Shown here piece after piece: positions 1 through 64,000 of a DNA stretch of 64,000 nt. The translations under genes were made by a program, and so were the position numbers. Within the stretch, counting starts at the first letter, position 1. The number at the start of each line of letters is the position of its first letter. This DNA is from Luteolibacter sp. GTDB lineage: Bacteria > Verrucomicrobiota > Verrucomicrobiia > Verrucomicrobiales > Akkermansiaceae. The stretch lies in contig JBPOGB010000002.1 in assembly GCA_051252155.1 (NCBI GenBank), forward strand, positions 297,125 to 361,124, in the 5' to 3' direction. The notes beneath the pieces are model-generated. The model worked only from the letters and a program-made list of their open reading frames with translations, was not told the origin of the DNA and made no database searches.

Positions 1-585
1 GCGTGCGAGGTAGTGTTTTCCCTTGGTGTGGAGACCGGCGACCCAACGCCATGAGAGGGTGTTGGCGGCGGGGTCAGCATCGAGGAGATTTTTCAGGAAG
101 AAATCCGCGCCGAGCTGCCAAGGGAGTTTCAAGGTGAAGATCCAGATGGAGGCGAACCACATACGGGCGTGGTTGTGGAGGTAGCCGGTGGACGTGAGTT
201 CCTTTGCCCAGTGATCGAAGCATTCGATGCTGGTATCACCGGAGGTGGCGGTGAGGTAGGCGGCGGTTTTTTCCTGTTGAGCGAGCGTCTCAAGGTAATG
301 ACGCCAGACGTCGGGGCGCATTTCGAGCCAGCCTTTCCAGTAAGTGCGCCAGGCGATTTCCTGGAGGAACTTTTCGGCAGCACTCGGGCTGTGTTTATCT
401 AGGACAGCACGAGTGGCTTCTTCCTCGGTGATGAGTCGGGTGCGGATGTAGGGGGAGAGTTGAGAGATGCCGGTGTGGTTGTTGGAGCAGAGATCGAAAT
501 TGCGTGTGGAGGCGTATTTCGCGGCGTATGGGACAAAATTTTCTAACCGCTCGAGGGCGGCGGCGCGTGTGGGTGCGAAGGACAT
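1..585 (-). CDS. Photolyase/cryptochrome-type FAD-binding domain protein (start in window, 3' end runs off the left edge)
   Basis: Absent from the ORF track because it is open at the edge. Own translation of the minus strand from ATG at 585-583 gives MSFAPTRAAALERLENFVPYAAKYASTRNF...YLHNHARMWFASIWIFTLKLPWQLGADFF...LSWRWVAGLHTKGKHYLAR. There is no stop down to base 1. The HNHxRMW and SWRW motifs are typical of the photolyase FAD-binding domain. Confidence 0.7.
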   Translation of the reverse strand, partial: MSFAPTRAAALERLENFVPYAAKYASTRNFDLCSNNHTGISQLSPYIRTRLITEEEATRAVLDKHSPSAAEKFLQEIAWRTYWKGWLEMRPDVWRHYLETLAQQEKTAAYLTATSGDTSIECFDHWAKELTSTGYLHNHARMWFASIWIFTLKLPWQLGADFFLKNLLDADPAANTLSWRWVAGLHTKGKHYLAR

Positions 586-645
586 TGCATCGACAAGCTC
601 CGCCTGATTGACGAATCGGCAAGGGCTTTGCTAGCTTTCAGGGAG

Positions 646-1035
646 ATGGGTGATTCGGTGCGAGCGGACAAATGGCTGTGGGCGGTGCGTTTTTACAAAA
701 CCCGTGCGCTTGCTGGCGAGATTCTGGGCGATGGAAAGGTGCAGCGGAATGGGCATGTGCTTAAGCGATCGTCTTCGATTCAGGTGGGGGATGTGCTGGA
801 GGTGCCGTTTTTCGAAGGGCCGGGGGTGAGAGAGATTTTTGTGACGGGTGTGATTGAAAAGCGAGTGGGAGCTCCGGAAGCTCAGGCTTGCTATGAAGAT
901 AGAACGAAGCCGGAGGTTTATGATGCACTGAAGCAGTGGCAGATCAACCGGCAGGAGGCGGCGAAAGGCAGGCCGACGAAGAAGGACAGGCGCGCGATTG
1001 ATCAGGTTAAGGAAGCGTGGGAGTGGGGGATCTGA
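646..1035 (+). CDS. hslR: Ribosome-associated heat shock protein Hsp15 (S4 RNA-binding domain)
   Basis: ORF 628..1035. The ATG at 646 gives MGDSVRADKWLWAVRFYKTRALAGE..., closely matching the N-terminus of E. coli HslR (RLDKWLWAARFYKTRALA). Confidence 0.8.
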   Translation: MGDSVRADKWLWAVRFYKTRALAGEILGDGKVQRNGHVLKRSSSIQVGDVLEVPFFEGPGVREIFVTGVIEKRVGAPEAQACYEDRTKPEVYDALKQWQINRQEAAKGRPTKKDRRAIDQVKEAWEWGI

Positions 1036-1071
1036 CTGTGCATGGCGTGAGGTTTCTGCTACTTAGAAGCC

Positions 1072-1911
1072 ATGAATTTGCCTCCCAGTGTCCGTCTCGT
1101 TGAAATTGCACCGTCGTATCCTGTTTTTGAAATTTCTCACAAAACTTGTGAGGCGAAGGTGGCGCTGCACGGGGCGCATGTGATGTCGTGGAAACCGACG
1201 GATGAAGACGAGGTGCTCTATCTAAGTCCGGATGCGGTTTTCAAAGAGGGAAAGGCGATACGCGGAGGGATTCCCGTGTGTTGGCCGTGGTTTAATGCGC
1301 ATCCTGCGGATTCAGCTCAGCCTTCTCATGGGCTGGTGAGGGGACGATTCTGGGAGCTTCTGGAGGCGAGCGAGGATGAGGCTGGGGTGACGCTGCGCTT
1401 TGGTGTGAGCGAAGGAATCTGGAATGCGGAGGTGACGGTGAGGGCGGGCGAGGAACTTGAGGTTTTGCTGGAGTCGAAGAATGTTTCCGAGGTGCCAATC
1501 GTTGTTTCTGGGGCTCTACATACCTACCTCGGGGTATCTGATATTTCGCAGGTGAGGGTGGTGAAACTGGATGGCTGTGAGTATCTCGATACGGTGGGGG
1601 AACCTACGATGCGCAAGCAGAAGGGGGATGTGGTTTTCGATCGTGAAGTAGATCGGATCTACGAGAGCTCCAGTAGTGTGTTGCTGGTCGATGACCTTTC
1701 CGGTCGGACGGTACTTGTGGAGAAAAGTGGGAGTCCCTCGACCGTGGTTTGGAATCCGTGGGAGGAGAAGTGTGCGGCATTGGGGGATATGCCTGATGAT
1801 GGGTATCAGAAGTTCTGCTGCATCGAGGCGGCAATCGCAAACGACCGGGCGGAGATCGTGATGCCCGGCGGCTCGCATGTGTTGATGACGCGGATCAGCG
1901 TGGAGGAATGA
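1072..1911 (+). CDS. D-hexose-6-phosphate mutarotase (aldose 1-epimerase family, YeaD-like)
   Basis: 279 aa. The GGIPVCWPWF motif and overall length fit the YeaD/glucose-6-phosphate 1-epimerase family. Confidence 0.75.
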   Translation: MNLPPSVRLVEIAPSYPVFEISHKTCEAKVALHGAHVMSWKPTDEDEVLYLSPDAVFKEGKAIRGGIPVCWPWFNAHPADSAQPSHGLVRGRFWELLEASEDEAGVTLRFGVSEGIWNAEVTVRAGEELEVLLESKNVSEVPIVVSGALHTYLGVSDISQVRVVKLDGCEYLDTVGEPTMRKQKGDVVFDREVDRIYESSSSVLLVDDLSGRTVLVEKSGSPSTVVWNPWEEKCAALGDMPDDGYQKFCCIEAAIANDRAEIVMPGGSHVLMTRISVEE

Positions 1912-1914
1912 GGT

Positions 1915-2664
1915 TTACTCCTCGATTGCTTCAATGAGAAGCTCTCCAGCCTTCTCTGCAGAGGCGGGATTTTGGCCGGTGACGAGCCGGCCGTCGCGGA
2001 CGGCGTTTTCGGTGAAGTTTTCTGCGGAATCGACGGTTGCGCCGGCTTTCTCAAATTCTGTTTCGAGGAGGAAGGGTACGACTTCGGTGAGTTCGACGGC
2101 TTCTTCTTCTGCATTGGTGAAGACTGCGGTTTTTTTCCCGGCGAGGAGGTGTGAGCCATCGGAGAGTTTGACGTTCAAGAGTGCGGCTGGGCCATGGCAG
2201 ACGGCACCGACTGCCCCTCCGTTTTCATAGATGGCGGCGGTGATTCGCTGGATGTCTTTGTTTTCCGGGAAATCCCAAACGGTTCCGTGGCCACCAGCGA
2301 AGAAGATGGCGGAGTATTTTTCGGGATCAACGTCGGCAATGGATTTCGTGAGAAGCACGCCGGGATTTTCTTTGTCGGCATTTCCATGTTTCTCCCAAAA
2401 GCTTTTGTTGGCGGAATCCTCGAGATCGAGGCTTTTCGGGTCGATGGGGGCGAAGCCGCCCTGCGGGCTGGCCAGAGTGACGAAGTAGCCTTTGTCATCG
2501 AAAACCTTGTAGGGATGCGCGGCCTCCGAGAGGAAGAAGCCGGTTTTTTTGCCGGTGTCACCGAGTTCGGCGTGATTGGTGAGAACGAGTAGTACGTATT
2601 TCGTTTTTTCCTGAGCGATAGCTGTGAGGGGAAATGCGAGGAGGGCTAGGAGCAGTTTTTTCAT
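1915..2664 (-). CDS. Secreted DJ-1/PfpI-type (type 1 glutamine amidotransferase-like) protein
   Basis: The ORF track starts at a GTG (2673). The ATG at 2664 gives the signal peptide MKKLLLALLAFPLTAIAQ. The nucleophile-elbow motif AVCHGPAAL is present. Confidence 0.75.
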   Translation of the reverse strand: MKKLLLALLAFPLTAIAQEKTKYVLLVLTNHAELGDTGKKTGFFLSEAAHPYKVFDDKGYFVTLASPQGGFAPIDPKSLDLEDSANKSFWEKHGNADKENPGVLLTKSIADVDPEKYSAIFFAGGHGTVWDFPENKDIQRITAAIYENGGAVGAVCHGPAALLNVKLSDGSHLLAGKKTAVFTNAEEEAVELTEVVPFLLETEFEKAGATVDSAENFTENAVRDGRLVTGQNPASAEKAGELLIEAIEE

Positions 2665-2707
2665 TACAAACACCTAGTCCGGATCCCCGGAACCGCAAGC
2701 GGTGGCA

Positions 2708-3481
2708 TTATCTGCGACGGATGAGAACGAGCAGAGCGAGTCCACCGAGAAGTATTGAAGGCGCGGTGGGTTCGGGGACGGGAGTGACCGTTGTTCCATA
2801 GATCGTGCCGATGCCGCCGCTGCTAAGCAACGAGAAGGTCACTTGATCGAAGCTGGACATGCGTAGTTCGTTAGCGCCGATGTTCAGGACACGGTTTGCA
2901 TGACGGTCTCCGAAGGCCACGCCGGTTCGGGCGAGCCGTGCGTCAGGTGTGTCCTCGAAATCTGCGAAAGATACGGTTCTGCTAGTTCCCGACGAAGAGT
3001 CGAGAAAGGTGATGCTGCCGTTGGCTGCGCTATCGAGATCGATGAAATCGAAGCCGAAGCTGTTGAGCGCGACATCAAAGTTCAGGATCATATCGCCTCC
3101 CATGCCGTCGTCGTTCGGGGTGGCGAGATTGGTATCCGTGTTGATGATGAGTGCGTTGTTCACGAGCAACTTAAGATCGGAGCCACCTGCCCACAGGCCG
3201 GAGCCAGTGGAGTTGCGCTCCAGATCGTCGTCCGCACCACCGGTTCCCTCGGTGTTGTACAAGTTCAGCGGCATGTTTTCGGGGTTGTTGGTGCTCAGTT
3301 GCACTCCGCTCCCTTTTCCAAAAAGATTGCGGTAAGGCTCATTCGCCGCGAGATCGACGGATCCGGCGATGAGCTGGTTTCCCTGATCGTCGTGCTCGAA
3401 GTCAATGACAAATGAGGTTTGGGCGAAGGAGGAAGCCGTCAGGGCGGCAAGGATGGCTGTAATCAGCTGGGGGCGTTTCAT
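2708..3481 (-). CDS. PEP-CTERM sorting-domain protein
   Basis: 257 aa with an N-terminal signal peptide. The C-terminus VTPVPEPTAPSILLGGLALLVLIRRR has the PEP motif, a TM helix and an Arg cluster. Confidence 0.8.
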   Translation of the reverse strand: MKRPQLITAILAALTASSFAQTSFVIDFEHDDQGNQLIAGSVDLAANEPYRNLFGKGSGVQLSTNNPENMPLNLYNTEGTGGADDDLERNSTGSGLWAGGSDLKLLVNNALIINTDTNLATPNDDGMGGDMILNFDVALNSFGFDFIDLDSAANGSITFLDSSSGTSRTVSFADFEDTPDARLARTGVAFGDRHANRVLNIGANELRMSSFDQVTFSLLSSGGIGTIYGTTVTPVPEPTAPSILLGGLALLVLIRRR

Positions 3482-3568
3482 GGGACAGGGGTGTTAGGGG
3501 TGTCCTCCCATGGGTGTGGGAGGTGTTTGGCTGGAGTCCTCTTTGGAGAGGACAACTAAACTATGAAT

Positions 3569-3585
3569 GATATTTTTAAAATATC
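3569..3585. promoter_or_regulatory. Perfect 8-1-8 AT-only palindrome GATATTTT-T-AAAATATC inside an AT-rich island upstream of the PEP-CTERM gene
   Basis: Read directly from the sequence. It lies about 90 nt upstream of the ATG at 3481 (minus strand), within the only strongly AT-rich stretch (about 3560-3625) of this part of the window. Confidence 0.3.
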
Positions 3586-3716
3586 AAGAAAAGTTTATAT
3601 TATTTTTATTATTAGTTTCCGGAATTCGCGGAGAGAGGCCTGCGAACACAATTTTCCGAAGATGTATACAGGTCTATTTGTCTCGCGTTTGTGATACGGA
3701 TCCAGTGACGAAAGGC

Positions 3717-5003
3717 TCAAATACTAGCCAGCGCTTCGCCGAAGACTTCCATGGTCTCGTCGATGTCGTCTTCGTTGTGGGCGAGGGAGATGAAACCGGT
3801 TTCGTAGGGGGAGGGGGCGATGTAGACGCCGCGCTCAAGAGACGCCCAGAAGAACTTTTTGAAGAGTTCCATGTCTTGCTTCATGACGTCGTCGACGTTG
3901 CGGATCTCACGGTCGGTAAAGTAGAGGCAGAACATAGAGCCGACGCGGTTGATACTGTGGGGAATACCTTTTTTCTCCATCAGGGCGCGTAGGCCTTTTT
4001 CGAAATGGGCGCCGAGCTGGTCGAGGCGGGCGTAGCCATCGGGTCTACCTGAGGAAAGCTCCTCGAGTTGTGTGAGGCCGGCGGCCATGGCGAGTGGGTT
4101 TCCGGAAAGGGTGCCTGCTTGGTATACGGGGCCGACGGGGGCGACCATGTCCATGACGTCGGCGCGGCCGCCGAAGGCTCCCACGGGGAGGCCGCCGCCG
4201 ATGACTTTTCCGAAGCAGGAAATGTCAGGGGTGAGGTTTTCGAGGCCTTGGACGCCTGCTTTGCCGAGACGGAAGCCGGTCATGACTTCATCGAAGATGA
4301 GGAGCGCTCCGAATTTTTTCGTGATCGAAGATAGGAGGTCGAGGTAGCCGGGTTGCGGGAAAACGAGGCCGGCATTGGCGGGGTAAGATTCGACGATGAT
4401 GGCGGCGATTTCCTCTCCCTTTTCCTCGAAGACTTTGGTGAGGGCTTCCGGATCGTTGTAGGGAAGGACTATGGTTTTTTCAGCGAAGGCTTTGGGGACT
4501 CCGGCGGAATCTGGTTCGCCGTGGGTGAGTGCGCCGGAGCCTGCGGCGACGAGGAGGGAATCGGAGTGGCCGTGGTAGCAGCCGTCGAACTTCACGATGT
4601 AGTCGCGCTTGGTGAAGCCGCGTGCGAGGCGGATGGCGGACATGGTCGCCTCGGTGCCGGAGGAGGTCATGCGGACTTTTTCGACGGAGGGAACCCATTC
4701 GGTGATGGTTTTCGCCATGGTCACCTCGTGCGGATTGGGGATGCCGAAGGAAATGCCGTCTTTGGCGACTTGGTGGATGGTATTGGTGACGGAGACCGGG
4801 GCGTGGCCGAGGATGTTCGGCCCCCATGAGCCGATGTAGTCGATGTAGGTTTTGCCGTCGATGTCGGTGATGCGTGAGCCTTTGGCGCGGCGGATGAAGA
4901 AGGGTTCGCCGCCGACGTTTTTGAAAGCGCGGACAGGGGAGTTCACACCGCCGGGGATGTATTGCTTGGCGGTGGCGAACATTTTGCTGGAGAGGGTGGC
5001 CAT
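3717..5003 (-). CDS. hemL: Glutamate-1-semialdehyde 2,1-aminomutase
   Basis: 428 aa. The N-terminus ...IPGGVNSPVRAF..., the class-III aminotransferase layout and the length are typical of HemL. Confidence 0.95.
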   Translation of the reverse strand: MATLSSKMFATAKQYIPGGVNSPVRAFKNVGGEPFFIRRAKGSRITDIDGKTYIDYIGSWGPNILGHAPVSVTNTIHQVAKDGISFGIPNPHEVTMAKTITEWVPSVEKVRMTSSGTEATMSAIRLARGFTKRDYIVKFDGCYHGHSDSLLVAAGSGALTHGEPDSAGVPKAFAEKTIVLPYNDPEALTKVFEEKGEEIAAIIVESYPANAGLVFPQPGYLDLLSSITKKFGALLIFDEVMTGFRLGKAGVQGLENLTPDISCFGKVIGGGLPVGAFGGRADVMDMVAPVGPVYQAGTLSGNPLAMAAGLTQLEELSSGRPDGYARLDQLGAHFEKGLRALMEKKGIPHSINRVGSMFCLYFTDREIRNVDDVMKQDMELFKKFFWASLERGVYIAPSPYETGFISLAHNEDDIDETMEVFGEALASI

Positions 5004-5101
5004 GGGCGGAACCTTTGACTTTCAAATCTCAACTTTCAAGGGAAGAGGTTGGCGTTTGAGCTTTCATGGGTGGGTGGAAGCATGTTTCCTCTGCGGAGCT
5101 T

Positions 5102-5881
5102 ATGACTATTGAGAAGAAAGCCTCGCAGGAGAATCCGCTGGTGAACATTTTGATCAATGTTCTGATCCCTGTGTTGGCGCTTAGCTACTTGAGTAAAGAT
5201 CCAGCGATCCAGGAGCTGCTGGGGAAAGAGGTGAAGTCTTGGCATATTGGGCCGTTGAAGGCCTTGTTCGTGGCTCTGGCTTTCCCGATCTGTTATGGGG
5301 TGTGGTTTTTCGCAAAAACGAAGAAGATGAATTTCTTCTCGGGGCTGGGACTGTTTTCCGTGCTGCTGACTGGAGGCCTGACGCTTTTCCTGTGGAACAA
5401 AGACGGCACGGTGAAGGAGCATGCGGCCGTGCTTTTCGGGCTGAAAGAAGCTTCGATCCCATTTGTGCTTGGAATTGCGATTATTGCTTCGCATTGGTCG
5501 AAAACGCCTTTGCTCCGTGCCTTTCTCTACAGCGACTCGATCTTCGACATCAATAAGATCGAGAACAAGGTGACGGAGCTGGGAAAGGAAACCGATTATT
5601 CCAAGGTCTTGCTGAACGCGACGATACTATTCTCGCTCTCGTTTTTCGTCAGCACCGTGCTGAACTTCGGCCTAGCGTTGTATTTCCTTGGCCCCTTGGA
5701 TCATGCGGCGGCGGATGCGATGTCGGTCTATAATGAAAAAGTGGCGAAGATCACCGGCTGGGGCTTTGTGGTCATCGGCGTGCCGATCATGGTTTTCCTT
5801 TTCTTTACGTTGAAAAAGCTGCTTAGCGGCCTGCGCGGAATCACCGGGCTTAGCGATGACGAGCTGATGATGCCTAGGTGA
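5102..5881 (+). CDS. Polytopic inner-membrane protein of unknown function
   Basis: ORF 5066..5881. The ATG at 5102 (MTIEKKASQENPLVNILINVLIPVLAL...) is followed by multiple hydrophobic helices. Confidence 0.55.
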   Translation: MTIEKKASQENPLVNILINVLIPVLALSYLSKDPAIQELLGKEVKSWHIGPLKALFVALAFPICYGVWFFAKTKKMNFFSGLGLFSVLLTGGLTLFLWNKDGTVKEHAAVLFGLKEASIPFVLGIAIIASHWSKTPLLRAFLYSDSIFDINKIENKVTELGKETDYSKVLLNATILFSLSFFVSTVLNFGLALYFLGPLDHAAADAMSVYNEKVAKITGWGFVVIGVPIMVFLFFTLKKLLSGLRGITGLSDDELMMPR

Positions 5882-5952
5882 GCCAAGGGCGCGAAAAAAC
5901 CCGGGGCTTGTGGCACCCGGGTTGAGATGTGGGGAGTTTTTCCCGCAGCGGA

Positions 5953-6237
5953 TTAATCAACGAGGTTGTCGATGCGCTGGGCGAGTTCGATATCGAGATC
6001 GGTCACACCGCCAACGTCGTGAGTAGTAAGCTTGAGAGTCACCTTGGTGTGCTTGATGACCATGTCTGGGTGATGCTGTGCTTCTTCAGAGATCTCGCCT
6101 ACGGTGCTTACAAAATCGATGCCGTCCATGAACTCCTCGAATTCAAAAACGCGGAAGATGTATTTCTTCTCAACGTCCCATTCGGGGCATTTTTTGAGGG
6201 CGGATAGCAATTCGTCTTCTTCTAGCAGGTCTGACAT
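5953..6237 (-). CDS. phhB: 4a-hydroxytetrahydrobiopterin (pterin-4a-carbinolamine) dehydratase
   Basis: 94 aa. HHPDMVIKHTKVTLKLTTHDVGGVTDLD matches the conserved PCD/DCoH core. Confidence 0.85.
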   Translation of the reverse strand: MSDLLEEDELLSALKKCPEWDVEKKYIFRVFEFEEFMDGIDFVSTVGEISEEAQHHPDMVIKHTKVTLKLTTHDVGGVTDLDIELAQRIDNLVD

Positions 6238-6405
6238 AGATAAGGGGAGTTGTTGGATGCGTTGCGCAAAGATTGGACGGATGCTTTCGGGGTTGGCAAG
6301 CCCGTCTTTGACTTTTCCGAGAAATAGATGCCTCTTTGCAAAAGCTGCATGCCCTTTCTCGCGCCGGGTTGTTGCGATTTTAAGTAAAATGTGTGAGATT
6401 CAGGT

Positions 6406-6849
6406 ATGAAAAATCTTTTGTTCGTTGTCTCGGCGGCAGTCGTTGCCTTGGCCTTCGCATCTTGTGCACCTCATTCTACTCCGCAATCACGCATCGTTTC
6501 TAGGACGGCTGACTACGATAGCTTGAGCGAAAAACACAAGGAATTGGTAAGACGTGGCGAGATTACTGAGGGCATGAGCAAGGAGGCTGTCTCACTGGCA
6601 TGGGGAAGCCCCGATGGAAGAGTGGAAGGCCTGCGAAATGGCAAAGAAATGGAGCGATGGGATTATCAAGGAACGCGGTCGGTCGTTACCAACAACTTTT
6701 TCGGAGGTTACCGCACTGGATTTGGACATGGATACCGCTATTCCGGCTTCGGCGGAGGCTTTGGCCCCACGATCAACTACGTCCCCTATAGGAAAGCTTC
6801 GGTATGGTTTGTCCGAGGGCGGGTGGATGAGTGGGAAAGGGAGAACTAA
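6406..6849 (+). CDS. Lipoprotein with BamE/SmpA-OmlA-like segment and Gly/Tyr/Phe-rich tail
   Basis: The signal peptide ends in a lipobox (ALAFASC). GMSKEAVSLAWGSPD resembles the SmpA/OmlA fold signature. Confidence 0.55.
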   Translation: MKNLLFVVSAAVVALAFASCAPHSTPQSRIVSRTADYDSLSEKHKELVRRGEITEGMSKEAVSLAWGSPDGRVEGLRNGKEMERWDYQGTRSVVTNNFFGGYRTGFGHGYRYSGFGGGFGPTINYVPYRKASVWFVRGRVDEWEREN

Positions 6850-6987
6850 GACGTATAAGTCTCGACTCGATTTTAAGAAAATTATTGGAAATCAGTCGGT
6901 TTCTAGCCCTAAAGAAGAAAACTTTCTCTTTTATTCTTGAGATGTGCCATTTCGATGAGTTAAATGGGCTTAGGACTAACACCAACT

Positions 6988-8436
6988 ATGAAAGCCTCCA
7001 TTCTACCCATCGTTTTCGTTGCCCTCGGATTCCCTCTTACATCCGTCGCGCAGTCGACCATCTCCAGTGCCCCAACTCCTGCGGCGGAAGCTGCGGACGA
7101 ACCGCTCTCCGGAGAGGAGGTTGCCATTCTCACCGATGCTCCAAACGTCCCTCCTCCGATCACCCGCAAGCATCCTACCAATGTTAAAGTCGAAATCGAA
7201 GTCACCGAGGTCGTGAAACGCATGGCCGATGGCGTCGACTACACTTTCTGGACATTTGGCGGCAGCGTCCCGGGCAAGTTCATCCGCGTCCGCCAGAATG
7301 ATGTGGTGGATTTTACCCTGAAAAACCACCCATCGAGCAAGATGCCTCACAACATCGACCTTCACGCCGTCACTGGTCCCGGCGGCGGAGCCAAGGCAAC
7401 CTTCACTGCGCCTGGACACCAGACGAACTTCTCCTTCAAAGCCCTCAACCCGGGACTCTACATTTACCATTGCGCTACCGCACCCGTCGGGATGCACATC
7501 GCCAACGGCATGTATGGTCTCATCCTCGTCGAGCCGAAAGAAGGCATGGCGCCTGTCGATAAGGAATTCTACGTCGTACAAGGCGACTTCTACACCACCG
7601 GAAAATACGGCGAAGCTGGTCACCAAGGCTTCAGCATGGAAAAGGCCATCGACGAAAGACCTGACTATGTCGTCTTCAACGGTTCCGTCGGTTCTATGAC
7701 CGGCGAAAAAGCCCTCAAGGCTAGCAAAGGTGAAACTGTCCGTCTCTTTGTCGGAAACGGTGGCCCCAACCTCGTCTCCTCCTTCCACGTCATCGGCGAA
7801 ATATTCGACCGCGTCTATCAAGAGGGCGGATCGAATTTCCAAGAAAACGTCCAGACGACCCTCGTCCCAGCAGGCGGCTCCACCATCTGCGAATTCAAAC
7901 TCGATACCAACGGCGACTTCATCCTCGTTGACCACTCCATCTTCCGTGCCTTCAACAAGGGCGCGCTCGGTATCCTCAATGCCGATGGTGAAGGCGACCT
8001 CATGGTCTTTTCCGGACAGAAAAAGGACGAAGTCTATCTCCCTGAAGGCGGTGCCATCCAGACGATCCCCAACGACACCCAGTCCGCCCCGGCAGCTGCT
8101 AACAAAGCCGAACGCATAGCCGCCGGACAGCTCGTCTATGACCGCAACTGCTCCGCCTGCCACATGCCGACTGGCACAGGTGTCCCCGCTGCGTTCCCAC
8201 CGCTCGCCAAGTCCGACTATCTCAATGCTGACCCAGACCGCGCCATCAACACGGTTGTCAAAGGACTTCAGGGTGAAGTCACCGTCAACGGTGCTAAATA
8301 CAACAGCGTCATGCCCATCCTCGGTCTCAACGATGAAGACGTAGCCAATGTGCTCACCTACGTTTATTCAAAATGGGATAACTCCGGTGTTGAAGTCACT
8401 CCTGAACAAGTTGCCAAAGTTCGCGCTGCCGAATAA
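6988..8436 (+). CDS. nirK: Copper-containing nitrite reductase with fused C-terminal cytochrome c domain
   Basis: The Cu-ligand motifs [13 protein letters not shown] and [20 protein letters not shown] are present. The C-terminal roughly 100 aa carry CSACH plus a downstream Met. The ATG at 6988 gives a clean signal peptide ([23 protein letters not shown]). The ORF track starts at 6964. Confidence 0.9.
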
Positions 8437-8444
8437 CCACGACC

Positions 8445-9227
8445 GTGAAGCTCTCCGCCTTCATCTTCCTTCTCCTCACCTCCGCCATCCCGGCTGAAGA
8501 AACCGCTATCCCCGCCGAAATGGCGTATGTCGAGGGCGGAGAATACGTCCCGATGTTCGGCGAGAGTAAAAAACCACGCAGCGTCGATCCCTTCATCCTC
8601 GATCGTCTTCCGGTCACCAATTCCGCCTTCCTGGAATTCGTCCGCGAAAATCCGAAATGGCGTCGCTCACAAGTCGGCAAACTCTTCGCCGACCAAGGCT
8701 ACCTCTCCCATTGGGGAGCCGATCTCGAACTCGGCCCCAACGCCGCACCGGACGCTCCCGTCGTTCGCGTCTCATGGTTTGCCGCCCGTGCTTTCCTCAA
8801 GGCTCAGGACAAACGCCTGCCGCGCGAAGACGAATGGGAATTTGCCGCCCTCGCCGATGCCACACGCACCGACGCTTCAAAGGATCCCGCTTTTCTCAAG
8901 CGCATCCTCGATTGGTATGGAAAACCCAACTCCGGCCAGCTGCCTGATGTCTCAACGCTCACTCCTGACATTCGTGGCATCGCCGGTATGCACGCCGCTG
9001 TTTGGGAATGGGTCGAGGATTTCAACAACCAGATGGTCACCGGAGCGGCACGCGACGATACCACCCTCGATCGCTCCCTCTTCTGTGCCGGTGGCGCCCT
9101 CAATGCCACCGATGCCGCTAACTACGCCGCCTTCATGCGTTACGCCTTCCGCTCTAGTCTCGAAGGAAATTACACCACCAACAACCTCGGCTTCCGCGGC
9201 GCTCGCGATGCCACCACCGAACCCTGA
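8445..9227 (+). CDS. nirV: Formylglycine-generating-enzyme (SUMF1) family protein, NirV-like
   Basis: GTG start 8 nt after nirK. It has a signal peptide and FGE-sulfatase-type motifs (RLPREDEWEFAA, GNVWEW-like AAVWEWVED, NLGFRGARD). Its position directly downstream of nirK matches nirV. Confidence 0.75.
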   Translation: MKLSAFIFLLLTSAIPAEETAIPAEMAYVEGGEYVPMFGESKKPRSVDPFILDRLPVTNSAFLEFVRENPKWRRSQVGKLFADQGYLSHWGADLELGPNAAPDAPVVRVSWFAARAFLKAQDKRLPREDEWEFAALADATRTDASKDPAFLKRILDWYGKPNSGQLPDVSTLTPDIRGIAGMHAAVWEWVEDFNNQMVTGAARDDTTLDRSLFCAGGALNATDAANYAAFMRYAFRSSLEGNYTTNNLGFRGARDATTEP

Positions 9228-9232
9228 CTGCC

Positions 9233-9832
9233 ATGAAAACTCACCTCCTTCTCCTCTCCGCTTGCCTCTCACTTTTCGCCACCGCTGCCGAGGAAACACC
9301 TAGGTGCTGTGACGAGGAAATCCCCGCCGAAGAGGCCGCCGGATCCATCTACCAACTCGATGCCACCTGGACGAGCCAACATGAAAAAGAGGTCAAGCTC
9401 TCCGTCTTCAAAGGCCACCCCGTTCTCATCACCATGGGCTATGCCAGTTGCAAGAACGCCTGCCCACGCCTCGCCGCCGACCTCATGGCCATCGAAACAT
9501 CCCTCACCGATGAGGAAAAAGCACGCACCACATTCCTCTTCGTTTCCATCGATCCCGAGCACGACACCCCGGAGAAACTCGCCGCCTTCCTCAAGCAATA
9601 CAACGTCGACCAGACCCGTTGGATCGGCCTTCGCGGCACCGACGATTCCGTCCTCGAGCTCTCCGTCGCCCTCGGCGTCCGCTATCGCAAAATCGAGAAC
9701 GACGACTTCGCCCACTCGAACCTCATCACTCTCCTCTCACCCAGCGGTGAAATCATCCAAACGAAGGAGGGGCTCGGCACTGACTCTGCAGAAATCACAG
9801 CTGCCCTGAAGAAGCTCCTCGCCACACCGTGA
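9233..9832 (+). CDS. SCO1/SenC family copper chaperone
   Basis: It has a signal peptide and a thioredoxin-like fold with the CKNACP (CxxxCP) motif and a downstream His. Confidence 0.85.
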   Translation: MKTHLLLLSACLSLFATAAEETPRCCDEEIPAEEAAGSIYQLDATWTSQHEKEVKLSVFKGHPVLITMGYASCKNACPRLAADLMAIETSLTDEEKARTTFLFVSIDPEHDTPEKLAAFLKQYNVDQTRWIGLRGTDDSVLELSVALGVRYRKIENDDFAHSNLITLLSPSGEIIQTKEGLGTDSAEITAALKKLLATP

Positions 9833-11061
9833 CTTCATCCTCCACCAAACTTGACTGCCTCACCGCTGAACCCTTCCGACTCTTTTTTCCGCTAGGTATC
9901 TTCGCCTCAATTATCGGCGTTCTACTATGGCCGGCAGTTTTCCACGGTTGGCTCTCATACTACCCGCTAGAAGCACATATCCGATGGATGGTTCTCGGTT
10001 TCGCAGGATGTTTTATCACCGGTTTCCTCGGCACTGCTGGCCCCCGATTGCTTGGCTCCAAGCCTTGGACTCTCCTCGAACTGATTCTCCACGGCGCACT
10101 CGCGATTACGATGATGGTCTTTCTTGTCATCAACCGTATCCCCGCCGCCGACCTCACGGCTGGCCTTTGGCTTCTTGCTGTTCTGGGTAGCCTGCTCACT
10201 CGCTTTTATTTGCGAAAAGACATACCGCCTCCGGGGCTTCCACTCGCCGTTCTCGGCCTCGCCGGTACAGCCATCGCAGGTATTATTCTGAGTTTCTCTC
10301 CCGCTATTTCGATCCAAGCATTTTTGCGCTTACTCTATTTTCAAGGGCTTCTTTGGCTCCCCATCCTCGGTGCTGCTCCTTACCTTCTCCCACGGTTTTT
10401 CGGGAAAAATTCTCTCCATGACTTTCCCGAGAGTTCCGGCATTCCCGATGGTTGGATGCGGCCTTTCATCGAGTCGCTGATCGCAGGTATTCTTCTCATC
10501 GTCAGCTTCGCCCTAGAGGCATGGAAGCCCGGCCCCTCGGGTCTGATCCTTCGAGCAAGCGTTGTACTAATCCATCTCACCCGCTCCGTCCCCGGCCTTG
10601 TCTCTTTCGCAAAAACCAATGCTCTCGGCCTTGCCGTGCGCTGGGTTGTTCCCTGTGCTGCTGGTGGCTGGCTGCTTGCCGCATGGTTCGCCCATATGCG
10701 CGCCGGAATGCTCCACCTCATGTTCATCGGCGGTGCCGGCCTGCTCATGCTTTGCTCCGCCACCCGCATCATCCTTGGCCACAATGACCGCCACGACCGC
10801 TTAGCTTCCCCGATGAAATGGTTCCACCTAGTCTGGGGTGCCGTCCTTTTCACTGCTGCCACTCGTTTGACAGCAGACTTCATCCCGAAAGTCCGCATCT
10901 CCCACCTCTCCTACGCCGCTGCACTCTGGGTCATCATGATTGTCTTCTGGGTATGGAAACTCCGCCGCGAACTTCGGCAACCTGTCTTCGAAGAAGGCGT
11001 GATCAAATCCAATTGCCCCCGTCGAAAACGAGCTACCGCGGGAAAAAATCAAAATACTTAG
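9829..11061 (+). CDS. nnrS: NnrS family heme/copper membrane protein
   Basis: The GTG start overlaps the SCO stop (GTGA). The 410-aa protein has about 12 TM helices. The N-terminus EPFRLFFPLG and the position in a nirK/nor cluster are typical of NnrS. Confidence 0.8.
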   Translation: MTSSSTKLDCLTAEPFRLFFPLGIFASIIGVLLWPAVFHGWLSYYPLEAHIRWMVLGFAGCFITGFLGTAGPRLLGSKPWTLLELILHGALAITMMVFLVINRIPAADLTAGLWLLAVLGSLLTRFYLRKDIPPPGLPLAVLGLAGTAIAGIILSFSPAISIQAFLRLLYFQGLLWLPILGAAPYLLPRFFGKNSLHDFPESSGIPDGWMRPFIESLIAGILLIVSFALEAWKPGPSGLILRASVVLIHLTRSVPGLVSFAKTNALGLAVRWVVPCAAGGWLLAAWFAHMRAGMLHLMFIGGAGLLMLCSATRIILGHNDRHDRLASPMKWFHLVWGAVLFTAATRLTADFIPKVRISHLSYAAALWVIMIVFWVWKLRRELRQPVFEEGVIKSNCPRRKRATAGKNQNT

Positions 11062-11128
11062 TCCGTTATCTTTTCGCTCAATTTCCACAACGCCTAACCC
11101 AACCTTTTCTCTGCTATCAGCTAAATCT

Positions 11129-11473
11129 ATGGTGAGACACTCCACAAAATCCAGAAGCCGGGAGAAGCCGCTGATCTTTGTGATTCCTGCCGCAATCATG
11201 CTTATCTCCGGCTTCGGAGTGCTCGTCGCTTACTCTTTCGGCGGACGCTTCACCGCCGCCGATTCGCAGCTCATCCCGCTCGGCCTCACCACCGTCGTGG
11301 TCGGTGCCATCAGCCTCTCCCGCACTCTCCTCTCGACCTTCTTCCTCTTTGTTTACGCAGTCACCGCTGTGGTGCTTATCATCGTCGAACACGGCATCGC
11401 GCAGCCATGGCTGATCCCATTCGTCCTGCTGATCCTTCTTTGCTTACCCCAAGCAAAACACGCACGTCGTTAG
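11129..11473 (+). CDS. Small 3-TM membrane protein, unknown function
   Basis: 114-aa ORF between nnrS and norC with a hydrophobic profile. No recognisable motif. Confidence 0.4.
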   Translation: MVRHSTKSRSREKPLIFVIPAAIMLISGFGVLVAYSFGGRFTAADSQLIPLGLTTVVVGAISLSRTLLSTFFLFVYAVTAVVLIIVEHGIAQPWLIPFVLLILLCLPQAKHARR

Positions 11474-11610
11474 GTAGTTGAAAATCAATCCTCTCTCCCA
11501 CAATTAGCCTCACATTAACAAAAAAGAAAAAACATTCTTGATTTCCTTCTTTGAGGAATTCACAACCTCAGTCGAAATCGAATCCGGCAAAAACAAACCA
11601 CCACACCACC

Positions 11611-12309
11611 ATGCTATCGAAGTCCCAAGCACGCGCCTTTTTCCTAGGAGGAACCGGCGTTTTTTCCCTCGCCTTCCTGGCACTGACCTACGATTCGCAC
11701 AAGCAGGTGCCGCAACAGACCAATGAGGACAAGCTCACCGCGCAGGTCATCAGGGGTAAGAAAATTTGGGAACACAACAACTGCATGGGCTGTCACACAC
11801 TCTTCGGTGAGGGTGCCTATTACGCGCCGGAGCTCACGAAAGTCGTCGAGCGTCGCGGCAAGGACTGGATGCGGATTTTCCTAAAAGATCCCCAGGCGAT
11901 GTTCCCGGGCGAGCGCAAGATGACGAACTACAACTTCACCGACGAGGAAATCGAGGACGTGATCGCTTTCTTTGAATGGTGCGGAAATGTTGATCTCAAC
12001 GGCTTCCCCGCCAAACCACCACTCGGTCGTGTCGCCGCCCCCATCGTTACCACCGGTAAGAGCACGGCACCCAAGCCTGAAATTTTCTCCACGATCTGTG
12101 CCGCCTGCCACTCTGTGGGTGGAGTGGGTGGTGCCGTTGGGCCGCCGCTCGATCAGGTCGGCACCAAGATGGATCACGATGCGATGAGAGACTGGATCAG
12201 CGATCCGCAAAAAATCAAACCGGGCACAGCCATGCCGCAGATCCCCATGACCCCGGAGCAACTCGAAGAAGTCGTTAACTACCTGCTTGGCCTCTCAAAC
12301 AACCAATAA
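11611..12309 (+). CDS. norC: Nitric oxide reductase subunit C with an extra C-terminal class-I cytochrome c domain (two CxxCH)
   Basis: The ATG at 11611 gives a TM anchor (MLSKSQARAFFLGGTGVFSLAFLAL). The NorC-type heme site is IWEHNNCMGCHTLFGEGAYYAPEL. A second site, CAACHSVGG...GTAMPQ, sits in the last roughly 90 aa. Confidence 0.85.
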   Translation: MLSKSQARAFFLGGTGVFSLAFLALTYDSHKQVPQQTNEDKLTAQVIRGKKIWEHNNCMGCHTLFGEGAYYAPELTKVVERRGKDWMRIFLKDPQAMFPGERKMTNYNFTDEEIEDVIAFFEWCGNVDLNGFPAKPPLGRVAAPIVTTGKSTAPKPEIFSTICAACHSVGGVGGAVGPPLDQVGTKMDHDAMRDWISDPQKIKPGTAMPQIPMTPEQLEEVVNYLLGLSNNQ

Positions 12310-12328
12310 ACGCCGAACCAAACTCGCA

Positions 12329-13675
12329 ATGAAATACAAAACACAAAAGATCGCTTACTGGTTCTTCGCATCCGCTCTCCTGCTGCTGGTGCTTCAGATC
12401 GTTTACGGCTTCATCATGGGCTTCGCCCACATGGGCTACGATGTCCTTCACGACTTCATCCCGTTCAACACCGCCCGCGCCGTCCACACGAACCTCCTCC
12501 TTGTCTGGCTCCTGCTCGGCTTCATGGGTTCCGCCTATTTCATCATCCCCGAGGAGGCGGAACGGGAAATCGCTTGGCCGAAACTCGCCTACGCGCAGTT
12601 GATCTCCTTCCTCGCAGTCGGTGTCACCGCCGTGGTCTGCTACCACATGAACATCTGGGAAGGTCGGAAATTCCTAGAAATCCCGCGGCCGCTCGACTAC
12701 CTAGTGGTTGCCAACGTGCTGCTTTTCCTAGCCAATGTCGGCTGGACCATGTGGAACGGCAAACGTTTCACCACCACATCCATCGTGCTCTACATGGGCC
12801 TGCTCGCTGCCGCACTGCTTTACTTGCCCGGCATGATCGATTTCGACAACCAGACTCTCGACTCCATGTATCGCTGGTGGGTTGTCCATCTTTGGGTGGA
12901 AGGCGTGTGGGAGCTCATCATGGGCGGCATCCTTTGCTTCCTACTCATCAAGCTTACCGGCGTGGATCGCGAAATCGTCGAAAAATGGCTCTACATCATC
13001 GTCGGCCTCACTTTCATCTCCGGCATCCTCGGCACCGGCCACCATTTCTACTACATCGGCGTGCCACGCTACTGGCTGATCGTCGGCGGTATCTTCTCCG
13101 CGCTTGAGCCACTCGCCTTCCTCGGCATGGCCTTGTATGCCCTCGCCATGGCGAAAAAAGGTGGCCGCAAGCACCCGAACAAAACCGCCCTCACCTGGAC
13201 GCTCGGTTGCGCCATCATGGCCTTCGTTGGTGCCGGCTTCCTCGGTATCGCCCACACCATTCCGCAAGTGAACATGTGGACGCACGGCACACTGGTCACC
13301 GCCATGCACGGCCACCTCGCATTCTGGGGTGCCTACGCAATGATCGTTTTCGCGATGATCGCCTACGCCATGCCGCTGATGACAGGCCGCAAACTATGGG
13401 ACAGCAATGCCTCCATCTACGGCTTCTGGCTTTCCAATATCGGCATGGTCGCCATGACGGGTGCCTTCGCTGTCGCAGGCATCAGCCAGGTCGTGCTCGA
13501 GCGCCGCACCGGCATCGACTTCATCGAGGTGCAGAAAGAGATCGAGCCGCATTTCCTCGGTCTCGTTCTCGCCGCCGGCCTTTTCACCCTCGGCATCCTG
13601 CTCTTCGTCCTGAACTTCATCCGCTACGGTCGCCCCACCGATGAGGCTCTCAACAACGACCCTGCCGAAAGTTGA
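12329..13675 (+). CDS. norB: Nitric oxide reductase subunit B (cNOR catalytic subunit)
   Basis: MKYKTQKIAYWFF... The WWVVHLWVEGVWE (conserved Glu pair) and GTGHHFYYIG motifs and 12 TM helices are present. Confidence 0.9.
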   Translation: MKYKTQKIAYWFFASALLLLVLQIVYGFIMGFAHMGYDVLHDFIPFNTARAVHTNLLLVWLLLGFMGSAYFIIPEEAEREIAWPKLAYAQLISFLAVGVTAVVCYHMNIWEGRKFLEIPRPLDYLVVANVLLFLANVGWTMWNGKRFTTTSIVLYMGLLAAALLYLPGMIDFDNQTLDSMYRWWVVHLWVEGVWELIMGGILCFLLIKLTGVDREIVEKWLYIIVGLTFISGILGTGHHFYYIGVPRYWLIVGGIFSALEPLAFLGMALYALAMAKKGGRKHPNKTALTWTLGCAIMAFVGAGFLGIAHTIPQVNMWTHGTLVTAMHGHLAFWGAYAMIVFAMIAYAMPLMTGRKLWDSNASIYGFWLSNIGMVAMTGAFAVAGISQVVLERRTGIDFIEVQKEIEPHFLGLVLAAGLFTLGILLFVLNFIRYGRPTDEALNNDPAES

Positions 13676-13686
13676 TCGCCTCATCC

Positions 13687-14460
13687 ATGGATACCCCGTT
13701 CTATCTGGCCTCCGGAAAGGAGATCGAGCTTTGCGAACACGCCCACCGCTGCCAGCTCCCGCTCATGCTCAAGGGGCCGACCGGTTGTGGGAAAACCCGT
13801 TTCGTCGAGCACATGGCCGCGCGTCTCGGGCGTGAACTCATTACCGTCGCCTGCAACGAAGACACCTCCGCCACCGATCTGTTAGGGCGGCATCTCTTGC
13901 AGGGTGGCGATACCGTCTGGGTCGATGGCCCCGTGACCCGCGCCGTACGGGAAGGTGCCATCCTCTACCTTGACGAAATCGCCGAAGCCCGCGCCGACGC
14001 CATCGTCGTCATTCACTCGCTCGCCGACCATAGACGTGAAATTTTCCTCGATCGCACCGGAGAGAAACTCAGCGCCGCCGAGGGATTTTCCCTCATCGTC
14101 AGCTACAACCCCGGCTACCAGCGCAGCCTGCGCGAGTTGAAACCATCGACCCGCCAACGCTTCGCCGCCATCCAGTTCGACTACCCGGACGAGGCAGCAG
14201 AGGTGAGCATCGTCACCACCGAATCCGGGGTCGACGAAGCCACCGCGAAAAAGCTCGTCCGCATCGGCGCGAAGATCCGCCAACTCACCGAACTCTCTCT
14301 GATGGAGTCGGTTTCCACCCGTTTGCTCATCGCAGCGGGCAAGCTCATCCAGTCCGGCATCACGCCGCGCCTGGCCTGCGTCACCGCCATCGCCCAGCCG
14401 CTCAGTGATGATGCCGAAGCCGTCGCCGCCATGCGGCAGGTCATCGAAATCAGCATCTGA
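13687..14460 (+). CDS. norQ: NorQ/CbbQ/NirQ MoxR-type AAA+ ATPase
   Basis: Walker A motif LKGPTGCGKT. The length and position after norB fit. The ORF track starts at a TTG (13672); the ATG at 13687 is preferred. Confidence 0.9.
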   Translation: MDTPFYLASGKEIELCEHAHRCQLPLMLKGPTGCGKTRFVEHMAARLGRELITVACNEDTSATDLLGRHLLQGGDTVWVDGPVTRAVREGAILYLDEIAEARADAIVVIHSLADHRREIFLDRTGEKLSAAEGFSLIVSYNPGYQRSLRELKPSTRQRFAAIQFDYPDEAAEVSIVTTESGVDEATAKKLVRIGAKIRQLTELSLMESVSTRLLIAAGKLIQSGITPRLACVTAIAQPLSDDAEAVAAMRQVIEISI

Positions 14461-14469
14461 CATGCAGCC

Positions 14470-16170
14470 ATGTTCGAGTGGGAAGAAAGCACGTTTCTCG
14501 GTTTAAAATCGCTCTACCAGCGCTTCGTTACCAAGCCTGAGCAACAGCAAATCGAGTCCCGCCAAGCCACTCTCAAGGAGCACCGCGGCTCGCTGATCCT
14601 GCTGGCGCGTATGCTTTCCGGGAAAAACCTCGGCATCTTCGAGACCCCGCATCCCATCCTCTGCACCGGAGATAGGATCTGCCTCCCGTCGGAATTCACA
14701 GAAGCCGATTCCCCGGAGTCGAACCGCCAGCTCTACGAGTTGAAAACCATCGTCGCCGCGCTCGCCATCCGCGATGATTGGGACGGTGATGACCTGCCCG
14801 CATACCTGAAAAAACTCTCCGTAGAATTTCCCCATCTCTCCGAAAAATCCGCCTCCATCGAGCAGCACTTGTTAGAGGAGATTTCCCTTTCAGAAATCCT
14901 TGGCGCACCCCGCGAGGACGCCACCAAAGCGGAAAAAAACGCCACGACTCCCACCCCGGACGATCACCAGACCAACGACTCCGAAGTCACCACCGAGATC
15001 GAGGGTAAAGGCCAGATGGATGTGGAAGTCCTGCTCGATCCCGGCGAAGACTGCGCCGGCGAGGACATGCCCACCCATACCTTCGAGAAAGCGGATACCC
15101 TGGAAGAAACCAGTGGCCTGAACCGCAAGCGCGACGACGAGGACGAACTCGAAGAGCACGCCGAAGCTCTCAAAGAAGTCAACATGACCCAGGTCATCCG
15201 CTCCCACGAACGCCCGCGCTCGATCTACCGCAGCGATGTCATCCTCGACGGACTGAACATCGAGGCCAACGACAGCGCCCCCGCCCACGGCATCCCATAC
15301 CCTGAGTGGGATTACAAAAAGCGCGCCTACAAGGAAGACTGGTGCCTGCTCCAGGAAACCCGCAACCGCGAGTCTCACCCGGATTGGATCGACGCCACCG
15401 AGAAAAAGCACGCGGCCCTCGTCGCCCGCCTCAAACGCCAGTTCGCCTCGCTAACTTCCGAATTTCTCAAACTCAAACGCCAGCCCAGCGGCAATGATTT
15501 CGACATCGACGCAGTCATCGATGGACAGGTTCGCCTCCGCAGCGGCCACACACCTTCCGAGTCCATCTACCTGAACCGCAAAAAAGACATCCACGATGTC
15601 TCCGCTATCCTCCTGTTAGATCTCAGCTTCTCCACCGATGCCTGGATCGATGATGCCCGCGTCCTAGATTCCATCATGGAAACCGTCTATTGCGTCGGCG
15701 AGGTCATCGGCGATTCCATCGAAAGCTTCGCCGTCGCAGGTTTTTCCTCAAACACGCGCCGCTCTTGCCGTTTCGAGATCCTTAAAGATTTTCACGAACC
15801 ATGGGATCAGGCGAAACAACATTTCGGCGCACTCCAGCCAAACGGCTACACCCGCATCGGCCCCGCCCTGCGCCACGCCCAGGAACTCCTCCTAAACCAA
15901 CAAGCCTCGCGGAAAATCGTCATCCTCGTCACCGACGGCCGCCCCTGCGACTACGATAGATATGAGGGCACCTACGGCATCAAGGACGTCCGCAAAGCCA
16001 TCGAGACCGGCAAGCTCCACGGCCTCACCACCCACGCCTTCGCCATCGAGAAGCAGGCGACCGAAACCTTTCCCATGATGTTCAGCCGCCACCATTTTGA
16101 TGTCGTTGGTACCCCGGCAAAACTCAGCCAAACCATGAGCGCCCTTTTCTCCAAACTCGTAGCCACATGA
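14470..16170 (+). CDS. norD: NorD (von Willebrand factor A domain protein)
   Basis: 566 aa. The C-terminal VWA domain has a MIDAS-like DLSFST motif, and the gene directly follows norQ. Confidence 0.85.
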   Translation: MFEWEESTFLGLKSLYQRFVTKPEQQQIESRQATLKEHRGSLILLARMLSGKNLGIFETPHPILCTGDRICLPSEFTEADSPESNRQLYELKTIVAALAIRDDWDGDDLPAYLKKLSVEFPHLSEKSASIEQHLLEEISLSEILGAPREDATKAEKNATTPTPDDHQTNDSEVTTEIEGKGQMDVEVLLDPGEDCAGEDMPTHTFEKADTLEETSGLNRKRDDEDELEEHAEALKEVNMTQVIRSHERPRSIYRSDVILDGLNIEANDSAPAHGIPYPEWDYKKRAYKEDWCLLQETRNRESHPDWIDATEKKHAALVARLKRQFASLTSEFLKLKRQPSGNDFDIDAVIDGQVRLRSGHTPSESIYLNRKKDIHDVSAILLLDLSFSTDAWIDDARVLDSIMETVYCVGEVIGDSIESFAVAGFSSNTRRSCRFEILKDFHEPWDQAKQHFGALQPNGYTRIGPALRHAQELLLNQQASRKIVILVTDGRPCDYDRYEGTYGIKDVRKAIETGKLHGLTTHAFAIEKQATETFPMMFSRHHFDVVGTPAKLSQTMSALFSKLVAT

Positions 16171-16745
16171 CCCAGGAAAAACTACCACCACCCTCCGCAC
16201 TTCTCTACCCACCTGGCGGCCTGCTGATCTGGTCGCTTGTCCTGATGGAGTTGCTTACCTTCGGTGTCGCTCTGATTGCCTTCGTCATTTCGGGTCGCAG
16301 TGAACCGGAAATTTTCCAAGCCGGTCGCGAGCATCTGAATTCTTATTTCGGCGTGGCCAATACCGTCTTCCTGCTCGCCAGTGGCTACTTCATGGCCGCC
16401 GCCGTCGAGCGGTTTAAAAAGGGCACGAACGCCCGCCCGCTCATCCACTGCGCCATGGTGGGTGGCATTCTTTTCCTCGTTCTCAAAGGAATCGAATATC
16501 ACGAGAAAATCGAATCCGGCCTAACCCTCGGCCACGACACTTTCTTGACCTACTACTGGCTTCTCACCGTCTTCCACCTGATGCATGTCCTCGTCGGCCT
16601 GATCATCCTCGCCGTCCTTCACCGCCGCCTCCGTCCCGCCGCCAAGACCATGCAACCCGAAGACTTCGAAGCCGGAGCCGTCTTCTGGCACATGTGCGAT
16701 CTCATCTGGCTTATCCTTTTCCCCGTAATCTATCTACTTCCATGA
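16167..16745 (+). CDS. norE: Cytochrome oxidase subunit III-like protein NorE
   Basis: ATGA overlap with the norD stop. It has 5 TM helices, and HEKIESG...FHLMHVLVG...FWHMCDLIWLILF is typical of the subunit III family. Confidence 0.8.
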   Translation: MTQEKLPPPSALLYPPGGLLIWSLVLMELLTFGVALIAFVISGRSEPEIFQAGREHLNSYFGVANTVFLLASGYFMAAAVERFKKGTNARPLIHCAMVGGILFLVLKGIEYHEKIESGLTLGHDTFLTYYWLLTVFHLMHVLVGLIILAVLHRRLRPAAKTMQPEDFEAGAVFWHMCDLIWLILFPVIYLLP

Positions 16746-16975
16746 ACGGAAACCTAATCACCCTCATCTCCTTGCTAACGCTCACGGCAGGCACCGCCCT
16801 CGTTGCCGGCGCGTCCCATGGTGTCGTCGCCATCTTGTTTCTCGCCATGGCGAAAATCCTTCTTGTCACCTTCCGCTTCATGGATCTCCGCCATGCACAT
16901 CTGTTCTGGAAATGTTCCGTGTCCTTACTCACCTGCGCCTTCCTCGTTACCCTCGGCCTACTCGCCAATCTCTGA
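16742..16975 (+). CDS. Small 3-TM protein (prokaryotic oxidase subunit IV-like, NorF-like)
   Basis: ATGA overlap with the norE stop (start MNGNLITLISLL...). Its size and position fit norF or subunit IV-type proteins. Confidence 0.55.
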   Translation: MNGNLITLISLLTLTAGTALVAGASHGVVAILFLAMAKILLVTFRFMDLRHAHLFWKCSVSLLTCAFLVTLGLLANL

Positions 16976-17458
16976 GTTTCCTTTCGCCTCCCGATACGCC
17001 GCGTACCTCGCGCGCTGCTCATCGGTCAGCTTCGCTGGATCGAAACGCTGATCCGGGATCGCGTTGATCTTCGAATGGATGACATTCGCCATGTCGGTGG
17101 CGCAGGCTTTGATGTGGGTCGCGTTTTCGCCGAGAAAGAGTTCATCAACGGTGGCTTCGAAAATTTTCAGCCAGCGGTCGAACTGCTCCTTACCCATTTT
17201 CGTCAGCGGAACTAGACGAGCATGCTTGCCAATCGGATCGCCACGAAAGCCTCCATCGCGGAACAGGACGGTCTGCCAAAAGTCATACATCTTGGGCAAA
17301 TGTGAGTCCCAATCGACTCCCGCCACCTTGTCGAAGATGAAGCCGAGTTTCTCGTCGTCGCGCACTTTTTCATAAAAACCATCGACCAATCGCACAATTT
17401 CCTCACGTCCGAAGATGTCTGTTTTTGAATCAGGATGCTCCGTAGAATTCATTTGCAC
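16958..17458 (-). CDS. Group III truncated hemoglobin
   Basis: 166 aa. LVDGFYEKVRDDEKLGFIF...WDSHLPKMYDFWQTVLF...GGFRGDPIGKH fits the trHb group III pattern. It is convergent with the norF-like gene and overlaps it by 18 nt. Confidence 0.8.
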   Translation of the reverse strand: MQMNSTEHPDSKTDIFGREEIVRLVDGFYEKVRDDEKLGFIFDKVAGVDWDSHLPKMYDFWQTVLFRDGGFRGDPIGKHARLVPLTKMGKEQFDRWLKIFEATVDELFLGENATHIKACATDMANVIHSKINAIPDQRFDPAKLTDEQRARYAAYREAKGNSEIGE

Positions 17459-17553
17459 ACCCTCATCCTCGCGCCTGAAAAATTCCAGAAGTAAAATTCC
17501 TTATTTCCGATAAATCTGGACGTAACATGAATTCTGTTTGAGCCTAAACGACC

Positions 17554-17982
17554 ATGTTCGGATACGGAAAAATGAGCGGCTGCGCGGTTGCGGCTGTTAG
17601 TGCGCTGGCGGAGCGTCATGCCGAAAAATTGCGACTGAGTTCACAGGATATCGCGGACAACCGGAACATTTCACAAGCCCTCGTTGCCAAAGTCCTCACC
17701 GTTCTTTCCCAAGCCGGCATTGTCCAAGGCACCCGGGGCCCGGGTGGGGGATACCTTCTTACCCGTGAGCCAAAAGCCATCAGCATTCACGAAATCGTCG
17801 AGCTCTTCGAAGGTCATCGCGACAAGAGCGCCTGTCCCTTTGGCCCCGGCTGGTGCGGTGTGGGTGATAATTGCCCGCTGCACGATGATCTAGTGGGTCT
17901 CAGTGATGCTGCTGCTGAGAGCCTGAGGAAATGTCATTTCGGTGCTTTCGCCAAACACCCGAAGCCCGACTCGCCGGGTTAA
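17554..17982 (+). CDS. Rrf2 family regulator with three-Cys Fe-S cluster motif (NsrR-like)
   Basis: It has a winged-helix region (SSQDIADNRNISQALVAKVLTVLSQAGIV) and CPFGPGWCGVGDNCPLH (C-x6-C-x5-C). It is divergent from the truncated hemoglobin gene. Confidence 0.8.
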   Translation: MFGYGKMSGCAVAAVSALAERHAEKLRLSSQDIADNRNISQALVAKVLTVLSQAGIVQGTRGPGGGYLLTREPKAISIHEIVELFEGHRDKSACPFGPGWCGVGDNCPLHDDLVGLSDAAAESLRKCHFGAFAKHPKPDSPG

Positions 17983-18043
17983 AGACCCGGCCACGCAAGG
18001 AGTAGGCTTGCCACTTTTTCTCCTCCGGGCATCCTTCGCGCTA

Positions 18044-18721
18044 ATGAAAATGCAGAAATTTCTCTTTGCGACAGTGGGTCTCGCCCTCGTGGCGAGCTTT
18101 ACCTCATGCACGATGAATGCTGCAGGCGGCGGGATTAATTCCTACCAGTCCTACGACAGGCCGGCGAAGCTCCCGACCGATCCCTCTGCAGTGGCGGTGA
18201 AAGTCTCGCTGAGCAAGCAGCGCGTCTATGTGATAGAAGGTGAAAAGATGCTTCTCATCATGCCGGTGGGAATCGGCGTACCGTCCACGCCCACTCCCAC
18301 CGGGGATTTCCGCATTTACAACAAGACCCAGAAGTATCGTTCACCGGATCACGGGCTTTCCTACAAGGGTGACAAGGTGAAGCGCACAGCTCTGACAAAC
18401 AAACCTTCCGGTTGGAAGTTCATCGGCACGCCGCTGCCTTACTGGTGTGAGATAAAGCCTGGAATCAGTTTTCACACAGGTTGGGTGAAGCACTCGCCTT
18501 CTACAAACGGCTCCATCCGCATGCATGAGAATCTGGCGCCGAAGTTCTTCCGCCTCGTTACGAACGGCACTCCGGTCAATATTTCCTACCGGCAGGCTGA
18601 AGATGCGGAGCATTGGAACATCCCGCTCCCTCCTGATGCCGGGCCGCTCCCCGACTACCCAAACTCGATGTACGTCGGCGAGGGCTACTTCAGCCAACAC
18701 AAGACGCCGAAGTTCGACTGA
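18044..18721 (+). CDS. L,D-transpeptidase (YkuD) family lipoprotein, catalytic Cys replaced by Ser
   Basis: The ATG at 18044 gives the lipobox signal MKMQKFLFATVGLALVASFTSC. The YkuD core is FHTGWVKHSPSTNGSIRMHEN, with TCC (Ser) at 18512-18514 where the family has Cys. Confidence 0.8.
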   Translation: MKMQKFLFATVGLALVASFTSCTMNAAGGGINSYQSYDRPAKLPTDPSAVAVKVSLSKQRVYVIEGEKMLLIMPVGIGVPSTPTPTGDFRIYNKTQKYRSPDHGLSYKGDKVKRTALTNKPSGWKFIGTPLPYWCEIKPGISFHTGWVKHSPSTNGSIRMHENLAPKFFRLVTNGTPVNISYRQAEDAEHWNIPLPPDAGPLPDYPNSMYVGEGYFSQHKTPKFD

Positions 18722-18759
18722 CGACTTTTCCCTAGGCGCGTCGTAAGGCTCTTGTGCCT

Positions 18760-18865
18760 GCTGCAAGATGATTTGGTAGCTTCAGTGATGTTGCTGGCGA
18801 TAGGCTACGGAAATGCCATGTTTGGCGCTTTCGCCAAACATCCGAAGCTCGACTCGCCGGGTTAA
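18760..18865 (+). pseudogene. Relic of the 3' end of the Rrf2 gene carried along by the tandem duplication
   Basis: ...FGAFAKHPKLDSPG* aligns with the end of the intact regulator (...FGAFAKHPKPDSPG*). There is no start codon and no N-terminal part. Confidence 0.65.
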
Positions 18866-18926
18866 AGGGACCTCCGCGCAAGGAGCGAGCTTGCCATTTT
18901 TGCTCCTCCGGGCATCCTCCACGTTA

Positions 18927-19604
18927 ATGAAATTGCAGAAATTCCTATTGGCATTTGTGGGTCTCTTCCTCGTGGTAGGCCTTTCCTCATGTACGATGAA
19001 TTCCCCGGTTGACAGGATCAGTTCCTACCAATCCTACGAACGGCCGGCGAAACTTCCTACCAACCCTTCCGCAGTGAAGGTCAAGGTTTCGCTAAGTAAG
19101 CAGCGTGTCTACGTGATGGAAGGCAGCGAGATGCTGCTGGTCATGCCCGTCTGCGTTGGCAAAGCCTCAACCCCGACTCCTACTGGTAATTTCCGTATCT
19201 TCAATAAGGAGCATAAGCACCGTGCCTTCACCCATGGCTATGCCTACAGTGGATCATCGGTGAAACCGAGCTACCTGAAGAACAAACCCTCTGGATGGAA
19301 CTTCAAGGGAACGCCGATGCCTTATTGGTGCGAGTTTAAGCCCGCCTACGGCTTCCACACCGGCTGGGTGAAACACGCGCCCGCCTCCCACGGCTGCATC
19401 CGTATGCATGAGAACGTATCACCGAAATTTTTCCGCATCGTCTCAAATGGCACACCGGTCAATATCTCCCATACACAGCCGGAGGATGCAGAGCATTCGA
19501 ACATCCCGCTGCCTCCGGATGCTGGTCCACTCCCCAACTACCCGAGCTCAATGTACATCGGCGAGGGCTACTTCAATCGCCACACGACACCGAAGTTCGA
19601 CTGA
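18927..19604 (+). CDS. L,D-transpeptidase (YkuD) family lipoprotein, canonical active site
   Basis: The ATG at 18927 gives MKLQKFLLAFVGLFLVVGLSSC. The core is FHTGWVKHAPASHGCIRMHEN, with TGC (Cys) at 19395-19397. Confidence 0.8.
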   Translation: MKLQKFLLAFVGLFLVVGLSSCTMNSPVDRISSYQSYERPAKLPTNPSAVKVKVSLSKQRVYVMEGSEMLLVMPVCVGKASTPTPTGNFRIFNKEHKHRAFTHGYAYSGSSVKPSYLKNKPSGWNFKGTPMPYWCEFKPAYGFHTGWVKHAPASHGCIRMHENVSPKFFRIVSNGTPVNISHTQPEDAEHSNIPLPPDAGPLPNYPSSMYIGEGYFNRHTTPKFD

Positions 19605-19707
19605 CGACTTTTCCCCTGCGCGTCGTGACGCTATTGTGCGCTCGGCGTGTTTTTTTGGAATCCTCTTGCATCACATGGACATCGGTTGCCTTGTCTAAGG
19701 ATTGGTT

Positions 19708-20580
19708 ATGAGTAAATTTTCTTCGATTTTGACACACCCCGGAAGCTCGCATAAGGACGAGTTTCTCGCTTGTTGCCTGCTGGTAGCAGTGAATGACGCA
19801 CCCATCCACCGGCGCGAGCCGAGGCAGGAGGATCTCGATGATCCGGCCGTGGCTGTCGTCGATGTCGGCGGTGAGCACGATGCCGCACGGGGAAATTTTG
19901 ATCATCATCAGTTTCCGAAAGACCACCCACCGACATGTTCGCTCAGTCTCATCCTTATGGATCTAGGCCTTTACGAGGATGCGCGCGAGTATTGCGATTG
20001 GTTGGAGGTTGCGGAGTGGTTTGATACACGCGGGCCTGTCGAGACCGCCGCATGGCTCGGTGTCGAGCGCGAGCTGCTTTCTAAACTTAACTCCACGGTG
20101 GATCTGACACTGCTCCGCCGTTTCGCGGGCATGAGTGAAATTCGCCCCGGCGAGCCGATGTGGGAGGTCATGAAATGGGTTGGTTCCGACCTCATTGGTT
20201 ATTTGAAGTCTCTGCGCGAAAAACTCAACGAGATCGCGAGAACCAGCGAGATCTGGGAGCTGGAACATGAGGCGGGCTCGTTCCGTATCTTGTTCCTTCC
20301 ACGAGCGGAAAACCTTTCAGACGATGCTTCGGCAGGTCTCGCACGCTACGCCGCTGGGCTGCCGGATGATCAGAAAGTCATCGGCATGGTCTACCCAGAT
20401 CGGCGCGGCAAAGGCTTCGCGCTCTCGCGCTTTAATGACAACCTCGGCCTAGATTTTACGCGTATCGGCGACGAGTCGGACGTTCATTTCGCCCATGCGC
20501 GGGGTTTCGTTGCAAAATCCTCTACTACCGACTTTGGGCGGCTTGGTGAGCTGCTGCTGAAGAGCCGCGTGGTGCTTTGA
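19708..20580 (+). CDS. MYG1 (UPF0160) family metal-dependent hydrolase
   Basis: THPGSSHKDEFLACCLL ... VDVGGEHDAARGNFDHHQ matches the MYG1 signature. Confidence 0.8.
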   Translation: MSKFSSILTHPGSSHKDEFLACCLLVAVNDAPIHRREPRQEDLDDPAVAVVDVGGEHDAARGNFDHHQFPKDHPPTCSLSLILMDLGLYEDAREYCDWLEVAEWFDTRGPVETAAWLGVERELLSKLNSTVDLTLLRRFAGMSEIRPGEPMWEVMKWVGSDLIGYLKSLREKLNEIARTSEIWELEHEAGSFRILFLPRAENLSDDASAGLARYAAGLPDDQKVIGMVYPDRRGKGFALSRFNDNLGLDFTRIGDESDVHFAHARGFVAKSSTTDFGRLGELLLKSRVVL

Positions 20581-20617
20581 GGCGTGACAGCTGTGAGTGC
20601 TCCGGCATCCTCGGTGC

Positions 20618-21679
20618 ATGAGTACGATTTCCATTTCCAGCCTCAAGGAACAGGCAGGCGAAGTGCCGCTGATTGCTTCTGTGTTGGCGCAGCTCCAGGC
20701 GCGGGCAGTGAAGACGACCAAGGGCGGCAAGCCCTACTTTGACCTCGTCTTTGCGGATGCCACCGGCTCGCTCAATCTCAAGATCTGGTCGGACACCCCC
20801 TTGCACACCGAGGCGGAGTCCCTGCCGCTGCAGACCATCGTGCGGCTGGAGGGCGAGTGGACGCAAAACCAATACGGCGTCAACGGCACCGGAGTGAGCT
20901 GGGCTCGGCTCGACGATGCCGCCATCGCTGATTTCCTCGCCGGTGATCCGGTGGTGAGGAAAAAACAAGAGAAGGATTTCGCGGAGATCTCCCGCCTGTG
21001 CTCAGCGATGGAAGACCCACGCTTGAAGAAACTCTGCGAGCATTTTTTCGAGACGATGGGAGACCGCTTCCGCCGCACCGCCGCCGCGCGGAAGAACCAC
21101 CACGCACGCCGGGGCGGGCTGGTGGAGCACGTCGCCCAGATGATGCGCACCGCAGACGCCATCAGCACCATTTATCCGGAGCTCAACCGCGATCTCATGA
21201 TCGCCGGCGTGCTCTTCCACGATTGCGGTAAGCTCTGGGAGAATAGCTATCCGGAGGACGGCTTCGGCCAGATTCATTCGCGCTACGGGGAAATGCTCGG
21301 CCACATCCCCCTCGGCATCGAGCTTGTCAATAAGCTCTGGCACGACCTCATCGCCGCTGGGGATTTCGAGGCATACTCCGCCTGCAAGCCCTCCGCCGAG
21401 GACGTGCGCTTGCACCTCCTTCACCTCATCGGCAGCCACCACGGCCAGCTTGAATACGGCTCACCCATCCTCCCGAAAACCCCCGAGGCCTACGCCCTCC
21501 ACTACATCGACAACCTCGATGCCAAGATGGAAATGCTCCGCGATGCCTACCCGCAGGCAAACGAAGTCGCGCCCGGCATATACGACCGCGTCTTCCCCCT
21601 GCCCACCGGCTTGGTCAAGCCACTCGGCGCGTTTGAGATGGTGGAGTTGGGAAAGGAAGCCGAAGAAGAGGCGGAGTGA
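20618..21679 (+). CDS. OB-fold + HD-domain phosphohydrolase (YhaM-like 3'-5' exoribonuclease family)
   Basis: The N-terminal OB-like segment (KGGKPYFDLVFADATGSLNLKIW) is followed by HD motifs (HHARRGGLVEHV, LFHDCGK, GSHHG). Confidence 0.7.
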   Translation: MSTISISSLKEQAGEVPLIASVLAQLQARAVKTTKGGKPYFDLVFADATGSLNLKIWSDTPLHTEAESLPLQTIVRLEGEWTQNQYGVNGTGVSWARLDDAAIADFLAGDPVVRKKQEKDFAEISRLCSAMEDPRLKKLCEHFFETMGDRFRRTAAARKNHHARRGGLVEHVAQMMRTADAISTIYPELNRDLMIAGVLFHDCGKLWENSYPEDGFGQIHSRYGEMLGHIPLGIELVNKLWHDLIAAGDFEAYSACKPSAEDVRLHLLHLIGSHHGQLEYGSPILPKTPEAYALHYIDNLDAKMEMLRDAYPQANEVAPGIYDRVFPLPTGLVKPLGAFEMVELGKEAEEEAE

Positions 21680-21700
21680 GAATCAGCCTCACTTTTAGAC

Positions 21701-22387
21701 TCATGAGGTAGGATCTTGAATTTCGATGATTCGATCCGCGTTCTCAATCGATTCGTTGATCACCAACTCGGCATTCGGTCCATCGTTGGTCAATACCCTC
21801 CACATTGACTCCTCCCTTGTCATCTTCATTACCTGTTGATGGCGCTTCAACACACGCCGTTTGCATTCCTCAAGCGGCACATCGAGGAACCATCCCTCGT
21901 CAAAAATATCGAGAATTAGACGATTCCAAGGGCTTTCACTCAACAGGAGATAATTCCCTTCCACGATCACGATCTTTTTTCCGGATTCCAGACAGATACT
22001 CCGCTCTTCAGGGTCGCGCTTGCAGTGATCGAAGTCTGGAAAATGACCCGAACCGGTTTCATGTGCCTGGATGAGGTCATCTAACAACTTTCGGGCGTTG
22101 AACGTGAATGGCGCCCCTCTTCTCTCCTGCGCCTCTTGGGGGTTTTCCATCGCATCCAGTTCGGAACGGTAGAAATGATAGCCGTCCATCGGAATCACAA
22201 CGACCTTGTCACCCAGTGCGTCCTTGATTTTCCCCGCGACGGTACTCTTGCCGCTCCCTGGCCCGCCAGCGAGCCCGATCCAATACTGGCAATTCTCAGG
22301 CAGTGCATCAAATTTCGATGAGAGTTCACTGATCAGCTCACCGCAGGTTTTGGTTTCTTTTTGCATCACAGTGTTGTCATGGGTCAC
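21701..22387 (-). CDS. P-loop nucleoside/nucleotide kinase family protein
   Basis: Walker A motif GLAGGPGSGKST. The size and layout resemble uridine/pantothenate-kinase-type proteins. Confidence 0.65.
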   Translation of the reverse strand: MTHDNTVMQKETKTCGELISELSSKFDALPENCQYWIGLAGGPGSGKSTVAGKIKDALGDKVVVIPMDGYHFYRSELDAMENPQEAQERRGAPFTFNARKLLDDLIQAHETGSGHFPDFDHCKRDPEERSICLESGKKIVIVEGNYLLLSESPWNRLILDIFDEGWFLDVPLEECKRRVLKRHQQVMKMTREESMWRVLTNDGPNAELVINESIENADRIIEIQDPTS

Positions 22388-22408
22388 ACATCCCTGCTCA
22401 TACTTTCC

Positions 22409-22942
22409 CTAGCTGGATCGCACGGCGTTAGCGGAGATGTGTTTTTCCACGTATGCCTGGGCATCCAGCGCGGCCTCTTTACCGATGTCTTGAATCGGAA
22501 TCGGGTAGCCTATTGGACCATTGAGGAAAATGAACAGGTAAGTTTCGGTGAGCGATACGCGGTCGATGGATGACCAATAAAACGTGCTTGTCCCGCTTGG
22601 GCCGGTGGAATGGATCCCATCACCGGATAACAAAAGTTCATAGGAGCCGAAATTTTTGCCATAGGAGCCCTCGTCGATCATCTTCTCGGAATATTTATCT
22701 ACATTGCGCCTGTAGCGGTGGGGATAGATGAAAAACCAAAGCACGGCCATCCCCAGATAGATGCAGGTGGTTGCCGTGTTAAATCCGTATCTCCATGTCG
22801 AATATATCCAGAAGATCACCATGATCGCTGGCAGCATCAGGCGCACTTTGGTTTGCATGCGCCGGAAGGTCTGGGAGGAATCGTGGTAGGCTCGGCTGAA
22901 GGCCAAGGCATCTTCGCGGCGCATTTGGAAATGAAGTTTCAT
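22409..22942 (-). CDS. YcxB-like membrane protein
   Basis: The ATG at 22942 (MKLHFQMRREDALAF...) shares one base with the upstream stop (TGATG). It has two TM helices and a C-terminal YcxB-like segment (FYWSSIDRVSLTETYLFIFLN). Confidence 0.55.
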   Translation of the reverse strand: MKLHFQMRREDALAFSRAYHDSSQTFRRMQTKVRLMLPAIMVIFWIYSTWRYGFNTATTCIYLGMAVLWFFIYPHRYRRNVDKYSEKMIDEGSYGKNFGSYELLLSGDGIHSTGPSGTSTFYWSSIDRVSLTETYLFIFLNGPIGYPIPIQDIGKEAALDAQAYVEKHISANAVRSS

Positions 22943-23361
22943 CAAGGATTCGGTGTGGCGACTGAGATTCTGGCACCTTTGGGCAAGGTGCGGAGCGGTA
23001 TGATAACCACCTTTTTGTCTGGAAGTTCTTGAGCGTTGAGAAGCAGGACTCTCCACGCGGCCGGTTGCTTTTCTTCGAAGATGTAGTCGATGCTGGCGAA
23101 GCCTTGAGAATTGGTTCTCGTGCCATAGGTGTTTTCATCAATCTTCGTAAGCTCATTCTCCAAAAGCAGGCCGTTGGGATTGGAATACATGGTCTTCTTG
23201 TTACCGAAGCTATCGGAGTGCTCTAGCCCTTGATCTAATTCGAAATACAATGGAAAGCCGCCAATTGGATTCTGCTTTTCATCGGAAATTTTCACACTCG
23301 TCGTGCTGTGATTACAGCCAGCAAGGAGCAGTATGCTGAACAAGGTGAAAAGTGATTTCAT
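22942..23361 (-). CDS. Lipoprotein, unknown function
   Basis: The ATG at 23361 gives the lipobox signal MKSLFTLFSILLLAGC. The ORF-track N-terminal extension to 23457 is not signal-like. Confidence 0.5.
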   Translation of the reverse strand: MKSLFTLFSILLLAGCNHSTTSVKISDEKQNPIGGFPLYFELDQGLEHSDSFGNKKTMYSNPNGLLLENELTKIDENTYGTRTNSQGFASIDYIFEEKQPAAWRVLLLNAQELPDKKVVIIPLRTLPKGARISVATPNP

Positions 23362-23433
23362 GATTCCGGATGGCAAAGATACGGGGATTTCATCTCCGGC
23401 GGGAAGCCTTGAAATGGGATTAGGATGCATGAG

Positions 23434-23514
23434 GTGTCCCGTTAGGACACGATTCATGTCCTGGCATGACCAGGGGTTTCACCCCCGGCTGGTATGAGCC
23501 GTCCTGTCAGGACG
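23434..23514 (-). terminator. Cluster of three short GC hairpins downstream of the 1040-aa gene
   Basis: GTGTCC-cgtta-GGACAC (23434-23450), GGGG-tttca-CCCC (23473-23485) and CGTCCTG-t-CAGGACG (23500-23514). Two share the core GTCCYGTYAGGAC. No clear U-tract follows. Confidence 0.3.
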
Positions 23515-23570
23515 AAGACGGGGGTGCAGACAGCTATAGGCAGCCTCTCCTTGTGCTTGCGGCAGGGGGG

Positions 23571-26500
23571 CTACTTCAGCGTTTTGATGTAGGTGACGAG
23601 ATCGATCATGGTCTGCTCAGGCAGGCTGCCGAAGGAGGTGGGCATGAAGGAGAGGTTGTTGATGAAACGCTCGCGTTTGATCTGTTCCTTAGGGATGAAC
23701 TGGGTGGCTCCGCCCATGAAGCCGAGGGTGGTGCCGTTGGCGTTGGTGTTGAACATGTAGCCTTCGAGGATGTCGCCGTTTGCTTTGGTGACTCGGTAGA
23801 GCTTGTAGCCCGCTTCCATGGCGTCGTTGGGCTTTACGATGGCGGTGAGGAGGTGTTCGAGCTCACGGTTCGAGGAACCATCGAGGGCTGGAGCGAGGTC
23901 GTAGCCTTTGCCTCCGGCTTGGTGGCAGGCGAGGCAGGCGTTGAACATACCTTCGCCGACGGCGAGGTTGCCCTTCAGGGTTTCTGTGGCCGTCAGGTAG
24001 GATTCCAGTCTTTCATTGGCGGCGGCGGTTTCTTGTTTGCGCAGCTTTGTAGCTTGTTTGGTGAGTGCTTTAGCTGCGGCATTTCTCGGGAAAAATTCGA
24101 TGAGCTTTTCAATGGCGATGAGATCGAGTTTCTCTGCGGGGAGTAAATTTCGATTGAGGAGCTCCATGATGAATACGGCACCTTGCTCATTGCTCATGGC
24201 AGTGCTGATGAGTGTGGCTTGCATGGATTCATCCGCGTCTTGGTGAAGCTGGGTGAAGATGTCGGTCGCTTCTTTTTGCTGATCGAGGGCGAGGGCGAAG
24301 ATGCTTTTCAGTCTGAGGTTGGTGGGAACGCTGGCATCATCGGCAAGCTTGCGGAGACCTGCGGCGTTTTCCTTCGGCGAGATGGCGAGCGCCTCGACAA
24401 GCTGCGGGCTGACCTCGCTGAGCGGCTTGGAGCCGATGAGTTTCAGAACCTCGTCATTGATGGCGGAGGATTGGAAACGGATGGCGGCGTCCAAGGCGAG
24501 CGTTTGGTCTTCGGGTGAGGGAGAGTTGATGAGTTTCTTGAGTCCAGGAGCGATGGCTTTGGAGAGGTAGGAGGAACGGAGGAGGGGTTGGGTATCGAGG
24601 GCGAGCTGGATAAATTCCTTGGTAGCGAGCTTGTCTTTGAGGGCATCGAGGACTTTGGGTTCGTCGAGGCTTTCGGAGAGTGCGATGAGGGTGTTCTCAT
24701 CGAGTTCGGCCTTGCCGCTCTTCAGGGCTGCGAGGACGTTTTCAGTCCGCTCGCCTTTGGGTAGGACTTGCGCGGCTTCGTTGAGGTTCGCCGCTGGGAC
24801 GTTCTTCGCGGCCGGGGAGTTGAGGAACGCCTCCAATTGCGACGGGTAGTTTTCCAAGGCGAGGAGGGCGAGGAAGCGCTGGAAGTTGTTTTCGTAGCCG
24901 GTGCCGAAATTGTTTTTTCCCTTCATCTCCGGGTTGGCGGCGGAGACGAGCATTTCGATGGTTGCCGGACTGGCGGCTTTGATTTCTCCGAGGGTTCTCA
25001 GAACCTGCTCTCTGACCATGTAGTGAGGATCGTTGATGAACGGCTTGGTGAGAATCTCGATGTCTTCGATGCTTGGCTTGAAAGTGATGAGTGAGCGCAG
25101 GGCTTCTCTTCGGAGGTCGGGATCTTTATCGGCGAGCAAGGACTTCATGAGGTCGAGGTCATAGCTGCCGAGGCTTTCGAGAGACCAGAGGGCGAGGATG
25201 CGTGTCGCGAGGGTCTGGGAAGCGTCTTTCGCGATCTCGGCGAGGGCGGGGGTGAGCTGCTTTGCTTGGCGGTCGGAAATCTGATGCCATGCGGCGCGTT
25301 TTTCCCAAAGGATGTCTGAGGTGAGATGTTTCACCAGATCCTCATCGGAGGCGTTCAAGATATTCGGAACGGCGGCGGGCTTTTGGCTCTCGTGCCGGAC
25401 GCGCCAGAGGCGGCCGTGTGATTTGTCACGATCTGGGTGGTCTCGGGAAACTTCGTTGTGGGAGACGATCTTATTATACCAATCGAGGATGTAGAGGCAG
25501 CCATCGGGGCCGAACTCGATACTGACTGGGCGGAACCAGTCATCGGAGCAGGCGAGGAAGTCCTTGCGATGCTCCGAGATGACGGAGCCATCGGGTGCGC
25601 GGTCGGCGATGACGCAGTTGATGGTGTTGGTGATGGGGTTGGCGAGGAAGCCGACGTTTTGCCATTCCTTAGGGAAGCCTTTGCTGCCGTTCTCGTCATA
25701 GGCGAGTCCGGAAATGCCGGTGCCACCCACCAAGAATTTATGGAAGGCGCCGGGGAAGGGTTGGTAAGGCCGGATCTTGTCGTTTCCGATACCTTTGTAT
25801 CCCATCTTGGGGTGGAGCGGGACGAGGCTGTAGAAAAAGTCGTTCGCCTCCGTGCCATACCACTGGCCGTTAGCTTTCAGCTGGAAGCCCCAGATGTTGT
25901 TGAAGCCGTTGTTCACCACTTCGATGTGGTTCCCATCCAGCGAGAAGCGGGCGATCTTGCTGAAATTGATGACGGTGGACTCACCGGATTTCACGGCAGT
26001 GACTTGCCCTTTGTTCAGGGCTCCGTGAGAAAAGTGAACCCACCCGCCGGGGCCGCGGACGAGGGTGTGCGACATGGTGTGGGTGTCGGTGATTCCGAAA
26101 CCGGAGAGGATGGTTTTGTGGGTATCGGATTTTCCGTCGCCGTTTTCATCTTCGAGGAAAAGCATTTCCGAACCGTGAGCGACGAAGACGCCGTTTTTGT
26201 AAGGAAGGAGGCTTTGGGGAAGGGCCATTCCTTCGGCAAAGACGTGGAGCTGGTCAGTCGCTTGCTTGGTGGGGTCTTGGATAACGAGGATTTTGTCTGT
26301 ACCTCGTGTTTCCAGTTTGTAGAGGCTAGTGATTTCTTCGAATGCCGACTTCGCGCCGATCGTTCCTTTTTCCAGGGCTTCGAGGGATTTTCTGCCCACC
26401 AGCTTTTTGTTGGGATCGAGGGGATACATTTCCGCGGTCTGCGTCCAGAGCCTGCCTGCATCGTCGAAGGTGAGGTCGATAGGGTTGATGAGGCCGTTTT

Positions 26501-26693
26501 CCTCGGAGGCGACGAGTTCGATGGTGAAGCCGGGTGGCAGGGTGAAGGTCTTGAGTTGCTCTTCCGGAGACAGGGCTTCCTTGCGTTCGGAACCCGTTTT
26601 TTTCTTCGGTTTCTTCTCGGGCTTAGCCTCCAGGGGAATGGCGAATGCCACGGAGAGCGCGAGGAGAGCGGAGGAATATCGAAAGAGGGACAT
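23571..26693 (-). CDS. PVC-type heme-binding protein (membrane-bound dehydrogenase-like beta-propeller + HEAT repeats + C-terminal CxxCH domain)
   Basis: 1040 aa with a signal peptide, HEAT-like repeats (DPDLRREALRSL, DPHYMVREQVLRTLG) and a C-terminal CLACHQAGGKGYDLAPALDGS typical of the Planctomycete/Verrucomicrobial heme-binding domain. Confidence 0.8.
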   Translation of the reverse strand: MSLFRYSSALLALSVAFAIPLEAKPEKKPKKKTGSERKEALSPEEQLKTFTLPPGFTIELVASEENGLINPIDLTFDDAGRLWTQTAEMYPLDPNKKLVGRKSLEALEKGTIGAKSAFEEITSLYKLETRGTDKILVIQDPTKQATDQLHVFAEGMALPQSLLPYKNGVFVAHGSEMLFLEDENGDGKSDTHKTILSGFGITDTHTMSHTLVRGPGGWVHFSHGALNKGQVTAVKSGESTVINFSKIARFSLDGNHIEVVNNGFNNIWGFQLKANGQWYGTEANDFFYSLVPLHPKMGYKGIGNDKIRPYQPFPGAFHKFLVGGTGISGLAYDENGSKGFPKEWQNVGFLANPITNTINCVIADRAPDGSVISEHRKDFLACSDDWFRPVSIEFGPDGCLYILDWYNKIVSHNEVSRDHPDRDKSHGRLWRVRHESQKPAAVPNILNASDEDLVKHLTSDILWEKRAAWHQISDRQAKQLTPALAEIAKDASQTLATRILALWSLESLGSYDLDLMKSLLADKDPDLRREALRSLITFKPSIEDIEILTKPFINDPHYMVREQVLRTLGEIKAASPATIEMLVSAANPEMKGKNNFGTGYENNFQRFLALLALENYPSQLEAFLNSPAAKNVPAANLNEAAQVLPKGERTENVLAALKSGKAELDENTLIALSESLDEPKVLDALKDKLATKEFIQLALDTQPLLRSSYLSKAIAPGLKKLINSPSPEDQTLALDAAIRFQSSAINDEVLKLIGSKPLSEVSPQLVEALAISPKENAAGLRKLADDASVPTNLRLKSIFALALDQQKEATDIFTQLHQDADESMQATLISTAMSNEQGAVFIMELLNRNLLPAEKLDLIAIEKLIEFFPRNAAAKALTKQATKLRKQETAAANERLESYLTATETLKGNLAVGEGMFNACLACHQAGGKGYDLAPALDGSSNRELEHLLTAIVKPNDAMEAGYKLYRVTKANGDILEGYMFNTNANGTTLGFMGGATQFIPKEQIKRERFINNLSFMPTSFGSLPEQTMIDLVTYIKTLK

Positions 26694-26727
26694 GTGAGTG
26701 AGATAATACAGGCTTTAGAGGAGTTTC

Positions 26728-27411
26728 TTACAGTGGCTTTACGGAGATGTTCTTGTATTCGATCTTGCCGATGCCACCGGAGTGGAGTTGCAGGGCGAAG
26801 ACGCCTTTGGCTGGAATTTTGGGATCTTCCTCGGTGTATTCAGCGGTGAGGATATCGTTGATGAAGAGTTGGTGTTGGTTTCCATTGCAGATGATTTTGT
26901 AGGTGTGCCAGTTGTCATCCTTGAAGCCTTCGCTTTTCTCGAGGGCTTTGTTTCCCATGACGAGTTTGCCTCTACGGTGTTCATCGTAGATCCCGCCCCA
27001 CCAGTCTTTGCCGATGTCTGCTTGGTAGCCAGAGATGATCATGCCGCGTTTCGGGTGCTTTTTCAGAATTGAGCGATACTGGATGCCGCTGTTGATGAGG
27101 CCGGTTTCATGGTCGCCGCTGAGGCGGAAATCGCAGGTGAATTCGAAGTTGCCAAATTCTTCGGTGGTAGCGAGGTAGGTGTTGGTCGGCATTTTTTTGT
27201 CACCGCTTGAGGCGATGATCATGCCGTCCTCCACTGACCAGAAATGCGCGTTCTTGGGGTTGACGACTTTCCAGCCATCGAGGGTTTTGCCATCGAAGAG
27301 GGAAATGGCTTCAGAGGATGGTGTGAGATCGGTTTTCTGAGCCTCTTTCGCATGGGATTGCAGGGTCGCGAGGGCGAAAATGAGGAGAAAGGTTTTGGTC
27401 AGGGTTTTCAT
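26728..27411 (-). CDS. DUF1080 (3-keto-disaccharide hydrolase-like) secreted protein
   Basis: The ATG at 27411 gives the signal MKTLTKTFLLIFALATLQSHA. LFDGKTLDGWK ... FALQLHSGG...IEYKNI is the DUF1080 pattern. Confidence 0.8.
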   Translation of the reverse strand: MKTLTKTFLLIFALATLQSHAKEAQKTDLTPSSEAISLFDGKTLDGWKVVNPKNAHFWSVEDGMIIASSGDKKMPTNTYLATTEEFGNFEFTCDFRLSGDHETGLINSGIQYRSILKKHPKRGMIISGYQADIGKDWWGGIYDEHRRGKLVMGNKALEKSEGFKDDNWHTYKIICNGNQHQLFINDILTAEYTEEDPKIPAKGVFALQLHSGGIGKIEYKNISVKPL

Positions 27412-27547
27412 GGACTGTGCTTGTCGTTGAATGCTCAAGGATCGGCTTTGGTAGCCTGCTATTTGAAGGTTCGGGCAGACTACGATTCCGCAAAGGGGCT
27501 TGTCCCGCAAATACTCATTTGTGCCATAGGCGGAAACTGCGGGAGAA

Positions 27548-28009
27548 CTATAGGACGAGGCTGCCATCTGGGTTGAATTCCCAGCTTTCAGCCCAAGCGA
27601 CTTCCCAGAGATGCCCATCAGGATCTGCGAAGTAGCCGCTGTAGCCGCCCCAGAAATTTTCTACGGGTTCTTTCTCGATCGTGCCACCGGCCTTCTTGGC
27701 GAGTTCCAGGACTTCTGCGACCTGATGCTTCTCACGGGTATTGTAAGAAAGTCCTACGGAAGGCATGAGTTTGCGATCCAGAGCGCGGTCGATGTTTATC
27801 TCTCTCTTAAGGTTCTCCGCTTTGAGATTCTCGTAAGGGTAAATGCAAAAGCAAATCCCATTGAGCTTGAAGCCAATCCAAGTGTCTTCCGGTGTTCGGC
27901 TCGTCGGAAAGCCGAGGCCGTTTGCATAAAAATCGTAGGATCGTTGGAGGTCAGACACGCAAAGGCTGATGATGCTGATGCGAGGTTCGAGTTTTGTGAT
28001 TTTAGCCAT
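27548..28009 (-). CDS. VOC/glyoxalase family protein
   Basis: 153 aa. SLCVSDLQRSYDFY...GLGF and YFADPDGHLWEV are VOC hallmarks. Confidence 0.8.
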   Translation of the reverse strand: MAKITKLEPRISIISLCVSDLQRSYDFYANGLGFPTSRTPEDTWIGFKLNGICFCIYPYENLKAENLKREINIDRALDRKLMPSVGLSYNTREKHQVAEVLELAKKAGGTIEKEPVENFWGGYSGYFADPDGHLWEVAWAESWEFNPDGSLVL

Positions 28010-28278
28010 TTCTATGAATCACGATACTGGAATGGAGAAGTCCGTGAAAAGCTAGGAATAGGCTGAAATAATCAGAGGCAATATTCTGCTTCCACTACCG
28101 TAATGGAGACGGTGCCCGCCAGGCTCTCGGCCATGCATTGTAGGTCTTGAAGGTAAAGCTGTCTTCGCCGAGGAAGCCGGGGTAGATTGCCTTCATCGCA
28201 AGCGACGGGATGCCTTTAGCAACTACGGCAGCCCCGAAATGACTTGCTTTTAGGGGGTTCGGGTAGAAAATAGAGGAC

Positions 28279-28749
28279 GTGGGAACCGAGCGAATAACAC
28301 GAAGGCTTATAGCTTTCGCGATGCTTCTGTTGATGACGGTGGTGGTTGCTACCTCTCAGCCAGGGCTGCGCTATTGCCTTTGTTTAGGAACGGCGTCTTT
28401 CGAGAGTTGTGCGTGCGTTTCCGAATCTCAGAGTACGGATGACGGAACGGCCTGCGATTCCACATCGTGCCCGTGCCCTGCCGAAGCCGAAGAGGCATTC
28501 GTGAAATCCTGTGGAGACTGCACCGTCGAACTTTTCATCAGTCTTGATGAGTTTGCGGATGTGACAGTGCGCGATGCAGCAGATAAATCTCTTACTTCAC
28601 ACGTGCCCAACATGTCGGCAGTGCGTGATTTAAATGTATCACCACCTATTCGACGTGCCGTTTTTGTAAAAACGCGTGGCAGTCCGCCGCCTCCGGTGGC
28701 GCTTAGATCCGCGCCATTGCGCGTGAGGTATTCGGTGTTTCTCGTTTGA
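28279..28749 (+). CDS. Cys-rich membrane-anchored/secreted small protein (9 Cys: CLC, CAC, CPC, CGDC)
   Basis: The GTG start gives a basic N-terminus plus a TM helix (RRLIAFAMLLLMTVVVA). It is followed by LRYCLCLGTASFESCACVSESQSTDDGTACDSTSCPCPAEAEEAFVKSCGDC. It is the first gene of the efflux module. The family is not recognised. Confidence 0.45.
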   Translation: MGTERITRRLIAFAMLLLMTVVVATSQPGLRYCLCLGTASFESCACVSESQSTDDGTACDSTSCPCPAEAEEAFVKSCGDCTVELFISLDEFADVTVRDAADKSLTSHVPNMSAVRDLNVSPPIRRAVFVKTRGSPPPPVALRSAPLRVRYSVFLV

Positions 28750-28885
28750 TTCGGGGATCTTGTTCGTGTGCGCCCCATTGGGTTGCACCCTTATCGTGTT
28801 GCGCTTCTAGCAGCGCGTCCCTCAGCGCATTTAGCGCAAAACAGCATCTCCGCATAACTATGCAAACCATCGAATTATTTTACCC

Positions 28886-30328
28886 ATGTCATCAGAAGAT
28901 CTAACCGGAATAATCCGGAAAATCCCCGAATCCGACCGCGCTCCGGAGCGGAGGCGTTCTTATGCCTGGCTCCTGCCGGTGGGTTTGCTTTTTGGGTTCG
29001 TATTGATTTTAGGCCTTCTCTTCGGGAAGCGCCTGATCCCGGCCAAGGCCGTGACGACGGCACCGGTGGTCACGATCCGGACGAATGAGCCCGATCCTTC
29101 CGAACCTGATTCAGGCAAGGGCGGCGAAGACGTAAGTGCTCTCGGTAAGGGCAGTCTTCTCTTCCAAGCCTCGGGGTGGGTCGAGCCCGATCCGTATGTA
29201 ACACTCGTGCCGAGTTTGGTAAACGGGGTGGTTGAATCTGTTCACGCCTTGGAAGGCCAAGTGGTCAAGAAGGGTGATCTGCTGGCCAAGCTGATCGACG
29301 AAGATGCGAAGCTCGACCTGCGATCGGCGGAACAGGAATATGTGAGCCTTGAGAAAAAAATCACCGCGCATTGCGTAAGCTTGGAAATTGTAAATGCGGA
29401 AATCACGGCAGCAGAGCGCAGGGAAGAGGCGCTGAAGGCGCAGCTCGACGATGCGAAGGATAACTACACCCGCCTCGAGGGACTGAGTGAAGGAGCCGTT
29501 TCGCGCCAAGAGGTCGTGCAGGCACGGCTTGCCGCGGATCGACAGGCAGCCATGCACGCCGAAGCTCAAGCGGAACCGCCCCGGCTTCGCGCGAGGATCG
29601 GTCAGATTGAGGCGGAAGCGGAATCGATGCGTGCATCGCTCGACGAGCTGGCAACCCGCCGGGATCGCGCGGCGCTTGCTCTCGAACGGACACGGATCAC
29701 CGCACCCGTCGATGGGATCGTGCTGCACCTACATGTGGCTCCTGGGAAAAAGCGCATGCTCAACATGGACGATCCGAAGTCCGCGGTCATCGTCGAGCTA
29801 TATGATCCGCAGAGCCTTCAGGCACGAATCGACGTTCCCCTCAACGAGGCGGCCAATCTGACTCCGGGACAAGCGGTGGAACTGGTTTCCGAGATCCTGC
29901 CCGATAGGACTTTCGCAGGTCGGGTCACCCGTATCAGCGGTCAGGCGGATCTCCAGCGAAACACTCTCCAGGCGAAAGTGGCGATCGAGGATCCAGATCC
30001 GGTGCTGCGCCCCGACATGCTGGTGCGAGCCAAGTTCTTTTCCGTTTCCGGGCGAAATACGAAGAGCGGAAATTCATCTGTGGGAGCAAGCGTTGCTTCG
30101 AACAGGCTGGCGATCTACGTGCCCGAAAACGCCCTTGTCGATGACAGTAGCGTGTGGGTCGTTTCCCCTAATGGTGAAGCCGAGCTGAGGAAAATCACCC
30201 TCGGGCGGGACACCAAGGATGGCCACCGCCGTGTGACCGACGGCCTCCTTTCCGGCGAGTCTGTCATCCTGCCGCCGCACGACGATCTTGAAGAAGGAGC
30301 CCGCCTCAGCGTTTCCGAAACGAATTAA
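28886..30328 (+). CDS. HlyD/membrane-fusion family periplasmic adaptor
   Basis: 480 aa with an N-terminal TM helix, a long coiled-coil segment (EAQAEPPRLRARIGQIEAEAESMRASLDEL) and barrel/lipoyl-type motifs (ITAPVDGIV). Confidence 0.85.
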   Translation: MSSEDLTGIIRKIPESDRAPERRRSYAWLLPVGLLFGFVLILGLLFGKRLIPAKAVTTAPVVTIRTNEPDPSEPDSGKGGEDVSALGKGSLLFQASGWVEPDPYVTLVPSLVNGVVESVHALEGQVVKKGDLLAKLIDEDAKLDLRSAEQEYVSLEKKITAHCVSLEIVNAEITAAERREEALKAQLDDAKDNYTRLEGLSEGAVSRQEVVQARLAADRQAAMHAEAQAEPPRLRARIGQIEAEAESMRASLDELATRRDRAALALERTRITAPVDGIVLHLHVAPGKKRMLNMDDPKSAVIVELYDPQSLQARIDVPLNEAANLTPGQAVELVSEILPDRTFAGRVTRISGQADLQRNTLQAKVAIEDPDPVLRPDMLVRAKFFSVSGRNTKSGNSSVGASVASNRLAIYVPENALVDDSSVWVVSPNGEAELRKITLGRDTKDGHRRVTDGLLSGESVILPPHDDLEEGARLSVSETN

Positions 30329-30339
30329 AATTTTCACCC

Positions 30340-31050
30340 ATGAACCCTCTCATTTCCATCAAATCCGTCACCAAGTCCTTCACGAAGGGCAAGGCGACGA
30401 TCACGCCCCTCGAAGATCTTTCGCTCGTTGTTCCGAAGGGTGAGTTCCTGTCGCTCATGGGGCCGTCCGGGTCGGGAAAAACGACTTTGCTCAACCTGAT
30501 CGCAGGGATCGATACGCCGACCTCCGGTGAAATCCTGATCGACGGTCGGGATATCGCCGGTTTGTCGCGTGCAGAACTCACTCGCTGGCGCGCGAAGCAT
30601 GTCGGCTATATTTTCCAGATGTATCATCTTGTCCCGATCCTTTCGGCTTATGAAAACGTCGAGCTTCCGCTCCTGTTAGGGAACCTCGGCAAATCGGAGC
30701 GTAAGGAAAAGATCCTGGCTGCGCTTGATCTTGTCGGTCTCGGTGACAGGGCGGATCACAGACCCTCGGAATTGTCCGGCGGGCAGGAGCAGCGGGTCGC
30801 CATTGCGCGCGCGATCGTGCACGACCCCGAGTTGCTCGTGGCCGACGAACCGACCGGCGATCTCGACAGGGAAGCTGCCGACTCAATCCTCAACCTGCTC
30901 GATTCTCTGGCGACAAGGCATGGGAAAACCATCGTGATGGTCACCCACGATCCCAAGGCCTCCGCTGCCGCACACCGTACTCTGCAACTCGAGAAGGGGC
31001 GCTTCGTCGGAGAAAAAGCGTCCGAACCCACAACCGTTTCCACGACATGA
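30340..31050 (+). CDS. ABC transporter ATP-binding protein (MacB/LolD type)
   Basis: Walker A GPSGSGKTT, signature LSGGQEQRVAIARA and Walker B LLVADEPTG. Confidence 0.9.
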   Translation: MNPLISIKSVTKSFTKGKATITPLEDLSLVVPKGEFLSLMGPSGSGKTTLLNLIAGIDTPTSGEILIDGRDIAGLSRAELTRWRAKHVGYIFQMYHLVPILSAYENVELPLLLGNLGKSERKEKILAALDLVGLGDRADHRPSELSGGQEQRVAIARAIVHDPELLVADEPTGDLDREAADSILNLLDSLATRHGKTIVMVTHDPKASAAAHRTLQLEKGRFVGEKASEPTTVSTT

Positions 31051-32183
31051 AGCTGGTTGTCCTCGCCTTCAAAAACCTCGCGCGCAACCGCCTGCGATCC
31101 TTGCTCACCGTGCTTGGTGTGGCCGCCGGGATGTTCCTTTATGCTTCCGTGCAGACCATGCAGGACTCGCTTGCTAATGCCACCGAAGGAAGCGCCAAGG
31201 ACACGACCCTGGTGGTTTACAGGGAGAACCGGTATTGCCCGTCCACTTCACGTCTTCCGGAAAGTTATCATGATACCATCCGCCGCATCCCCGGGGTGCG
31301 AGAAGTCATTCCGATCCAGATCGCCGTGAACAACTGCGGGGCGTCGCTCGATGTCATTACCTTCCGTGGTGTCCCGCCGCAGGAACTCAGGAAATACAAT
31401 CCCGGCATCGAGGTGATTGAGGGTTCGTATGAGGACTTCACGCGGCGTTCCGATGCGGCTCTCGTTGGGCAGCACCTTGCAGAACGGCGCGGCCTCTCCG
31501 CCGGCGATACCTTCGAGGCGGTGGGCGTGAATGTTATAGTCGCAGGTATCATCAGTTCGGATTCGCCGCAGGATGAAAGCGTGGCCTACGTCCACCTGGA
31601 TTACCTCCAGCAGGCGTCGCGCATCGGGCTCGGGGTGGTGACCCAGTTCAATGTGAAGGTGGAGTCTTCCGACCAGCTAGAGCCGGTGGCGGAGAAAATC
31701 GACGAGATTTTCCAAACCGATCAGCAACCGACGAACACGCGGCCGGAGAAGGCATTCTTCGCCGAGACCGCGAAGCAAATGATCGAGCTGATTGGTTTCA
31801 CCCGCTGGCTGGGGCTTGGTGCCGTGCTCGCGGTGCTCGGGCTGGTTGCCAACGCCGTGCTTCTCATCGTTCGTGGGCGGGTGAAGGAAACTGCGATTCT
31901 CCAGACGCTCGGTTATTCGAGATTGGCCATCGGTGTGCTGGTCGTCACCGAAGGGTTGATGCTCGGACTCATCGGCGGGCTGGTCGGGGTGCTGGGTGCG
32001 GTCGCGTTTTTCCGCTTCAAGTCCTTCACGCTCGGCAATGAAGGGCTGGCGCTCGCTCTTTCGCCTTCCGTTTCCGTCACCCTCGGTGGCCTGGGAGTTT
32101 CCCTGATCCTCGGCTTCATCGCCTCGCTCTATCCCGCCTGGAAAGCGACCTCGCGTCCGCTTGTCGAATCACTCAACGCCTAA
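31047..32183 (+). CDS. FtsX-like ABC permease (MacB/DevC type) 1
   Basis: ATGA overlap with the ATPase gene. It has an N-terminal TM helix, a periplasmic domain and 3 C-terminal TM helices. Confidence 0.85.
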   Translation: MKLVVLAFKNLARNRLRSLLTVLGVAAGMFLYASVQTMQDSLANATEGSAKDTTLVVYRENRYCPSTSRLPESYHDTIRRIPGVREVIPIQIAVNNCGASLDVITFRGVPPQELRKYNPGIEVIEGSYEDFTRRSDAALVGQHLAERRGLSAGDTFEAVGVNVIVAGIISSDSPQDESVAYVHLDYLQQASRIGLGVVTQFNVKVESSDQLEPVAEKIDEIFQTDQQPTNTRPEKAFFAETAKQMIELIGFTRWLGLGAVLAVLGLVANAVLLIVRGRVKETAILQTLGYSRLAIGVLVVTEGLMLGLIGGLVGVLGAVAFFRFKSFTLGNEGLALALSPSVSVTLGGLGVSLILGFIASLYPAWKATSRPLVESLNA

Positions 32184-32196
32184 ACCAAAGACTTTC

Positions 32197-33351
32197 ATGC
32201 TGCCATTCACCTACGCCCTAAGAAACCTGTTCCGTGATCCTTCGCGACTCGCGCAAACTGTCGGTGGCTCTGCGGTGGTGGTGCTGCTTCTCATTGCGGC
32301 GGTGGCGCTGAACCAAGGAATGGATGCGGTGCTCTCTTCCTCCGGCTCCCCGAAGAATATCATTCTGATGGGCAAAGGTTCCGAGGAGTCTATCGAGCGT
32401 TCGGAAGTGGGGATCGAGGCGGAAAGCGCCGCCGCTACCTCCATTTCCGGTATCGCGACCCGGCTCGGTGTCGCTGCCGTTTCCGGGGAGATCGCCTATC
32501 AGGCTCCGATCCGCACTTCCTCCGGAGCCGAGCAGCCGGCTCTGCTGCGGGGAGTGTTGGAAAAGTCTCTGATGGTTCATGCATCAGTCAGGATTCTCGA
32601 AGGCCGCTTTCCCGGATCCGGGGAGGTGATGGTGGGGCACTTGGCGCACCGCAAGTTGGGCGTCGATGAGGATGAACTCGCTGTCGGAAAAACGCTCTAT
32701 TTCGAGGATGACGAGCTTGTTATCGCCGGGCGTTTCGCGGCGCCGGGGACGGTGCTGGAGTCCGAAATTTGGTTCGACCGCAACGACCTCGCTTCACTCA
32801 CCCAGCGCGATTCCCTGTCTTCGGTGACGATCCGCATGGATGGCGAAGCGGCGGACGTCGGAGATGCGGAGCTTTTCGCCTTCCGCCGCAACGACCTTGA
32901 ACTCGCCGCCGTGCGGGAGGATGCCTACTACGACAAGCTTAGTAGTTTCTACCGTCCAATCGGGGTGATGACATGGGTCACCGCCGCACTTGTCGCGGCC
33001 GGAGCACTTTTCGGCGGGCTCAACACGCTCTACGCCGCGTTCGCCGCGCGCATCCGAGAAATGGCAACCCTGCAATCGATCGGCTACACACGCTTCGCGC
33101 TGCTGGTTTCCCTCGTGCAGGAGTCCCTGCTCGCGACGCTGACGGGGACTTTGCTCGCCTTTCTGTTCGCCTACTTCCTGCTGGACGGGCGCACCATTCC
33201 GTTTTCCGTCGGCACTTTCACACTTGCGCTGACCCCTGCAGTGATCCTCTCCGGCCTTGCCGCAGGCATCCTGCTCGGGACGATCGGCACCCTGCCGCCT
33301 GCTGTGCGCTGTCTGCTACCCAGTCTTCCGAAAGCCCTACGTTCCCACTGA
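32197..33351 (+). CDS. FtsX-like ABC permease (MacB/DevC type) 2
   Basis: The ATG at 32197 gives MLPFTYALRNLFRDPSRL.... It has the same 1+3 TM topology as the preceding permease. Confidence 0.85.
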   Translation: MLPFTYALRNLFRDPSRLAQTVGGSAVVVLLLIAAVALNQGMDAVLSSSGSPKNIILMGKGSEESIERSEVGIEAESAAATSISGIATRLGVAAVSGEIAYQAPIRTSSGAEQPALLRGVLEKSLMVHASVRILEGRFPGSGEVMVGHLAHRKLGVDEDELAVGKTLYFEDDELVIAGRFAAPGTVLESEIWFDRNDLASLTQRDSLSSVTIRMDGEAADVGDAELFAFRRNDLELAAVREDAYYDKLSSFYRPIGVMTWVTAALVAAGALFGGLNTLYAAFAARIREMATLQSIGYTRFALLVSLVQESLLATLTGTLLAFLFAYFLLDGRTIPFSVGTFTLALTPAVILSGLAAGILLGTIGTLPPAVRCLLPSLPKALRSH

Positions 33352-33371
33352 AAAACCAACCGAAACGAAAT

Positions 33372-33905
33372 ATGAAACCAACATACCTTGCCGCCATTCT
33401 GCTATCACCCTGCCTTTTGCTTAGCTCCTGCTCGGAGAAGGAAACCACGCCAAGCACCGAAAAGTCCGAGAGCGACACCCTCAGCGAATTCATCCTCACC
33501 GAAGCCCCGGACGAAGCCCTCGACATCGCCGAGCTCAGAACGACGGCGAAGCCGGGTGATGAAGTGGTATTCACCGGTAACATTATCGGGAGTGACCAGG
33601 TTTTTATCGAAAACCATTCGGTGATGATCGTCGGTGATCCCAACAAGCTGACCTCGTGCGATCGCCGCCCCGACGACCCTTGCACCACTCCATGGGATGT
33701 TTGCTGCGATGATCGGGAAGTTATCAAGGCATCCATAGTCACCGTCCAGCTGATCGATGCAGACGGGAAACCATTCCGCGAGGGTCTCAAGGGTGTCGGG
33801 GGAATGAAGGAGCTGAGCTCAGTAACCGTTACCGGCGAGGTGGCTGAGGGTTCCAACGCTGAGAACATGGTCGTCAATGCGACGGGTATCTTCGTACAAC
33901 CCTGA
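33372..33905 (+). CDS. Cys-rich lipoprotein, unknown function
   Basis: The ATG at 33372 gives the lipobox signal MKPTYLAAILLSPCLLLSSC. The Cys cluster is TSCDRRPDDPCTTPWDVCCDD. The ORF-track N-terminal extension overlaps the permease gene in another frame. Confidence 0.6.
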   Translation: MKPTYLAAILLSPCLLLSSCSEKETTPSTEKSESDTLSEFILTEAPDEALDIAELRTTAKPGDEVVFTGNIIGSDQVFIENHSVMIVGDPNKLTSCDRRPDDPCTTPWDVCCDDREVIKASIVTVQLIDADGKPFREGLKGVGGMKELSSVTVTGEVAEGSNAENMVVNATGIFVQP

Positions 33906-33918
33906 ACTGTCCGAGCAC

Positions 33919-35238
33919 ATGTCCGGAAAATTTGCATTCACCGCGCTCCTCGGAGTTGCCTTATCCTCGGGTTGCGCAATCACTAGTGGGGGCGGGGGAG
34001 GCTCGGCGCCTGACCGTGCCGAGGTCAGCTGGTGGAAGAGCTACGGTGATTCCGCGTTGAACAAGGACATCACCACCGCCTTGTCTTCAAACCCGGGTCT
34101 GGAGGGTGCTGCCAGCCGGATTGAGCGTGCGGAAGCATCCGTCTCAGGTGCGCGTGCGGCGATGCTGCCGCGCCTGAATCTTGGAATCGGCTATTCGGAA
34201 GGCCGGCAACGTGAGGTCGATTTCGGCCCCTACACGCTTGCCCCTTGGGAGACGGGTGCTGGACTTTCCTGGGAACTCGACTTCAGCGGAAAACTCCGGG
34301 CGGCGAAACGTTCCGCAGAAGGCGGGCGGGACGCTGCTGTCTGGGATCTCCGTGCCGCGCGACTCGTGCTTGCCAGCAGGATCGCCGCGCTGCGATTCAA
34401 TCTCTATCGCTTCAATGTGGAACGCGACTGCGTGGCTGAATCCCTTGCGGCGATGGAGAGGAGTGTGGGAATCCTTGAAGAGCGCTCGTCTGCGGGGCTC
34501 ACCACCGGATTGGAAGTCAGCAGGCTGCGTGCGGAAAAGGAAAAGCTGCTGCGTGAGAAGATCGATATCGAGCGGTTGCGTGATCTCACGGTCGTCCAGC
34601 TGAGAACTCTGCGTGGAGGGACGGAGCCGGGTTCGATCAGCGACAGGGATTTCCCGTCTGCCATCCTGTCCGGAAACAGTTCGCGGAATTTAAAGTTGGA
34701 AGGGCACCCGGAAATTATGGCGGCGGAAGCGAGGTTGCGGGCGGCGTTTGATCTGGAGATGGCGCGGAGACTCGATCTGCTTCCCTCGTTCAAGCTAGGA
34801 GCGCTGGCCAGCGGGCGAACAAATTCGCTGGGCGATACCTACCGTAGCTGGATTGCGAAAGTTGGACCATCCATGGACATCCCCATCTATGATCCCGGGA
34901 GGATCGCTGCGGCAAAGGCGGGAATCGCGGAGCGTAAATCTGCCTCGGCCAACTACCGTGAGACCGTGCTTAAGGTGCTGGGAGAGATCGACAGCGCGAA
35001 GATTAATCTCCGTCGTCGCACAAACCAGCTAGCGGCTGCGGAGCGCGAAGTGGATGAGCTCAACAATGCGCGGAAACTGGCGCGCGAACAGTTCGATTCA
35101 GGGCTTACCTCAGAGATGGAATTTCTCGATGTGGAACGTGCTTGGTTGGATGCGAAGCGTAGCCGCGCAACGCTTGAGCAGGCGCGGCTTAATGCTGAGG
35201 TCGATCTGATCAAAGCGAGTGGTGGCGGAGTGGATTAG
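33919..35238 (+). CDS. TolC-family outer membrane efflux protein
   Basis: The ATG at 33919 gives MSGKFAFTALLGVALSSGC. It has a two-repeat OEP layout and typical heptad-rich helices. Confidence 0.85.
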   Translation: MSGKFAFTALLGVALSSGCAITSGGGGGSAPDRAEVSWWKSYGDSALNKDITTALSSNPGLEGAASRIERAEASVSGARAAMLPRLNLGIGYSEGRQREVDFGPYTLAPWETGAGLSWELDFSGKLRAAKRSAEGGRDAAVWDLRAARLVLASRIAALRFNLYRFNVERDCVAESLAAMERSVGILEERSSAGLTTGLEVSRLRAEKEKLLREKIDIERLRDLTVVQLRTLRGGTEPGSISDRDFPSAILSGNSSRNLKLEGHPEIMAAEARLRAAFDLEMARRLDLLPSFKLGALASGRTNSLGDTYRSWIAKVGPSMDIPIYDPGRIAAAKAGIAERKSASANYRETVLKVLGEIDSAKINLRRRTNQLAAAEREVDELNNARKLAREQFDSGLTSEMEFLDVERAWLDAKRSRATLEQARLNAEVDLIKASGGGVD

Positions 35239-35306
35239 GGGTAAATTGGAAATGGCTCCCCTAAGTTTGAAGTCTCTCCATGAGCTAGAACTTATACCAC
35301 TCCGCA

Positions 35307-35460
35307 TTTCAAAAGAGACGAATGAGGATTTTATCGTGCTGAGAACGAAGTGCGCATTGCGTGGGGTGAGGAGCCGGGCGCTTTCCCATAGTCTCTGTGT
35401 TGCTCCTCAGTCATGCCTTGAGACTACGAAAAATCACTCCGGCATTCGTCTCTTTTGAAA
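35307..35460. repeat. 154-nt element bounded by a perfect 18-bp inverted repeat with nested internal stems (MITE-like or structured RNA)
   Basis: TTTCAAAAGAGACGAATG (35307-35324) is the exact reverse complement of CATTCGTCTCTTTTGAAA (35443-35460). Internal 7-bp pairs are TGAGGAG/CTCCTCA and TAGTCTC/GAGACTA. Confidence 0.45.
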
Positions 35461-35760
35461 CTCTACTTGGTATTAGGCAGATGACTACGGGTCATTTTGT
35501 CGTAATAGAAAGGCTCGCATGGTTGCTGCGGACTTCTTTAGGCTGATATCGCATAGTATGCCGCGCATAGGCTCCATTAGACATGAAAAACCCTAAGCCC
35601 TAGGCCCCTCTATTTAGGGGGGTGTGGAATTCTGATTCTGTGCTAGGTTTTTAATACTAAATCCTAAAACCCAATGGATTTCGGACAGCTCCTGTCCGAA
35701 TTGGCCACATCCCCAGTGTGCCTTGTTAGCCCTCTACTCCCCAAAGCCTAAACCCATCTC

Positions 35761-38316
35761 ATGAATTCTAAAATTACCCCTTCCCTTCTCACAGGCGCTG
35801 TATCCTTCGCGCTACTCTGCAATCAGGTGTATGCCGACGACACTTGGGATGGTGACACCGACGGCACCTGGGCGACAGCCACAAACTGGGGAACCGCTGC
35901 TCCTGGCACGGGTGAAATCGCCACTTTCAGCGGCGCAGGCAACGGCAATACCACCATCGATCTTGGTGCAGGCGTCACCGTTGGTGGCATCGTGTTCGAT
36001 ACAGTATCAGCCGCAGCCTACACGATCGGAGCGGGCGTCGTTGGCACCGACACCCTCACGCTGGATAATGGCGGCTCGATCACGATGAGTTCGACGGTGG
36101 CGGCAGATCAACTCTTCAACGCGAATCTCGTGCTCGGTAACGACGCGACCGCGAGCACCTACACCTTTACCAACGCAAGTACCACCAACTCTCTCAGTGT
36201 GGCGGGCACGATCACCGGAGCGACGGGCGGCACCGCGGATGCCAAGACCTTGGCGATCGCCGGTGCGGGAGCGACCAACCTGAGCGGTATCATCAGCGAC
36301 GGTGGAGCATCTTCGCTCGCACTGTCCACGTCCGGCGGGGGCACCCTCACGCTCACGGGAGCCAACACCTTCACGGGTGGAGGCACGCTTGATGGAGGCA
36401 CGGTCAACATCAACAACGCTTCCGCCCTCGGCACCGGTGCATACAACTTCAATGGGGGGCTCACATTCGACAATACTTCTGGGGCTGCAATCACCAATAC
36501 CGGCAACAACGCGATCATCTTGAATGGTGCTGTAACATTCACCGGATCGAACGCCCTTAATCTGGGTACTGGCAACGTGACCTTGACCGCTAATCGCACG
36601 ATCAATGTGTTGACGGGTGGCGAATTGACGATCGGCGGCGTGATCGACGATGGCGCGAGTTCATTTAGGCTCACTGTTGGAGGAGGCGCAAACGGTGTCC
36701 AAGGCGGAACTTTGGTCTTGAATGGGAACAATACCTACAATCTCGGCACAACGATTGGGAGAAATAACACTCTGAGAGTCGGGCACGACAACGCTCTCGG
36801 CACCGGAACAGTCACCCTCGGGCGAGAAGGAGCGTTTCTGGAGCTGACGAATGGTGTGGATATCGGCAACGCTCTCACCATGGCCAACTCGGCCAATCCG
36901 AATGGAGCTCGGGGCATACGGGTGTTTGGAACCAATGCTACGGCCGAGTTTTCGGGTACCATCAACAAAGCTGAAAACACTGCTGGCGATTTTCGCGTTA
37001 TCGCCGCAGACGGGCAGACTCTCACGCTTTCCGGAGTGATCTCAAATAACGCAAATTCCAACGTCAATTTAACAGGAGCTGGCCTGGTGATCATCAGTGG
37101 CAACAATACGCATGATGAACAGACCATTCTTACTGGTGTCAATGGCACGGTTCGGCTCGCGCATGACAATGCTACGGGTAGCGCCGGGCTGGCTCTGAAT
37201 AGCACCGGAGCCACGGCGGAGTTGGCGGAAGGCATTAATATCTCGGAGACACTTAATGTGGCTAATGGTGGTAACCAGAAAATTCTGGCCCTGCAAACCG
37301 GTGCCACTTCTGCTGAGTGGTCCGGAGCGGTCATTATCAATGAGAGAACTGCAAGCAACTACTTGGGTCTCAGTTCCGACGGTGCCGGCGTGCTCACCAT
37401 CTCCGGCAACATCTCTTCCGCCGTTGCAGCCGCCAATTCTGATATACGCAAGGACGGGACAGGCACAGTGGTTCTTTCCGGAAGTAATACCTATGTAGGA
37501 GACACGATCGTCACTAATGGCACCCTTCAACTCGGAGTGGCAGATGGCGTTTCCTCCGGCGCGGGCGTCGGTAACTTCAGCATGTCTGCGGACACTGGGC
37601 TCACGGCTACGCTGGATTTGAATGGCTTCGACCAGACCCTCAACGGCTTCTCAAGCAGTGGTTTGGGCAGTAATATCGTGGACAACACGGCCGTTGGACC
37701 TGCCACCCTCACCATCGGTGAAAATGACGGCACAGGTACCTTTAATGGCGTGATACAAGACACGGGCGGCGATCTTGCTATCACCAAAACCGGTGCAGGC
37801 AGTATCACTCTCACTGGCGCGAACACCTACACTAGCACGACGACTGTCAGCGGCGGCACCTTGAGTGCGGAAAACAACAAAGCACTCGGCGATACGAGCC
37901 TGCTTGCGGTCACCGGCGGCACCTTGGATGTGGGTGGCGCTGATGCAGTAGGTATGCTCACCCTCGGTGCCAATGCGGATCTCACACTCTCAACCGGGAC
38001 GATTAATTTTGATCTGGGGACTGCCTTTGACCAGATCGTCAGCAGTGGAACAGGTATGTTCGATATCGACGGCGGCACCTTCGAACTCGACGTGATGGGC
38101 GAGGGTTTCGACTACGAAAATACTTATCAAGTGCTCTCGGGCTTTGGTGGTTCCAACTCGGTATCCGGCCTGAGCTTTACGGGTTATGACGATGTGGGTT
38201 ACACGGCCTCGCTTGATACTTCAGGCCTCCTCACTTTCACTCCCGTTCCAGAGCCCAGCGCCTTTGCTCTGTTCAGCCTCGGCGTGCTTGGTCTTTGCGC
38301 CCGCCGCCGTCGCTAG
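35761..38316 (+). CDS. Autotransporter-associated beta-strand repeat protein with PEP-CTERM anchor
   Basis: 851 aa with a signal peptide. It has many G-x-L-x-L-x-G-x-NTY/F-x-G-x-T repeats (GGTLTLTGANTFTGGGT, GTVVLSGSNTYVGDTIV, GSITLTGANTYTSTTTV). The C-terminus is TPVPEPSAFALFSLGVLGLCARRRR. Confidence 0.85.
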   Translation: MNSKITPSLLTGAVSFALLCNQVYADDTWDGDTDGTWATATNWGTAAPGTGEIATFSGAGNGNTTIDLGAGVTVGGIVFDTVSAAAYTIGAGVVGTDTLTLDNGGSITMSSTVAADQLFNANLVLGNDATASTYTFTNASTTNSLSVAGTITGATGGTADAKTLAIAGAGATNLSGIISDGGASSLALSTSGGGTLTLTGANTFTGGGTLDGGTVNINNASALGTGAYNFNGGLTFDNTSGAAITNTGNNAIILNGAVTFTGSNALNLGTGNVTLTANRTINVLTGGELTIGGVIDDGASSFRLTVGGGANGVQGGTLVLNGNNTYNLGTTIGRNNTLRVGHDNALGTGTVTLGREGAFLELTNGVDIGNALTMANSANPNGARGIRVFGTNATAEFSGTINKAENTAGDFRVIAADGQTLTLSGVISNNANSNVNLTGAGLVIISGNNTHDEQTILTGVNGTVRLAHDNATGSAGLALNSTGATAELAEGINISETLNVANGGNQKILALQTGATSAEWSGAVIINERTASNYLGLSSDGAGVLTISGNISSAVAAANSDIRKDGTGTVVLSGSNTYVGDTIVTNGTLQLGVADGVSSGAGVGNFSMSADTGLTATLDLNGFDQTLNGFSSSGLGSNIVDNTAVGPATLTIGENDGTGTFNGVIQDTGGDLAITKTGAGSITLTGANTYTSTTTVSGGTLSAENNKALGDTSLLAVTGGTLDVGGADAVGMLTLGANADLTLSTGTINFDLGTAFDQIVSSGTGMFDIDGGTFELDVMGEGFDYENTYQVLSGFGGSNSVSGLSFTGYDDVGYTASLDTSGLLTFTPVPEPSAFALFSLGVLGLCARRRR

Positions 38317-38374
38317 GCTTCAATTACTTTGGATTACCCGCTTTCTTGTTTCCTCGAAAGCTACTGTAGCTGTG

Positions 38375-38632
38375 GGTGAGATCGACAGCGCGAAGATCAA
38401 TCTCCGCCGTCGCTCCGACCAACTGGCGGCTGCGCAGCGCGAAGTAGCTGAAGTCGATAACGCGCGGAATCTGGCGCGCGAACAGTTTGAATCAGGGCTT
38501 ACCTCAGAGATGGAATTTCTCGATGTGGAACGTGTCTGGCTGGATGCAAAGCGCAGCCGTGCAACGCTTGAGCAGGCAAGGCTTAATGCAGAGATCGATC
38601 TGATAAAAGCGAGTGGTGGCGGGGTGGATTAG
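38375..38632 (+). pseudogene. Orphan 3' fragment (last 85 codons + stop) of a TolC-family gene
   Basis: GEIDSAKINLRRRSDQLAAAQREVAEVDNARNLAREQFESGLTSEMEFLDVERVWLDAKRSRATLEQARLNAEIDLIKASGGGVD* aligns end-to-end with the C-terminus of the intact TolC gene (34981-35238). There is no upstream TolC coding sequence. Confidence 0.8.
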
Positions 38633-38651
38633 GACTGTCGCAAGTTGCAAG

Positions 38652-39038
38652 TCACTCAGTAGGTCTCTTTTTTCGACTCCTAGGTAACCAAAACACCATG
38701 GCCAATATGGCGGTGAATCCGAACCATTCCCCTGCGCTTACCATCCACTCTGGGTCAGATACGTAAGCTTCTGCATCCACAAACATTCCAATCCCGACGG
38801 CTAATGAGCTGACAATGCATGTCACTAGAACCCTAGATGGTGGGATTCGAGAAATTTCAGAGCCGCAAACCATAGCGGTTGAAAGAACGATGAGAAACGC
38901 AATCGCAAGCACGGTACAAAACCAAGGCACTGTGTAGTTCCCCAAGGTACTCCAAAGGCTGTATTCCTGGATTACCGCAGAAGCGACAAGCAGGCAGAGA
39001 GCGGCTGCGGGGATTCCAAATTTATCACTCGCGCTCAT
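38652..39038 (-). CDS. 4-TM membrane protein, unknown function
   Basis: 128-aa ORF with a hydrophobic profile. It overlaps the upstream ORF by 14 nt and lies in the AT-richer segment. Confidence 0.5.
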   Translation of the reverse strand: MSASDKFGIPAAALCLLVASAVIQEYSLWSTLGNYTVPWFCTVLAIAFLIVLSTAMVCGSEISRIPPSRVLVTCIVSSLAVGIGMFVDAEAYVSDPEWMVSAGEWFGFTAILAMVFWLPRSRKKRPTE

Positions 39039-39561
39039 TCTTTTCGATCAAAGCGTCGTGTTCTTCTTCTGTTAGGGTTGCATGCTGTGGTGAATTCCAA
39101 GCCTCCTCTGCGGATTTTTTGGTGGGGACTAGAATTGATCCCCAGCCTATGGGGAGAAAATTTTTCCGTCCTAGGTTGTAGAGCTCAGGTTCGTTTTTAT
39201 CATCGGCCAGGAGCTCCATCGCATCCAATCTCCACATGGTCACGACTCCATCGACGGTTTTAAATGTCCAATTTGACTCAAGTGGAATGAACTCCTTGTG
39301 CTCGAGAACAATGGTATCACCGTCAACCGTGAAGGAGCCTTCTAAGGGGTAATCCAACTCCTCTCCCTTCGCCGGGAGTCGATCTGAGGTAAACCAATAC
39401 CGGAAACGATTTTCTTTCAGTTCCAATACAATCGAGTGCATTCCGTAAGTTAGGTAAACTCCATCCTTTGGTTTCGATGTCTCAATTTCCGGAGGCGCTG
39501 CGAGTATTGAGCTAGCTGCTACGAAACATGACAGGATTGGGAGTATGATGAATGCTTTCAT
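39025..39561 (-). CDS. Secreted protein, unknown function
   Basis: 178 aa with signal peptide MKAFIILPILSCFVAASSILA. No recognisable motif. Confidence 0.5.
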   Translation of the reverse strand: MKAFIILPILSCFVAASSILAAPPEIETSKPKDGVYLTYGMHSIVLELKENRFRYWFTSDRLPAKGEELDYPLEGSFTVDGDTIVLEHKEFIPLESNWTFKTVDGVVTMWRLDAMELLADDKNEPELYNLGRKNFLPIGWGSILVPTKKSAEEAWNSPQHATLTEEEHDALIEKNERE

Positions 39562-39814
39562 TACTAGTGAGACACGCGAGTCACGGTTTTCTTAGAAGAA
39601 TGAGGGCATTAAGGCTTTGCTGATTTTTCAATTTCTTCGGTAGTGCTCATTTGTCACTGGCCAGCATAGCGAGCCTAGTCAACAGGGTGCTCGTTCCGAT
39701 CAACAACGCACCACCTGACTCGGTTTTCAATTCGTTCCGCGCACTTCCGGTTTGAATCCAAGAAATACGAAATGGTATAACTGGAAATAAAAATATTTTC
39801 CTGATCCCAAAACT

Positions 39815-40033
39815 CTACTCCGTGGGAACGTGCGGTTCGAGGGTCAAGGCTCGTTCATGTTCACCGGCTTTGGCGGCTCGGCGCGCTTCGTGGAAGAAAT
39901 ACTCCTGAGCACGGAAGGGTTTGGCTCCTTTTTCCGGTTCGATTCGCTCTGAACATCCGTTGGGCAGAATGATCGAGGCTTGGGTGGTGTCTCGGGAATA
40001 GGTTTCGAGGATTTTAATCATTTGTCTGTCCAA
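39815..40033 (-). CDS. Small hypothetical protein (72 aa)
   Basis: The ORF begins 21 nt after the stop of the 1522-aa gene. Its C-terminal 44 codons recur as a fragment at 44906-45037, which supports it being, or having been, a real gene. Confidence 0.4.
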   Translation of the reverse strand: MDRQMIKILETYSRDTTQASIILPNGCSERIEPEKGAKPFRAQEYFFHEARRAAKAGEHERALTLEPHVPTE

Positions 40034-40053
40034 CTGCGACCTCTTTCATTGTC

Positions 40054-43000
40054 TCAGGGGACGTAAACGGCTTCGAAGAGATAGAAGGCGCGGCCTGAGG
40101 GGGGTGTTGTGTCGATGACAGAGAAGCTGGTGGCGCCGGGGATTGAGGTGATGCCGGATTGGTTGGTGGGGGTGAGAGTGGGGCCGTCGAAACGGAAGAT
40201 TTCCACAAAGCTGCCGGGCAGGAGCGTGGTGGAGCGTTTAAGAAGCCAGATGGTGTTAGCTTCGGCGGCAGGGTTGCGGCCGAAGGTGAAGGTGGCGTGG
40301 CCGCTGCCGTTGAAGACCGGGCTGGTGAGGTTGGCGGGATGACCGGGATCAGAAATATTGGGATCGGTGCCGAGGGCGTGTTCGATGCCGTAGGGGTTGC
40401 CGTCGAGGTCGGTGTCGGTGGGCCAGAGGGCAGCGAAATCGGGAGCGGCGGTTTCCACGGCACCAATGTCGAGGGCTCCATTGAGGAAGCGGGGCAAGCC
40501 GCGCTGATCAGTGCCGCCGGGGTCGGTGGTGCCGCCGGCGTCGATGGCGGGCGAGCCGGAAAGCGGTGGCATGGTCTGGGTGGGGCCGCCGTAGTCGCCA
40601 AGCGGAAGCAGCATCGGGCTGGGAGCAATGATGAGCGCGGCGGCGGGGGCAAGGCCGTTGCTGCCTGAGGTATCAGAGAAGAGGTTCACACCGAGCAGGG
40701 TGGTGGAGGCTTCGGCGGCCGTGCCAGATTCCCGTAGATCAGGTCCTGTGGTCGCGGTGTTCCCTGCCAGGATAGAATTGGAGAGGCTCAGCGTCGCGCT
40801 GCCTGAGGTGTGGCCGGCGTTGTAGATGCCGCCGCCGAAGTTAGCGGAATTTCCGGAGAGGGTGCAGGCGGTGAGGCTCAGCGTCGCGCTGCCTGATCTG
40901 GGGCCTGCGCTGTTGATGCCGCCGCCGTGCGTAGCGGAATTGCCGGAGAGGGTGCAGGCGGTGAGGCTCAGCGTCGCGCTGCCTCCGTCGCCGCCGTCGC
41001 TGTTGATGCCGCCGCCGATGCCCGAAGCGGAATTGCCGGAGAGGGTGCAGGCGGTGAGGCTCAGTGTCGCGTGGTCGCTGTAGATGGCTCCGCCGCTATT
41101 TGCTGGGGAAGCACCAGTGGCGTTACCGCCGGTGAGGGTGAGGGAGTCCATGCTCACGGTCGAGCCTGAGCTGATCTCGAATACGCGGGAGCTTCCCGCT
41201 GCGTCAATAGTGATGCCATTGGCGAGAGCCGAGGCATCGATGGTGAGATCCTTATTCACTAACAACTGGGTGCCACCGAGGGTGATGGTCAACCCAGAAA
41301 GGGAGGGATCAAAGTTGATGATGGCACTTGGGGAGGCGCTTGTGATGGTGTCGCGCAGTGAGCCCGCGCCGCTGTCGGCGATAGTCGTGACGATGAAATA
41401 CTGGAGTTCGGCGGCGCCGATATCGGGTAAGCTGCCAAAGATTCGCGGGAGGTCGCGTTGATCGGTGCTGGGAGAGCCAGCGATGGTGATGGCGGCGTCG
41501 ACCGCCGGGGAGGAAACGGAAAGCGGCGGCATGGTCTGGGTGGGGCCGCCGTAGTCTCCAAGCGTAGCGAGTTGGGGGTTGGTGATGCCGACTTGATCCT
41601 TGGGCTGATTGAAATCGCCGGTAGCGTTACCGGTGCCGATGAGGTTGGCGTCGTTGCTGGTGAAGCTGTTGGTGGCAGCCACAACGAAATCAATATCGCT
41701 GTTGGTATTGCCGGAGATGATGGTAGCGAAGACCTCGGTTTCGGTGAGGGTGTCGCCAACACTGCCCCCGCCGCTGCCCTTTCCAGCGGGTGCGGTGTTT
41801 CCGGTGATGGTGCAGTGGGTGAGGCTGGTTTTGCCAGTGTTGTTGTAAATGCCCCCCCCTGCGAAAGTCGCGGTATTATTGGTGATGGTGCAGCTGATGA
41901 GGGTCGTGGTTTGGCCAGAGAGATTCGTGTGGCTGTAGAGGCCGCCTCCAACGTCAGTCGAGTTGCCAGTGATGGTGGAGTTCTGCAGGGTGAGAGAGCT
42001 ATTGAGGACATAGATTCCTCCTCCAAAGCTGCCCGTGGCATTGCCCCCGGTGATGGTGAGGGTATCGAGGGTGACTACGCTGCCGCTGGTGATGTTGATC
42101 ACCCGAGAAGTGTTGTTGGCGTCGATGGTGATGCCGTCGGGGAGAGCCGAGGCATCGATGGCGAGGTCCTTGTCGATGAGGAGTTCGGTGCCGCTGAGGG
42201 TGATGGTTTGCCCCGAGAGGGAGGGGTGAAAGGTGATGGTGGTTCCGGCTGGGGCGTTGGCGATGGTGTCACGGAGGGAGCCTTCGCCGCTGTCGGCGAG
42301 AGCCGTGACGAAGTCGCGGGATTCGGCGGCACCGATATCGGGGAAGCTACCATAGATTCGGGGGAGGCCGCGTTGATCGGTGGTGGGCGATCCGGCGAGG
42401 GTGATAGCCGCGTCGACCGCCGGGGAGGAAACGGAAAGCGGTGGCATGGTCTGGGTGGGGCCGCCGTAGTCGCCGAGGGGGCTAAGCTCCGGGTCGGTAT
42501 CGACGATGAGCGCGGCGGCGGGGGCAAGGCCGTTGTTGCCTGAGGTATCGGAGATCAGGTTCACGCCGAGTAGGGTGGTGGTGGCCCCGGTTCCAAATTC
42601 CCCCAGATCAGGGCCGGTGGTCGCGGTGTTTCCTGCCAGGATCGTATTCTCGAGGCTCAGCGTCGCGCTGCCCGAGGAACCGATGTTGTAGATCCCTCCG
42701 CCGGTGTTCGTGCCGGAATTGCCTGAGACGGTGCAGGCGGTGAGACTCAGCGTCGCGCTGCCTGAGTCGCGGCCTTCGCTGAAGATGCCGCCGCCGAAGT
42801 CCGCGGAATTTCCGGAAAGAGTGCAGGCGGAGAGGCTCAGCGTCGCGCTGCCTTCGAAGCCGTTGCTGAAGATGCCGCCGCCCGAAGTGTTTGCGAAATT
42901 TCCGGAGAGGGTGCAGGCGGTGAGGCTCAGCGTCGCGCTGCCTCCGTCGCCGCCGTTGCTGAAGATGCCGCCGCCTTCGAATTGAGCGGAATTGCCGGAG

Positions 43001-44622
43001 AGGGTGCAGGCGGTGAGGCTCAGCGTCGCGCTGCCTTCGAAGCCGTTGCTGAAGATGCCGCCGCCGAAGTCCGCGGAATTTCCGGAAAGAGTGCAGGCGG
43101 TGAGGCTTAGCGTCGCGTGGTCGCTGTAGATGGCACCACCGAAATTTACTGGGGAATTACCGGTGGCGTTACCTCCGGTGAGGGTGAGGGAGTTCATGCT
43201 CACGGTCGAGCCCGGGTTGATCTCGAACACGCGGGAGCTTCCCGCGGCGTCAATCGTGATGCCATTGGCGAGAGCCGAGGCATCGATGGTGAGATCCTTA
43301 TTCACTAACAACTGGGTGCCACCGAGGGTGATGGTTTGCCCTGAGAGAGAAGGATCAAAGATGATGGTGTCACCCGGGGAGGCACTTGTGATGGTGTCGC
43401 GGAGTGAGCCGCCGCCACTGTCAGCGAGAGTGGTGACGGTCAAGGTGGCTTCCACATAGGCTTCGATTTCGGTGATGGTGCTGCCTCCTTGTGAGGCGAC
43501 GACGCGGACTCCGGTGACGTTGGCGACCGGGGTGTTGAGTTCGAAGAGATGGCGGCCGAATTCAGTCGGCGTCGTGGAGGTGAGGGTGCCGAAGGTGGTC
43601 CAGCTGAGGGCGTCGACTTGGGCAGGGGTTTCGAGATCAACACCAGCAAAGCTGTCGGTGGTGTATTGCATGGTGAAGGTGCCGTCGGAGCGGTTATCGA
43701 AGCGGCTTCCGAAGCCGAAGCGGACTAGGGTCGAGGGGGAGGCAAACTTGACGCCACCCCAGCCGTTGGGGTCGGCGGCCTGACTGATCCAGGGGCGGGT
43801 GGCATCGTCGATGTCAGGCGCACTCACGCCGTAAACCCCGTTGTTAAGCTTGTCGTCGCCATAGGTGGTGCTGATACGGCTGCTTTCGAAAGGGCTGCCT
43901 CCGTTGGCGGCTAGGGCGACGTTGGTTCGGCCCGCAGTCGCCGGGGTGCCGCTGTTTGGGTTGGCGTTGAACGCAAGGCGTTGATCGGTTTCGAGGACCG
44001 TGACCGATCCGGAGAGAGAGAGGGTCGCGTGGGGGATGAAGTAAGGCTGTTCATTGATCTGGAAATCATCCACCAGCAAGGTCGAGTTGGGGGTCTGGTT
44101 TTGGAGATGGAGGGCCGCGGTGGCACCGGTCGCGACGAAGCTGCCCTCGATGAGATAGTAAGGGTTCGCGCCACCGACGGCGGGGCTGGCCGTGAAGGGG
44201 ACGTGCGCCTGACCATTCAGCGACCAGGAGGCATTCGGCGCGAAGGTGACGGCTCGCATATTCGCACGGAAGCTGACGTCATATTTGGCGCCGGAGGTCA
44301 GCCCGGTGATCGTGGTGGAGAGGGTCGCCAGTGAGTTCTGAAAGCTCTGGATGAACGCCACCTGGCTGCCGTCCGGGATGGCCCCGTTATCGGCGAAGGG
44401 GTTTGGCGTGGCGTGCGCCGTGACCGGGTTGATTCCCGGTGAGGCGGCGTTGATCGGCGGGCTGGATACCCATCCGCTGATGTCTGCCGGGTTGGAGCCT
44501 CCATTGTAGCCTGGCCACTGAGTGTAGGAATCGGTCTCGAAGCTCGGGTTCGGGATGACCTGGGCTGACAGAGAGTGGACGAAAAAAAGAGCGACGTAAG
44601 CGAGTAGGGGCAGGAGTTTCAT
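40054..44622 (-). CDS. Giant secreted right-handed beta-helix protein with three choice-of-anchor-Q-like modules and N-terminal carbohydrate-binding-like domains
   Basis: 1522 aa with signal peptide MKLLPLLAYVALFFVHSLSAQ. It has a DUF642/CBM-like start (IPNPSFETD...ISGW). Three modules begin ADSG(G/E/A)GSLRDTI, and each ends PLGDYGGPTQTMPPLS...DQRGLPR...DIGAAE. The coils are GGGI(F/Y/N)S...SATLSLTACTLSGNSA. Confidence 0.85.
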   Translation of the reverse strand: MKLLPLLAYVALFFVHSLSAQVIPNPSFETDSYTQWPGYNGGSNPADISGWVSSPPINAASPGINPVTAHATPNPFADNGAIPDGSQVAFIQSFQNSLATLSTTITGLTSGAKYDVSFRANMRAVTFAPNASWSLNGQAHVPFTASPAVGGANPYYLIEGSFVATGATAALHLQNQTPNSTLLVDDFQINEQPYFIPHATLSLSGSVTVLETDQRLAFNANPNSGTPATAGRTNVALAANGGSPFESSRISTTYGDDKLNNGVYGVSAPDIDDATRPWISQAADPNGWGGVKFASPSTLVRFGFGSRFDNRSDGTFTMQYTTDSFAGVDLETPAQVDALSWTTFGTLTSTTPTEFGRHLFELNTPVANVTGVRVVASQGGSTITEIEAYVEATLTVTTLADSGGGSLRDTITSASPGDTIIFDPSLSGQTITLGGTQLLVNKDLTIDASALANGITIDAAGSSRVFEINPGSTVSMNSLTLTGGNATGNSPVNFGGAIYSDHATLSLTACTLSGNSADFGGGIFSNGFEGSATLSLTACTLSGNSAQFEGGGIFSNGGDGGSATLSLTACTLSGNFANTSGGGIFSNGFEGSATLSLSACTLSGNSADFGGGIFSEGRDSGSATLSLTACTVSGNSGTNTGGGIYNIGSSGSATLSLENTILAGNTATTGPDLGEFGTGATTTLLGVNLISDTSGNNGLAPAAALIVDTDPELSPLGDYGGPTQTMPPLSVSSPAVDAAITLAGSPTTDQRGLPRIYGSFPDIGAAESRDFVTALADSGEGSLRDTIANAPAGTTITFHPSLSGQTITLSGTELLIDKDLAIDASALPDGITIDANNTSRVINITSGSVVTLDTLTITGGNATGSFGGGIYVLNSSLTLQNSTITGNSTDVGGGLYSHTNLSGQTTTLISCTITNNTATFAGGGIYNNTGKTSLTHCTITGNTAPAGKGSGGGSVGDTLTETEVFATIISGNTNSDIDFVVAATNSFTSNDANLIGTGNATGDFNQPKDQVGITNPQLATLGDYGGPTQTMPPLSVSSPAVDAAITIAGSPSTDQRDLPRIFGSLPDIGAAELQYFIVTTIADSGAGSLRDTITSASPSAIINFDPSLSGLTITLGGTQLLVNKDLTIDASALANGITIDAAGSSRVFEISSGSTVSMDSLTLTGGNATGASPANSGGAIYSDHATLSLTACTLSGNSASGIGGGINSDGGDGGSATLSLTACTLSGNSATHGGGINSAGPRSGSATLSLTACTLSGNSANFGGGIYNAGHTSGSATLSLSNSILAGNTATTGPDLRESGTAAEASTTLLGVNLFSDTSGSNGLAPAAALIIAPSPMLLPLGDYGGPTQTMPPLSGSPAIDAGGTTDPGGTDQRGLPRFLNGALDIGAVETAAPDFAALWPTDTDLDGNPYGIEHALGTDPNISDPGHPANLTSPVFNGSGHATFTFGRNPAAEANTIWLLKRSTTLLPGSFVEIFRFDGPTLTPTNQSGITSIPGATSFSVIDTTPPSGRAFYLFEAVYVP

Positions 44623-44905
44623 AGTGTAGTTGTGGTAGAGACGGAAAAATCCATCCTGTGACCATAACTACAGGAGAACCCTTAGAGAGTAGGGCATTGG
44701 AGACCAAAGACGAGGGAAAACGGCTGCCTCGCAGGAGTGTCCCTCCTCCCGAAAATCACACGAAAAGATGCCATGAAGCCAGGCAAACAGTAATCTTGTT
44801 GGCAAAATCCCGTTGGAATTAAGGGGTATTGATGGCTCCGGCCGTGGGGATAACGGGGCGGAGTATGGGCGAACGTGAGGCGGGTGGGGTGTGCCTTTGG
44901 GATCA

Positions 44906-45037
44906 CTCTACTCCGTGGGAACGTGCGGTTCGAGGGTCATGGCCCGTTCATGTTCACGGGCTTTGGCGGCTCGGCGCGCTTCGCGGAAGAAATACTCCTG
45001 GGCACGGAAGGGTTTGGCTCCTTTTGCCAGCTCGATT
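44906..45037 (-). pseudogene. 3' fragment of a paralog of the 72-aa ORF
   Basis: The reverse-strand translation ...LAKGAKPFRAQEYFFREARRAAKAREHERAMTLEPHVPTE* aligns with 39815-39944. By hand alignment about 9 differences occur in 132 nt. No start codon or N-terminal part is present. Confidence 0.65.
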
Positions 45038-45087
45038 AACCTACAAAAGGCCAATGAGTCGGGCATGGAGGGATGTTGTCCATTTCC

Positions 45088-46458
45088 TCAGAACAGCAGT
45101 AAAGCCAGAGCTGTGATGAGGAGGATGAATGATAGGTTCAGGGCGAGGCCGGTGCGCATCATGGCGTTGAGGGGGATGCGGCCGGTGGCGAAGACGATGG
45201 CGTTTGGTGGGGTGCCGACGGGGAGCATGAAGGCGCAGGAGGCGGCGAGGGCGAGTGGGAGGATGAGTTGGGAGGGGGCGAGGGAGTATTCCTGCGCCAT
45301 GGAGTAGAAGATGGGGACGAGGAGTGCGGCGGAGGCGGTGTTGCTGGAGAGTTCTGTGAGGAAGATGACGAAGGTGACGACGGCGGCGATGATGAGCCAG
45401 AGTGGCCATGCCTCCATGGTGGCACCCAAGAGGCGAGCCATGAAGAGGCTGGCGCCGGAGTTTGAGAGGATGCCGCTGAGGGCGAGTCCACCGCCGAAGA
45501 GGAAAAGCACTCCCCAATCGGTGCCGCGGTCGATTTCCTGCCAGGTGACGGTTTTCGTAAGAGTGAGGAGGGCAACGGCAGCGAGGGCGATCCAGGTATC
45601 AGTACTGGAGATGTTGAGGAGTGAGCCGAGTTGCTTGGAGAAGATCCAGGCGAGGGCGGTGAGGGCGAAGATGGCGAGGGTGGTCTTGCGCGGGAGATTA
45701 AAGGAGAAGCTGGAGGCTTCGTTTTCTGGGAGGGAGGGTATTTCTCCGATGGCGTGGCTGGTGGGGCGAAGGATGAGCCAGAGGATGGCGACCATGGCTG
45801 GTAGGAGGACTGCGACGGCGGGGACGCCGAAGGCCATCCATTCGGTGAATCCAATGCCGAGCTGCTTGGCGGCGATGCCATTGGGTGGGCTGCCGACGAT
45901 GGTGCCGAGGCCGCCGATAGAGGCGGAGTAGGCGAGGCCGAGTAGGAGGAAGCGGGAATTGCATGGGTTGCCGGTACTGTCGCCAAAGCGGCTGAGGATG
46001 CCGAGGGCGAGGGGGATCATCATAGCGGTGGTGGCGGTGTTGCTGATCCACATGGAGAGGACGGCAGTGCCGAGAAACAGCCAGAGGGCGACGGGGATGA
46101 ATTTTCCTTTGCCGAGGACGGCGATGCGATCGGCGAGCCATCGGTCGAGTCCCTGCGCGGAGAGTGCGGAGGCGAGGGCGAAGCCGCCGAAGAAGAGGAA
46201 GATGAGTGGGTGGGCGAATGAGGCGAGTGAGGTTTTGACATCGGTGAGCCCCATGGCGGCACCTAGAACAGGGACGAGGAGGGCGGTGACGGCAAGGGGG
46301 AGGGCTTCTGTCATCCAGAGGCAGGCGATGCAGGCAAAGAAGGCGAGGCCGAGGCGGACGCTGTGAGGATCGAGTCCTTCCATGGCGGAGGCTTTTTCCG
46401 GGAGGGGGAGGAAAAAGGCGATGGCGAGGAGTAATATGACGCTTATGGCGGGCTTCAT
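45088..46458 (-). CDS. SLC13/DASS family anion:sodium symporter
   Basis: 456 aa and polytopic. It has duplicated SNT motifs (WISNTATTAMM and ELSSNTASAALL). Confidence 0.85.
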   Translation of the reverse strand: MKPAISVILLLAIAFFLPLPEKASAMEGLDPHSVRLGLAFFACIACLWMTEALPLAVTALLVPVLGAAMGLTDVKTSLASFAHPLIFLFFGGFALASALSAQGLDRWLADRIAVLGKGKFIPVALWLFLGTAVLSMWISNTATTAMMIPLALGILSRFGDSTGNPCNSRFLLLGLAYSASIGGLGTIVGSPPNGIAAKQLGIGFTEWMAFGVPAVAVLLPAMVAILWLILRPTSHAIGEIPSLPENEASSFSFNLPRKTTLAIFALTALAWIFSKQLGSLLNISSTDTWIALAAVALLTLTKTVTWQEIDRGTDWGVLFLFGGGLALSGILSNSGASLFMARLLGATMEAWPLWLIIAAVVTFVIFLTELSSNTASAALLVPIFYSMAQEYSLAPSQLILPLALAASCAFMLPVGTPPNAIVFATGRIPLNAMMRTGLALNLSFILLITALALLLF

Positions 46459-46534
46459 TTCAGATATTTAAGGTTGAATCGTTGGAGTTTGCTAGTGTTC
46501 AGTTTTCAGTTTTCAGTTTGAAGGTGGGGGAAGT

Positions 46535-46584
46535 TGCTAGTGCCGAGTGATCAGTGATCAGTGGGAAGACTTGGGTTGTGGGCT
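46535..46584 (+). repeat. Dispersed intergenic repeat, compact copy
   Basis: TGCTAGTGCCGAG-tga-TCAGTGATCAGTGGGAAGACTTGGGTTGTGGGCT. Both arms recur at 49382-49504. Confidence 0.7.
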
Positions 46585-46690
46585 GGGGTTGTTGGCTGGG
46601 GTTGTTGGCTGGGGTTGTTGGCTGGGGTTGTTGGCTGGGTTTGTTGGCTGGGTTTGTTGGCTGGGGTTGTTGGGGTGGGGTTGATTGAGG
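46568..46690. repeat. 13-bp tandem repeat GGCTGGGGTTGTT, 7 well-formed copies (46581-46671) plus degenerate flanking copies
   Basis: Copies were counted base by base: 46581, 46594, 46607, 46620, 46633, 46646 and 46659. Copies 5 and 6 read GGCTGGGTTTGTT. The repeat lies between the divergent genes at 46458 (-) and 46758 (+). Confidence 0.9.
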
Positions 46691-46757
46691 CGGATGGCAT
46701 CCGCCTCTCCTTGGGTTGTGGGTGGTGCCGACGGGGACGTCGGCGCTCCCGGGGAAC

Positions 46758-47867
46758 ATGAAATTTGACGGGGCGGGGGATTTCCTGCAGCCTGACGGAA
46801 CGATGAAAGGACAGCGGTTATTTGTGTGTGCGTGCTGCGGGTTGGGGCTGATTGCCTTTTCCCAGCTGCTAGTGGCGGGCATGGCGCTGGCTGTGAGGAT
46901 GGAAGAGAGCCGAAAGGTGAGGATTGTGGAGAAAGAGGTAGAGAAGATTGTGCCGATACGTATCAATGTGCCGGTGGAGGGTGATGAGCTGGTAAGGCCT
47001 ATTGTGAGAGAGAATCCAGTGCTGCCGCCGGTGCCTGAACCGGAGGCGCTTGAGATGCCGGGTATTGTGGATCCGCGTGCGGAGCGGCTGGTAAAAGAAG
47101 GACGAAAGGCGAGGATCGCGGGGGATATGGGGATGGCGATTGTGAAGCTTGAGGAGGCGTTGAAGGAGTCTCCTGAGGATGCGACGGTGCTCTACGAGCT
47201 GGGTATGGTGCATGAGTCGATGGAGGTTTTCAATAAGGCGGCGGAGTATTATGAAAAGGTTTTCCGTCTGGGTGTGTCTGGAGCGGGAGGGCTCTATCAG
47301 GCGGCAGCGACGAAGCTGCGGGATGGTTTTGCACAGCCGACGGATATGATCGGTAGGGTGGCGCTGGGTCGGGTGAGAATTTTCAATGACACCAAGGCTG
47401 CAAGTGGGCAGCGCGTGATCCTGACTGTGCCGGTGCACAAGGCTCCTGATGAGGAGTTAGATACGGAGGACATGGAAGTCTCGGTGTTGTTTTTCAATAA
47501 GGATAACAAAGGTGAGATTTTAAAACTGCAGGATCACCAGCAGCAATGGGCGGTGGCTTCGTGGGCGACGCTTCCGTTCGATTGGGCGGGCGGAGAAGAG
47601 ACGTTGCGTATGGATTATCGTATTCCTGTTCAGGATGCGCAGACGACGCACCTTTTCGGTCAGCCGAAGTATTACGGCCAGGTGGTGACGTTGAAATACA
47701 AGGGCGAGGTGCTAGATGTGCAGGCATGGCCGCGCGATCTTGCGGCGAGGATTGGCCAAGTGGACAATGGTGGCGCAAACGATTTTCCGGAGTTTCTCCA
47801 GGGCGATATGCTGCCGCCGGACTTCGATCCTGAGAATCCGCTTCTCATGCCGCTGCCAGGAAGGTGA
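46758..47867 (+). CDS. Membrane-anchored protein with TPR-like segment and beta-rich C-terminal domain, unknown function
   Basis: ORF 46716..47867. The start is uncertain (ATG at 46758 or 46803). It has a TM helix (LFVCACCGLGLIAFSQLLVAGMALAV) and a TPR-like region (AIVKLEEALKESPEDATVLYELGMVHESMEVFNKAAEYYEKVF). Confidence 0.55.
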   Translation: MKFDGAGDFLQPDGTMKGQRLFVCACCGLGLIAFSQLLVAGMALAVRMEESRKVRIVEKEVEKIVPIRINVPVEGDELVRPIVRENPVLPPVPEPEALEMPGIVDPRAERLVKEGRKARIAGDMGMAIVKLEEALKESPEDATVLYELGMVHESMEVFNKAAEYYEKVFRLGVSGAGGLYQAAATKLRDGFAQPTDMIGRVALGRVRIFNDTKAASGQRVILTVPVHKAPDEELDTEDMEVSVLFFNKDNKGEILKLQDHQQQWAVASWATLPFDWAGGEETLRMDYRIPVQDAQTTHLFGQPKYYGQVVTLKYKGEVLDVQAWPRDLAARIGQVDNGGANDFPEFLQGDMLPPDFDPENPLLMPLPGR

Positions 47868-47899
47868 AATAAACGCTCTTACGAAAAGGTATAAGAATT

Positions 47900-49378
47900 T
47901 TGGAAACGGAAAAAAACTTCGGCGACTATAAGGCTTTGGAATGTGTGGCGGAATCGCGTCACACGCGCACGTGGATGGCTGAGCAGGGCTCGGTGGGACG
48001 GAAGGTGCTGATTGAAGAACTCAAAGAAGAAGCTTCGGCTGAGAGTAATTCCTTTCTTGCGGATGCGAGGGCGAAGGCGGCTGTGGAGCATCCATCGGTC
48101 GGCTCGATCTACGAAGCTTCACACGGTGAAAACGGCTGCTTTTTTGCCTATGAACTACTGCCTGGAGAGACGCTTGCGCAGATGGTGGAATCTGGGAAAA
48201 AGATACCCGCTATCGATTTTGTAAAAGTCTTGGGGAAGATCGCGGAAGCGAATCTGTACCATGAGAGCAAGGGGAACGCGACTTCAGTGCTAGATGCTGG
48301 GTCGGTGTATATCGATGATCACAGTGTGGTGCGTGTATCGAATTTGGCAGTAGCCGGAGATCGCATGCCGGATCAATCACTACGCGATACATTGAAGCTT
48401 GGGCGTTCTTTGGAGCCGCTGCCTGAGCGGGGTATGCCCGGTGCTTCGCGTTGTTTGACCCTGTTGGCATGGATGCGTGGCGAGGAAGTGGTGCAGCCGC
48501 TTTCATGGGGTGCGGTGCAGGATTACTGTGAGCAGATCGAGATGCAGCTTACTGAGCCATCTGATCTGGTGGCTCCGCCGACGAGGGCACTGCGCCCGTC
48601 GAGAAAGATCACTTGGATCTGGAGCACGGCTGCGATCGTAGCCGTGGTGCCGCTGTTGGCTTTTTTCCTGTTGCCGAATGATGATAAAAAAGGCGGAGGT
48701 AAAGCGGCAGAGGCGGCGTGGATAGATATTCAAAAAGGAAATTGGAAAACACCCGACAATCTCAATGTGAAGACCGATGCTTTTCGTATCGCGGAGACAG
48801 AGGTGACGATCGGACAGTATGCAGTTTTCCTAGAGAGGCTGGAGTTGCTGGCGGCAGATGGTGGTGAAGGAATTTTTGATCACCCAGAGCAGCCGGATGA
48901 GAAAAATGATCATGTCCCCGACGATTGGGCGGCGTTGTATGCTGCAGCAAAAGCCGGAGGGGAATGGAAGAGCCAGGAAGTGACTGTGAATACGCCGGTG
49001 GTGGGAGTGGATTGGTGGGATGCTTTTGCGTATGCGAAATGGAATCGCGGATTCTTGCCAACTCGCGAGCAATGGCTGGCGGCGGTGCTTTCTGGTGCAA
49101 AGAATCCTACCGGTCTTCAAGGTGGTGGCTGGCTGCCAATAACGGAAGAGACGATTGACCTAACAAATGACGGCGTGATGGGGCTAGCGGGTTCTGTTTC
49201 TGAATGGACGGCTGAGCCGAGGAAAAGCCCTTCGAATCCACTAGGTGATGCGCTTTGGGTGGTAGCGGGTGGATCGTATCTGAAGCCTGGAAAAGGTGCG
49301 CTCAATTTGGATTACGTGACAGATCGGATGTTGCGAAGGGCGGATCTGGGATTCCGGATCTGTGCGGAAAAGGAGTGA
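47900..49378 (+). CDS. Degenerate protein-kinase-like domain + TM helix + formylglycine-generating-enzyme (SUMF1) domain
   Basis: The N-terminal roughly 230 aa are kinase-like but lack the Gly loop, HRD (reads HESKGN) and DFG (reads SNL). A TM helix (ITWIWSTAAIVAVVPLLAFFLL) follows. C-terminal FGE motifs are present (FRIAETEVTIGQYAVF, VVGVDWWDAFAYAKW, GSVSEWT, DLGFRIC). Confidence 0.75.
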   Translation: METEKNFGDYKALECVAESRHTRTWMAEQGSVGRKVLIEELKEEASAESNSFLADARAKAAVEHPSVGSIYEASHGENGCFFAYELLPGETLAQMVESGKKIPAIDFVKVLGKIAEANLYHESKGNATSVLDAGSVYIDDHSVVRVSNLAVAGDRMPDQSLRDTLKLGRSLEPLPERGMPGASRCLTLLAWMRGEEVVQPLSWGAVQDYCEQIEMQLTEPSDLVAPPTRALRPSRKITWIWSTAAIVAVVPLLAFFLLPNDDKKGGGKAAEAAWIDIQKGNWKTPDNLNVKTDAFRIAETEVTIGQYAVFLERLELLAADGGEGIFDHPEQPDEKNDHVPDDWAALYAAAKAGGEWKSQEVTVNTPVVGVDWWDAFAYAKWNRGFLPTREQWLAAVLSGAKNPTGLQGGGWLPITEETIDLTNDGVMGLAGSVSEWTAEPRKSPSNPLGDALWVVAGGSYLKPGKGALNLDYVTDRMLRRADLGFRICAEKE

Positions 49379-49381
49379 GAG

Positions 49382-49504
49382 TGCTAGTGCCGAGAATGGA
49401 GCGGAGCGACATGGACAGGAGCTATTCGCGACGTGCCCCGTATGGGGGATCGCCGGGGGGCGAGATCAAATCAGTGATCAGTGGAAAGACTGGGGTTGAG
49501 GGCT
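49382..49504 (+). repeat. Dispersed intergenic repeat, long copy (same arms as 46535-46584, separated by 76 nt)
   Basis: TGCTAGTGCCGAG (49382-49394) ... TCAGTGATCAGTGGAAAGACTGGGGTTGAGGGCT (49471-49504). Confidence 0.7.
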
Positions 49505-49515
49505 AATAATTTTCC

Positions 49516-49537
49516 TGCGTAGGTGTCCTCCTACGCA
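49516..49537. terminator. Hairpin between convergent genes (8-bp stem TGCGTAGG/CCTACGCA, 6-nt loop)
   Basis: Read directly from the sequence. It lies between the stop at 49378 (+) and the stop at 49562 (-). There is no strong U-tract on either strand. Confidence 0.3.
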
Positions 49538-49561
49538 AATGCTACGGCGGACTAGCAGGTG

Positions 49562-52021
49562 CTATAGAGACGCCTCAACTTGGGCGAGGAAGCATTCACC
49601 GTCGAGGGTCGTACCTACAGGGAGGGGGTGATTGCCGGGTTGGATGGTTCTGTTTTCTAGATGGAAGCCTGGGAGGACTTTTCCATAGGAACCGGGTTTG
49701 TGACCGGACTGTGAACTTTTTGAGGTCTCAGGGATCGGTGGATGTTGCATCGACATGGCGATGATCTCGCTGCCGATGGCTAGGGCAGGGAGATGAAGGA
49801 GGTTTTCTTTTTCTATGGGCTTCGCTGCGGAGGTGCTGAAGTCGTGGAAATGGATTTCGTTTTCTAGCGTACTGGTAGATTCGATTTGGGTGCGTAGCTT
49901 CGTGGTGCCGATCCAGATTTTTCCGAGCAGTGGGGCGAAGCATTCGTGCTTCACGAGGTGGCTGTTTGTGGTGCGGCAGAATTCTTCGAGGGTGGGGATG
50001 AAATCTACTTCGCCTTCGATGATGTGAATTTCAGAGCCGCGTGGGATGGCATTGAGCTGAGTGAGGCGGTGAGCGGAGATTTGTGTAGGAGTGCCTTTTT
50101 TCGCGAAGCGGCGAGCGACGGCTTCGGTAGATGCCTTCATGAGCGCGGCTTGGACTTCGGCACGGGTGGGCTTGGTTGAGGTGATTTCTTCGCCGATGGC
50201 GATGGACAATGGGTAGGGGATACTGCGTGGGATTTTGCTGAAGAAGCGTCCACGCTCGAAGGAGAATACGGAGCCCCATGAACCATTGACCCAGAGAGGA
50301 AGAATGGGGGATTTTGCCTTTCGGGCGATGAGTTCGAAGCCGCGCTCTATTTCACAGAGACCGCCGGTGCGGGTGAGTTGGCCTTCGGGGAAAAGTGCGA
50401 CGACGTGCCCTGCTTCGAGGGCAGTGATGGTGGTGCGGATGGCTTCGAGAGGTTGGTCGCGGCGGATGGTGACGGTGCCGAAAAGCTTCGCGGAGAGACG
50501 GATGGCGGGGCTTTTCATGAAAGTCTCGTCCATGACAAAACGGACGGGGCGCTCACAGGCTGCGGAGATGAAAAAGGCATCGGCGTAGCTAACGTGGTTT
50601 GGCAGTAGGAGGGCTCCACCTGTTTTTGGGATACGCTCTGAACCGCTGAGTTTGATGCGGTAGATGGACTTCACGATCGCGACACAAATGAGGCGTATGA
50701 AGTCAGCTGGGAGTATGCGGAGGATAAACCAGGTCATCACGCCGCAAGAGAGGCCGACGACGATGAGTTGCATGCGGAATCCAGCGATCTCCGACATTCC
50801 TAGTAGTTTTGCTATAAGGATCATCAGCTCGATACCGATGACGGCGAGGATGCCTGCGAAGCAGTCCTGGAGGTTTACGGCGGACTGGAGTTCTCCGCGT
50901 TTGTCGGCAGGGTAACGATCTTGCATCCATGCATTGAGCGGGGAGAGGAAGAGCGCGGAGGAAAAGGCGAGGAAGCCGAGGCCGATGAGGAAAGGCCAAC
51001 CTCCTGCTGGGAGAAAGGCGAGGATGAGGGCTGAGAGGGTCATCATGATCCCAGCGAGTGGCACCCAGCCGAGTTCGATCTTTTTACGAAGGAGCCATGA
51101 GGCTACGCCGAAGCCGATGGCCATGCCGAGTGACGCGGAGGCCATAAAAATGGAGGAGAGAGTGCCGAAGCCGTCTTTGCCGTCAGTGAGCGATTTTGCG
51201 ACTTTCACGGACCATAGATTGATAAAAGCGGCGAAGCCCCAGAAGTAGGCGACCCCGATGGCGGCGCGGCATAGGCCTTTGTCTGCCCAGAGTTCACCGA
51301 GATCTTTGAAGTGGCTGATGATGAGCTTCCCGGAAAGCTTGGTCTTCGCGTGTGCGGGGACTTTCGGGATGCTGATGGCCATGAGTATCGCTGGCACGGA
51401 GCAGCAGGTGAGAAGGATGAGGGGAAAAAGCGCTGCTTCCCATGGCGCTCCATCAGAGTCACCGAGGGAAATACGGCGGTTATCGAACCACCAGCCCGCG
51501 ACGATCTGGCCGGCGAGGATGGCGAGCATGGCCATCATTTGCTGCACCCCAGCGGCGAATCCGAGGTGTTTCGAGCCGACGAGTTCCTTGTTGATACCGA
51601 TCTTCGCGGGGCTGAAAAAGGCAGACTGCATGGCGAGCATGAAGAAGCCGACGAGAGCGAGCGGCATCTGCTGAATCATGACGGCATAGCAGATGAGCGA
51701 GAGGATGGCGAGCTGGGCGATGGCTGCGCCGATGATGACATTTCGTTTGGAAAAGCGGTCGCTCATCCATCCAGCGAGTGGCGCGAAAAGCACGAAGGGG
51801 ATGGCAATCATCAGGCCGGCGGCGGATTCCACGGAGAAGGTGATTTCCTTTCCTGAGACTTTTCCGAGATAGAACTCGAAAGCCACCGCCCCGCCGAGCG
51901 GGATGAGAATGAACTGCGCAGCCTTGTCGTTGAAGGCGTTTTGCGTTTGCTGGACGATCATGCTCCAGTAACCCGCCCACTGCCGTTTCGTAGGCTCGCC
52001 CTCGGGTTCCTGCTGAGTCAT
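49562..52021 (-). CDS. Fusion of MFS transporter (LplT-like), PlsC-type acyltransferase and a C-terminal remnant resembling an adenylate-forming domain
   Basis: 819 aa. About 12 TM helices are followed by the acyltransferase motif LPNHVSYADAFF (HX4D) and FPEGQLTRTG. The tail contains HKPGSYGKVLPGFHLE, which resembles the AMP-binding-enzyme core motif, but no P-loop-type SSGTTGxPKG motif is present. Confidence 0.75.
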   Translation of the reverse strand: MTQQEPEGEPTKRQWAGYWSMIVQQTQNAFNDKAAQFILIPLGGAVAFEFYLGKVSGKEITFSVESAAGLMIAIPFVLFAPLAGWMSDRFSKRNVIIGAAIAQLAILSLICYAVMIQQMPLALVGFFMLAMQSAFFSPAKIGINKELVGSKHLGFAAGVQQMMAMLAILAGQIVAGWWFDNRRISLGDSDGAPWEAALFPLILLTCCSVPAILMAISIPKVPAHAKTKLSGKLIISHFKDLGELWADKGLCRAAIGVAYFWGFAAFINLWSVKVAKSLTDGKDGFGTLSSIFMASASLGMAIGFGVASWLLRKKIELGWVPLAGIMMTLSALILAFLPAGGWPFLIGLGFLAFSSALFLSPLNAWMQDRYPADKRGELQSAVNLQDCFAGILAVIGIELMILIAKLLGMSEIAGFRMQLIVVGLSCGVMTWFILRILPADFIRLICVAIVKSIYRIKLSGSERIPKTGGALLLPNHVSYADAFFISAACERPVRFVMDETFMKSPAIRLSAKLFGTVTIRRDQPLEAIRTTITALEAGHVVALFPEGQLTRTGGLCEIERGFELIARKAKSPILPLWVNGSWGSVFSFERGRFFSKIPRSIPYPLSIAIGEEITSTKPTRAEVQAALMKASTEAVARRFAKKGTPTQISAHRLTQLNAIPRGSEIHIIEGEVDFIPTLEEFCRTTNSHLVKHECFAPLLGKIWIGTTKLRTQIESTSTLENEIHFHDFSTSAAKPIEKENLLHLPALAIGSEIIAMSMQHPPIPETSKSSQSGHKPGSYGKVLPGFHLENRTIQPGNHPLPVGTTLDGECFLAQVEASL

Positions 52022-52028
52022 GGCCGGA

Positions 52029-52889
52029 TCAGATATGGGTGCCGTTGCATGTCAGGTGCTGATCCATTTCCATGGCGGGATTGCTCTCCTTCGCTTCGCC
52101 GACAACGATCGCAGGCACGCCCGCGACGGTGGTGTGTGCTGGGACATCCGCGAGCACTACACTTCCCGCGCCGACTTTGGCATGAGTGCCGATCTCTACG
52201 CGTCCGAGGATTTTCGAGCCCGCTCCGATGAGCACACCCGAGCGGATGATCGGGTGACGGTCGCCAGTTGCCTTTCCGGTGCCGCCGAGAGTGACCTCGT
52301 GCAGGATGGAGACATCGTCTTCGATGATGGCCGTTTCTCCGACGACGAATGAAGTCGCGTGGTCGAGGAGAATGCCGCAGCCGATGCGCGCCGCCGGATG
52401 GATGTCTGTGGAGAAGACCTCTGAGGAGACGCTCTGAAGGTAAAGAGCAAGCCAGCGGCGGCCATCATTCCAGAGCTGGTGACTCACCCTGTAGGTTGCG
52501 AGAGCCATGAAGCCTTTTAGGAAAAGAAGCGGCTCAAGCGGTGAAAAGCATGCTGGATCGCGCTCGAACATGGCCAGCAAGTCACGGCTGCAAGCGCGGG
52601 CGATCTCAGGATTTCCAGAAATCATTTCTGCGAAAAGCGGCTCAATCATCTCGCGAGGCATATCTTCACGGGCAAGGCGGCGACCGAGACGCGCGGAGAG
52701 TGCTTCTGAGAAACTTCCGCGTGAAAGCACGACATCCTCGACGAGGTGGCGTAGGCTTTCTTCCTCTTCCAGCAGCTTTTCCGCCTCAGCGCGGAGTTGT
52801 GCCCAGAGGTTTTCTAAATTCGCGGCTTCCCCCCTGCATAACTTCATTCCAACCTGTCCCACCGCTTTTTTTTCTCCTTTATCGCTCAT
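52029..52889 (-). CDS. cysE: Serine O-acetyltransferase
   Basis: It has the SATase N-terminal helices and hexapeptide repeats. DIHPAARIGCGILLDHATSFVVGETAIIEDDVSILHEVTLGGTG aligns closely with E. coli CysE. The start may instead be Met15 (52847). Confidence 0.85.
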   Translation of the reverse strand: MSDKGEKKAVGQVGMKLCRGEAANLENLWAQLRAEAEKLLEEEESLRHLVEDVVLSRGSFSEALSARLGRRLAREDMPREMIEPLFAEMISGNPEIARACSRDLLAMFERDPACFSPLEPLLFLKGFMALATYRVSHQLWNDGRRWLALYLQSVSSEVFSTDIHPAARIGCGILLDHATSFVVGETAIIEDDVSILHEVTLGGTGKATGDRHPIIRSGVLIGAGSKILGRVEIGTHAKVGAGSVVLADVPAHTTVAGVPAIVVGEAKESNPAMEMDQHLTCNGTHI

Positions 52890-53304
52890 GAAAATTTCCC
52901 AGAAATTGGAATATGCCTGCCGTGCCCTCGCGCAGCTCGCGAAGACCTATGACGGGAAGACACTTACCCGCCTAGACGACTTGGCGCAACGTGAAGTTGT
53001 CTCCTCGAACTTTTTGGTGCAAATCCTCAACGATGTCCGGAGGGCGGGTTTGATCGACTCTAGGCGTGGCGCCAGCGGTGGTTACACGCTTTCTAGGCCG
53101 CCAGCGAACATCACTCTCAGGCAGATTGTGGATGCTGTGGAGCCCTCTCAGCTGCAAAATACCGTGCTCGCTGGCCAAGGAGATTCTGGCACGGCAGTCC
53201 ATCGGGCTTGGGAGACAGTATCGGGGAAACTGGCGACGGATTTGGACGCGATTACGCTAGAATCAATGGCTAGTCCACCATCTGACCCGATGTTTTATAT
53301 ATGA
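52888..53304 (+). CDS. Rrf2 family regulator without cluster-binding cysteines (CymR-like)
   Basis: The ATG at 52888 gives MKISQKLEYACRALAQLAK...VSSNFLVQILNDVRRAGLIDSRRGASGGYTL. The C-terminal half has no Cys. It is divergent from cysE. Confidence 0.8.
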   Translation: MKISQKLEYACRALAQLAKTYDGKTLTRLDDLAQREVVSSNFLVQILNDVRRAGLIDSRRGASGGYTLSRPPANITLRQIVDAVEPSQLQNTVLAGQGDSGTAVHRAWETVSGKLATDLDAITLESMASPPSDPMFYI

Positions 53305-53357
53305 GTCGCACCTGAACGGCAAGATTGCCTGATTCGCTCCGTATTCAATAACGCCCT

Positions 53358-56300
53358 ATGATTCGCTGGTTCGCCAAAAACGATATTGCCGCCAATTTCC
53401 TACTGTTCGGGATCTTGGCGTGGGGTGCGTGGTCTGCGGTGGAGAAGGTAGCGCTTGAGGTGCAGCCGGCCTTTGAGCAGCAGAGGATCGAAATACGCGT
53501 GGAATACCGGGGTGGCAGCCCGGCGGATACGGAAAAGGCGGTAGTTATACCCGTTGAGGCGGCACTGGAAGGGCTTTCTGGGGTGGAGATGGTGGAGTCA
53601 CGGGCGGGAGATGGAGGTGCAAAGATTACGGTATTTTCTGAATCCAAGTCGGGTCTAAAAGCGCTGCTTGAGGAAGTGAAGACGCGGGTGGAGCGCATTA
53701 ATTCCTTTCCTCCGGAAACTGAGCCGCCCGAAGTGCGAATTCCAGACAGCAGCCGTTGGTTTGATGTGATCAAGATCGCCGTCAGGGGTGATATGGGGGA
53801 GGAAGACTTACTGCGCGCGTCTCGCAAGGTGCGCGATGATTTGATCGCCATGCAGGGTATTTCCCAAGCGATCGTGTTAGGAAGCTCGCCTTTGGAAATT
53901 TCCATTGAGGCGGATCCTCAGCGATTGCGTGATTTTGGGCTGACTTTTGCGGATCTATCTTCGGCGATTCAGAGATCCTCGATAGATCTTCCGGCGGGTC
54001 GTATCCAGACTGATGAGGGTGCGCTGACGATTCGTTCTAAGGGGCAGGCCTACACGCGGGAGGACTTTGAAAGTATCGTGATCAAGAATCGGAGTGGTTC
54101 CGAGGTGACTGTTGGCACGGTGGCGACGGTTACTGACGGCTTTGAAGAGGAGAAAAAGATCATGCATTTTAACGGCAAGCGCTGCCTGCTTATCGAGGTG
54201 CTGCGGCTAGGCGATGAAAACGCGTTAGAAATTGCCGATAAGGTGAAAACTTATGTGGCGTCTGCACCACAGCGTTTTCCAGAAGGCATTTCGCTAGCGG
54301 TGTGGGACGATTCTTCGGAGGAACTGGAGGGTCGCTTGGGCACGCTGATGACTTCGATGCTTCAGGGCGGGTTGCTGGTTTTAATCGTGCTCGGTTTGTT
54401 TCTCCGACCTATGCTGGCGATTTGGGTGATTATGGGTATCCCGGTCGCCTTCGCAGGTGGCTTTATCATGATGCCTTACTTCGGCATCACCGCGAATGTG
54501 ATGTCCATTTTCGGCTTCATTATCGTGATTGGGCTGGTGGTGGACGATGCGATCGTCACTGCAGAAAATGTCTATTACAAGCTGGGCACTGGGATGGATC
54601 CTCTGGATGCGGCGACTGAAGGGACGGCAGAGGTGGCGACTCCGGTGACCTTCGGGGTGATCACGACCATCGTCGCTTTCGTGCCGCTGATGTTCTTCGA
54701 TGGGTTCTACGGATCTTTCACAAGGCAGATACCGCCTATCGTTGCTGCGGTGCTGATTTTCTCACTGATCGAGACGAAGTTCGCGCTGCCGTGCCATCTC
54801 AAGCATGTGAAGGTACACAGGAAGAGTTTGAATGGCCTTGAGCGAGTTCAGAAGCGTATCGCAGGAAGTCTAGAGAAATTCGTGGAAAAATTCTACGAGC
54901 CGACGTTGCGTATCGCGACAAATCACCGCTACATCACGCTCTCTCTATTCCTTGCGGTGGGCATGGCTTCGTTGGGTTATTTTACCTCAGGGAGAATGGG
55001 ATTTGTGAACATGCCTTCCATCGATAGGAATCGCATTTTCGCGATGGTTCAGATGCCTAGAGAGACGAAGATCGAGAAGACTGAAGTACGCACGCAGTTT
55101 GTGGCGGATGCGGTGGAGGAATTGAAGAAGGAGTTCATCGATCCAGGCACGGGTAAATCCGTAATTACGGATGTGCTTACGTCATCAGGTGGCTCGGCGG
55201 GTCGCAACAACATTGATCCAGATGAGGGATTTGTAGTGATAGGCATCACAGATCCGGGGAAACGTAGTGAACCGGGGCCGAAGAATAGCGAGATTGCCCA
55301 GAGGTGGACGGAGTTGGTGGGGGAAATGCCTGACGTGCGGAACTTTTATGTTTCAGGTGACCAAGGCCATGGCAAGGGTACAGACGATGAGCTGGAATCG
55401 CTGCAGGTGGAGATTCGTGGTCCGGACGGTGAGGATAAGGATGAGCTCGTTCGTGAGGTAGAGGAACTTATTGAATCGTATGAAGGTATCGCAGGTGCTT
55501 GGAGTAATTCTGGCGGAGATAGCGACGAACTTCTCATTACCATTCGCCCCGAGGGAGAGGCGTTGGGGCTGACGCAGCGTGAGTTATCACGTCAGGTGCG
55601 TGGTGCATTTTTTGGAGAGCAAGCGCAACGTGTGCGCAGGGAGAGGGATGACATTCGTGTGATGGTGCGCCTGCCGCTTGAGCAGCGTGAGTCACTTGCG
55701 ACACTGGAGACTTTGCGCATCCGCACTCCATCTGGAGGAGAGGCTCCGTTTTATACCGTGGCCACGGCGATTTATGGGAAAGCGCGGTCTAGAATTGAGC
55801 GGATCGATGGAGCGCAGGTTGCTTCTGTGGCCGCGAAGCCGGTTGATGAGACGGTTGATGTGGTGGCTATCTCTCGAGCCCTTGCGCCTGAGATCGACAA
55901 GCTTGTGAATCAACACCGTGACCTTTCATGGCGTTACCGTGGCTATGTGGCGGATCATGAAGAGACGAAGAAGCGCTCGCTCTATGGTGGGCTGGCTCTG
56001 TTCTTTGTATTGTATGCGCTGTTGGCGATACCTTTCCGTTCGCTCTACCAACCGTTCTTCGTGATGCTGGCCGTACCCTTCGGTGCGATTGGCGCGCTCT
56101 TCGGGCACATTTTATTAGGCATTACGCCATCTTACCTCTCGATTTTCGGAATCCTTGCGCTGGCGGGTGTGGTGGTGAACGACTCGCTGGTGATGGTGGA
56201 TTTCATCAACAAGAAAGTCCGTGCAGGCGAGGATCTCAGGACGGCAGTGATTGAGTCCGGGACAAGGCGTTTCCGTCCTATCTTCCTGACGTCGCTTACG

Positions 56301-56564
56301 ACTTTCGTGGGACTGTTACCCTTGCTGTTTGATCGATCCCTGCAGGCGCAATTCCTCATTCCGATGGCGACCTCGCTGGCATTCGGTATTCTGTTTGCGA
56401 CGGCGATTACGCTCTATTTGATCCCCTCTGCCTATGTGGTAGCTGAGGAAATCCGTGAACTACTAGGAAAGGCGTGGGTCTGGTGGCGTTACCCAGGTGG
56501 GCGTCCGGAAAAAGAAACACAGCCCGAGGAAAGCGTTCCAGGGGCTGCGGTGGAAGAGGTGTGA
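53358..56564 (+). CDS. RND efflux transporter permease (AcrB/HAE family)
   Basis: 1068 aa with a 12-TM, two-large-loop layout and typical motifs (MIRWFAKNDIAANFL..., GLVVDDAIV, VVNDSLVMVDF). Confidence 0.9.
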   Translation: MIRWFAKNDIAANFLLFGILAWGAWSAVEKVALEVQPAFEQQRIEIRVEYRGGSPADTEKAVVIPVEAALEGLSGVEMVESRAGDGGAKITVFSESKSGLKALLEEVKTRVERINSFPPETEPPEVRIPDSSRWFDVIKIAVRGDMGEEDLLRASRKVRDDLIAMQGISQAIVLGSSPLEISIEADPQRLRDFGLTFADLSSAIQRSSIDLPAGRIQTDEGALTIRSKGQAYTREDFESIVIKNRSGSEVTVGTVATVTDGFEEEKKIMHFNGKRCLLIEVLRLGDENALEIADKVKTYVASAPQRFPEGISLAVWDDSSEELEGRLGTLMTSMLQGGLLVLIVLGLFLRPMLAIWVIMGIPVAFAGGFIMMPYFGITANVMSIFGFIIVIGLVVDDAIVTAENVYYKLGTGMDPLDAATEGTAEVATPVTFGVITTIVAFVPLMFFDGFYGSFTRQIPPIVAAVLIFSLIETKFALPCHLKHVKVHRKSLNGLERVQKRIAGSLEKFVEKFYEPTLRIATNHRYITLSLFLAVGMASLGYFTSGRMGFVNMPSIDRNRIFAMVQMPRETKIEKTEVRTQFVADAVEELKKEFIDPGTGKSVITDVLTSSGGSAGRNNIDPDEGFVVIGITDPGKRSEPGPKNSEIAQRWTELVGEMPDVRNFYVSGDQGHGKGTDDELESLQVEIRGPDGEDKDELVREVEELIESYEGIAGAWSNSGGDSDELLITIRPEGEALGLTQRELSRQVRGAFFGEQAQRVRRERDDIRVMVRLPLEQRESLATLETLRIRTPSGGEAPFYTVATAIYGKARSRIERIDGAQVASVAAKPVDETVDVVAISRALAPEIDKLVNQHRDLSWRYRGYVADHEETKKRSLYGGLALFFVLYALLAIPFRSLYQPFFVMLAVPFGAIGALFGHILLGITPSYLSIFGILALAGVVVNDSLVMVDFINKKVRAGEDLRTAVIESGTRRFRPIFLTSLTTFVGLLPLLFDRSLQAQFLIPMATSLAFGILFATAITLYLIPSAYVVAEEIRELLGKAWVWWRYPGGRPEKETQPEESVPGAAVEEV

Positions 56565-56569
56565 ATTCC

Positions 56570-57007
56570 TTATGCCGCTTCGCCTTGTGCCTGGATCATG
56601 ACGCCAGCAAGTGTGGTGTATGTGATTGTCCAAGCTTCTTTGGCTTCAGGGGTGAATTCCTCGCCAAGGCCTTTTGCTAGGGTGTCGAGAAGTGCTGCGC
56701 CGACGGTATCGTAGTGCTCAGGCTTCACACCGTAGCCGTTGTGGCGTTTGCCAAGAGCGGCGACGGCGGGCACGAGTTCGCCAAGCGAATCGAGGCCCTT
56801 CACGGCGGCTCCGATCATCTGCATGAGCTTCTTGCCCTGCTCTTTCATGTCGGAGTTTGCGAAAAGCGGTTTCACGGAGGGATCGAGTTCGAAGAGCTTG
56901 CCGTAAAATAGGGTGGCTGCGGTGTCTGCGATAGGCACGACCTTTTCCCAGCTGCCTTGGACGAGTTCTTTTTGATGTGTGGTCAATGGACCGGATTCTG
57001 TGCTCAT
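56570..57007 (-). CDS. Single-domain globin (no signal peptide)
   Basis: 145 aa. LTTHQKELVQGSWEKV...LFYGKLFELDPSVKPLF...LGKRHNGYGVKPEHYDTVG fits the 3-on-3 bacterial globin pattern, with the proximal His in GKRH. Confidence 0.8.
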   Translation of the reverse strand: MSTESGPLTTHQKELVQGSWEKVVPIADTAATLFYGKLFELDPSVKPLFANSDMKEQGKKLMQMIGAAVKGLDSLGELVPAVAALGKRHNGYGVKPEHYDTVGAALLDTLAKGLGEEFTPEAKEAWTITYTTLAGVMIQAQGEAA

Positions 57008-57047
57008 GGTTTCGTAGTGTTGTTTTTTGTTGGTGAAATAGGGTGGG

Positions 57048-57455
57048 TTATTTGGGGGTTGCGATCATGTAGAGGACGGCGTTTGTGACCTCTATGTCGG
57101 TGAGCGAGGGTGTGCCACCGCGTGCGGGCATTTCCCCGTCTTCGCCGTTGAAGCCGTTGATGGCATGGGAGATGAGAGTGGGTTCTCCTTTCTGAATGCG
57201 TTCCTCCCACTCGTCCTTGCGGGTGAGTGCGGGGGACGCCTCCTCGCCTTCGTTGTGGCATAGCGAGCACTCCGCCATATAGATCTCGCGCCCGGCGAGG
57301 AGCGCAGGATCATCAGGGATCCAGTCCCAGGGTTCCGGGTGCTCTTCCTTTTCAGGAGTGGAAGGCGCCCCGGCATCCTGTCCGCCTTTTTGGCAGGATG
57401 CGGATATGAAAACGCAAATGCAGGCGGACAGGATGACAGGGAACCGTAATTTCAT
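57048..57455 (-). CDS. Mono-heme class I cytochrome c lipoprotein
   Basis: It has a lipobox (FISASC), the heme site CSLCHNEG and a distal EMPARGG Met segment. Confidence 0.8.
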   Translation of the reverse strand: MKLRFPVILSACICVFISASCQKGGQDAGAPSTPEKEEHPEPWDWIPDDPALLAGREIYMAECSLCHNEGEEASPALTRKDEWEERIQKGEPTLISHAINGFNGEDGEMPARGGTPSLTDIEVTNAVLYMIATPK

Positions 57456-57464
57456 GATCAGGTG

Positions 57465-58085
57465 TTAGTTGCCGGTTGGTATGCGGATGACGATGCCTCC
57501 CATGACGTCGCCTTTTTTGAACTCAGGAAAGGATTCCTGACGGTTTTCGTGCTCGTTGTGGCACACCCAGCAAGCGGGGGCGACGGCGCGATCCGGGTAG
57601 ATGCCGACGAAGTATTCGGTGCCGGCGATGGTCTCGGTGCTTGTCCACTTCTTGCCGTAAAATTCGCTGTCAGGATCGGAAACAGCGTCAAGGCCTTCCT
57701 CGACGGCGGGCGTCTTTTTCTTGGCATTCTCCATGTTGAGCGGCCACTTGGACTGAAGGGAGTAGGAGAACTCGAAGGGCTTCTCCGAGGCGTCCACTTC
57801 CTCCGCGCCTTCGCGGAACATTTGTGCAGGGAGAAGAAGGGCTTTTTCCTCCTGCCATTCTTCATGTGCCTTGATCACGCCTTCCTCATTGACGAGGCGG
57901 TTGACGACCTTGCTGGCGTAGACCTTGCGGTCGGACTTGAGGACGGTGTAGAGGGCTTCCGCCACCAGTTCCGCATCGTATCCGCCTGAGGTTGAGGCTT
58001 CGGCTTCTTTTTTCCCGCAGGAGCTGAGGCTCCCGAGGGCTATCGCTGCGGCCGGTAGGGCGGCCCATGTGTATTTCAGTTTCAT
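57465..58085 (-). CDS. DUF3365 (Tll0287-like) c-type heme lipoprotein
   Basis: It has a lipobox (LGSLSSC) and a C-terminal CWVCHNEHEN...GDVMGGIVIRIP typical of DUF3365 heme proteins. Confidence 0.7.
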   Translation of the reverse strand: MKLKYTWAALPAAAIALGSLSSCGKKEAEASTSGGYDAELVAEALYTVLKSDRKVYASKVVNRLVNEEGVIKAHEEWQEEKALLLPAQMFREGAEEVDASEKPFEFSYSLQSKWPLNMENAKKKTPAVEEGLDAVSDPDSEFYGKKWTSTETIAGTEYFVGIYPDRAVAPACWVCHNEHENRQESFPEFKKGDVMGGIVIRIPTGN

Positions 58086-58097
58086 TGTATTCTGTTT

Positions 58098-59537
58098 CTA
58101 TTTGGTTTCGTTCGCTGGTTCAGGGTTTTCAGTGGGAGAGGATTCTGCGGAGAGGCTTTCGAGGTAGGCCTTGAGCTCAATGATGCGTTCGTCGCCGCGT
58201 GAGATGGCGGCCTCTGCGGCCATGTCGATGCCGCCGTGGTGGGCAGAGGGATTGCCGGAGAAATTGGCACCGATGAGCTTGGTGTCGGCCATCGAGTCCA
58301 TGGCGAACTGCATGCCGTGGCATTCAATACAGACGTTCTGGAGCATCTTGTCGTTTGGTGTGAGGTTGGCGTTCTGGTTGTGGTTTGGGGCGAAATGCTT
58401 GCCGTCTTTCTCACGTGGCATGTGGCAAGTGGCACAGGATACGCCGGTACCGGGAGCACCTGTTCCGGCTAGCTCGGCCTGCCAGAGCTTCGCGTGCGGC
58501 GAGGTGGCGTAGTTTTTCGTGTGTTCGTCGTCGTGGCATTTCACGCAGGCCTGCTGTGCGGCGAATTGGCGATCGGTTGTGTGCGGGTCGTGGCAAGAGC
58601 TGCAGGAGAGCGCATCGTGGGCGGCTGATTCCTTCATCGGGCGGCGCGCCTCGGCAGGTGTCATTGGCGGCAGGTTGGGGAAGTTGAGGCGCATACCGTG
58701 TTTACCTTTGAGGAAACCTTCGACCTCGCCGTCGTGGCAGGAGGCACAGGAGGTGTGGTCGGGCTTTTCGATCCATTTCTCGCCTTCGCCATGGCAGTCC
58801 GTGCAGTTGATGCCGGCGGCGGCGTGGGCGCTTTCGTGCCATGAGGCGTTGATCTCCGGGGTCTTGGATTTTGCCGGGGCGTCGGCCTCTTCGGGTGCGA
58901 GGGGGGGGCGTGCGGTATTGCCATCGGCGATCCAGCGGGCGAGCGCGAAGGTGAGTGGGACGGTTTGTTCTTCGAGATTCGCTGGCTCCGCGTAGTGCTT
59001 GCGCAGGAAGCTCGGCGAGAGCATGCGGTTGTCGTGGTAGTTGTGGCAGCCGGTGGTGGCGCAAGAGTTGAAGGGAAGGGATTTGTGCGAATCGAGGTTC
59101 TCCAGAGTCATTTCATGACAATGGGCGCAGTAGTCAGGCGGGATGGTGACGCCCATGTCGCCGGTGATCTTCTCGTTGTGCTCGCGGTGGCAGGTGACGC
59201 ACTGCAAGGCATCGATGTGTTGGGTGAAGATGGCGTTTTCCGGGTTCTTGAATTTCCGGACGGGGTGTGAATCGCTGGCGGCTTCGAGGTCTTCGCTATG
59301 GCATTTGTTGCAGGATTTGTTCGAGACGCCGGAAGCGGTGAAGATGTTTTCTTGAGGCTCTTGGTCGTGGCAGGCTGAGCATTCCAGCTCGATCTGGTAG
59401 TGGCCGTGGGTGGTCTTGCCGGGGAGGAAGGCGGACTTGTCATCCGACTCTTTCAGGACATAGCCGTAGTATACCGCGATGGCTGCGGTAAGTAGCAGCC
59501 ATAGGGCGGGGGTGATGATTTTCCGGGGACGTATCAC
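58098..59537 (-). CDS. Membrane-anchored multiheme cytochrome c (10 CxxCH + 1 CxxxxCH)
   Basis: The start is reassigned to the GTG at 59537-59535, which shares one base with the upstream TAG (TAGTG). It has an N-terminal TM helix (ITPALWLLLTAAIAVYYGYVL). The heme motifs are CSACH, CNKCH, CVTCH, CAHCH, CATTGCH, CTDCH, CASCH, CSSCH, CVKCH, CATCH and CIECH. Confidence 0.8.
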   Translation of the reverse strand: MIRPRKIITPALWLLLTAAIAVYYGYVLKESDDKSAFLPGKTTHGHYQIELECSACHDQEPQENIFTASGVSNKSCNKCHSEDLEAASDSHPVRKFKNPENAIFTQHIDALQCVTCHREHNEKITGDMGVTIPPDYCAHCHEMTLENLDSHKSLPFNSCATTGCHNYHDNRMLSPSFLRKHYAEPANLEEQTVPLTFALARWIADGNTARPPLAPEEADAPAKSKTPEINASWHESAHAAAGINCTDCHGEGEKWIEKPDHTSCASCHDGEVEGFLKGKHGMRLNFPNLPPMTPAEARRPMKESAAHDALSCSSCHDPHTTDRQFAAQQACVKCHDDEHTKNYATSPHAKLWQAELAGTGAPGTGVSCATCHMPREKDGKHFAPNHNQNANLTPNDKMLQNVCIECHGMQFAMDSMADTKLIGANFSGNPSAHHGGIDMAAEAAISRGDERIIELKAYLESLSAESSPTENPEPANETK

Positions 59538-61549
59538 TAGTAGAGGTAAACGGAGAGAATGTGGAAAACGAGGAGCGCGGGTAGCGGCCAGAAGAGGACG
59601 AAATGCGCGTAGGTGAGCGCCGGGCGGATACGGCGTGCGCGCAGGGCGAGGTCTTCGCTGCCTTTGCTTTCGAGGGCGGAAATGATGCCGGCGAGGGCGC
59701 CGAGGAGGTTCAGGCCGACGAATGAGAACATGAGCCAGAAGTTCAGGTTGTCCCCGAAGCGGAAGCCGGTGTGGGCGAAAAGAACGATGAGGGCGATGAC
59801 GCCGAAGACCGCGTGGAAGACACGCCATTTCGCGAAGTGGCCGAAGCGGAACCACTTGAAGCGTTTGCGCAGGGAGAGAAGAAGTCCAACTAGGCAGAGG
59901 GCGAGCAGTGAGTAGCCGGTGATCTGCTTGATGAGATTGTCTCGCCAGATTTCATCGATTTTATACCACCATGATTCCACAGAAGAGGCCATCGCGGGCG
60001 GGGCGAGAAAAATGGTCAGCAGGACGGCGATGAGAGCGATGGCGGAGGCGCTAATGAGCGAGCGATAGGCGATGGGGCGTGAGGTTTCTGCTTCAGGGTT
60101 GCAGAGTTTTTCTATCAACGGGCGGCAGGATCCGCAGACGGTGGAGGCACCGCAGCCTTTGGCGACTAGATCAGGATCGGCTCCGCACTTCGTCATGCAC
60201 TCCATGATCTCGCCTTTGCGTACGGTGAGGCAGTTGCATACGATGCGATCGTCCGGCCAGGCGTCGATGGAAGGCTGTTCGACGACGAGCTGTCCGGTAT
60301 TAGCGAACTCCAAGAGCTGTTTTTTAGGGATGCGGATTTTGCCGAGGAAGAGGCTTTGGATTTCCCCGGCTTCCGGCCACTCGCCGACGCCGAGTGCGCC
60401 GACGAGCTTGTGTTTGTGGTTGTAGCAGATGAGCCGGTAGGAGCTGGCGCTGGAGAATTCGATGGTGGTTCCCTGCTGGAGCGGGGAACCGATGGATACA
60501 ACATCGGCACCAGCCATCTTGAGGCGGGTGGAGAGATCAGGTGGCGGGAGGGATTCCACGGTTTTCCCTGCGATTATTTCGGCCAGCAGGGCGGCCATGG
60601 CGTAGCCGGGCGCGGCGAGGCCGTAGATGCGGCCATGTAGCTGAGCGCACTCGCCGATGGCGAAGATCGAGGGATCCGAGGAGGTGAGGAAATCATCGAC
60701 GATGATGCCGCCGCGCATGCCGAGCTTGATACCGGACTCCTTGAGGAAAGCGGTGGCCGGGACGATGCCGGTGGCGACCATGATCATGTCTGCGGTCGCT
60801 GAGGTTTTGTCTTGGAAACCGACGGTGAGTTTGCCGTCTTCCTCTTGCTTCAAGGTCTTACTGGCCTTGAGGTAATTGATTTTGATGCCTTTTTCGCGAA
60901 CTGTCTGGTCAAGGCGTTGGGCAGCGGATTGGTTCAGTTGCTGAGGCATCAGGAAGGCGGAGCGTTCCATGATCCGAGCTTCCATGCCGAGATCGCGTGC
61001 CACCTGTGCTGCCTCAAGCCCCAGCAGCCCGCCGCCGATGATCAAGGCCGAGGATTTACCTTCGGCATCCGAGATGATGCCCTCCATATCCTTGATGGTG
61101 CGGTAAACATGAATTCCAGGAACTGGCTGATCGAAGGGTGCAGGGACGAAGGGACGTGATCCGGTGGCGATGACCAGATAGTCGTAACAAAAAACCTCGG
61201 TTCCGTTGGTGTGGACGGCTTTTAGTTCGCGGTCGATATTTGTGGCAGCAAGCCCGGTGTGGAGGGTGATTCCATTTTCAGTGAACCAGCTGCGAGCTTT
61301 GAGTTCGAGCTTCGCGGGATCGCGGTGGGAGGCTAGATCGGAGAGATGGATGCGGTCGTAGGCGGGTTGCGGTTCATCCCCGACGACATCGATGGAGCAA
61401 TGGTTTGTGAGTTTCAGCTGCGCGAGATGCTCGCAAAATTTCTGACCGACCATGCCGTTGCCGAGGACGACAATGCGTGTTCCCGCCTTTGGTCGGTCGA
61501 GCCGAAAGGTGCGTGCCTTGGGCTTTATGGTTCGTGCAATGATGCTCAT
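59537..61549 (-). CDS. NirB-N-terminal-like FAD/NAD(P)H oxidoreductase + BFD-type [2Fe-2S] domain fused to a 5-TM bis-histidine (ferric-reductase/cytochrome b-like) membrane domain
   Basis: It has two dinucleotide folds (VVLGNGMVGQKF, LIIGGGLLGLEAA) and FAIGECA. The BFD motif is CNCLTV...GCGASTVCGSCRPLIEKLC. Five C-terminal TM helices follow, with FHAVFGVIALIVLFAH and AHFVLFWPLPALLVFH (each His-x13-His). Confidence 0.8.
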   Translation of the reverse strand: MSIIARTIKPKARTFRLDRPKAGTRIVVLGNGMVGQKFCEHLAQLKLTNHCSIDVVGDEPQPAYDRIHLSDLASHRDPAKLELKARSWFTENGITLHTGLAATNIDRELKAVHTNGTEVFCYDYLVIATGSRPFVPAPFDQPVPGIHVYRTIKDMEGIISDAEGKSSALIIGGGLLGLEAAQVARDLGMEARIMERSAFLMPQQLNQSAAQRLDQTVREKGIKINYLKASKTLKQEEDGKLTVGFQDKTSATADMIMVATGIVPATAFLKESGIKLGMRGGIIVDDFLTSSDPSIFAIGECAQLHGRIYGLAAPGYAMAALLAEIIAGKTVESLPPPDLSTRLKMAGADVVSIGSPLQQGTTIEFSSASSYRLICYNHKHKLVGALGVGEWPEAGEIQSLFLGKIRIPKKQLLEFANTGQLVVEQPSIDAWPDDRIVCNCLTVRKGEIMECMTKCGADPDLVAKGCGASTVCGSCRPLIEKLCNPEAETSRPIAYRSLISASAIALIAVLLTIFLAPPAMASSVESWWYKIDEIWRDNLIKQITGYSLLALCLVGLLLSLRKRFKWFRFGHFAKWRVFHAVFGVIALIVLFAHTGFRFGDNLNFWLMFSFVGLNLLGALAGIISALESKGSEDLALRARRIRPALTYAHFVLFWPLPALLVFHILSVYLY

Positions 61550-61643
61550 CCGCTCTGATCCGTCTCAAAGGATCGGATTAGCAGCGGGTGTTCCTAGCGA
61601 AGGATGTGCCCGAAGGAGGGGCTGAAAGGCTTTCGCGCAGGTA

Positions 61644-61658
61644 ATGAGCTTAGCTCAT
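61644..61658. promoter_or_regulatory. Perfect 7-1-7 palindrome ATGAGCT-T-AGCTCAT about 95-110 nt upstream of the heme operon
   Basis: Read directly from the sequence in the 210-nt intergenic region upstream of the ATG at 61549 (minus strand). Confidence 0.25.
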
Positions 61659-61738
61659 CGATTTGGCCATTATGAGGGTATTTGCTGGATGAGGTTGTTC
61701 GTCGTGAGATCGATTCATCCTGTGAAAACTGTTTCGAA

Positions 61739-61757
61739 GGGGTGCGGAGTCCGCCCC
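61739..61757 (-). terminator. GC hairpin 3 nt after the HAD hydrolase stop
   Basis: On the mRNA strand the stem is GGGGCGG-act-CCGCACCCC, with one bulge. The U-tract is weak (TTCGAAACAGTTTTC). Confidence 0.3.
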
Positions 61758-61759
61758 GG

Positions 61760-62554
61760 CTAAGCGAAAAATTCCACAAGCGCTTCCACAACGCCGTGTC
61801 CGGCAGTCCGCTGCGTGACCATGCCGCCGCGTGATTCGACAAGGGTGCGGATGTCGGCGACAGCGTTGATGGGGCAAGCAGCGAAAGCGGAGTGATCTGC
61901 AGAGAGCATCTCGATGTCGTTGTGGCTGTCTCCTGCTGCGAAGGTGTGCTCGGTGCCGAGTTCGTAGAGGCGGGCAACTTCTGACAATGTACTGCCTTTC
62001 TGGTAGTTCTTATGGCCGAAGCGGAGGTAGATCGAGTTTCGCTGCCAACCGAGATTTGGCACTTCTGCAACGATCGGGGTGATGTGAGCGACGATCCATT
62101 CCATTTCCTCCTCGGTGCGCGAGATGAGTCCAGCGGGTTCGCCATCGATCTCAATGTATTGCGCCCCTGTGTGTTCTTCAATCTCGTGACGGATGACTTT
62201 GAGGGTCTTCTTCGCCTTTTTGAAAAGCTTGTGGATGTCCTTCTCGCAGCGCTTGTTCCAGTCATTGTGCGGGAGGTAACGGCCGAAGCTGTTGGGGAAA
62301 TGGATTTCCCGCTCACGGGCGACCACCCAATCTGGGATGAATGGGAAATTGCTCTCGATGAATCCCTCGACGAGCTGTGGCATCGAACGGCCCGTGTTGA
62401 TTCCCCAGACGGCGTTTCGAGTTTCGCGCAGGCGGCGGATAGTCTCGAAGAAAGATGTGGGGACGGGTGGGTTGTCTGCAGGGTCATGCAGCGTGCCATC
62501 GAAATCGAAGGAAAGGATCAGTTCAGGCTTCGGGCAGGCGTCCAGCGTTCTCAC
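61760..62554 (-). CDS. HAD-IIB (Cof/SPP-like) family phosphatase
   Basis: It has the DxD motif ILSFDFDGTL and downstream GINTGRS and GDSHNDIEML motifs. Confidence 0.8.
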   Translation of the reverse strand: MRTLDACPKPELILSFDFDGTLHDPADNPPVPTSFFETIRRLRETRNAVWGINTGRSMPQLVEGFIESNFPFIPDWVVAREREIHFPNSFGRYLPHNDWNKRCEKDIHKLFKKAKKTLKVIRHEIEEHTGAQYIEIDGEPAGLISRTEEEMEWIVAHITPIVAEVPNLGWQRNSIYLRFGHKNYQKGSTLSEVARLYELGTEHTFAAGDSHNDIEMLSADHSAFAACPINAVADIRTLVESRGGMVTQRTAGHGVVEALVEFFA

Positions 62555-62599
62555 GAGGGGAAGCTACAGGGAAACGGGCGGGGGGCAAGGGCGGGGGCA

Positions 62600-62697
62600 A
62601 GGAGAAGGGTCCGTCTCGGCCCTAGCGAAGAATCCGGATTTGCATCGGCTCTTCGAAAAGATCTATCCTCTGCTAGAGCCGGGACGGACTCTTCTCC
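62600..62697. repeat. REP doublet 1: 26-nt REP in inverted orientation (62600-62625 and 62672-62697)
   Basis: GGAGAAGGGTCCGTCTCGGCCCTAGC versus GCTAGAGCCGGGACGGACTCTTCTCC. By hand count 23 of 26 positions are complementary, and the spacer is 46 nt. Confidence 0.8.
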
Positions 62698-62699
62698 TT

Positions 62700-63317
62700 A
62701 TGTTCCTCGATCCTGAAAAGCCCATCGACAAACGAAAGGGAAATTTGCCGCACTGGCATCAGGACGATACGTGGGTTTTCGTTACTTGGAGGCTAGCGGA
62801 TTCGTTGCCTGAGGAAGTGGTCGCGAAGATTTCAAACGAAAGAGAAGAGTGGGAAAGGTCTCATCCGAAACCTTGGGACTCGGAAGACATGAAGGAATAC
62901 AACCGGCTTTTTACCCTTCGTTTCGAATCGTTACTCGACGATTGCCACGGCTCATGTTGTTTGCGTGATCCGATGGTGAGGAAGGTTGTCACCGGTTCGC
63001 TTCATCATTTTGATGGGGATCGATACGATCTCGATTGCTATGTGGCGATGCCGAATCACGTCCATGTGCTCTTCTCGATTCGCGAGGGTCATTCGCTTTC
63101 GGAAATCATGCATGGTTGGAAAAGTTTCACTGCGCATGAAATTCGGAAGATCATTGGAGGCGAGGGAGCGTTGTGGCAGCGCGAATATTGGGATCGGCTG
63201 ATGCGCTCGCAGAAGCATTTTGATTGGGTGAGGAGGTATATTGAGGAGAATTCTGTGAACCTTTCGGAGGGGAGTTTTGATTTTTACGATAAAGAGAAGG
63301 GTTCGTCCCGACCCTAG
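62700..63317 (+). CDS. REP-associated tyrosine transposase (RAYT, IS200-like Y1 transposase family)
   Basis: The ATG at 62700 gives a 205-aa protein. The HUH motif is PNHVHVLF and the Tyr segment is GALWQREYWDRLMRS. The stop codon TAG lies inside REP copy A2. Confidence 0.8.
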   Translation: MFLDPEKPIDKRKGNLPHWHQDDTWVFVTWRLADSLPEEVVAKISNEREEWERSHPKPWDSEDMKEYNRLFTLRFESLLDDCHGSCCLRDPMVRKVVTGSLHHFDGDRYDLDCYVAMPNHVHVLFSIREGHSLSEIMHGWKSFTAHEIRKIIGGEGALWQREYWDRLMRSQKHFDWVRRYIEENSVNLSEGSFDFYDKEKGSSRP

Positions 63318-63369
63318 CGAAGCAATGAGAAGGCTTGGGTTTTGCTAGGGCCGGGACGGACCCTTCTCC
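63293..63369. repeat. REP doublet 2: 63293-63318 and 63344-63369 in inverted orientation
   Basis: AGAGAAGGGTTCGTCCCGACCCTAGC and GCTAGGGCCGGGACGGACCCTTCTCC. The latter is the reverse complement of 62600-62625 with one mismatch. Confidence 0.8.
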
Positions 63370-63380
63370 AAATTCTCCAT

Positions 63381-64000
<620 letters not shown>

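Follow-up and report, generated by a model that had tools for sequence, protein, structure and literature searches.

What a flavo-iron-sulfur membrane protein, three c-haem proteins and a cytoplasmic globin might accomplish together is the question raised by five consecutive genes (G1 to G5; Table 1) at 56570-61549 of the Luteolibacter window, the 64,000-nt stretch of DNA analysed here. According to the ORF list of the window, all five genes lie on the minus strand; the GTG start codon of G2 and the TAG stop codon of G1 have one base in common (taGTG), giving a 1-nt overlap, and the later intergenic gaps measure 12, 9 and 40 nt. This tight spacing, as well as the absence of any terminator-like site on the minus strand within the cluster, argues for an operon. 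The preliminary description of this DNA had proposed the same layout, and Pfam/TIGRFAM-type profile searches, made for all five proteins, agree with its reading of the products: a NirB-type flavoprotein with a BFD domain fused to a 5-TM bis-His domain with two putative b-haem sites (with which AF2 helices and invariant His residues are also in accord), a TM-anchored cytochrome c with 11 haem motifs, a DUF3365 lipoprotein, a cytochrome c lipoprotein and a signal-less globin. Its total of 13 c-haem motifs was obtained again on a recount (10 CXXCH and one CX4CH in G2, and one each in G3 and G4). Its span of 56570-61658 needs to be amended at one end: 56570 stands, and 61658 is not a gene boundary, as G1 starts at 61549 and 61550-61658 is leader or promoter DNA outside any gene of the cluster. 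It had also regarded the gene combination as uncharacterised, and in the literature we found no publication describing the five-gene cluster.

Table 1. Features of the five-gene cluster and its upstream DNA (positions in the window)
Feature	Position	Strand	Remarks
Palindrome ATGAGCTTAGCTCAT	61644..61658	.	perfect, 15 bp; ~95-110 nt upstream of G1; candidate operator
Leader hairpin	61554..61577	-	inverted repeat ending 4 nt before G1 start codon
G1, flavo-iron-sulfur dihaem-b membrane protein (putative b haems), 670 aa	59537..61549	-	NirB front half fused to 5-helix membrane domain
G1 FAD/NADH-binding two-Rossmann module, residues 25-306	60632..61477	-	Pyr_redox_2
G1 BFD-type [2Fe-2S] domain, residues 436-482	60104..60244	-	Fer2_BFD
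G1 C-terminal membrane domain, residues ~495-670	59540..60067	-	five predicted helices, two invariant His pairs
G2, N-terminally membrane-anchored undecahaem cytochrome c, 479 aa	58098..59537	-	GTG start; Cytochrom_c3_2
G3, sCache_haem (Tll0287-like/DUF3365) monohaem lipoprotein, 206 aa	57465..58085	-	PF11845, 51.3 bits vs cut-off 24.1
G4, class I His/Met monohaem cytochrome c lipoprotein, 135 aa	57048..57455	-	Cytochrome_CBB3, E 4.8e-11
G5, cytoplasmic single-domain globin, Hell's Gate globin I/neuroglobin-like, 145 aa	56570..57007	-	Globin, E 1.9e-20

Two elements of the upstream DNA may be regulatory. The palindrome is the sole exact match to its sequence in the window, and palindromes with a TGAG..CTCA core lie at an equal distance (-108 to -112) in the related loci L001-L004. 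RNA folding of the hairpin gave z = -2.0 here, -3.7 in L001 and -2.2 in L002, with no signal in L003 and L004; control of translation by this element is a weak possibility.

Electrons would enter the system at G1. Its match to the NirB model TIGR02374 covers model positions 1-470 of 794 (E 9.4e-111), and the score of 371.6 bits is below the cut-off of 578; Pyr_redox_2 (E 1.6e-49) and Fer2_BFD are also matched. With this score and without the sirohaem half, G1 does not fall into this characterised family; membership in such a family had been named in the preliminary description as an outcome that would overturn its reading. Full-length homologues of ~670 aa are present in several phyla, and the AF2 model has a mean pLDDT of 84.6. 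The best Foldseek matches of the flavin module are NADH:ferredoxin/rubredoxin reductases (e.g. 4emi, E 3e-28), and a profile search places it in one family with NorW. In an alignment of 35 homologues (38-82% identity to G1), residues G172, G174, G177 and E195 of this module are invariant, and E195, with which the second Rossmann strand ends, points to NADH and not NADPH as the likely donor; the BFD cysteines C438, C440, C472 and C475 are invariant as well. The membrane domain was modelled as helices 495-514, 538-562, 572-594, 602-627 and 633-669, with the invariant H579/H593 on one helix and the invariant H649/H663 on another, the members of each pair being 14 residues apart. Four invariant His in two pairs fit two b haems, which are thus putative cofactors of G1. 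No Pfam family at E<=1 and no relative among PDB sequences was found for this domain, which occurs in 590 clusters at 50% identity, nearly all of them C-terminal in a NirB-front fusion.

G2, whose start site is matched by the start position of its homologues, is assigned to Cytochrom_c3_2 with an E value of 8e-18. Its ten CXXCH motifs and one CX4CH motif (CATTGCH) are invariant among 35 homologues, as are 12 additional His, leaving no obvious open site; such conservation would allow every haem to be bis-His ligated. In the model, confidence is high for the N-terminal helix (5-30) and low for the N-terminal five-haem part, so that haem ligation in G2 is read from conservation alone. The protein scores under the NrfA, DmsE and HmcA cut-offs (PF02335 18.1 vs 24.1; DmsE 50.5 vs 192), and it contains no CXXCK. 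Its NrfA/ONR likeness is confined to the last two haems (TvNiR/NrfA profile E 2e-9), the best Foldseek match is HAO (E 2e-3, TM ~0.3), and TM values to NrfA or TvNiR structures are <=0.12. We therefore rejected identification of G2 as NrfA, HAO (TM 0.1-0.3 to the NrfA/HAO superfamily) or DmsE, and the multihaem protein, like G1, stands apart from the characterised families with which it might have been grouped.

A candidate for the point at which electrons leave the wire is G3. No terminal enzyme was recognised by the profiles, in line with the preliminary description; this does not prove that a terminal site is absent, and G3 may be one. Its lipobox (LSSC) is accompanied by invariant CxxCHNxH and GDVMGG motifs, and the alignment contains no conserved axial Cys, nor any conserved Cys beyond the lipobox and CXXCH. 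Among sCache_haem proteins, those without an axial Cys bind NO tightly and Cys-ligated ones act as redox proteins, the stand-alone representative behaved as a redox protein and not an NO binder, and the proteins readily autoxidise, generating superoxide (bioRxiv 10.64898/2026.02.01.703092). M195 and H179 of G3 are also invariant and could close the sixth position of the haem. The chain may have its ligand-reactive end in G3. G4, which also matches the Cytochrom_C profile and has invariant C63, C66, H67 and M109-P110 among its homologues, is present in 11 of the 16 judged loci and is an accessory member of the module. Both lipoproteins have Gly or Gln at position +2.

G5 carries no signal peptide. 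Its best PDB match is 3S1I, HGb-I of M. infernorum (E 3.8e-29, 44% identity over 126 residues), with which TyrB10, GlnE7 and HisF8 align, and profile searches relate it to the Hmp globin domain and Vgb. It is the best-conserved protein of the set, at 73-100% identity among >100 clusters. Reports on HGb-I, which has no established function, describe a high affinity for O2 and a coordination that depends on lipid and pH, rather than NO chemistry (PMC11203436); in Acinetobacter, a NorW-like flavoprotein did not reduce its cognate globin in vitro (PMC11836069).

The order G1-G2-G3-(G4)-G5 was met in 17 independent loci, which belong to six lineages (Verrucomicrobiota, Omnitrophota, Phycisphaerae, Pirellulaceae, Myxococcota and Hyphomicrobiales). 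This recurrence indicates that the cluster is more than a chance arrangement and disposes of the doubt, raised in the preliminary description, that its genes might not be co-conserved. G2 and G3 follow G1 in all 17, and 15 of 16 judged loci have the globin (the exception being L033), so the conserved core consists of four genes: G1, G2, G3 and the globin. Among the named hosts are cultured Luteolibacter, Roseibacillus and Haloferula isolates. Gene neighbours are highly variable: a pentahaem cytochrome with faint FixO-like matches adjoins the cluster in L033, a peroxiredoxin gene lies immediately upstream in the Omnitrophota locus, and an NrtABC-like transporter is upstream in one Phycisphaerae locus. 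No NO-responsive regulator gene stands beside any of the loci examined. In two rare variants, the NirB-type dehydrogenase is replaced by BFD + FAD_binding_6 + NAD_binding_1 (FNR-type), preceded N-terminally by EF-hands in one and by three cNMP domains in the other. G2 orthologues (40-43% identity, E ~1e-115) lie downstream of both, and in the L038 variant a G3 orthologue does too, as far as the contig permits. What stays invariant is thus the set of BFD, membrane domain, G2 and G3, to which different NAD(P)H inputs can be joined, and this module swapping is strong support for an electron exporter of NOX-like type that feeds a haem wire.

We propose that the operon would act as a quinone-independent electron exporter powered by NADH. 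In G1, electrons would pass from NADH to FAD and the BFD [2Fe-2S] cluster, just as they do in the NirB front half, and then, instead of to sirohaem, to a membrane-spanning stack of two b haems held by the His pairs of helices 3 and 5; from its outer face they would enter the membrane-anchored wire of eleven c haems in G2 and reach G3 and, if present, G4. We regard this exporter-plus-wire architecture as probable. NAD(P)H electrons crossing the membrane into a periplasmic haem wire had already been envisaged in the preliminary description, and every test run fits. Domain composition, invariant ligands, synteny and module swapping are what the data show, and from these we infer cofactor loading, the direction of flow, G3 as end-point, the substrate and the connection between G1 and the globin. 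Since such a chain would skip the quinone pool and conserve no energy, it is taken to supply reductant for clearing a small reactive periplasmic molecule, with NO as the first candidate and O2-derived oxidants as the second; in the cytoplasm, the globin would deal with that molecule too, and G1 would probably keep the globin reduced. Hints of NO are given by the lack of an axial Cys in G3, the TyrB10/GlnE7 pair and Hmp/Vgb kinship of the globin and the NorW-family flavin module of G1. Counted against it are the redox-type precedent of the stand-alone sCache_haem protein, M195/H179, the properties of HGb-I, the Acinetobacter result, L033 and the lack of an NO regulator, and a role in NO detoxification is possible but doubtful. 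The whole explanation, in which exporter and wire remove NO or another reactive molecule together with the globin, is offered tentatively, as slightly more apt to fail than to hold.

Other roles have been weighed for the same chain. A respiratory or redox-balancing outlet, in which NADH electrons pass through the periplasmic cytochromes to an acceptor outside the cell or at the outer membrane (metals, humics, electrodes) or else to common terminal enzymes that depend on cytochrome c, such as cbb3 oxidase, peroxidase, NirS or NosZ, would suit an anchored G2 long enough to span much of the periplasm and having weak DmsE/MtrC-type matches, a typical His/Met shuttle cytochrome in G4, lipoproteins whose +2 residues could place G3 and G4 at the outer membrane, and the pentahaem neighbour in L033. 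It is nevertheless unlikely, as the cluster has no conserved outer-membrane porin or outer decahaem partner, the DmsE score falls well short, G4 is dispensable (missing from 5 of 16 judged loci), cultured isolates are among the hosts, and the near-universal, highly conserved globin is left without a role.

Periplasmic defence against oxidative stress, with H2O2, superoxide or HOCl-type damage reduced at G3/G4 as in Fre/MsrQ-MsrP or cytochrome c peroxidase chains and the globin scavenging O2 or ROS inside the cell, is quite unlikely. The cluster has no peroxidase-type dihaem protein or Mo enzyme, no OxyR/PerR-type regulator lies near the loci examined, and the peroxiredoxin (AhpC) adjacency that would favour it is seen in one locus only; also in its favour is the non-energy-conserving, quinone-bypassing design that MsrQ has and the operon would share. 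The autoxidation of sCache_haem, which makes superoxide (bioRxiv 10.64898/2026.02.01.703092), and the very high O2 affinity of HGb-I (PMC11203436) also speak for it.

Cache_haem domains are mostly sensor modules (bioRxiv 10.64898/2026.02.01.703092), and the strong conservation of the globin and the EF-hand or cNMP-binding domains of the variant G1 proteins could likewise suit a sensing device in which G3 and the globin sense gas or redox state and G1-G2 merely set or report it. However, none of the five proteins has a kinase, MCP, GGDEF or DNA-binding output fused to it or conserved alongside it, eleven haems and an NADH dehydrogenase are a heavy cost for a sensor, and the domains of the variants suggest an exporter that is regulated rather than a regulator, making this very unlikely. 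Nitrite ammonification, for which automated database names on orthologues (G1 'nitrite reductase (NADH) large subunit', G2 'NrfA'), the alignment of the last two haems of G2 with TvNiR/NrfA and the NrtABC-like neighbour might speak, and reverse flow from a periplasmic donor to NAD(P)H are highly improbable, as G1 lacks the entire sirohaem/[4Fe-4S] half, G2 departs from NrfA in sequence and fold, and reduction of NAD+ (~-320 mV) via a His/Met cytochrome c would have to run strongly uphill without a device for coupling.

Several known systems resemble parts of the NADH-powered exporter that we prefer. NirB (TIGR02374), the large subunit of NADH-dependent assimilatory nitrite reductase, has a homologous FAD/NADH module and BFD, and its catalytic [4Fe-4S]-sirohaem half is replaced in G1 by the membrane domain. 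The NOX/ferric-reductase-domain superfamily (eukaryotic NOX/NOX5; bacterial SpNOX and csNOX5; PMC5676040, PMC11031084) resembles G1 in that the cytoplasmic NAD(P)H-flavin dehydrogenase and the membrane domain are parts of a single polypeptide, and in that the latter has a stack of two bis-His b haems across the bilayer (putative in G1), with His pairs 13-14 residues apart on two helices, and the EF-hand regulation of NOX5 is mirrored by the EF-hand-bearing variant. In contrast to NOX, the dehydrogenase of G1 is N-terminal and the membrane domain last, most family members have a NirB/NorW-type and not an FNR-type dehydrogenase, a BFD [2Fe-2S] cluster is always inserted, and five helices without a Ferric_reduct sequence match at E<=1 take the place of six. 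NOX reduces O2 at its outer haem, whereas the outer haem of G1 would be paired with a dedicated multihaem cytochrome.

That cytochrome, G2, shares with the octahaem/pentahaem nitrite reductase and HAO superfamily (TvNiR 2OT4, NrfA, Brocadia HAO 6T5E) a C-terminal dihaem unit that aligns with its last two motifs and the intervening H-x-Q segment, and differs in having eleven haems, a five-haem N-terminal extension, a membrane anchor and no detectable catalytic region. G3 is a stand-alone protein like about half of the sCache_haem/Tll0287 family (PDB 5B82), too distant for direct PDB sequence searches to give matches; Tll0287 and the P. putida protein have an axial Cys, unlike G3, which thus resembles the NO-binding signalling members while sitting inside an electron-transfer operon. 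The closest known relatives of G5 are Hell's Gate globin I of Methylacidiphilum infernorum (3S1I/3UBC), not reported from such an operon, neuroglobin, Vgb/Cgb and the globin domain of Hmp, to which, unlike G5, a reductase domain is fused. The overall logic, a b-haem membrane protein sending reducing power outward to periplasmic redox proteins, would be that of Fre/MsrQ-MsrP and of inner-membrane cytochrome conduits such as Geobacter CbcL/ImcH, to which no sequence relationship was detected. In CbcL, a dihaem-b membrane domain and a multihaem c domain are joined. The source of electrons in these systems is quinol or a separate soluble flavin reductase, whereas here the NADH dehydrogenase is fused to the membrane domain and the c-type wire has a gene of its own.

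The five genes G1 to G5, numbered in order of transcription, constitute a compact minus-strand haem operon, which is classed here as a probable transmembrane NAD(P)H-driven electron exporter coupled to a multihaem conduit. The tight packing reported in the preliminary description, with a 1-nt overlap followed by gaps of 12, 9 and 40 nt, was reproduced by the ORFs (56570-61549), and the GTG start of G2 shares one base with the TAG stop of G1. The upstream end proposed there, 61658, coincides with one end of a leader palindrome and is not a gene boundary; the G1 ORF tops out at 61549. The operon has the same base composition as the remainder of the window, and no terminator-like site was found on the gene strand, all 11 sites detected in the operon region being on the plus strand.

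Coordinates of the operon, its leader elements and neighbors in the window, and of features in homologous loci (L numbers) of other genomes
Feature	Sequence	Coordinates	Strand	Remarks
G1, NirB-front flavo-FeS/membrane fusion (670 aa)	window	59537-61549	-	ORF
G2, membrane-anchored 11-haem cytochrome c (479 aa)	window	58098-59537	-	ORF; GTG start at 59537; homologues begin at equivalent residue
G3, sCache_haem (Tll0287-like/DUF3365) monohaem lipoprotein (206 aa)	window	57465-58085	-	ORF
G4, monohaem cytochrome c lipoprotein (135 aa)	window	57048-57455	-	ORF
G5, globin (145 aa)	window	56570-57007	-	ORF
Perfect 15-bp palindrome ATGAGCTTAGCTCAT	window	61644-61658		~95-110 nt upstream of G1
Leader hairpin	window	61554-61577	-	ends 4 nt 5' of G1 start codon; equivalents in L001, L002
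HAD-family hydrolase (Hydrolase_3)	window	61760-62554	-	directly upstream of G1
ORF with IS200-like Y1 transposase domain	window	62292-63317	+	just upstream of operon region
RND/AcrB-like ORF (1068 aa)	window	53358-56564	+	convergent with G5
Variant exporter (cNMP x3 or EF-hand type)	L036	6001-9042		
Variant exporter (cNMP x3 or EF-hand type)	L037	2187-5228		
Variant exporter (cNMP x3 or EF-hand type)	L038	704-3559		
Globin, lipoprotein, ResB and CcsA	L029 (Omnitrophota)	12942-16608		
Globin, lipoprotein, ResB and CcsA	L035 (Verrucomicrobiota)	5122-8648		
Chlorite-dismutase-family protein (186 aa, PF06778)	L030 (Phycisphaerae)	12773-13333		directly 3' of globin
Second chlorite-dismutase-family protein	L029 (Omnitrophota)	17632-17998		end of locus
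NrtABC-like ABC transporter and Alginate_exp-type porin	L030 (Phycisphaerae)	1543-7859		immediately upstream of cluster
Locus without globin and its flanks	L033	6028-13297		

The palindrome ATGAGCTTAGCTCAT is probably the operator of a regulator. The Verrucomicrobial loci L001, L002, L003 and L004 also have palindromes, with the same TGAG..CTCA core and at the same distance from the start of G1 (-108 to -112). The arm sequences of the leader hairpin vary between loci. In three of the five loci, its folding is more stable than that of shuffled controls (z -2.0 in the window, -3.7 in L001 and -2.2 in L002), with no folding signal in L003 or L004; the hairpin may control translation. No Rfam family matched anywhere in the window, palindrome and hairpin included, and searches for FNR-type and sigma-54 patterns upstream of the loci returned a single sigma-54-like site, in L025. 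Clustering of flanking ORFs identified the HAD hydrolase as the only recurrent neighbor besides the cluster genes, in three Verrucomicrobial loci; it also lies beside the cluster genes of L001 and L004, with identities of 79% and 41%, respectively, which may reflect plain synteny or a loose association. The transposase ORF (PF01797, E 4.5e-10) resembles a REP-associated tyrosine transposase. At the other end of the operon, the stop codons of G5 and the AcrB-like ORF are 5 nt apart, leaving no space for separate terminators.

The electron input of the operon would be provided by G1, in which residues 25-306 form an FAD/NAD(P)H module with two Rossmann folds (Pyr_redox_2, E 1.6e-49) and residues 436-482 a Fer2_BFD [2Fe-2S] domain, while transmembrane helices (residues 495-670) take the place of the sirohaem/[4Fe-4S] nitrite/sulfite reductase domains of NirB. 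As G1 matches only positions 1-470 of the 794 in the NirB model TIGR02374 (371.6 bits against a cut-off of 578.35), it represents a NirB front half that lacks the sirohaem half; with its sub-cut-off scores (303.9 bits against 883 for NF011565) and absent catalytic half, it was ruled out as a true NirB. The genome scan also picked up loci from Niabella; these were discarded as ordinary NirB and match G1 only over residues 25-484. Three G1 orthologues (P0071, P0086 and P0114) are named ‘nitrite reductase (NADH) large subunit’ in public databases, a name that failed the family tests. Foldseek results with the whole G1 model were dominated by the flavoprotein part, and the soluble part groups with NADH:ferredoxin and NADH:rubredoxin reductases. 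By the general Rossmann-fold rule, the invariant residue E195, located where the second Rossmann strand ends, would point to NADH as electron donor.

Both the BFD cysteines (C438, C440, C472 and C475) and four histidines of the membrane domain (H579, H593, H649 and H663) are invariant in 35 homologues with 38-82% identity to G1. The AF2 model (pLDDT 84.6) displays five long helices beyond residue 495, with H579/H593 on helix 572-594, H649/H663 on helix 633-669, and a spacing of 14 residues within each pair. Histidine pairs about 14 residues apart on two helices are the classical sign of two transmembrane-stacked b haems, and the membrane domain of G1 would carry two such putative haems, stacked across the membrane. 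The basic stretches SLRKR and RARRIR would mark cytoplasmic loops and thus place the G1 C-terminus outside. Searches with this domain returned only noise and no family from Pfam at E<=1, and only spurious transporter matches and no solved relative from a profile search of PDB sequences.

In G2, an N-terminal hydrophobic helix is followed by ten CXXCH motifs and one CX4CH motif, all of which are invariant in 35 homologues together with a further 12 histidines, enough to bis-His ligate each of the 11 haems. At the sequence level, this supply of 12 extra histidines for 11 haems argues against an open (five-coordinate) haem site, and the CXXCK motif of a Lys-ligated catalytic haem was found in neither G2 nor its 35 homologues. 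G2 fell below every curated family cut-off tested, including PF02335 for NrfA/octahaem nitrite reductase (18.1 against 24.1), TIGR03508 for DmsE/MtrA (50.5 bits against 192.2) and HmcA (24.8 against 400), with no match to the NapC/NirT/NrfH tetrahaem family in Pfam or NCBIfam at E<=0.01. The G2 family profile does find octahaem and pentahaem nitrite reductases (E 2e-9), in alignments limited to the last two haems. Thresholds, motifs and fold together ruled out NrfA, ONR, DmsE, HmcA and NapC, and HAO was also regarded as improbable; the best fold matches, HAO 6t5e (E 2e-3, TM 0.29/0.32, rmsd 16 A) and then an HAO-like octahaem protein, were obtained with a mediocre model (pLDDT 68.8, N-terminal third poor), which has a TM of <=0.12 to NrfA/TvNiR structures. 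We concluded that G2 would represent an undecahaem family of its own, with distant roots in the NrfA/HAO superfamily, and that it most likely serves as an electron wire. No conserved outer-membrane porin partner was present among the clustered neighbors of the loci. Five G2 orthologues (P0144, P0195, P0208, P0225 and P0240) are named ‘NrfA’ or ‘ammonia-forming cytochrome c nitrite reductase’ in public databases; these names failed the family tests, and the ‘NrfA’ label is an over-annotation. Such recurrent ‘NrfA’/‘nitrite reductase’ names could inflate nitrogen-cycle inferences from metagenomes, which knowledge of the function would correct.

G3 lies above the gathering threshold of the sCache_haem/Tll0287-like family PF11845 (51.3 bits against 24.1), and the residues of its CXXCH motif (C172, C175 and H176) are invariant among orthologues. 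No further conserved cysteine was found in the orthologues beyond the lipobox and CXXCH, so that G3 would lack Tll0287-type Cys/His axial ligation; the invariant H179 (CxxCHNxH) and M195 (GDVMGG) are candidate sixth ligands. Orthologues from Verrucomicrobiota, Myxococcota and Phycisphaerae carry the lipobox; those of the Hyphomicrobiales and Omnitrophota loci have an ordinary signal peptide in its place. Neither a single-sequence search nor a 13-sequence profile matched G3 to the solved Tll0287/GSU0582 structures. The DUF3365/Tll0287 family has been reclassified in a 2026 preprint as haem-bearing Cache domains, among which a Cys/His-ligated stand-alone member acts as a redox protein and a member without the cysteine has an NO affinity similar to that of H-NOX or NosP (bioRxiv 10.64898/2026.02.01.703092). 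G4 is a His/Met class I cytochrome c (Cytochrome_CBB3 score 43.3 against 27) with invariant C63, C66, H67 and M109-P110.

G5 has no signal peptide, and among solved structures it is closest to HGb-I, the Hell's Gate globin I (PDB 3S1I; E 3.8e-29, 44% identity) of Methylacidiphilum infernorum, a verrucomicrobial methanotroph, followed by neuroglobins, Vitreoscilla haemoglobin and flavohaemoglobin globin domains. TyrB10, GlnE7 and HisF8 are kept in the alignment to 3S1I. The flavohaemoglobin Hmp was ruled out, as G5 covers only positions 4-137 of the 399 in NF009805 (82.9 bits against a cut-off of 432) and lacks the FNR-like reductase part. HGb-I binds O2 with high affinity, its potential is low and its coordination depends on lipid and pH (PMC11203436). 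The best 120 globin matches are all close G5 orthologues, with at least 73% identity across more than 100 clusters, and do not include the HGb-I gene itself. Conservation of this degree points to a strong constraint, perhaps one imposed by protein contacts.

The genome scan, with one genome per species, yielded nine full-length G1 loci, and in all nine G1 is followed by G2 and then G3 in unchanged order. Look-ups of more distant G1 homologues added loci from Omnitrophota, Phycisphaeraceae, Pirellulaceae and further Verrucomicrobiota. The co-conservation that the preliminary description had proposed to test was confirmed, with G1-G2-G3 found together in 17 of 17 loci from at least six lineages, the globin in 15 of 16 judgeable loci (absent from L033; the Myxococcota locus has it upstream, on the opposite strand) and G4 in 11 of 16. 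Identity across loci is highest for G5 (52-88%), followed by G3, G2, G1 and G4.

Besides these core genes, individual loci carry other neighbors. In L029 and L035, the globin is followed by a 186-194-aa lipoprotein, homologous between the two (30% identity, E 2e-30), and by ResB and CcsA, which constitute system II cytochrome c maturation; HemA comes next in L029. The chlorite-dismutase-family proteins of L030 and L029 may be haem-biosynthesis or Cld-like partners. The transporter of L030 (NMT1_2, BPD_transp_1 and two ABC_tran) hints, in this one locus, at a link to nitrogen oxyanions. In L033, an IclR-type regulator lies upstream, and a 663-aa protein that contains five CXXCH motifs is encoded downstream in convergent orientation.

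An exhaustive search of 1.84 billion representative proteins with the membrane domain (186-residue query) retrieved only 590 clusters at 50% identity, nearly all of which place the domain C-terminally in proteins of ~640-690 residues or are fragments thereof. In two longer matches, EF-hands or three cNMP-binding domains precede BFD, an FNR-type module (FAD_binding_6/NAD_binding_1) and the membrane domain. Next to come after these variant exporter genes are again G2 orthologues (40-43% identity, E about 1e-115) and, where the contig continues, in L038, a G3 orthologue (46% identity). The constant unit therefore consists of the BFD cluster, the membrane domain, G2 and G3, whereas the NAD(P)H-flavin input is exchangeable and regulable. 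Without a membrane domain that takes electrons from a cytoplasmic flavin/FeS module and hands them to G2, such module swapping would be difficult to account for.

Given the observed parts, ligands, gene order, co-inheritance and module swapping, we infer that electrons would pass from NADH via FAD, the [2Fe-2S] cluster, the inner and the outer haem b and the 11 c haems of G2 to G3 and/or G4, and we regard this exporter-plus-wire architecture as probable. Since quinones are bypassed and no coupling site is evident along the path, it does not appear to be built for energy conservation. Quinone-free transfer from cytoplasmic NAD(P)H to the membrane outside is known from NOX enzymes and MsrQ; such direct exporters are rare in bacteria, and those known usually serve defence or repair. 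On these grounds, we propose a defence or repair role. Detoxification of NO would be one form of it, for which we see a minority chance: the absent axial Cys of G3, the relationship of G5 to NO-dioxygenating globins and the NorW/NirB-type flavin module of G1 point to it weakly, but G3 is stand-alone with candidate sixth ligands, HGb-I has no assigned function, none of the examined loci is linked to a regulator for NO, and a NorW-like candidate reductase failed with an Acinetobacter globin (PMC11836069). Live alternatives are defence against peroxide or oxidants, an outlet for electrons that is respiratory or extracellular, and a role in sensing. Nitrite ammonification, to which the ‘NrfA’ names would point, and reverse electron flow are both unlikely.

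The exporter-plus-wire architecture may be extended to a joint reading, which is speculative and, taken whole, improbable. G1 would found a hitherto unrecognized family of transmembrane NAD(P)H oxidoreductases in bacteria, with interchangeable inputs and a dihaem membrane fold unrelated in sequence to NOX, MsrQ and cytochrome b561; with G2 and G3, it would provide a two-compartment defence against NO (or O2/ROS), as a single enzyme both feeding a periplasmic wire that ends in a ligand-reactive Cache haem and keeping the neuroglobin-like cytoplasmic globin reduced. If true, single-domain bacterial globins would gain a physiological reductase, their long-missing partner, and stand-alone Cache_haem proteins a first function. 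More generally, working out the function would assign roles to three orphans, namely stand-alone Cache_haem proteins, HGb-I-type globins and the membrane domain. The system is experimentally tractable, since its cultured hosts include Luteolibacter sp. AS25, L. marinus, Roseibacillus persicicus and Haloferula helveola.

No published description of this five-gene cluster was found in the literature. Tests of membership in NOX, NirB, NrfA and DmsE systems failed, and the Tenderiales ‘undecahaem’ UetJ belongs to an unrelated system. That the parts form one unit is indicated by their being kept together in at least six lineages and by survival of the unit when the dehydrogenase module is replaced. 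Similar to the NOX/ferric reductase superfamily, G1 has two putative bis-His sites, formed by two helices that each bear a His pair with a spacing of 13-14 residues; however, it has no Ferric_reduct (PF01794) match at E<=1, and whereas NOX places a six-helix domain ahead of an FNR-type module, G1 has five helices in a C-terminal membrane domain, in reversed order. Among G1 relatives, it is only the rare variants that carry a NOX-like FNR-type module; their logic resembles that of NOX5, but in bacteria. The operon would work like NOX or an MsrQ-type exporter, moving NAD(P)H electrons outward, with the same export logic rebuilt from other parts: a NirB front half, a BFD cluster, a membrane domain without a described relative and a dedicated 11-haem wire.

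Follow-up and report, generated by a model that had tools for sequence, protein, structure and literature searches.

A predicted membrane flavocytochrome b joining a NirB-type reductase half to a candidate di-heme domain, encoded with an undecaheme cytochrome c in Luteolibacter sp.

To our knowledge, few systems are known that move electrons from cytoplasmic NAD(P)H out across the bacterial membrane while bypassing the quinone pool; bacterial NOX, Fre–MsrQ and DsbD-type thiol relays are examples. In NOX/FRE proteins (NOX2, NOX5 and SpNOX; Ferric_reduct, FAD_binding_8 and NAD_binding_6 domains), a flavin followed by two stacked b hemes, each with bis-His ligation, lets a single polypeptide carry electrons of cytoplasmic NAD(P)H to the far side of the membrane, and the dehydrogenase is FNR-like and C-terminal, following a membrane domain of six transmembrane (TM) helices. 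In NOX, TM3 and TM5 each carry one His pair, spaced by 13 residues. Fre is the cytoplasmic donor of MsrQ. The DUF4405, FezC, PepSY_TM and MsrQ-type membrane cytochromes are small helical membrane modules with four central histidines that serve extracytosolic electron transfer, handing electrons to periplasmic partners (PMC11334425). Described DUF4405 proteins have six TM helices, and one recombinant member, from Oscillospiraceae, binds heme b (Huang et al. 2024, PMC11334425). The DUF4405-type cytochromes stand alone or are linked to flavinylated (ApbE) partners, with a cytoplasmic donor that is usually unknown or separate. On the cytoplasmic side, NirB and the NasB/Flp-type flavoproteins, electron donors encoded in nitrate assimilation operons, combine an FAD/NADH module with a BFD [2Fe-2S] domain.

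A NirB-type dehydrogenase and an iron–sulfur domain in one chain

Within the 64,000-nucleotide stretch of Luteolibacter sp. DNA analysed here (the window), one reading frame joins such a cytoplasmic module to a five-helix membrane domain with four invariant histidines. It comprises the following features:

59537..61549 (stop codon included), minus strand: gene 1, predicted flavo-[2Fe-2S]-cytochrome b fusion, 670 residues (ORF translation, domain searches, hydropathy)
60320..61480, minus strand: FAD/NADH dehydrogenase module, cytoplasmic, residues ~24–410 (Pfam and NirB model matches)
60104..60244, minus strand: BFD-like [2Fe-2S] domain, residues 436–482, with Cys438, Cys440, Cys472 and Cys475 (Fer2_BFD, Cys conservation)
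59540..60076, minus strand: C-terminal membrane domain with five TM helices, residues 492–670, predicted di-heme b module (hydropathy, AF2, conservation)

The N-terminal part matches Pyr_redox_2 (1.6e-49), Pyr_redox (1.5e-14) and Rubredoxin_C (5e-5) in Pfam, and has the two-dinucleotide-binding-domain fold of disulfide reductases and NirB, unlike the FNR-like module of NOX. GxGxxG motifs lie at residues 30–35 (FAD) and 172–177 (NAD), and Glu195 ends the NAD β2 strand. Glycines 30, 32, 172, 174 and 177 are invariant among the homolog clusters, and Glu195 is kept in at least 90% of them. Together with general knowledge of Rossmann folds, the position of Glu195 suggests a preference for NADH. The Fer2_BFD match is weak (1e-3), covering the motif C438-x-C440…C472-xx-C475; Fer2_BFD is a precomputed Pfam domain in many homologs, and all four cysteines are invariant in 120 of 120 homolog clusters. 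These results bear out the description in an earlier sequence-only reading of an N-terminal NirB-type flavoprotein with a CxC…CxxC BFD domain, a predicted additional [2Fe-2S] step that sets gene 1 apart from NOX/FRE. About 15 residues separate the end of the BFD domain from TM1.

The best NCBIfam match of gene 1 is the NirB model TIGR02374 (9e-111), and several homologs appear in JGI as ‘nitrite reductase (NADH) large subunit’. We nevertheless give next to no credence to the idea that gene 1 is a plain assimilatory NirB large subunit whose hydrophobic tail lacks a redox role. Its identity as a true NirB is refuted by domain content, in that the match covers positions 1–470 of 794 at 371.6 bits, below the cutoff of 578, and both NIR_SIR and NIR_SIR_ferr are absent. 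In gene 1 a membrane domain takes the place of the siroheme/[4Fe-4S] catalytic half of NirB; electrons would therefore exit the cytoplasm, whereas NirB spends them there on nitrite.

The membrane domain and its four histidines

Hydropathy places five TM segments in gene 1, at approximately residues 497–517, 543–561, 576–596, 604–626 and 646–668. The AF2 model of the membrane domain, which folds confidently (pLDDT 89.7, pTM 0.83), contains five TM helices and a short surface helix, in agreement with the hydropathy. Both strings that the sequence-only reading had singled out as carrying His-x13-His on two C-terminal helices were found: FHAVFGVIALIVLFAH provides His579 and His593 on TM3, and AHFVLFWPLPALLVFH provides His649 and His663 on TM5 (codons 59813–59815, 59771–59773, 59603–59605 and 59561–59563, respectively). 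Across 120 homolog clusters, with identities as low as 39%, these four residues are invariant in 118–120, the exceptions being truncated sequences; His571, a non-ligand, is free to vary. Two or more H-x13-H pairs arise in 0.3% of shuffles of the 186-residue membrane domain, which has five histidines, and their conservation across homologs is the more decisive evidence that the pairs are real. Gly545, Gly583, Gly617, Gly621, Arg561, Lys562 and Arg576 are also invariant, as are Pro655 and Pro657, at which TM5 is kinked. TM3 and TM5 run parallel and hold their histidines at matching depths, an arrangement in which these are predicted to ligate two stacked b hemes. The loops at 562–576 and 628–643 contain six and five Lys/Arg residues, respectively, as compared to two and one in the outer loops, so that the positive-inside rule is satisfied with the flavoprotein inside. 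With five TM helices instead of the six of NOX/FRE and of described DUF4405 proteins, the C terminus would lie outside.

Sequence searches of Pfam and the PDB with this domain gave no match above threshold. Its family-level signals are confined to di-heme cytochrome b families: DUF4405 is the commonest, followed by prokaryotic b561 and then Ferric_reduct, none of them reaching its gathering score. DUF4405 (PF14358) matches 13 of 36 family members at E ≤ 1 (best E 8.7e-4), with a top score of 19.5 bits among ten members scanned individually, below the gathering score of 26.7; the profile aligns over TM2–TM3, including both TM3 histidines. Ni_hydr_CYTB (PF01292) matches eight of the 36 (best 20.5 bits, E 4e-4; gathering score 30.1), and its best alignment runs over profile positions 13–162 of 179, nearly the whole membrane domain. 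Ferric_reduct (PF01794) matches four of the 36 at E ≤ 1, the best at 0.014. The window protein itself matches neither DUF4405 nor Ferric_reduct. Comparison by hhalign found nothing against E. coli MsrQ and a probability below 1% against E. coli YodB, and Foldseek with the membrane domain returned nothing meaningful. 

Taken with the invariant histidines, the confident fold and the positive-inside topology, the restriction of these signals to di-heme cytochrome b families supports the proposal of the sequence-only reading that the protein could act as a transmembrane electron conduit. Its term ‘NOX-like’ holds for the spacing of the histidines and their placement on TM3 and TM5, but as an analogy only, given that the weak signals are stronger for DUF4405 and prokaryotic b561 than for Ferric_reduct. 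Relative to the DUF4405-type cytochromes, gene 1 differs in having an NADH dehydrogenase and an Fe-S cluster domain fused on.

Matches to the membrane domain at E ≤ 1e-3 form 885 clusters at 50% identity, and in every one of the matches listed the domain lies at the extreme C terminus. Full-length fusions make up about half of the best 150 of these 885 clusters. In rare relatives, an FNR-like dehydrogenase precedes the same membrane domain, again unlike the order in NOX/FRE, and some of these proteins carry EF-hand or cNMP domains; none occurs in the window. The description of gene 1 as a ‘reversed NOX’ is therefore apt insofar as the dehydrogenase is N-terminal, whereas the literal form, with an FNR-like dehydrogenase placed first, belongs to these relatives. 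The membrane domain merits a family model of its own, and the swaps of dehydrogenase (NirB-type or FNR-type, some with added EF-hand or cNMP sensors) offer a natural test bed for the assembly of a transmembrane heme conduit.

The Ni_hydr_CYTB family members HyaC, FdnI and CybB have quinone sites. That this family ranks among the top two weak matches, over nearly the entire domain, is consistent with a quinone-coupled system, in which the b hemes of gene 1 would pass NADH electrons to quinone, making it a novel NADH:quinone oxidoreductase, and the cytochrome encoded by gene 2 (below) would be a separate NapC/NrfH-like quinol dehydrogenase. We regard this explanation as unlikely. Two pairs of histidines on two helices span the membrane, which is unnecessary for delivery to quinone at the inner face, and the gene arrangement described below also argues against it.

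The undecaheme cytochrome and the conserved gene cluster

Four further genes follow gene 1:

58098..59537, minus strand: gene 2, undecaheme cytochrome c, 479 residues, N-terminal TM anchor (start and motif reading, profile and fold searches)
57465..58085, minus strand: gene 3, Tll0287-like (DUF3365 / sCache_heme) heme c protein, 206 residues, one CxxCH (PF11845, 2.2e-13)
57048..57455, minus strand: gene 4, class I cytochrome c, 135 residues, lipoprotein-type signal …SASC (Cytochrome_CBB3, 4.8e-11)
56570..57007, minus strand: gene 5, single-domain globin, 145 residues, no signal peptide (Globin, 1.9e-20)

The GTG start of gene 2 overlaps the stop of gene 1 (TAGTG). Its product contains ten CxxCH motifs and one CxxxxCH, and these 11 heme motifs and 12 further histidines are invariant in 46 homologs. 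Gene 2 matches Cytochrom_c3_2 in Pfam (2.7e-17). Its profile finds octaheme nitrite reductase (TvNiR, 5e-10) and NrfA (1e-8) in the PDB, mainly over the last two hemes, and Foldseek returns HAO, HAO-like proteins, TvNiR and NrfA only, with a best TM-score of merely ~0.28–0.29. These sole sequence and fold matches point to a distant relationship with the HAO/ONR/NrfA group, including its reducing HAO-like members. Gene 2 differs from that group in its eleven hemes and membrane anchor and in lacking both a CxxCK motif and an obvious open coordination site. With 12 invariant spare histidines for 11 hemes, all of the hemes could be bis-His, which would make gene 2 a wire instead of an enzyme. Homologs of gene 2 carry the annotation ‘cytochrome c3 family protein’ or the misleading ‘NrfA’.

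Because the fold matches include oxidising HAOs, electrons might conceivably run the other way, from a periplasmic substrate oxidised by the HAO-like cytochrome inward to NAD+. We consider this highly improbable: judging from standard potentials, donors at the level of hydroxylamine or NO cannot reduce NAD+ (−320 mV) without an energy input, inward electron flow would oppose the membrane potential, and a domain search of the cluster found no energy-coupling module.

A gene 2-type multiheme cytochrome is the next gene after the fusion in all 22 loci with downstream DNA available; the pair occurs in none of ~70 true nirB loci. The pair spans Verrucomicrobiota, Planctomycetota, Omnitrophota, Gammaproteobacteria and Betaproteobacteria, and it survives the swap of dehydrogenase to the FNR-like type (locus L086, a cNMP/FNR variant). 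The single N-terminal anchor of gene 2, followed by closely spaced hemes, and a faint NrfH match (E 0.054) would suit the quinol dehydrogenase of the quinone-coupled system; however, a Pfam search of gene 2 found no match to Cytochrom_NNT (NapC/NirT family), and the strict adjacency with overlapping stop and start argues for a stoichiometric complex and not for transfer through a pool. The co-translated undecaheme cytochrome c, which the sequence-only reading had not noticed, is the likely acceptor for gene 1, in place of the O2 or Fe(III) of NOX/FRE. The same pairing bears on a NOX-type oxidase, in which the outer heme of gene 1 would reduce O2 to superoxide in the periplasm. Although the logic of NAD(P)H, flavin and two hemes is common to NOX, and the relatives with EF-hand or cNMP domains recall NOX5, Ferric_reduct ranks last among the three family signals and a dedicated cytochrome c partner always adjoins, even in the cNMP/FNR variant, which leaves this role very unlikely.

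Gene 3 has a lipoprotein-type signal with the lipobox …LSSC, as read from sequence, and is kept in 18 loci; stand-alone Tll0287-like proteins have been judged to be redox proteins and not NO binders (bioRxiv 10.64898/2026.02.01.703092). Gene 4 is a variable member of the cluster, present in eight of 23 loci. Gene 5 resembles the N-terminal domain of Hmp (NF009805 flavohemoprotein, positions 4–137, 2.2e-23), and a globin of this kind occurs in 14 of the 23. A single-domain globin is likewise co-encoded in narK-bjgb-flp-nasC, an operon of B. japonicum under NasST control, where this hemoglobin and a flavoprotein take part in NO detoxification (PMC4724949). By this precedent, gene 1 and the Hmp-like globin could form a split flavohemoglobin like Flp/Bjgb, the flavoprotein chiefly reducing the globin while the membrane domain merely anchors or regulates. 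This strikes us as distinctly unlikely, since the globin is missing or non-adjacent in L005, L029, L085 and L086 despite sufficient downstream DNA and the multiheme cytochrome is never missing; moreover, a mere anchor needs no four invariant histidines, partner-helix glycines and prolines.

As with NirB and NasB/Flp, nitrate and nitrite genes lie near the fusion cluster in several lineages. NrtABC and a porin adjoin it in L003, L005 and L006, and ANTAR/NasT-type regulators in L005, L010 and L093/L094; a genuine nirB, with NIR_SIR/NIR_SIR_ferr, is divergent from the cluster in L094, and the leader in L010 has a sub-threshold narK-RNA match. No nitrate or nitrite genes are found nearby in the window or in most Verrucomicrobial loci.

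A proposed path for NADH electrons

On balance, though with some reserve, we favour a reading of gene 1 as a membrane-bound NADH dehydrogenase whose electrons are exported through two b hemes to a periplasmic heme c chain, most likely for nitrogen oxides. NADH would reduce FAD within the NirB-type module on the cytoplasmic side, and FAD would pass electrons one at a time to the BFD [2Fe-2S] cluster, which its short tether to TM1 should hold at the inner membrane face. From there, electrons would pass by the inner heme b (His579/His649) and then the outer one (His593/His663) to the undecaheme cytochrome c anchored in the membrane, which would hand them on to the two lipoproteins that carry heme c (the Tll0287-like protein and the class I cytochrome c), a periplasmic substrate or both. 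Gene 2 would in this way be fed from NADH by a dedicated flavocytochrome b, in contrast to the HAO/NrfA-type proteins, which receive electrons from quinol via NrfH/NrfBCD or from soluble cytochromes. Such a path would skip the quinone pool and spend membrane potential without building it, which suggests a role in reduction or detoxification and not in respiration. The HAO/ONR/NrfA matches of gene 2, together with NrtABC, the NasT-type regulators, nirB, the sub-threshold narK-RNA match and the Hmp-like globin, point to periplasmic nitrogen oxides (nitrite, NO or hydroxylamine) as the likeliest substrates. The globin may handle NO inside the cell and could take electrons from the same flavoprotein.

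This is probably an undescribed bacterial route for moving cytoplasmic NADH electrons across the membrane, and a literature search found no paper describing a flavocytochrome system of the gene 1 type. More tentatively, and as a possibility that we hold to be less probable than not, these proteins may constitute a widespread, unnamed class of exporters, independent of the respiratory chain and built from a NirB reductase half and a di-heme membrane domain. NADH would then directly power an HAO/NrfA-related periplasmic undecaheme enzyme, a new nitrite, NO or hydroxylamine reductase system under nitrate/nitrite (NasT) control, with sister forms switched by Ca2+, as NOX5 is, or by cyclic nucleotides.

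Gene 1 is self-contained, with the dehydrogenase and the predicted Fe-S relay and two hemes in a single chain. Should nitrogen oxides be what the chain reduces, aerobic heterotrophs would have an unrecognised route of nitrite/NO turnover, and ‘nirB’ and ‘nrfA’ calls in metagenomes would have to be read differently. The fusion is widespread: full-length homologs form at least 120 clusters (39–87% identity), and several phyla have it, among them the abundant marine Verrucomicrobiota and Planctomycetota. Existing annotation of these homologs reads merely ‘FAD-dependent oxidoreductase’.

The predicted flavocytochrome and its four histidines

Gene 1 is a genuine open reading frame whose 670-residue product joins a flavoprotein, an iron–sulfur domain and a membrane domain:

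59537..61549, minus strand: gene 1, the predicted flavocytochrome
Residues 25-306 of its product: flavoprotein module (Pyr_redox_2, 1.6e-49)
Residues 26-488: NirB-like region (TIGR02374 positions 1-470/794, 9.4e-111)
Residues 436-482: BFD domain (Fer2_BFD, a weak match at 1e-3)

An exact database look-up of the product itself gave no record; its closest named relative, from Luteolibacter sp. AS25, is 62% identical, which makes a verrucomicrobial origin of the window probable. The sequence-only reading had described an N-terminal NirB-type flavoprotein with an added CxC...CxxC BFD domain, and the domain matches bear it out, the cysteines lying at Cys438-x-Cys440 and Cys472-x-x-Cys475. A plain NirB is a rival reading that shares the first 470 positions of TIGR02374. 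The product scores 371 bits against that model, for which the cutoff is 578, and the domain search returned no match to the siroheme half of NirB.

The protein is hydrophobic from residue ~492, with five predicted transmembrane (TM) segments. The same reading had proposed that His-x13-His pairs on two helices form a di-heme b site. Both quoted strings are present in the product, with His579 and His593 on TM3, His649 and His663 on TM5 and 13 residues between the members of each pair (codon coordinates verified). A homolog search returned 7709 proteins at E <= 1e-5, most of them presumably flavoprotein-only. Nearly all of the 120 best clusters are full-length proteins, with 39-87% identity to the gene 1 product. 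In the alignment of these 120 the four histidines and four BFD cysteines are invariant, as are Arg561, Lys562, Thr594, Gly595, Pro655 and Pro657, apart from one or two sequences that are truncated, whereas free substitution is seen at His571. When the 186-residue domain, which has five histidines, is shuffled, two or more H-x13-H pairs arise in 0.3% of cases; from the alignment, we consider conservation the stronger argument against chance. Among the helices that lack histidine, TM2 has the invariant Gly545 and TM4 the invariant Gly617 and Gly621, a pattern that matches cytochrome b and is expected where a porphyrin lies close against the backbone of a helix.

The sequence before residue 492 contains no hydrophobic segment, and the flavoprotein is therefore predicted to be cytoplasmic. 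With the N terminus inside, loops 562-576 and 628-643 contain six and five Lys/Arg residues and the other loops two and one, in keeping with the positive-inside rule. TM3 and TM5 then run parallel, with His579 and His649 lying 3-5 residues from the inner ends of these helices and His593 and His663 3-5 residues from the outer ends. These predicted depths are what two bis-His hemes, an inner and an outer one, would require; the same 2+2 arrangement occurs in NOX TM3/TM5 and in cytochrome b helices B/D. Because the BFD domain ends ~15 residues before TM1, its cluster would have to sit at the inner membrane face.

Relationships and distribution of the membrane domain

No Pfam family matched the membrane domain of the window protein better than E 0.1, and an HMM profile of 36 diverse membrane domains found nothing among PDB sequences. 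In the comparison with ferric reductase, DUF4405 and b561 families that had been suggested for this domain, 13 of the 36 domains, scanned singly, matched DUF4405 (best 8.7e-4), eight matched Ni_hydr_CYTB (best 4e-4) and four matched Ferric_reduct (best 0.014), with one domain each for PepSY_TM and DUF4079, but none of these weak scores reached a gathering threshold. The DUF4405 profile aligns over TM2-TM3, both TM3 histidines included, and the Ni_hydr_CYTB alignment spans almost the whole domain. All five are di-heme membrane cytochrome families, which we take to belong to one Pfam clan. A confident AlphaFold2 model of the domain (pLDDT 89.7, pTM 0.83) has five TM helices and a short surface helix, with TM5 kinked at an invariant WPLP motif. 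For one recombinant DUF4405 protein, heme b binding has been shown (PMC11334425).

A Foldseek search of the model against the PDB gave nothing significant (best match a talin rod, E 0.17) and is uninformative for an all-helical bundle of this kind rather than counter-evidence; NOX5, FoxB, CybB and FdnI were not among its matches. An hhalign comparison of the domain profile with one sequence each of MsrQ and YodB from E. coli, too weak a test to be decisive, gave probabilities <1%. By its profile matches, the domain represents a distinct family that has no model. It probably belongs to the di-heme cytochrome b superfamily and is nearer DUF4405/b561 than the ferric-reductase domain of NOX. This bears on a NOX-like oxidase, a rival reading with which gene 1 shares the 2+2 histidines. 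As a reversed NOX, the architecture holds insofar as the dehydrogenase is N-terminal to a bis-His membrane domain, but that domain lies closer to DUF4405/b561 and the literal form is confined to FNR-type relatives.

Those relatives make up about a dozen clusters (P0193, P0222, P0384-P0395) in which BFD, FAD_binding_6 and NAD_binding_1 domains, an FNR-like module, precede the same membrane domain, and they are the literal 'reversed NOX'. Some have extra N-terminal domains, three cNMP-binding in P0193 and an EF-hand pair in P0222, recalling the logic of NOX5 with the domain order permuted; both of these proteins keep the histidine spacing. The P0193 gene (L086:6001-9042) is followed by a gene for a 517-residue multiheme cytochrome. 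In P0396, a partial protein from a Planctomycetota MAG, the BFD-FNR module stands before a NOS oxygenase domain (NO_synthase, 4e-156), an arrangement that resembles Sorangium-type bacterial NOS. With P0222 also named 'nitric-oxide synthase' by JGI, the BFD-FNR module has a further connection to NO.

The question of how widely the fusion occurs was answered by an exhaustive profile search, which found the membrane domain in 885 clusters (50% identity) at E <= 1e-3 and in 358 at E <= 1e-30. It ends at the protein C terminus in all 150 matches listed, ~80 of which, at 630-711 residues, are full NirB-type fusions. Named sources are Luteolibacter, Roseibacillus, Akkermansiaceae, Phycisphaeraceae, Pirellulaceae and Omnitrophota from the homolog search and Chromatiaceae, Spongiibacteraceae, Microbulbifer and Pseudazoarcus from a scan of genome contigs. 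That scan recovered the fusion in seven of 80 loci and was otherwise swamped by true nirB because one of its search patterns was GGGLLG[LI]EAA; a metagenome scan returned nine loci. Proteins of ~225 residues comprising the end of the BFD domain and the membrane domain (P0121, P0157, P0169, P0176, P0213, P0214, P0227) were considered as an architecture of their own. Since their first residues fall at the CxC motif or within it, they probably represent truncated gene calls, though they could also be a genuine split-gene form.

The multiheme partner and the five-gene operon

Four genes follow the flavocytochrome gene on the same strand:

58098..59537, minus strand: gene 2, membrane-anchored undecaheme cytochrome c
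Downstream of gene 2: gene 3, Tll0287-like heme c lipoprotein
Next: gene 4, class I cytochrome c lipoprotein
Next: gene 5, signal-less Hmp-like globin

The GTG start of gene 2 overlaps the TAG of gene 1 (TAGTG), and the gaps from gene 2 to gene 5 are 12, 9 and 40 nt in order. A promoter and terminator scan found no minus-strand terminator within the block and was otherwise uninformative, and an Rfam search of the DNA preceding the window's operon gave no regulatory RNA. Of 23 loci carrying the membrane domain, 22 include downstream sequence, and in every one of these the multiheme gene comes directly after the fusion gene; the Tll0287-like gene follows in 18, with globin present in 14 and cytochrome c in eight. 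These neighbours are absent from all of ~70 true nirB loci. Work on Tll0287-type proteins that stand alone describes them as redox proteins, not NO sensors (bioRxiv 10.64898/2026.02.01.703092).

The gene 2 product (479 residues) is anchored by an N-terminal TM segment and contains eleven heme motifs, ten of them CxxCH and one CxxxxCH, each invariant in 46 homologs. The non-standard motif, C-ATTG-CH at residues 159-165 (first Cys codon at nt ~59061-59063), is invariant together with Asn166, His168, Asp169 and Asn170. Profile matches are limited to octaheme nitrite reductase (5e-10), NrfA (1e-8) and ONR (1e-7), with most of the similarity at the final two hemes. The structural model (pLDDT 74, with 80-90 in the C-terminal half) retrieved only HAO, a reducing HAO-like protein, TvNiR and NrfA from Foldseek, the best match being 6t5e (E 1.3e-3, TM-score 0.28). 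The product lacks a CxxCK motif and has 12 spare invariant histidines for its 11 hemes; a catalytic site is therefore not evident in it.

A transmembrane NAD(P)H:heme conduit is already known as a principle. The literature searched gave no description of the fusion or the operon, which, as coverage was incomplete, is absence of evidence only. Five features appear undescribed both there and in current annotation, where the names given are 'FAD-dependent oxidoreductase' or 'cytochrome c3 family protein': which modules are combined and in what order, an Fe-S relay placed between flavin and heme, a membrane domain that no family model covers, a multiheme partner that is obligatory, and the conserved operon of five genes.

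Other genes adjoin the operon in particular loci. After the globin gene, the Phycisphaeraceae locus L003, which is missing the cytochrome c gene, has a chlorite-dismutase-family gene (Chlor_dismutase, L003:11773-12333). The Omnitrophota locus L002 continues with genes for ResB/CcsA cytochrome c maturation and for a glutamyl-tRNA reductase, and the next gene in L008 encodes an N-terminal sequence resembling 5-aminolevulinate synthase (putative). These neighbours suggest a linkage to heme supply.

Proposed electron path and nitrogen link

We propose that electrons would pass from NADH through FAD and [2Fe-2S] to the inner and then the outer heme b, and from there to the undecaheme cytochrome c and on to the heme c lipoproteins and/or a substrate. 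NADH is probably the preferred donor because at least 90% of homologs conserve Glu195, the residue that ends the NAD beta2 strand. Electrons moving outward, with protons released inside and consumed outside, would dissipate the proton-motive force, which would suit a detoxifying or assimilatory reductase and not respiration. A quinone-coupled enzyme and electron flow in the reverse direction are rivals to this outward path, which itself draws on the constant multiheme partner and on the predicted cytoplasmic flavoprotein. The globin may be a second, cytoplasmic electron acceptor; a further rival, an anchored globin reductase, would rest on a gene present in 14 of the 23 loci.

The operon has a suggestive, lineage-dependent link to nitrate/nitrite metabolism, since the 64-kb window has no nitrate/nitrite genes. 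An NrtABC-type transporter and a porin adjoin it in L003, L005 (Chromatiaceae) and L006 (Spongiibacteraceae), the transporter ATPase passing the nitrate-transporter NCBIfam cutoff. A REC-ANTAR (NasT-type) or ANTAR-domain regulator is adjacent in L005, L010 and L093/L094; in L094 there is also a true nirB, which is transcribed divergently. In Bradyrhizobium, a narK-bjgb-flp-nasC operon is under NasST control, and its FAD/NAD(P)H flavoprotein and single-domain hemoglobin guard against NO from nitrate assimilation (PMC4724949), which offers a precedent. Rfam gave a sub-threshold narK RNA match (31.4 vs 43.2 bits) at L010:985-1065 (+) in Pseudazoarcus, in the leader between the ANTAR regulator and flavocytochrome genes. 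At L005:15982-16130 (+), upstream of porin-nrtA, lies a sub-threshold match to Pseudomonas sRNA P11 (30.1 vs 70 bits). Either match may mark an antiterminator target.

A 1068-residue ORF on the opposite strand (53358-56564, +) converges on the operon at its globin end and, judged by sequence, encodes a putative efflux pump of the RND (AcrB) type; in L006 a 1046-residue ORF (14855-17995, minus) takes the same position downstream of the globin. Just upstream of a HAD-hydrolase gene, an inverted repeat at 62599-62699 has 35-nt arms that are 83% complementary and a spacer of 31 nt. It falls within or beside an ORF (62292-63317, +) whose product has an IS200-like Y1 transposase domain (4.5e-10), and it may be a REP/RayT-type element.
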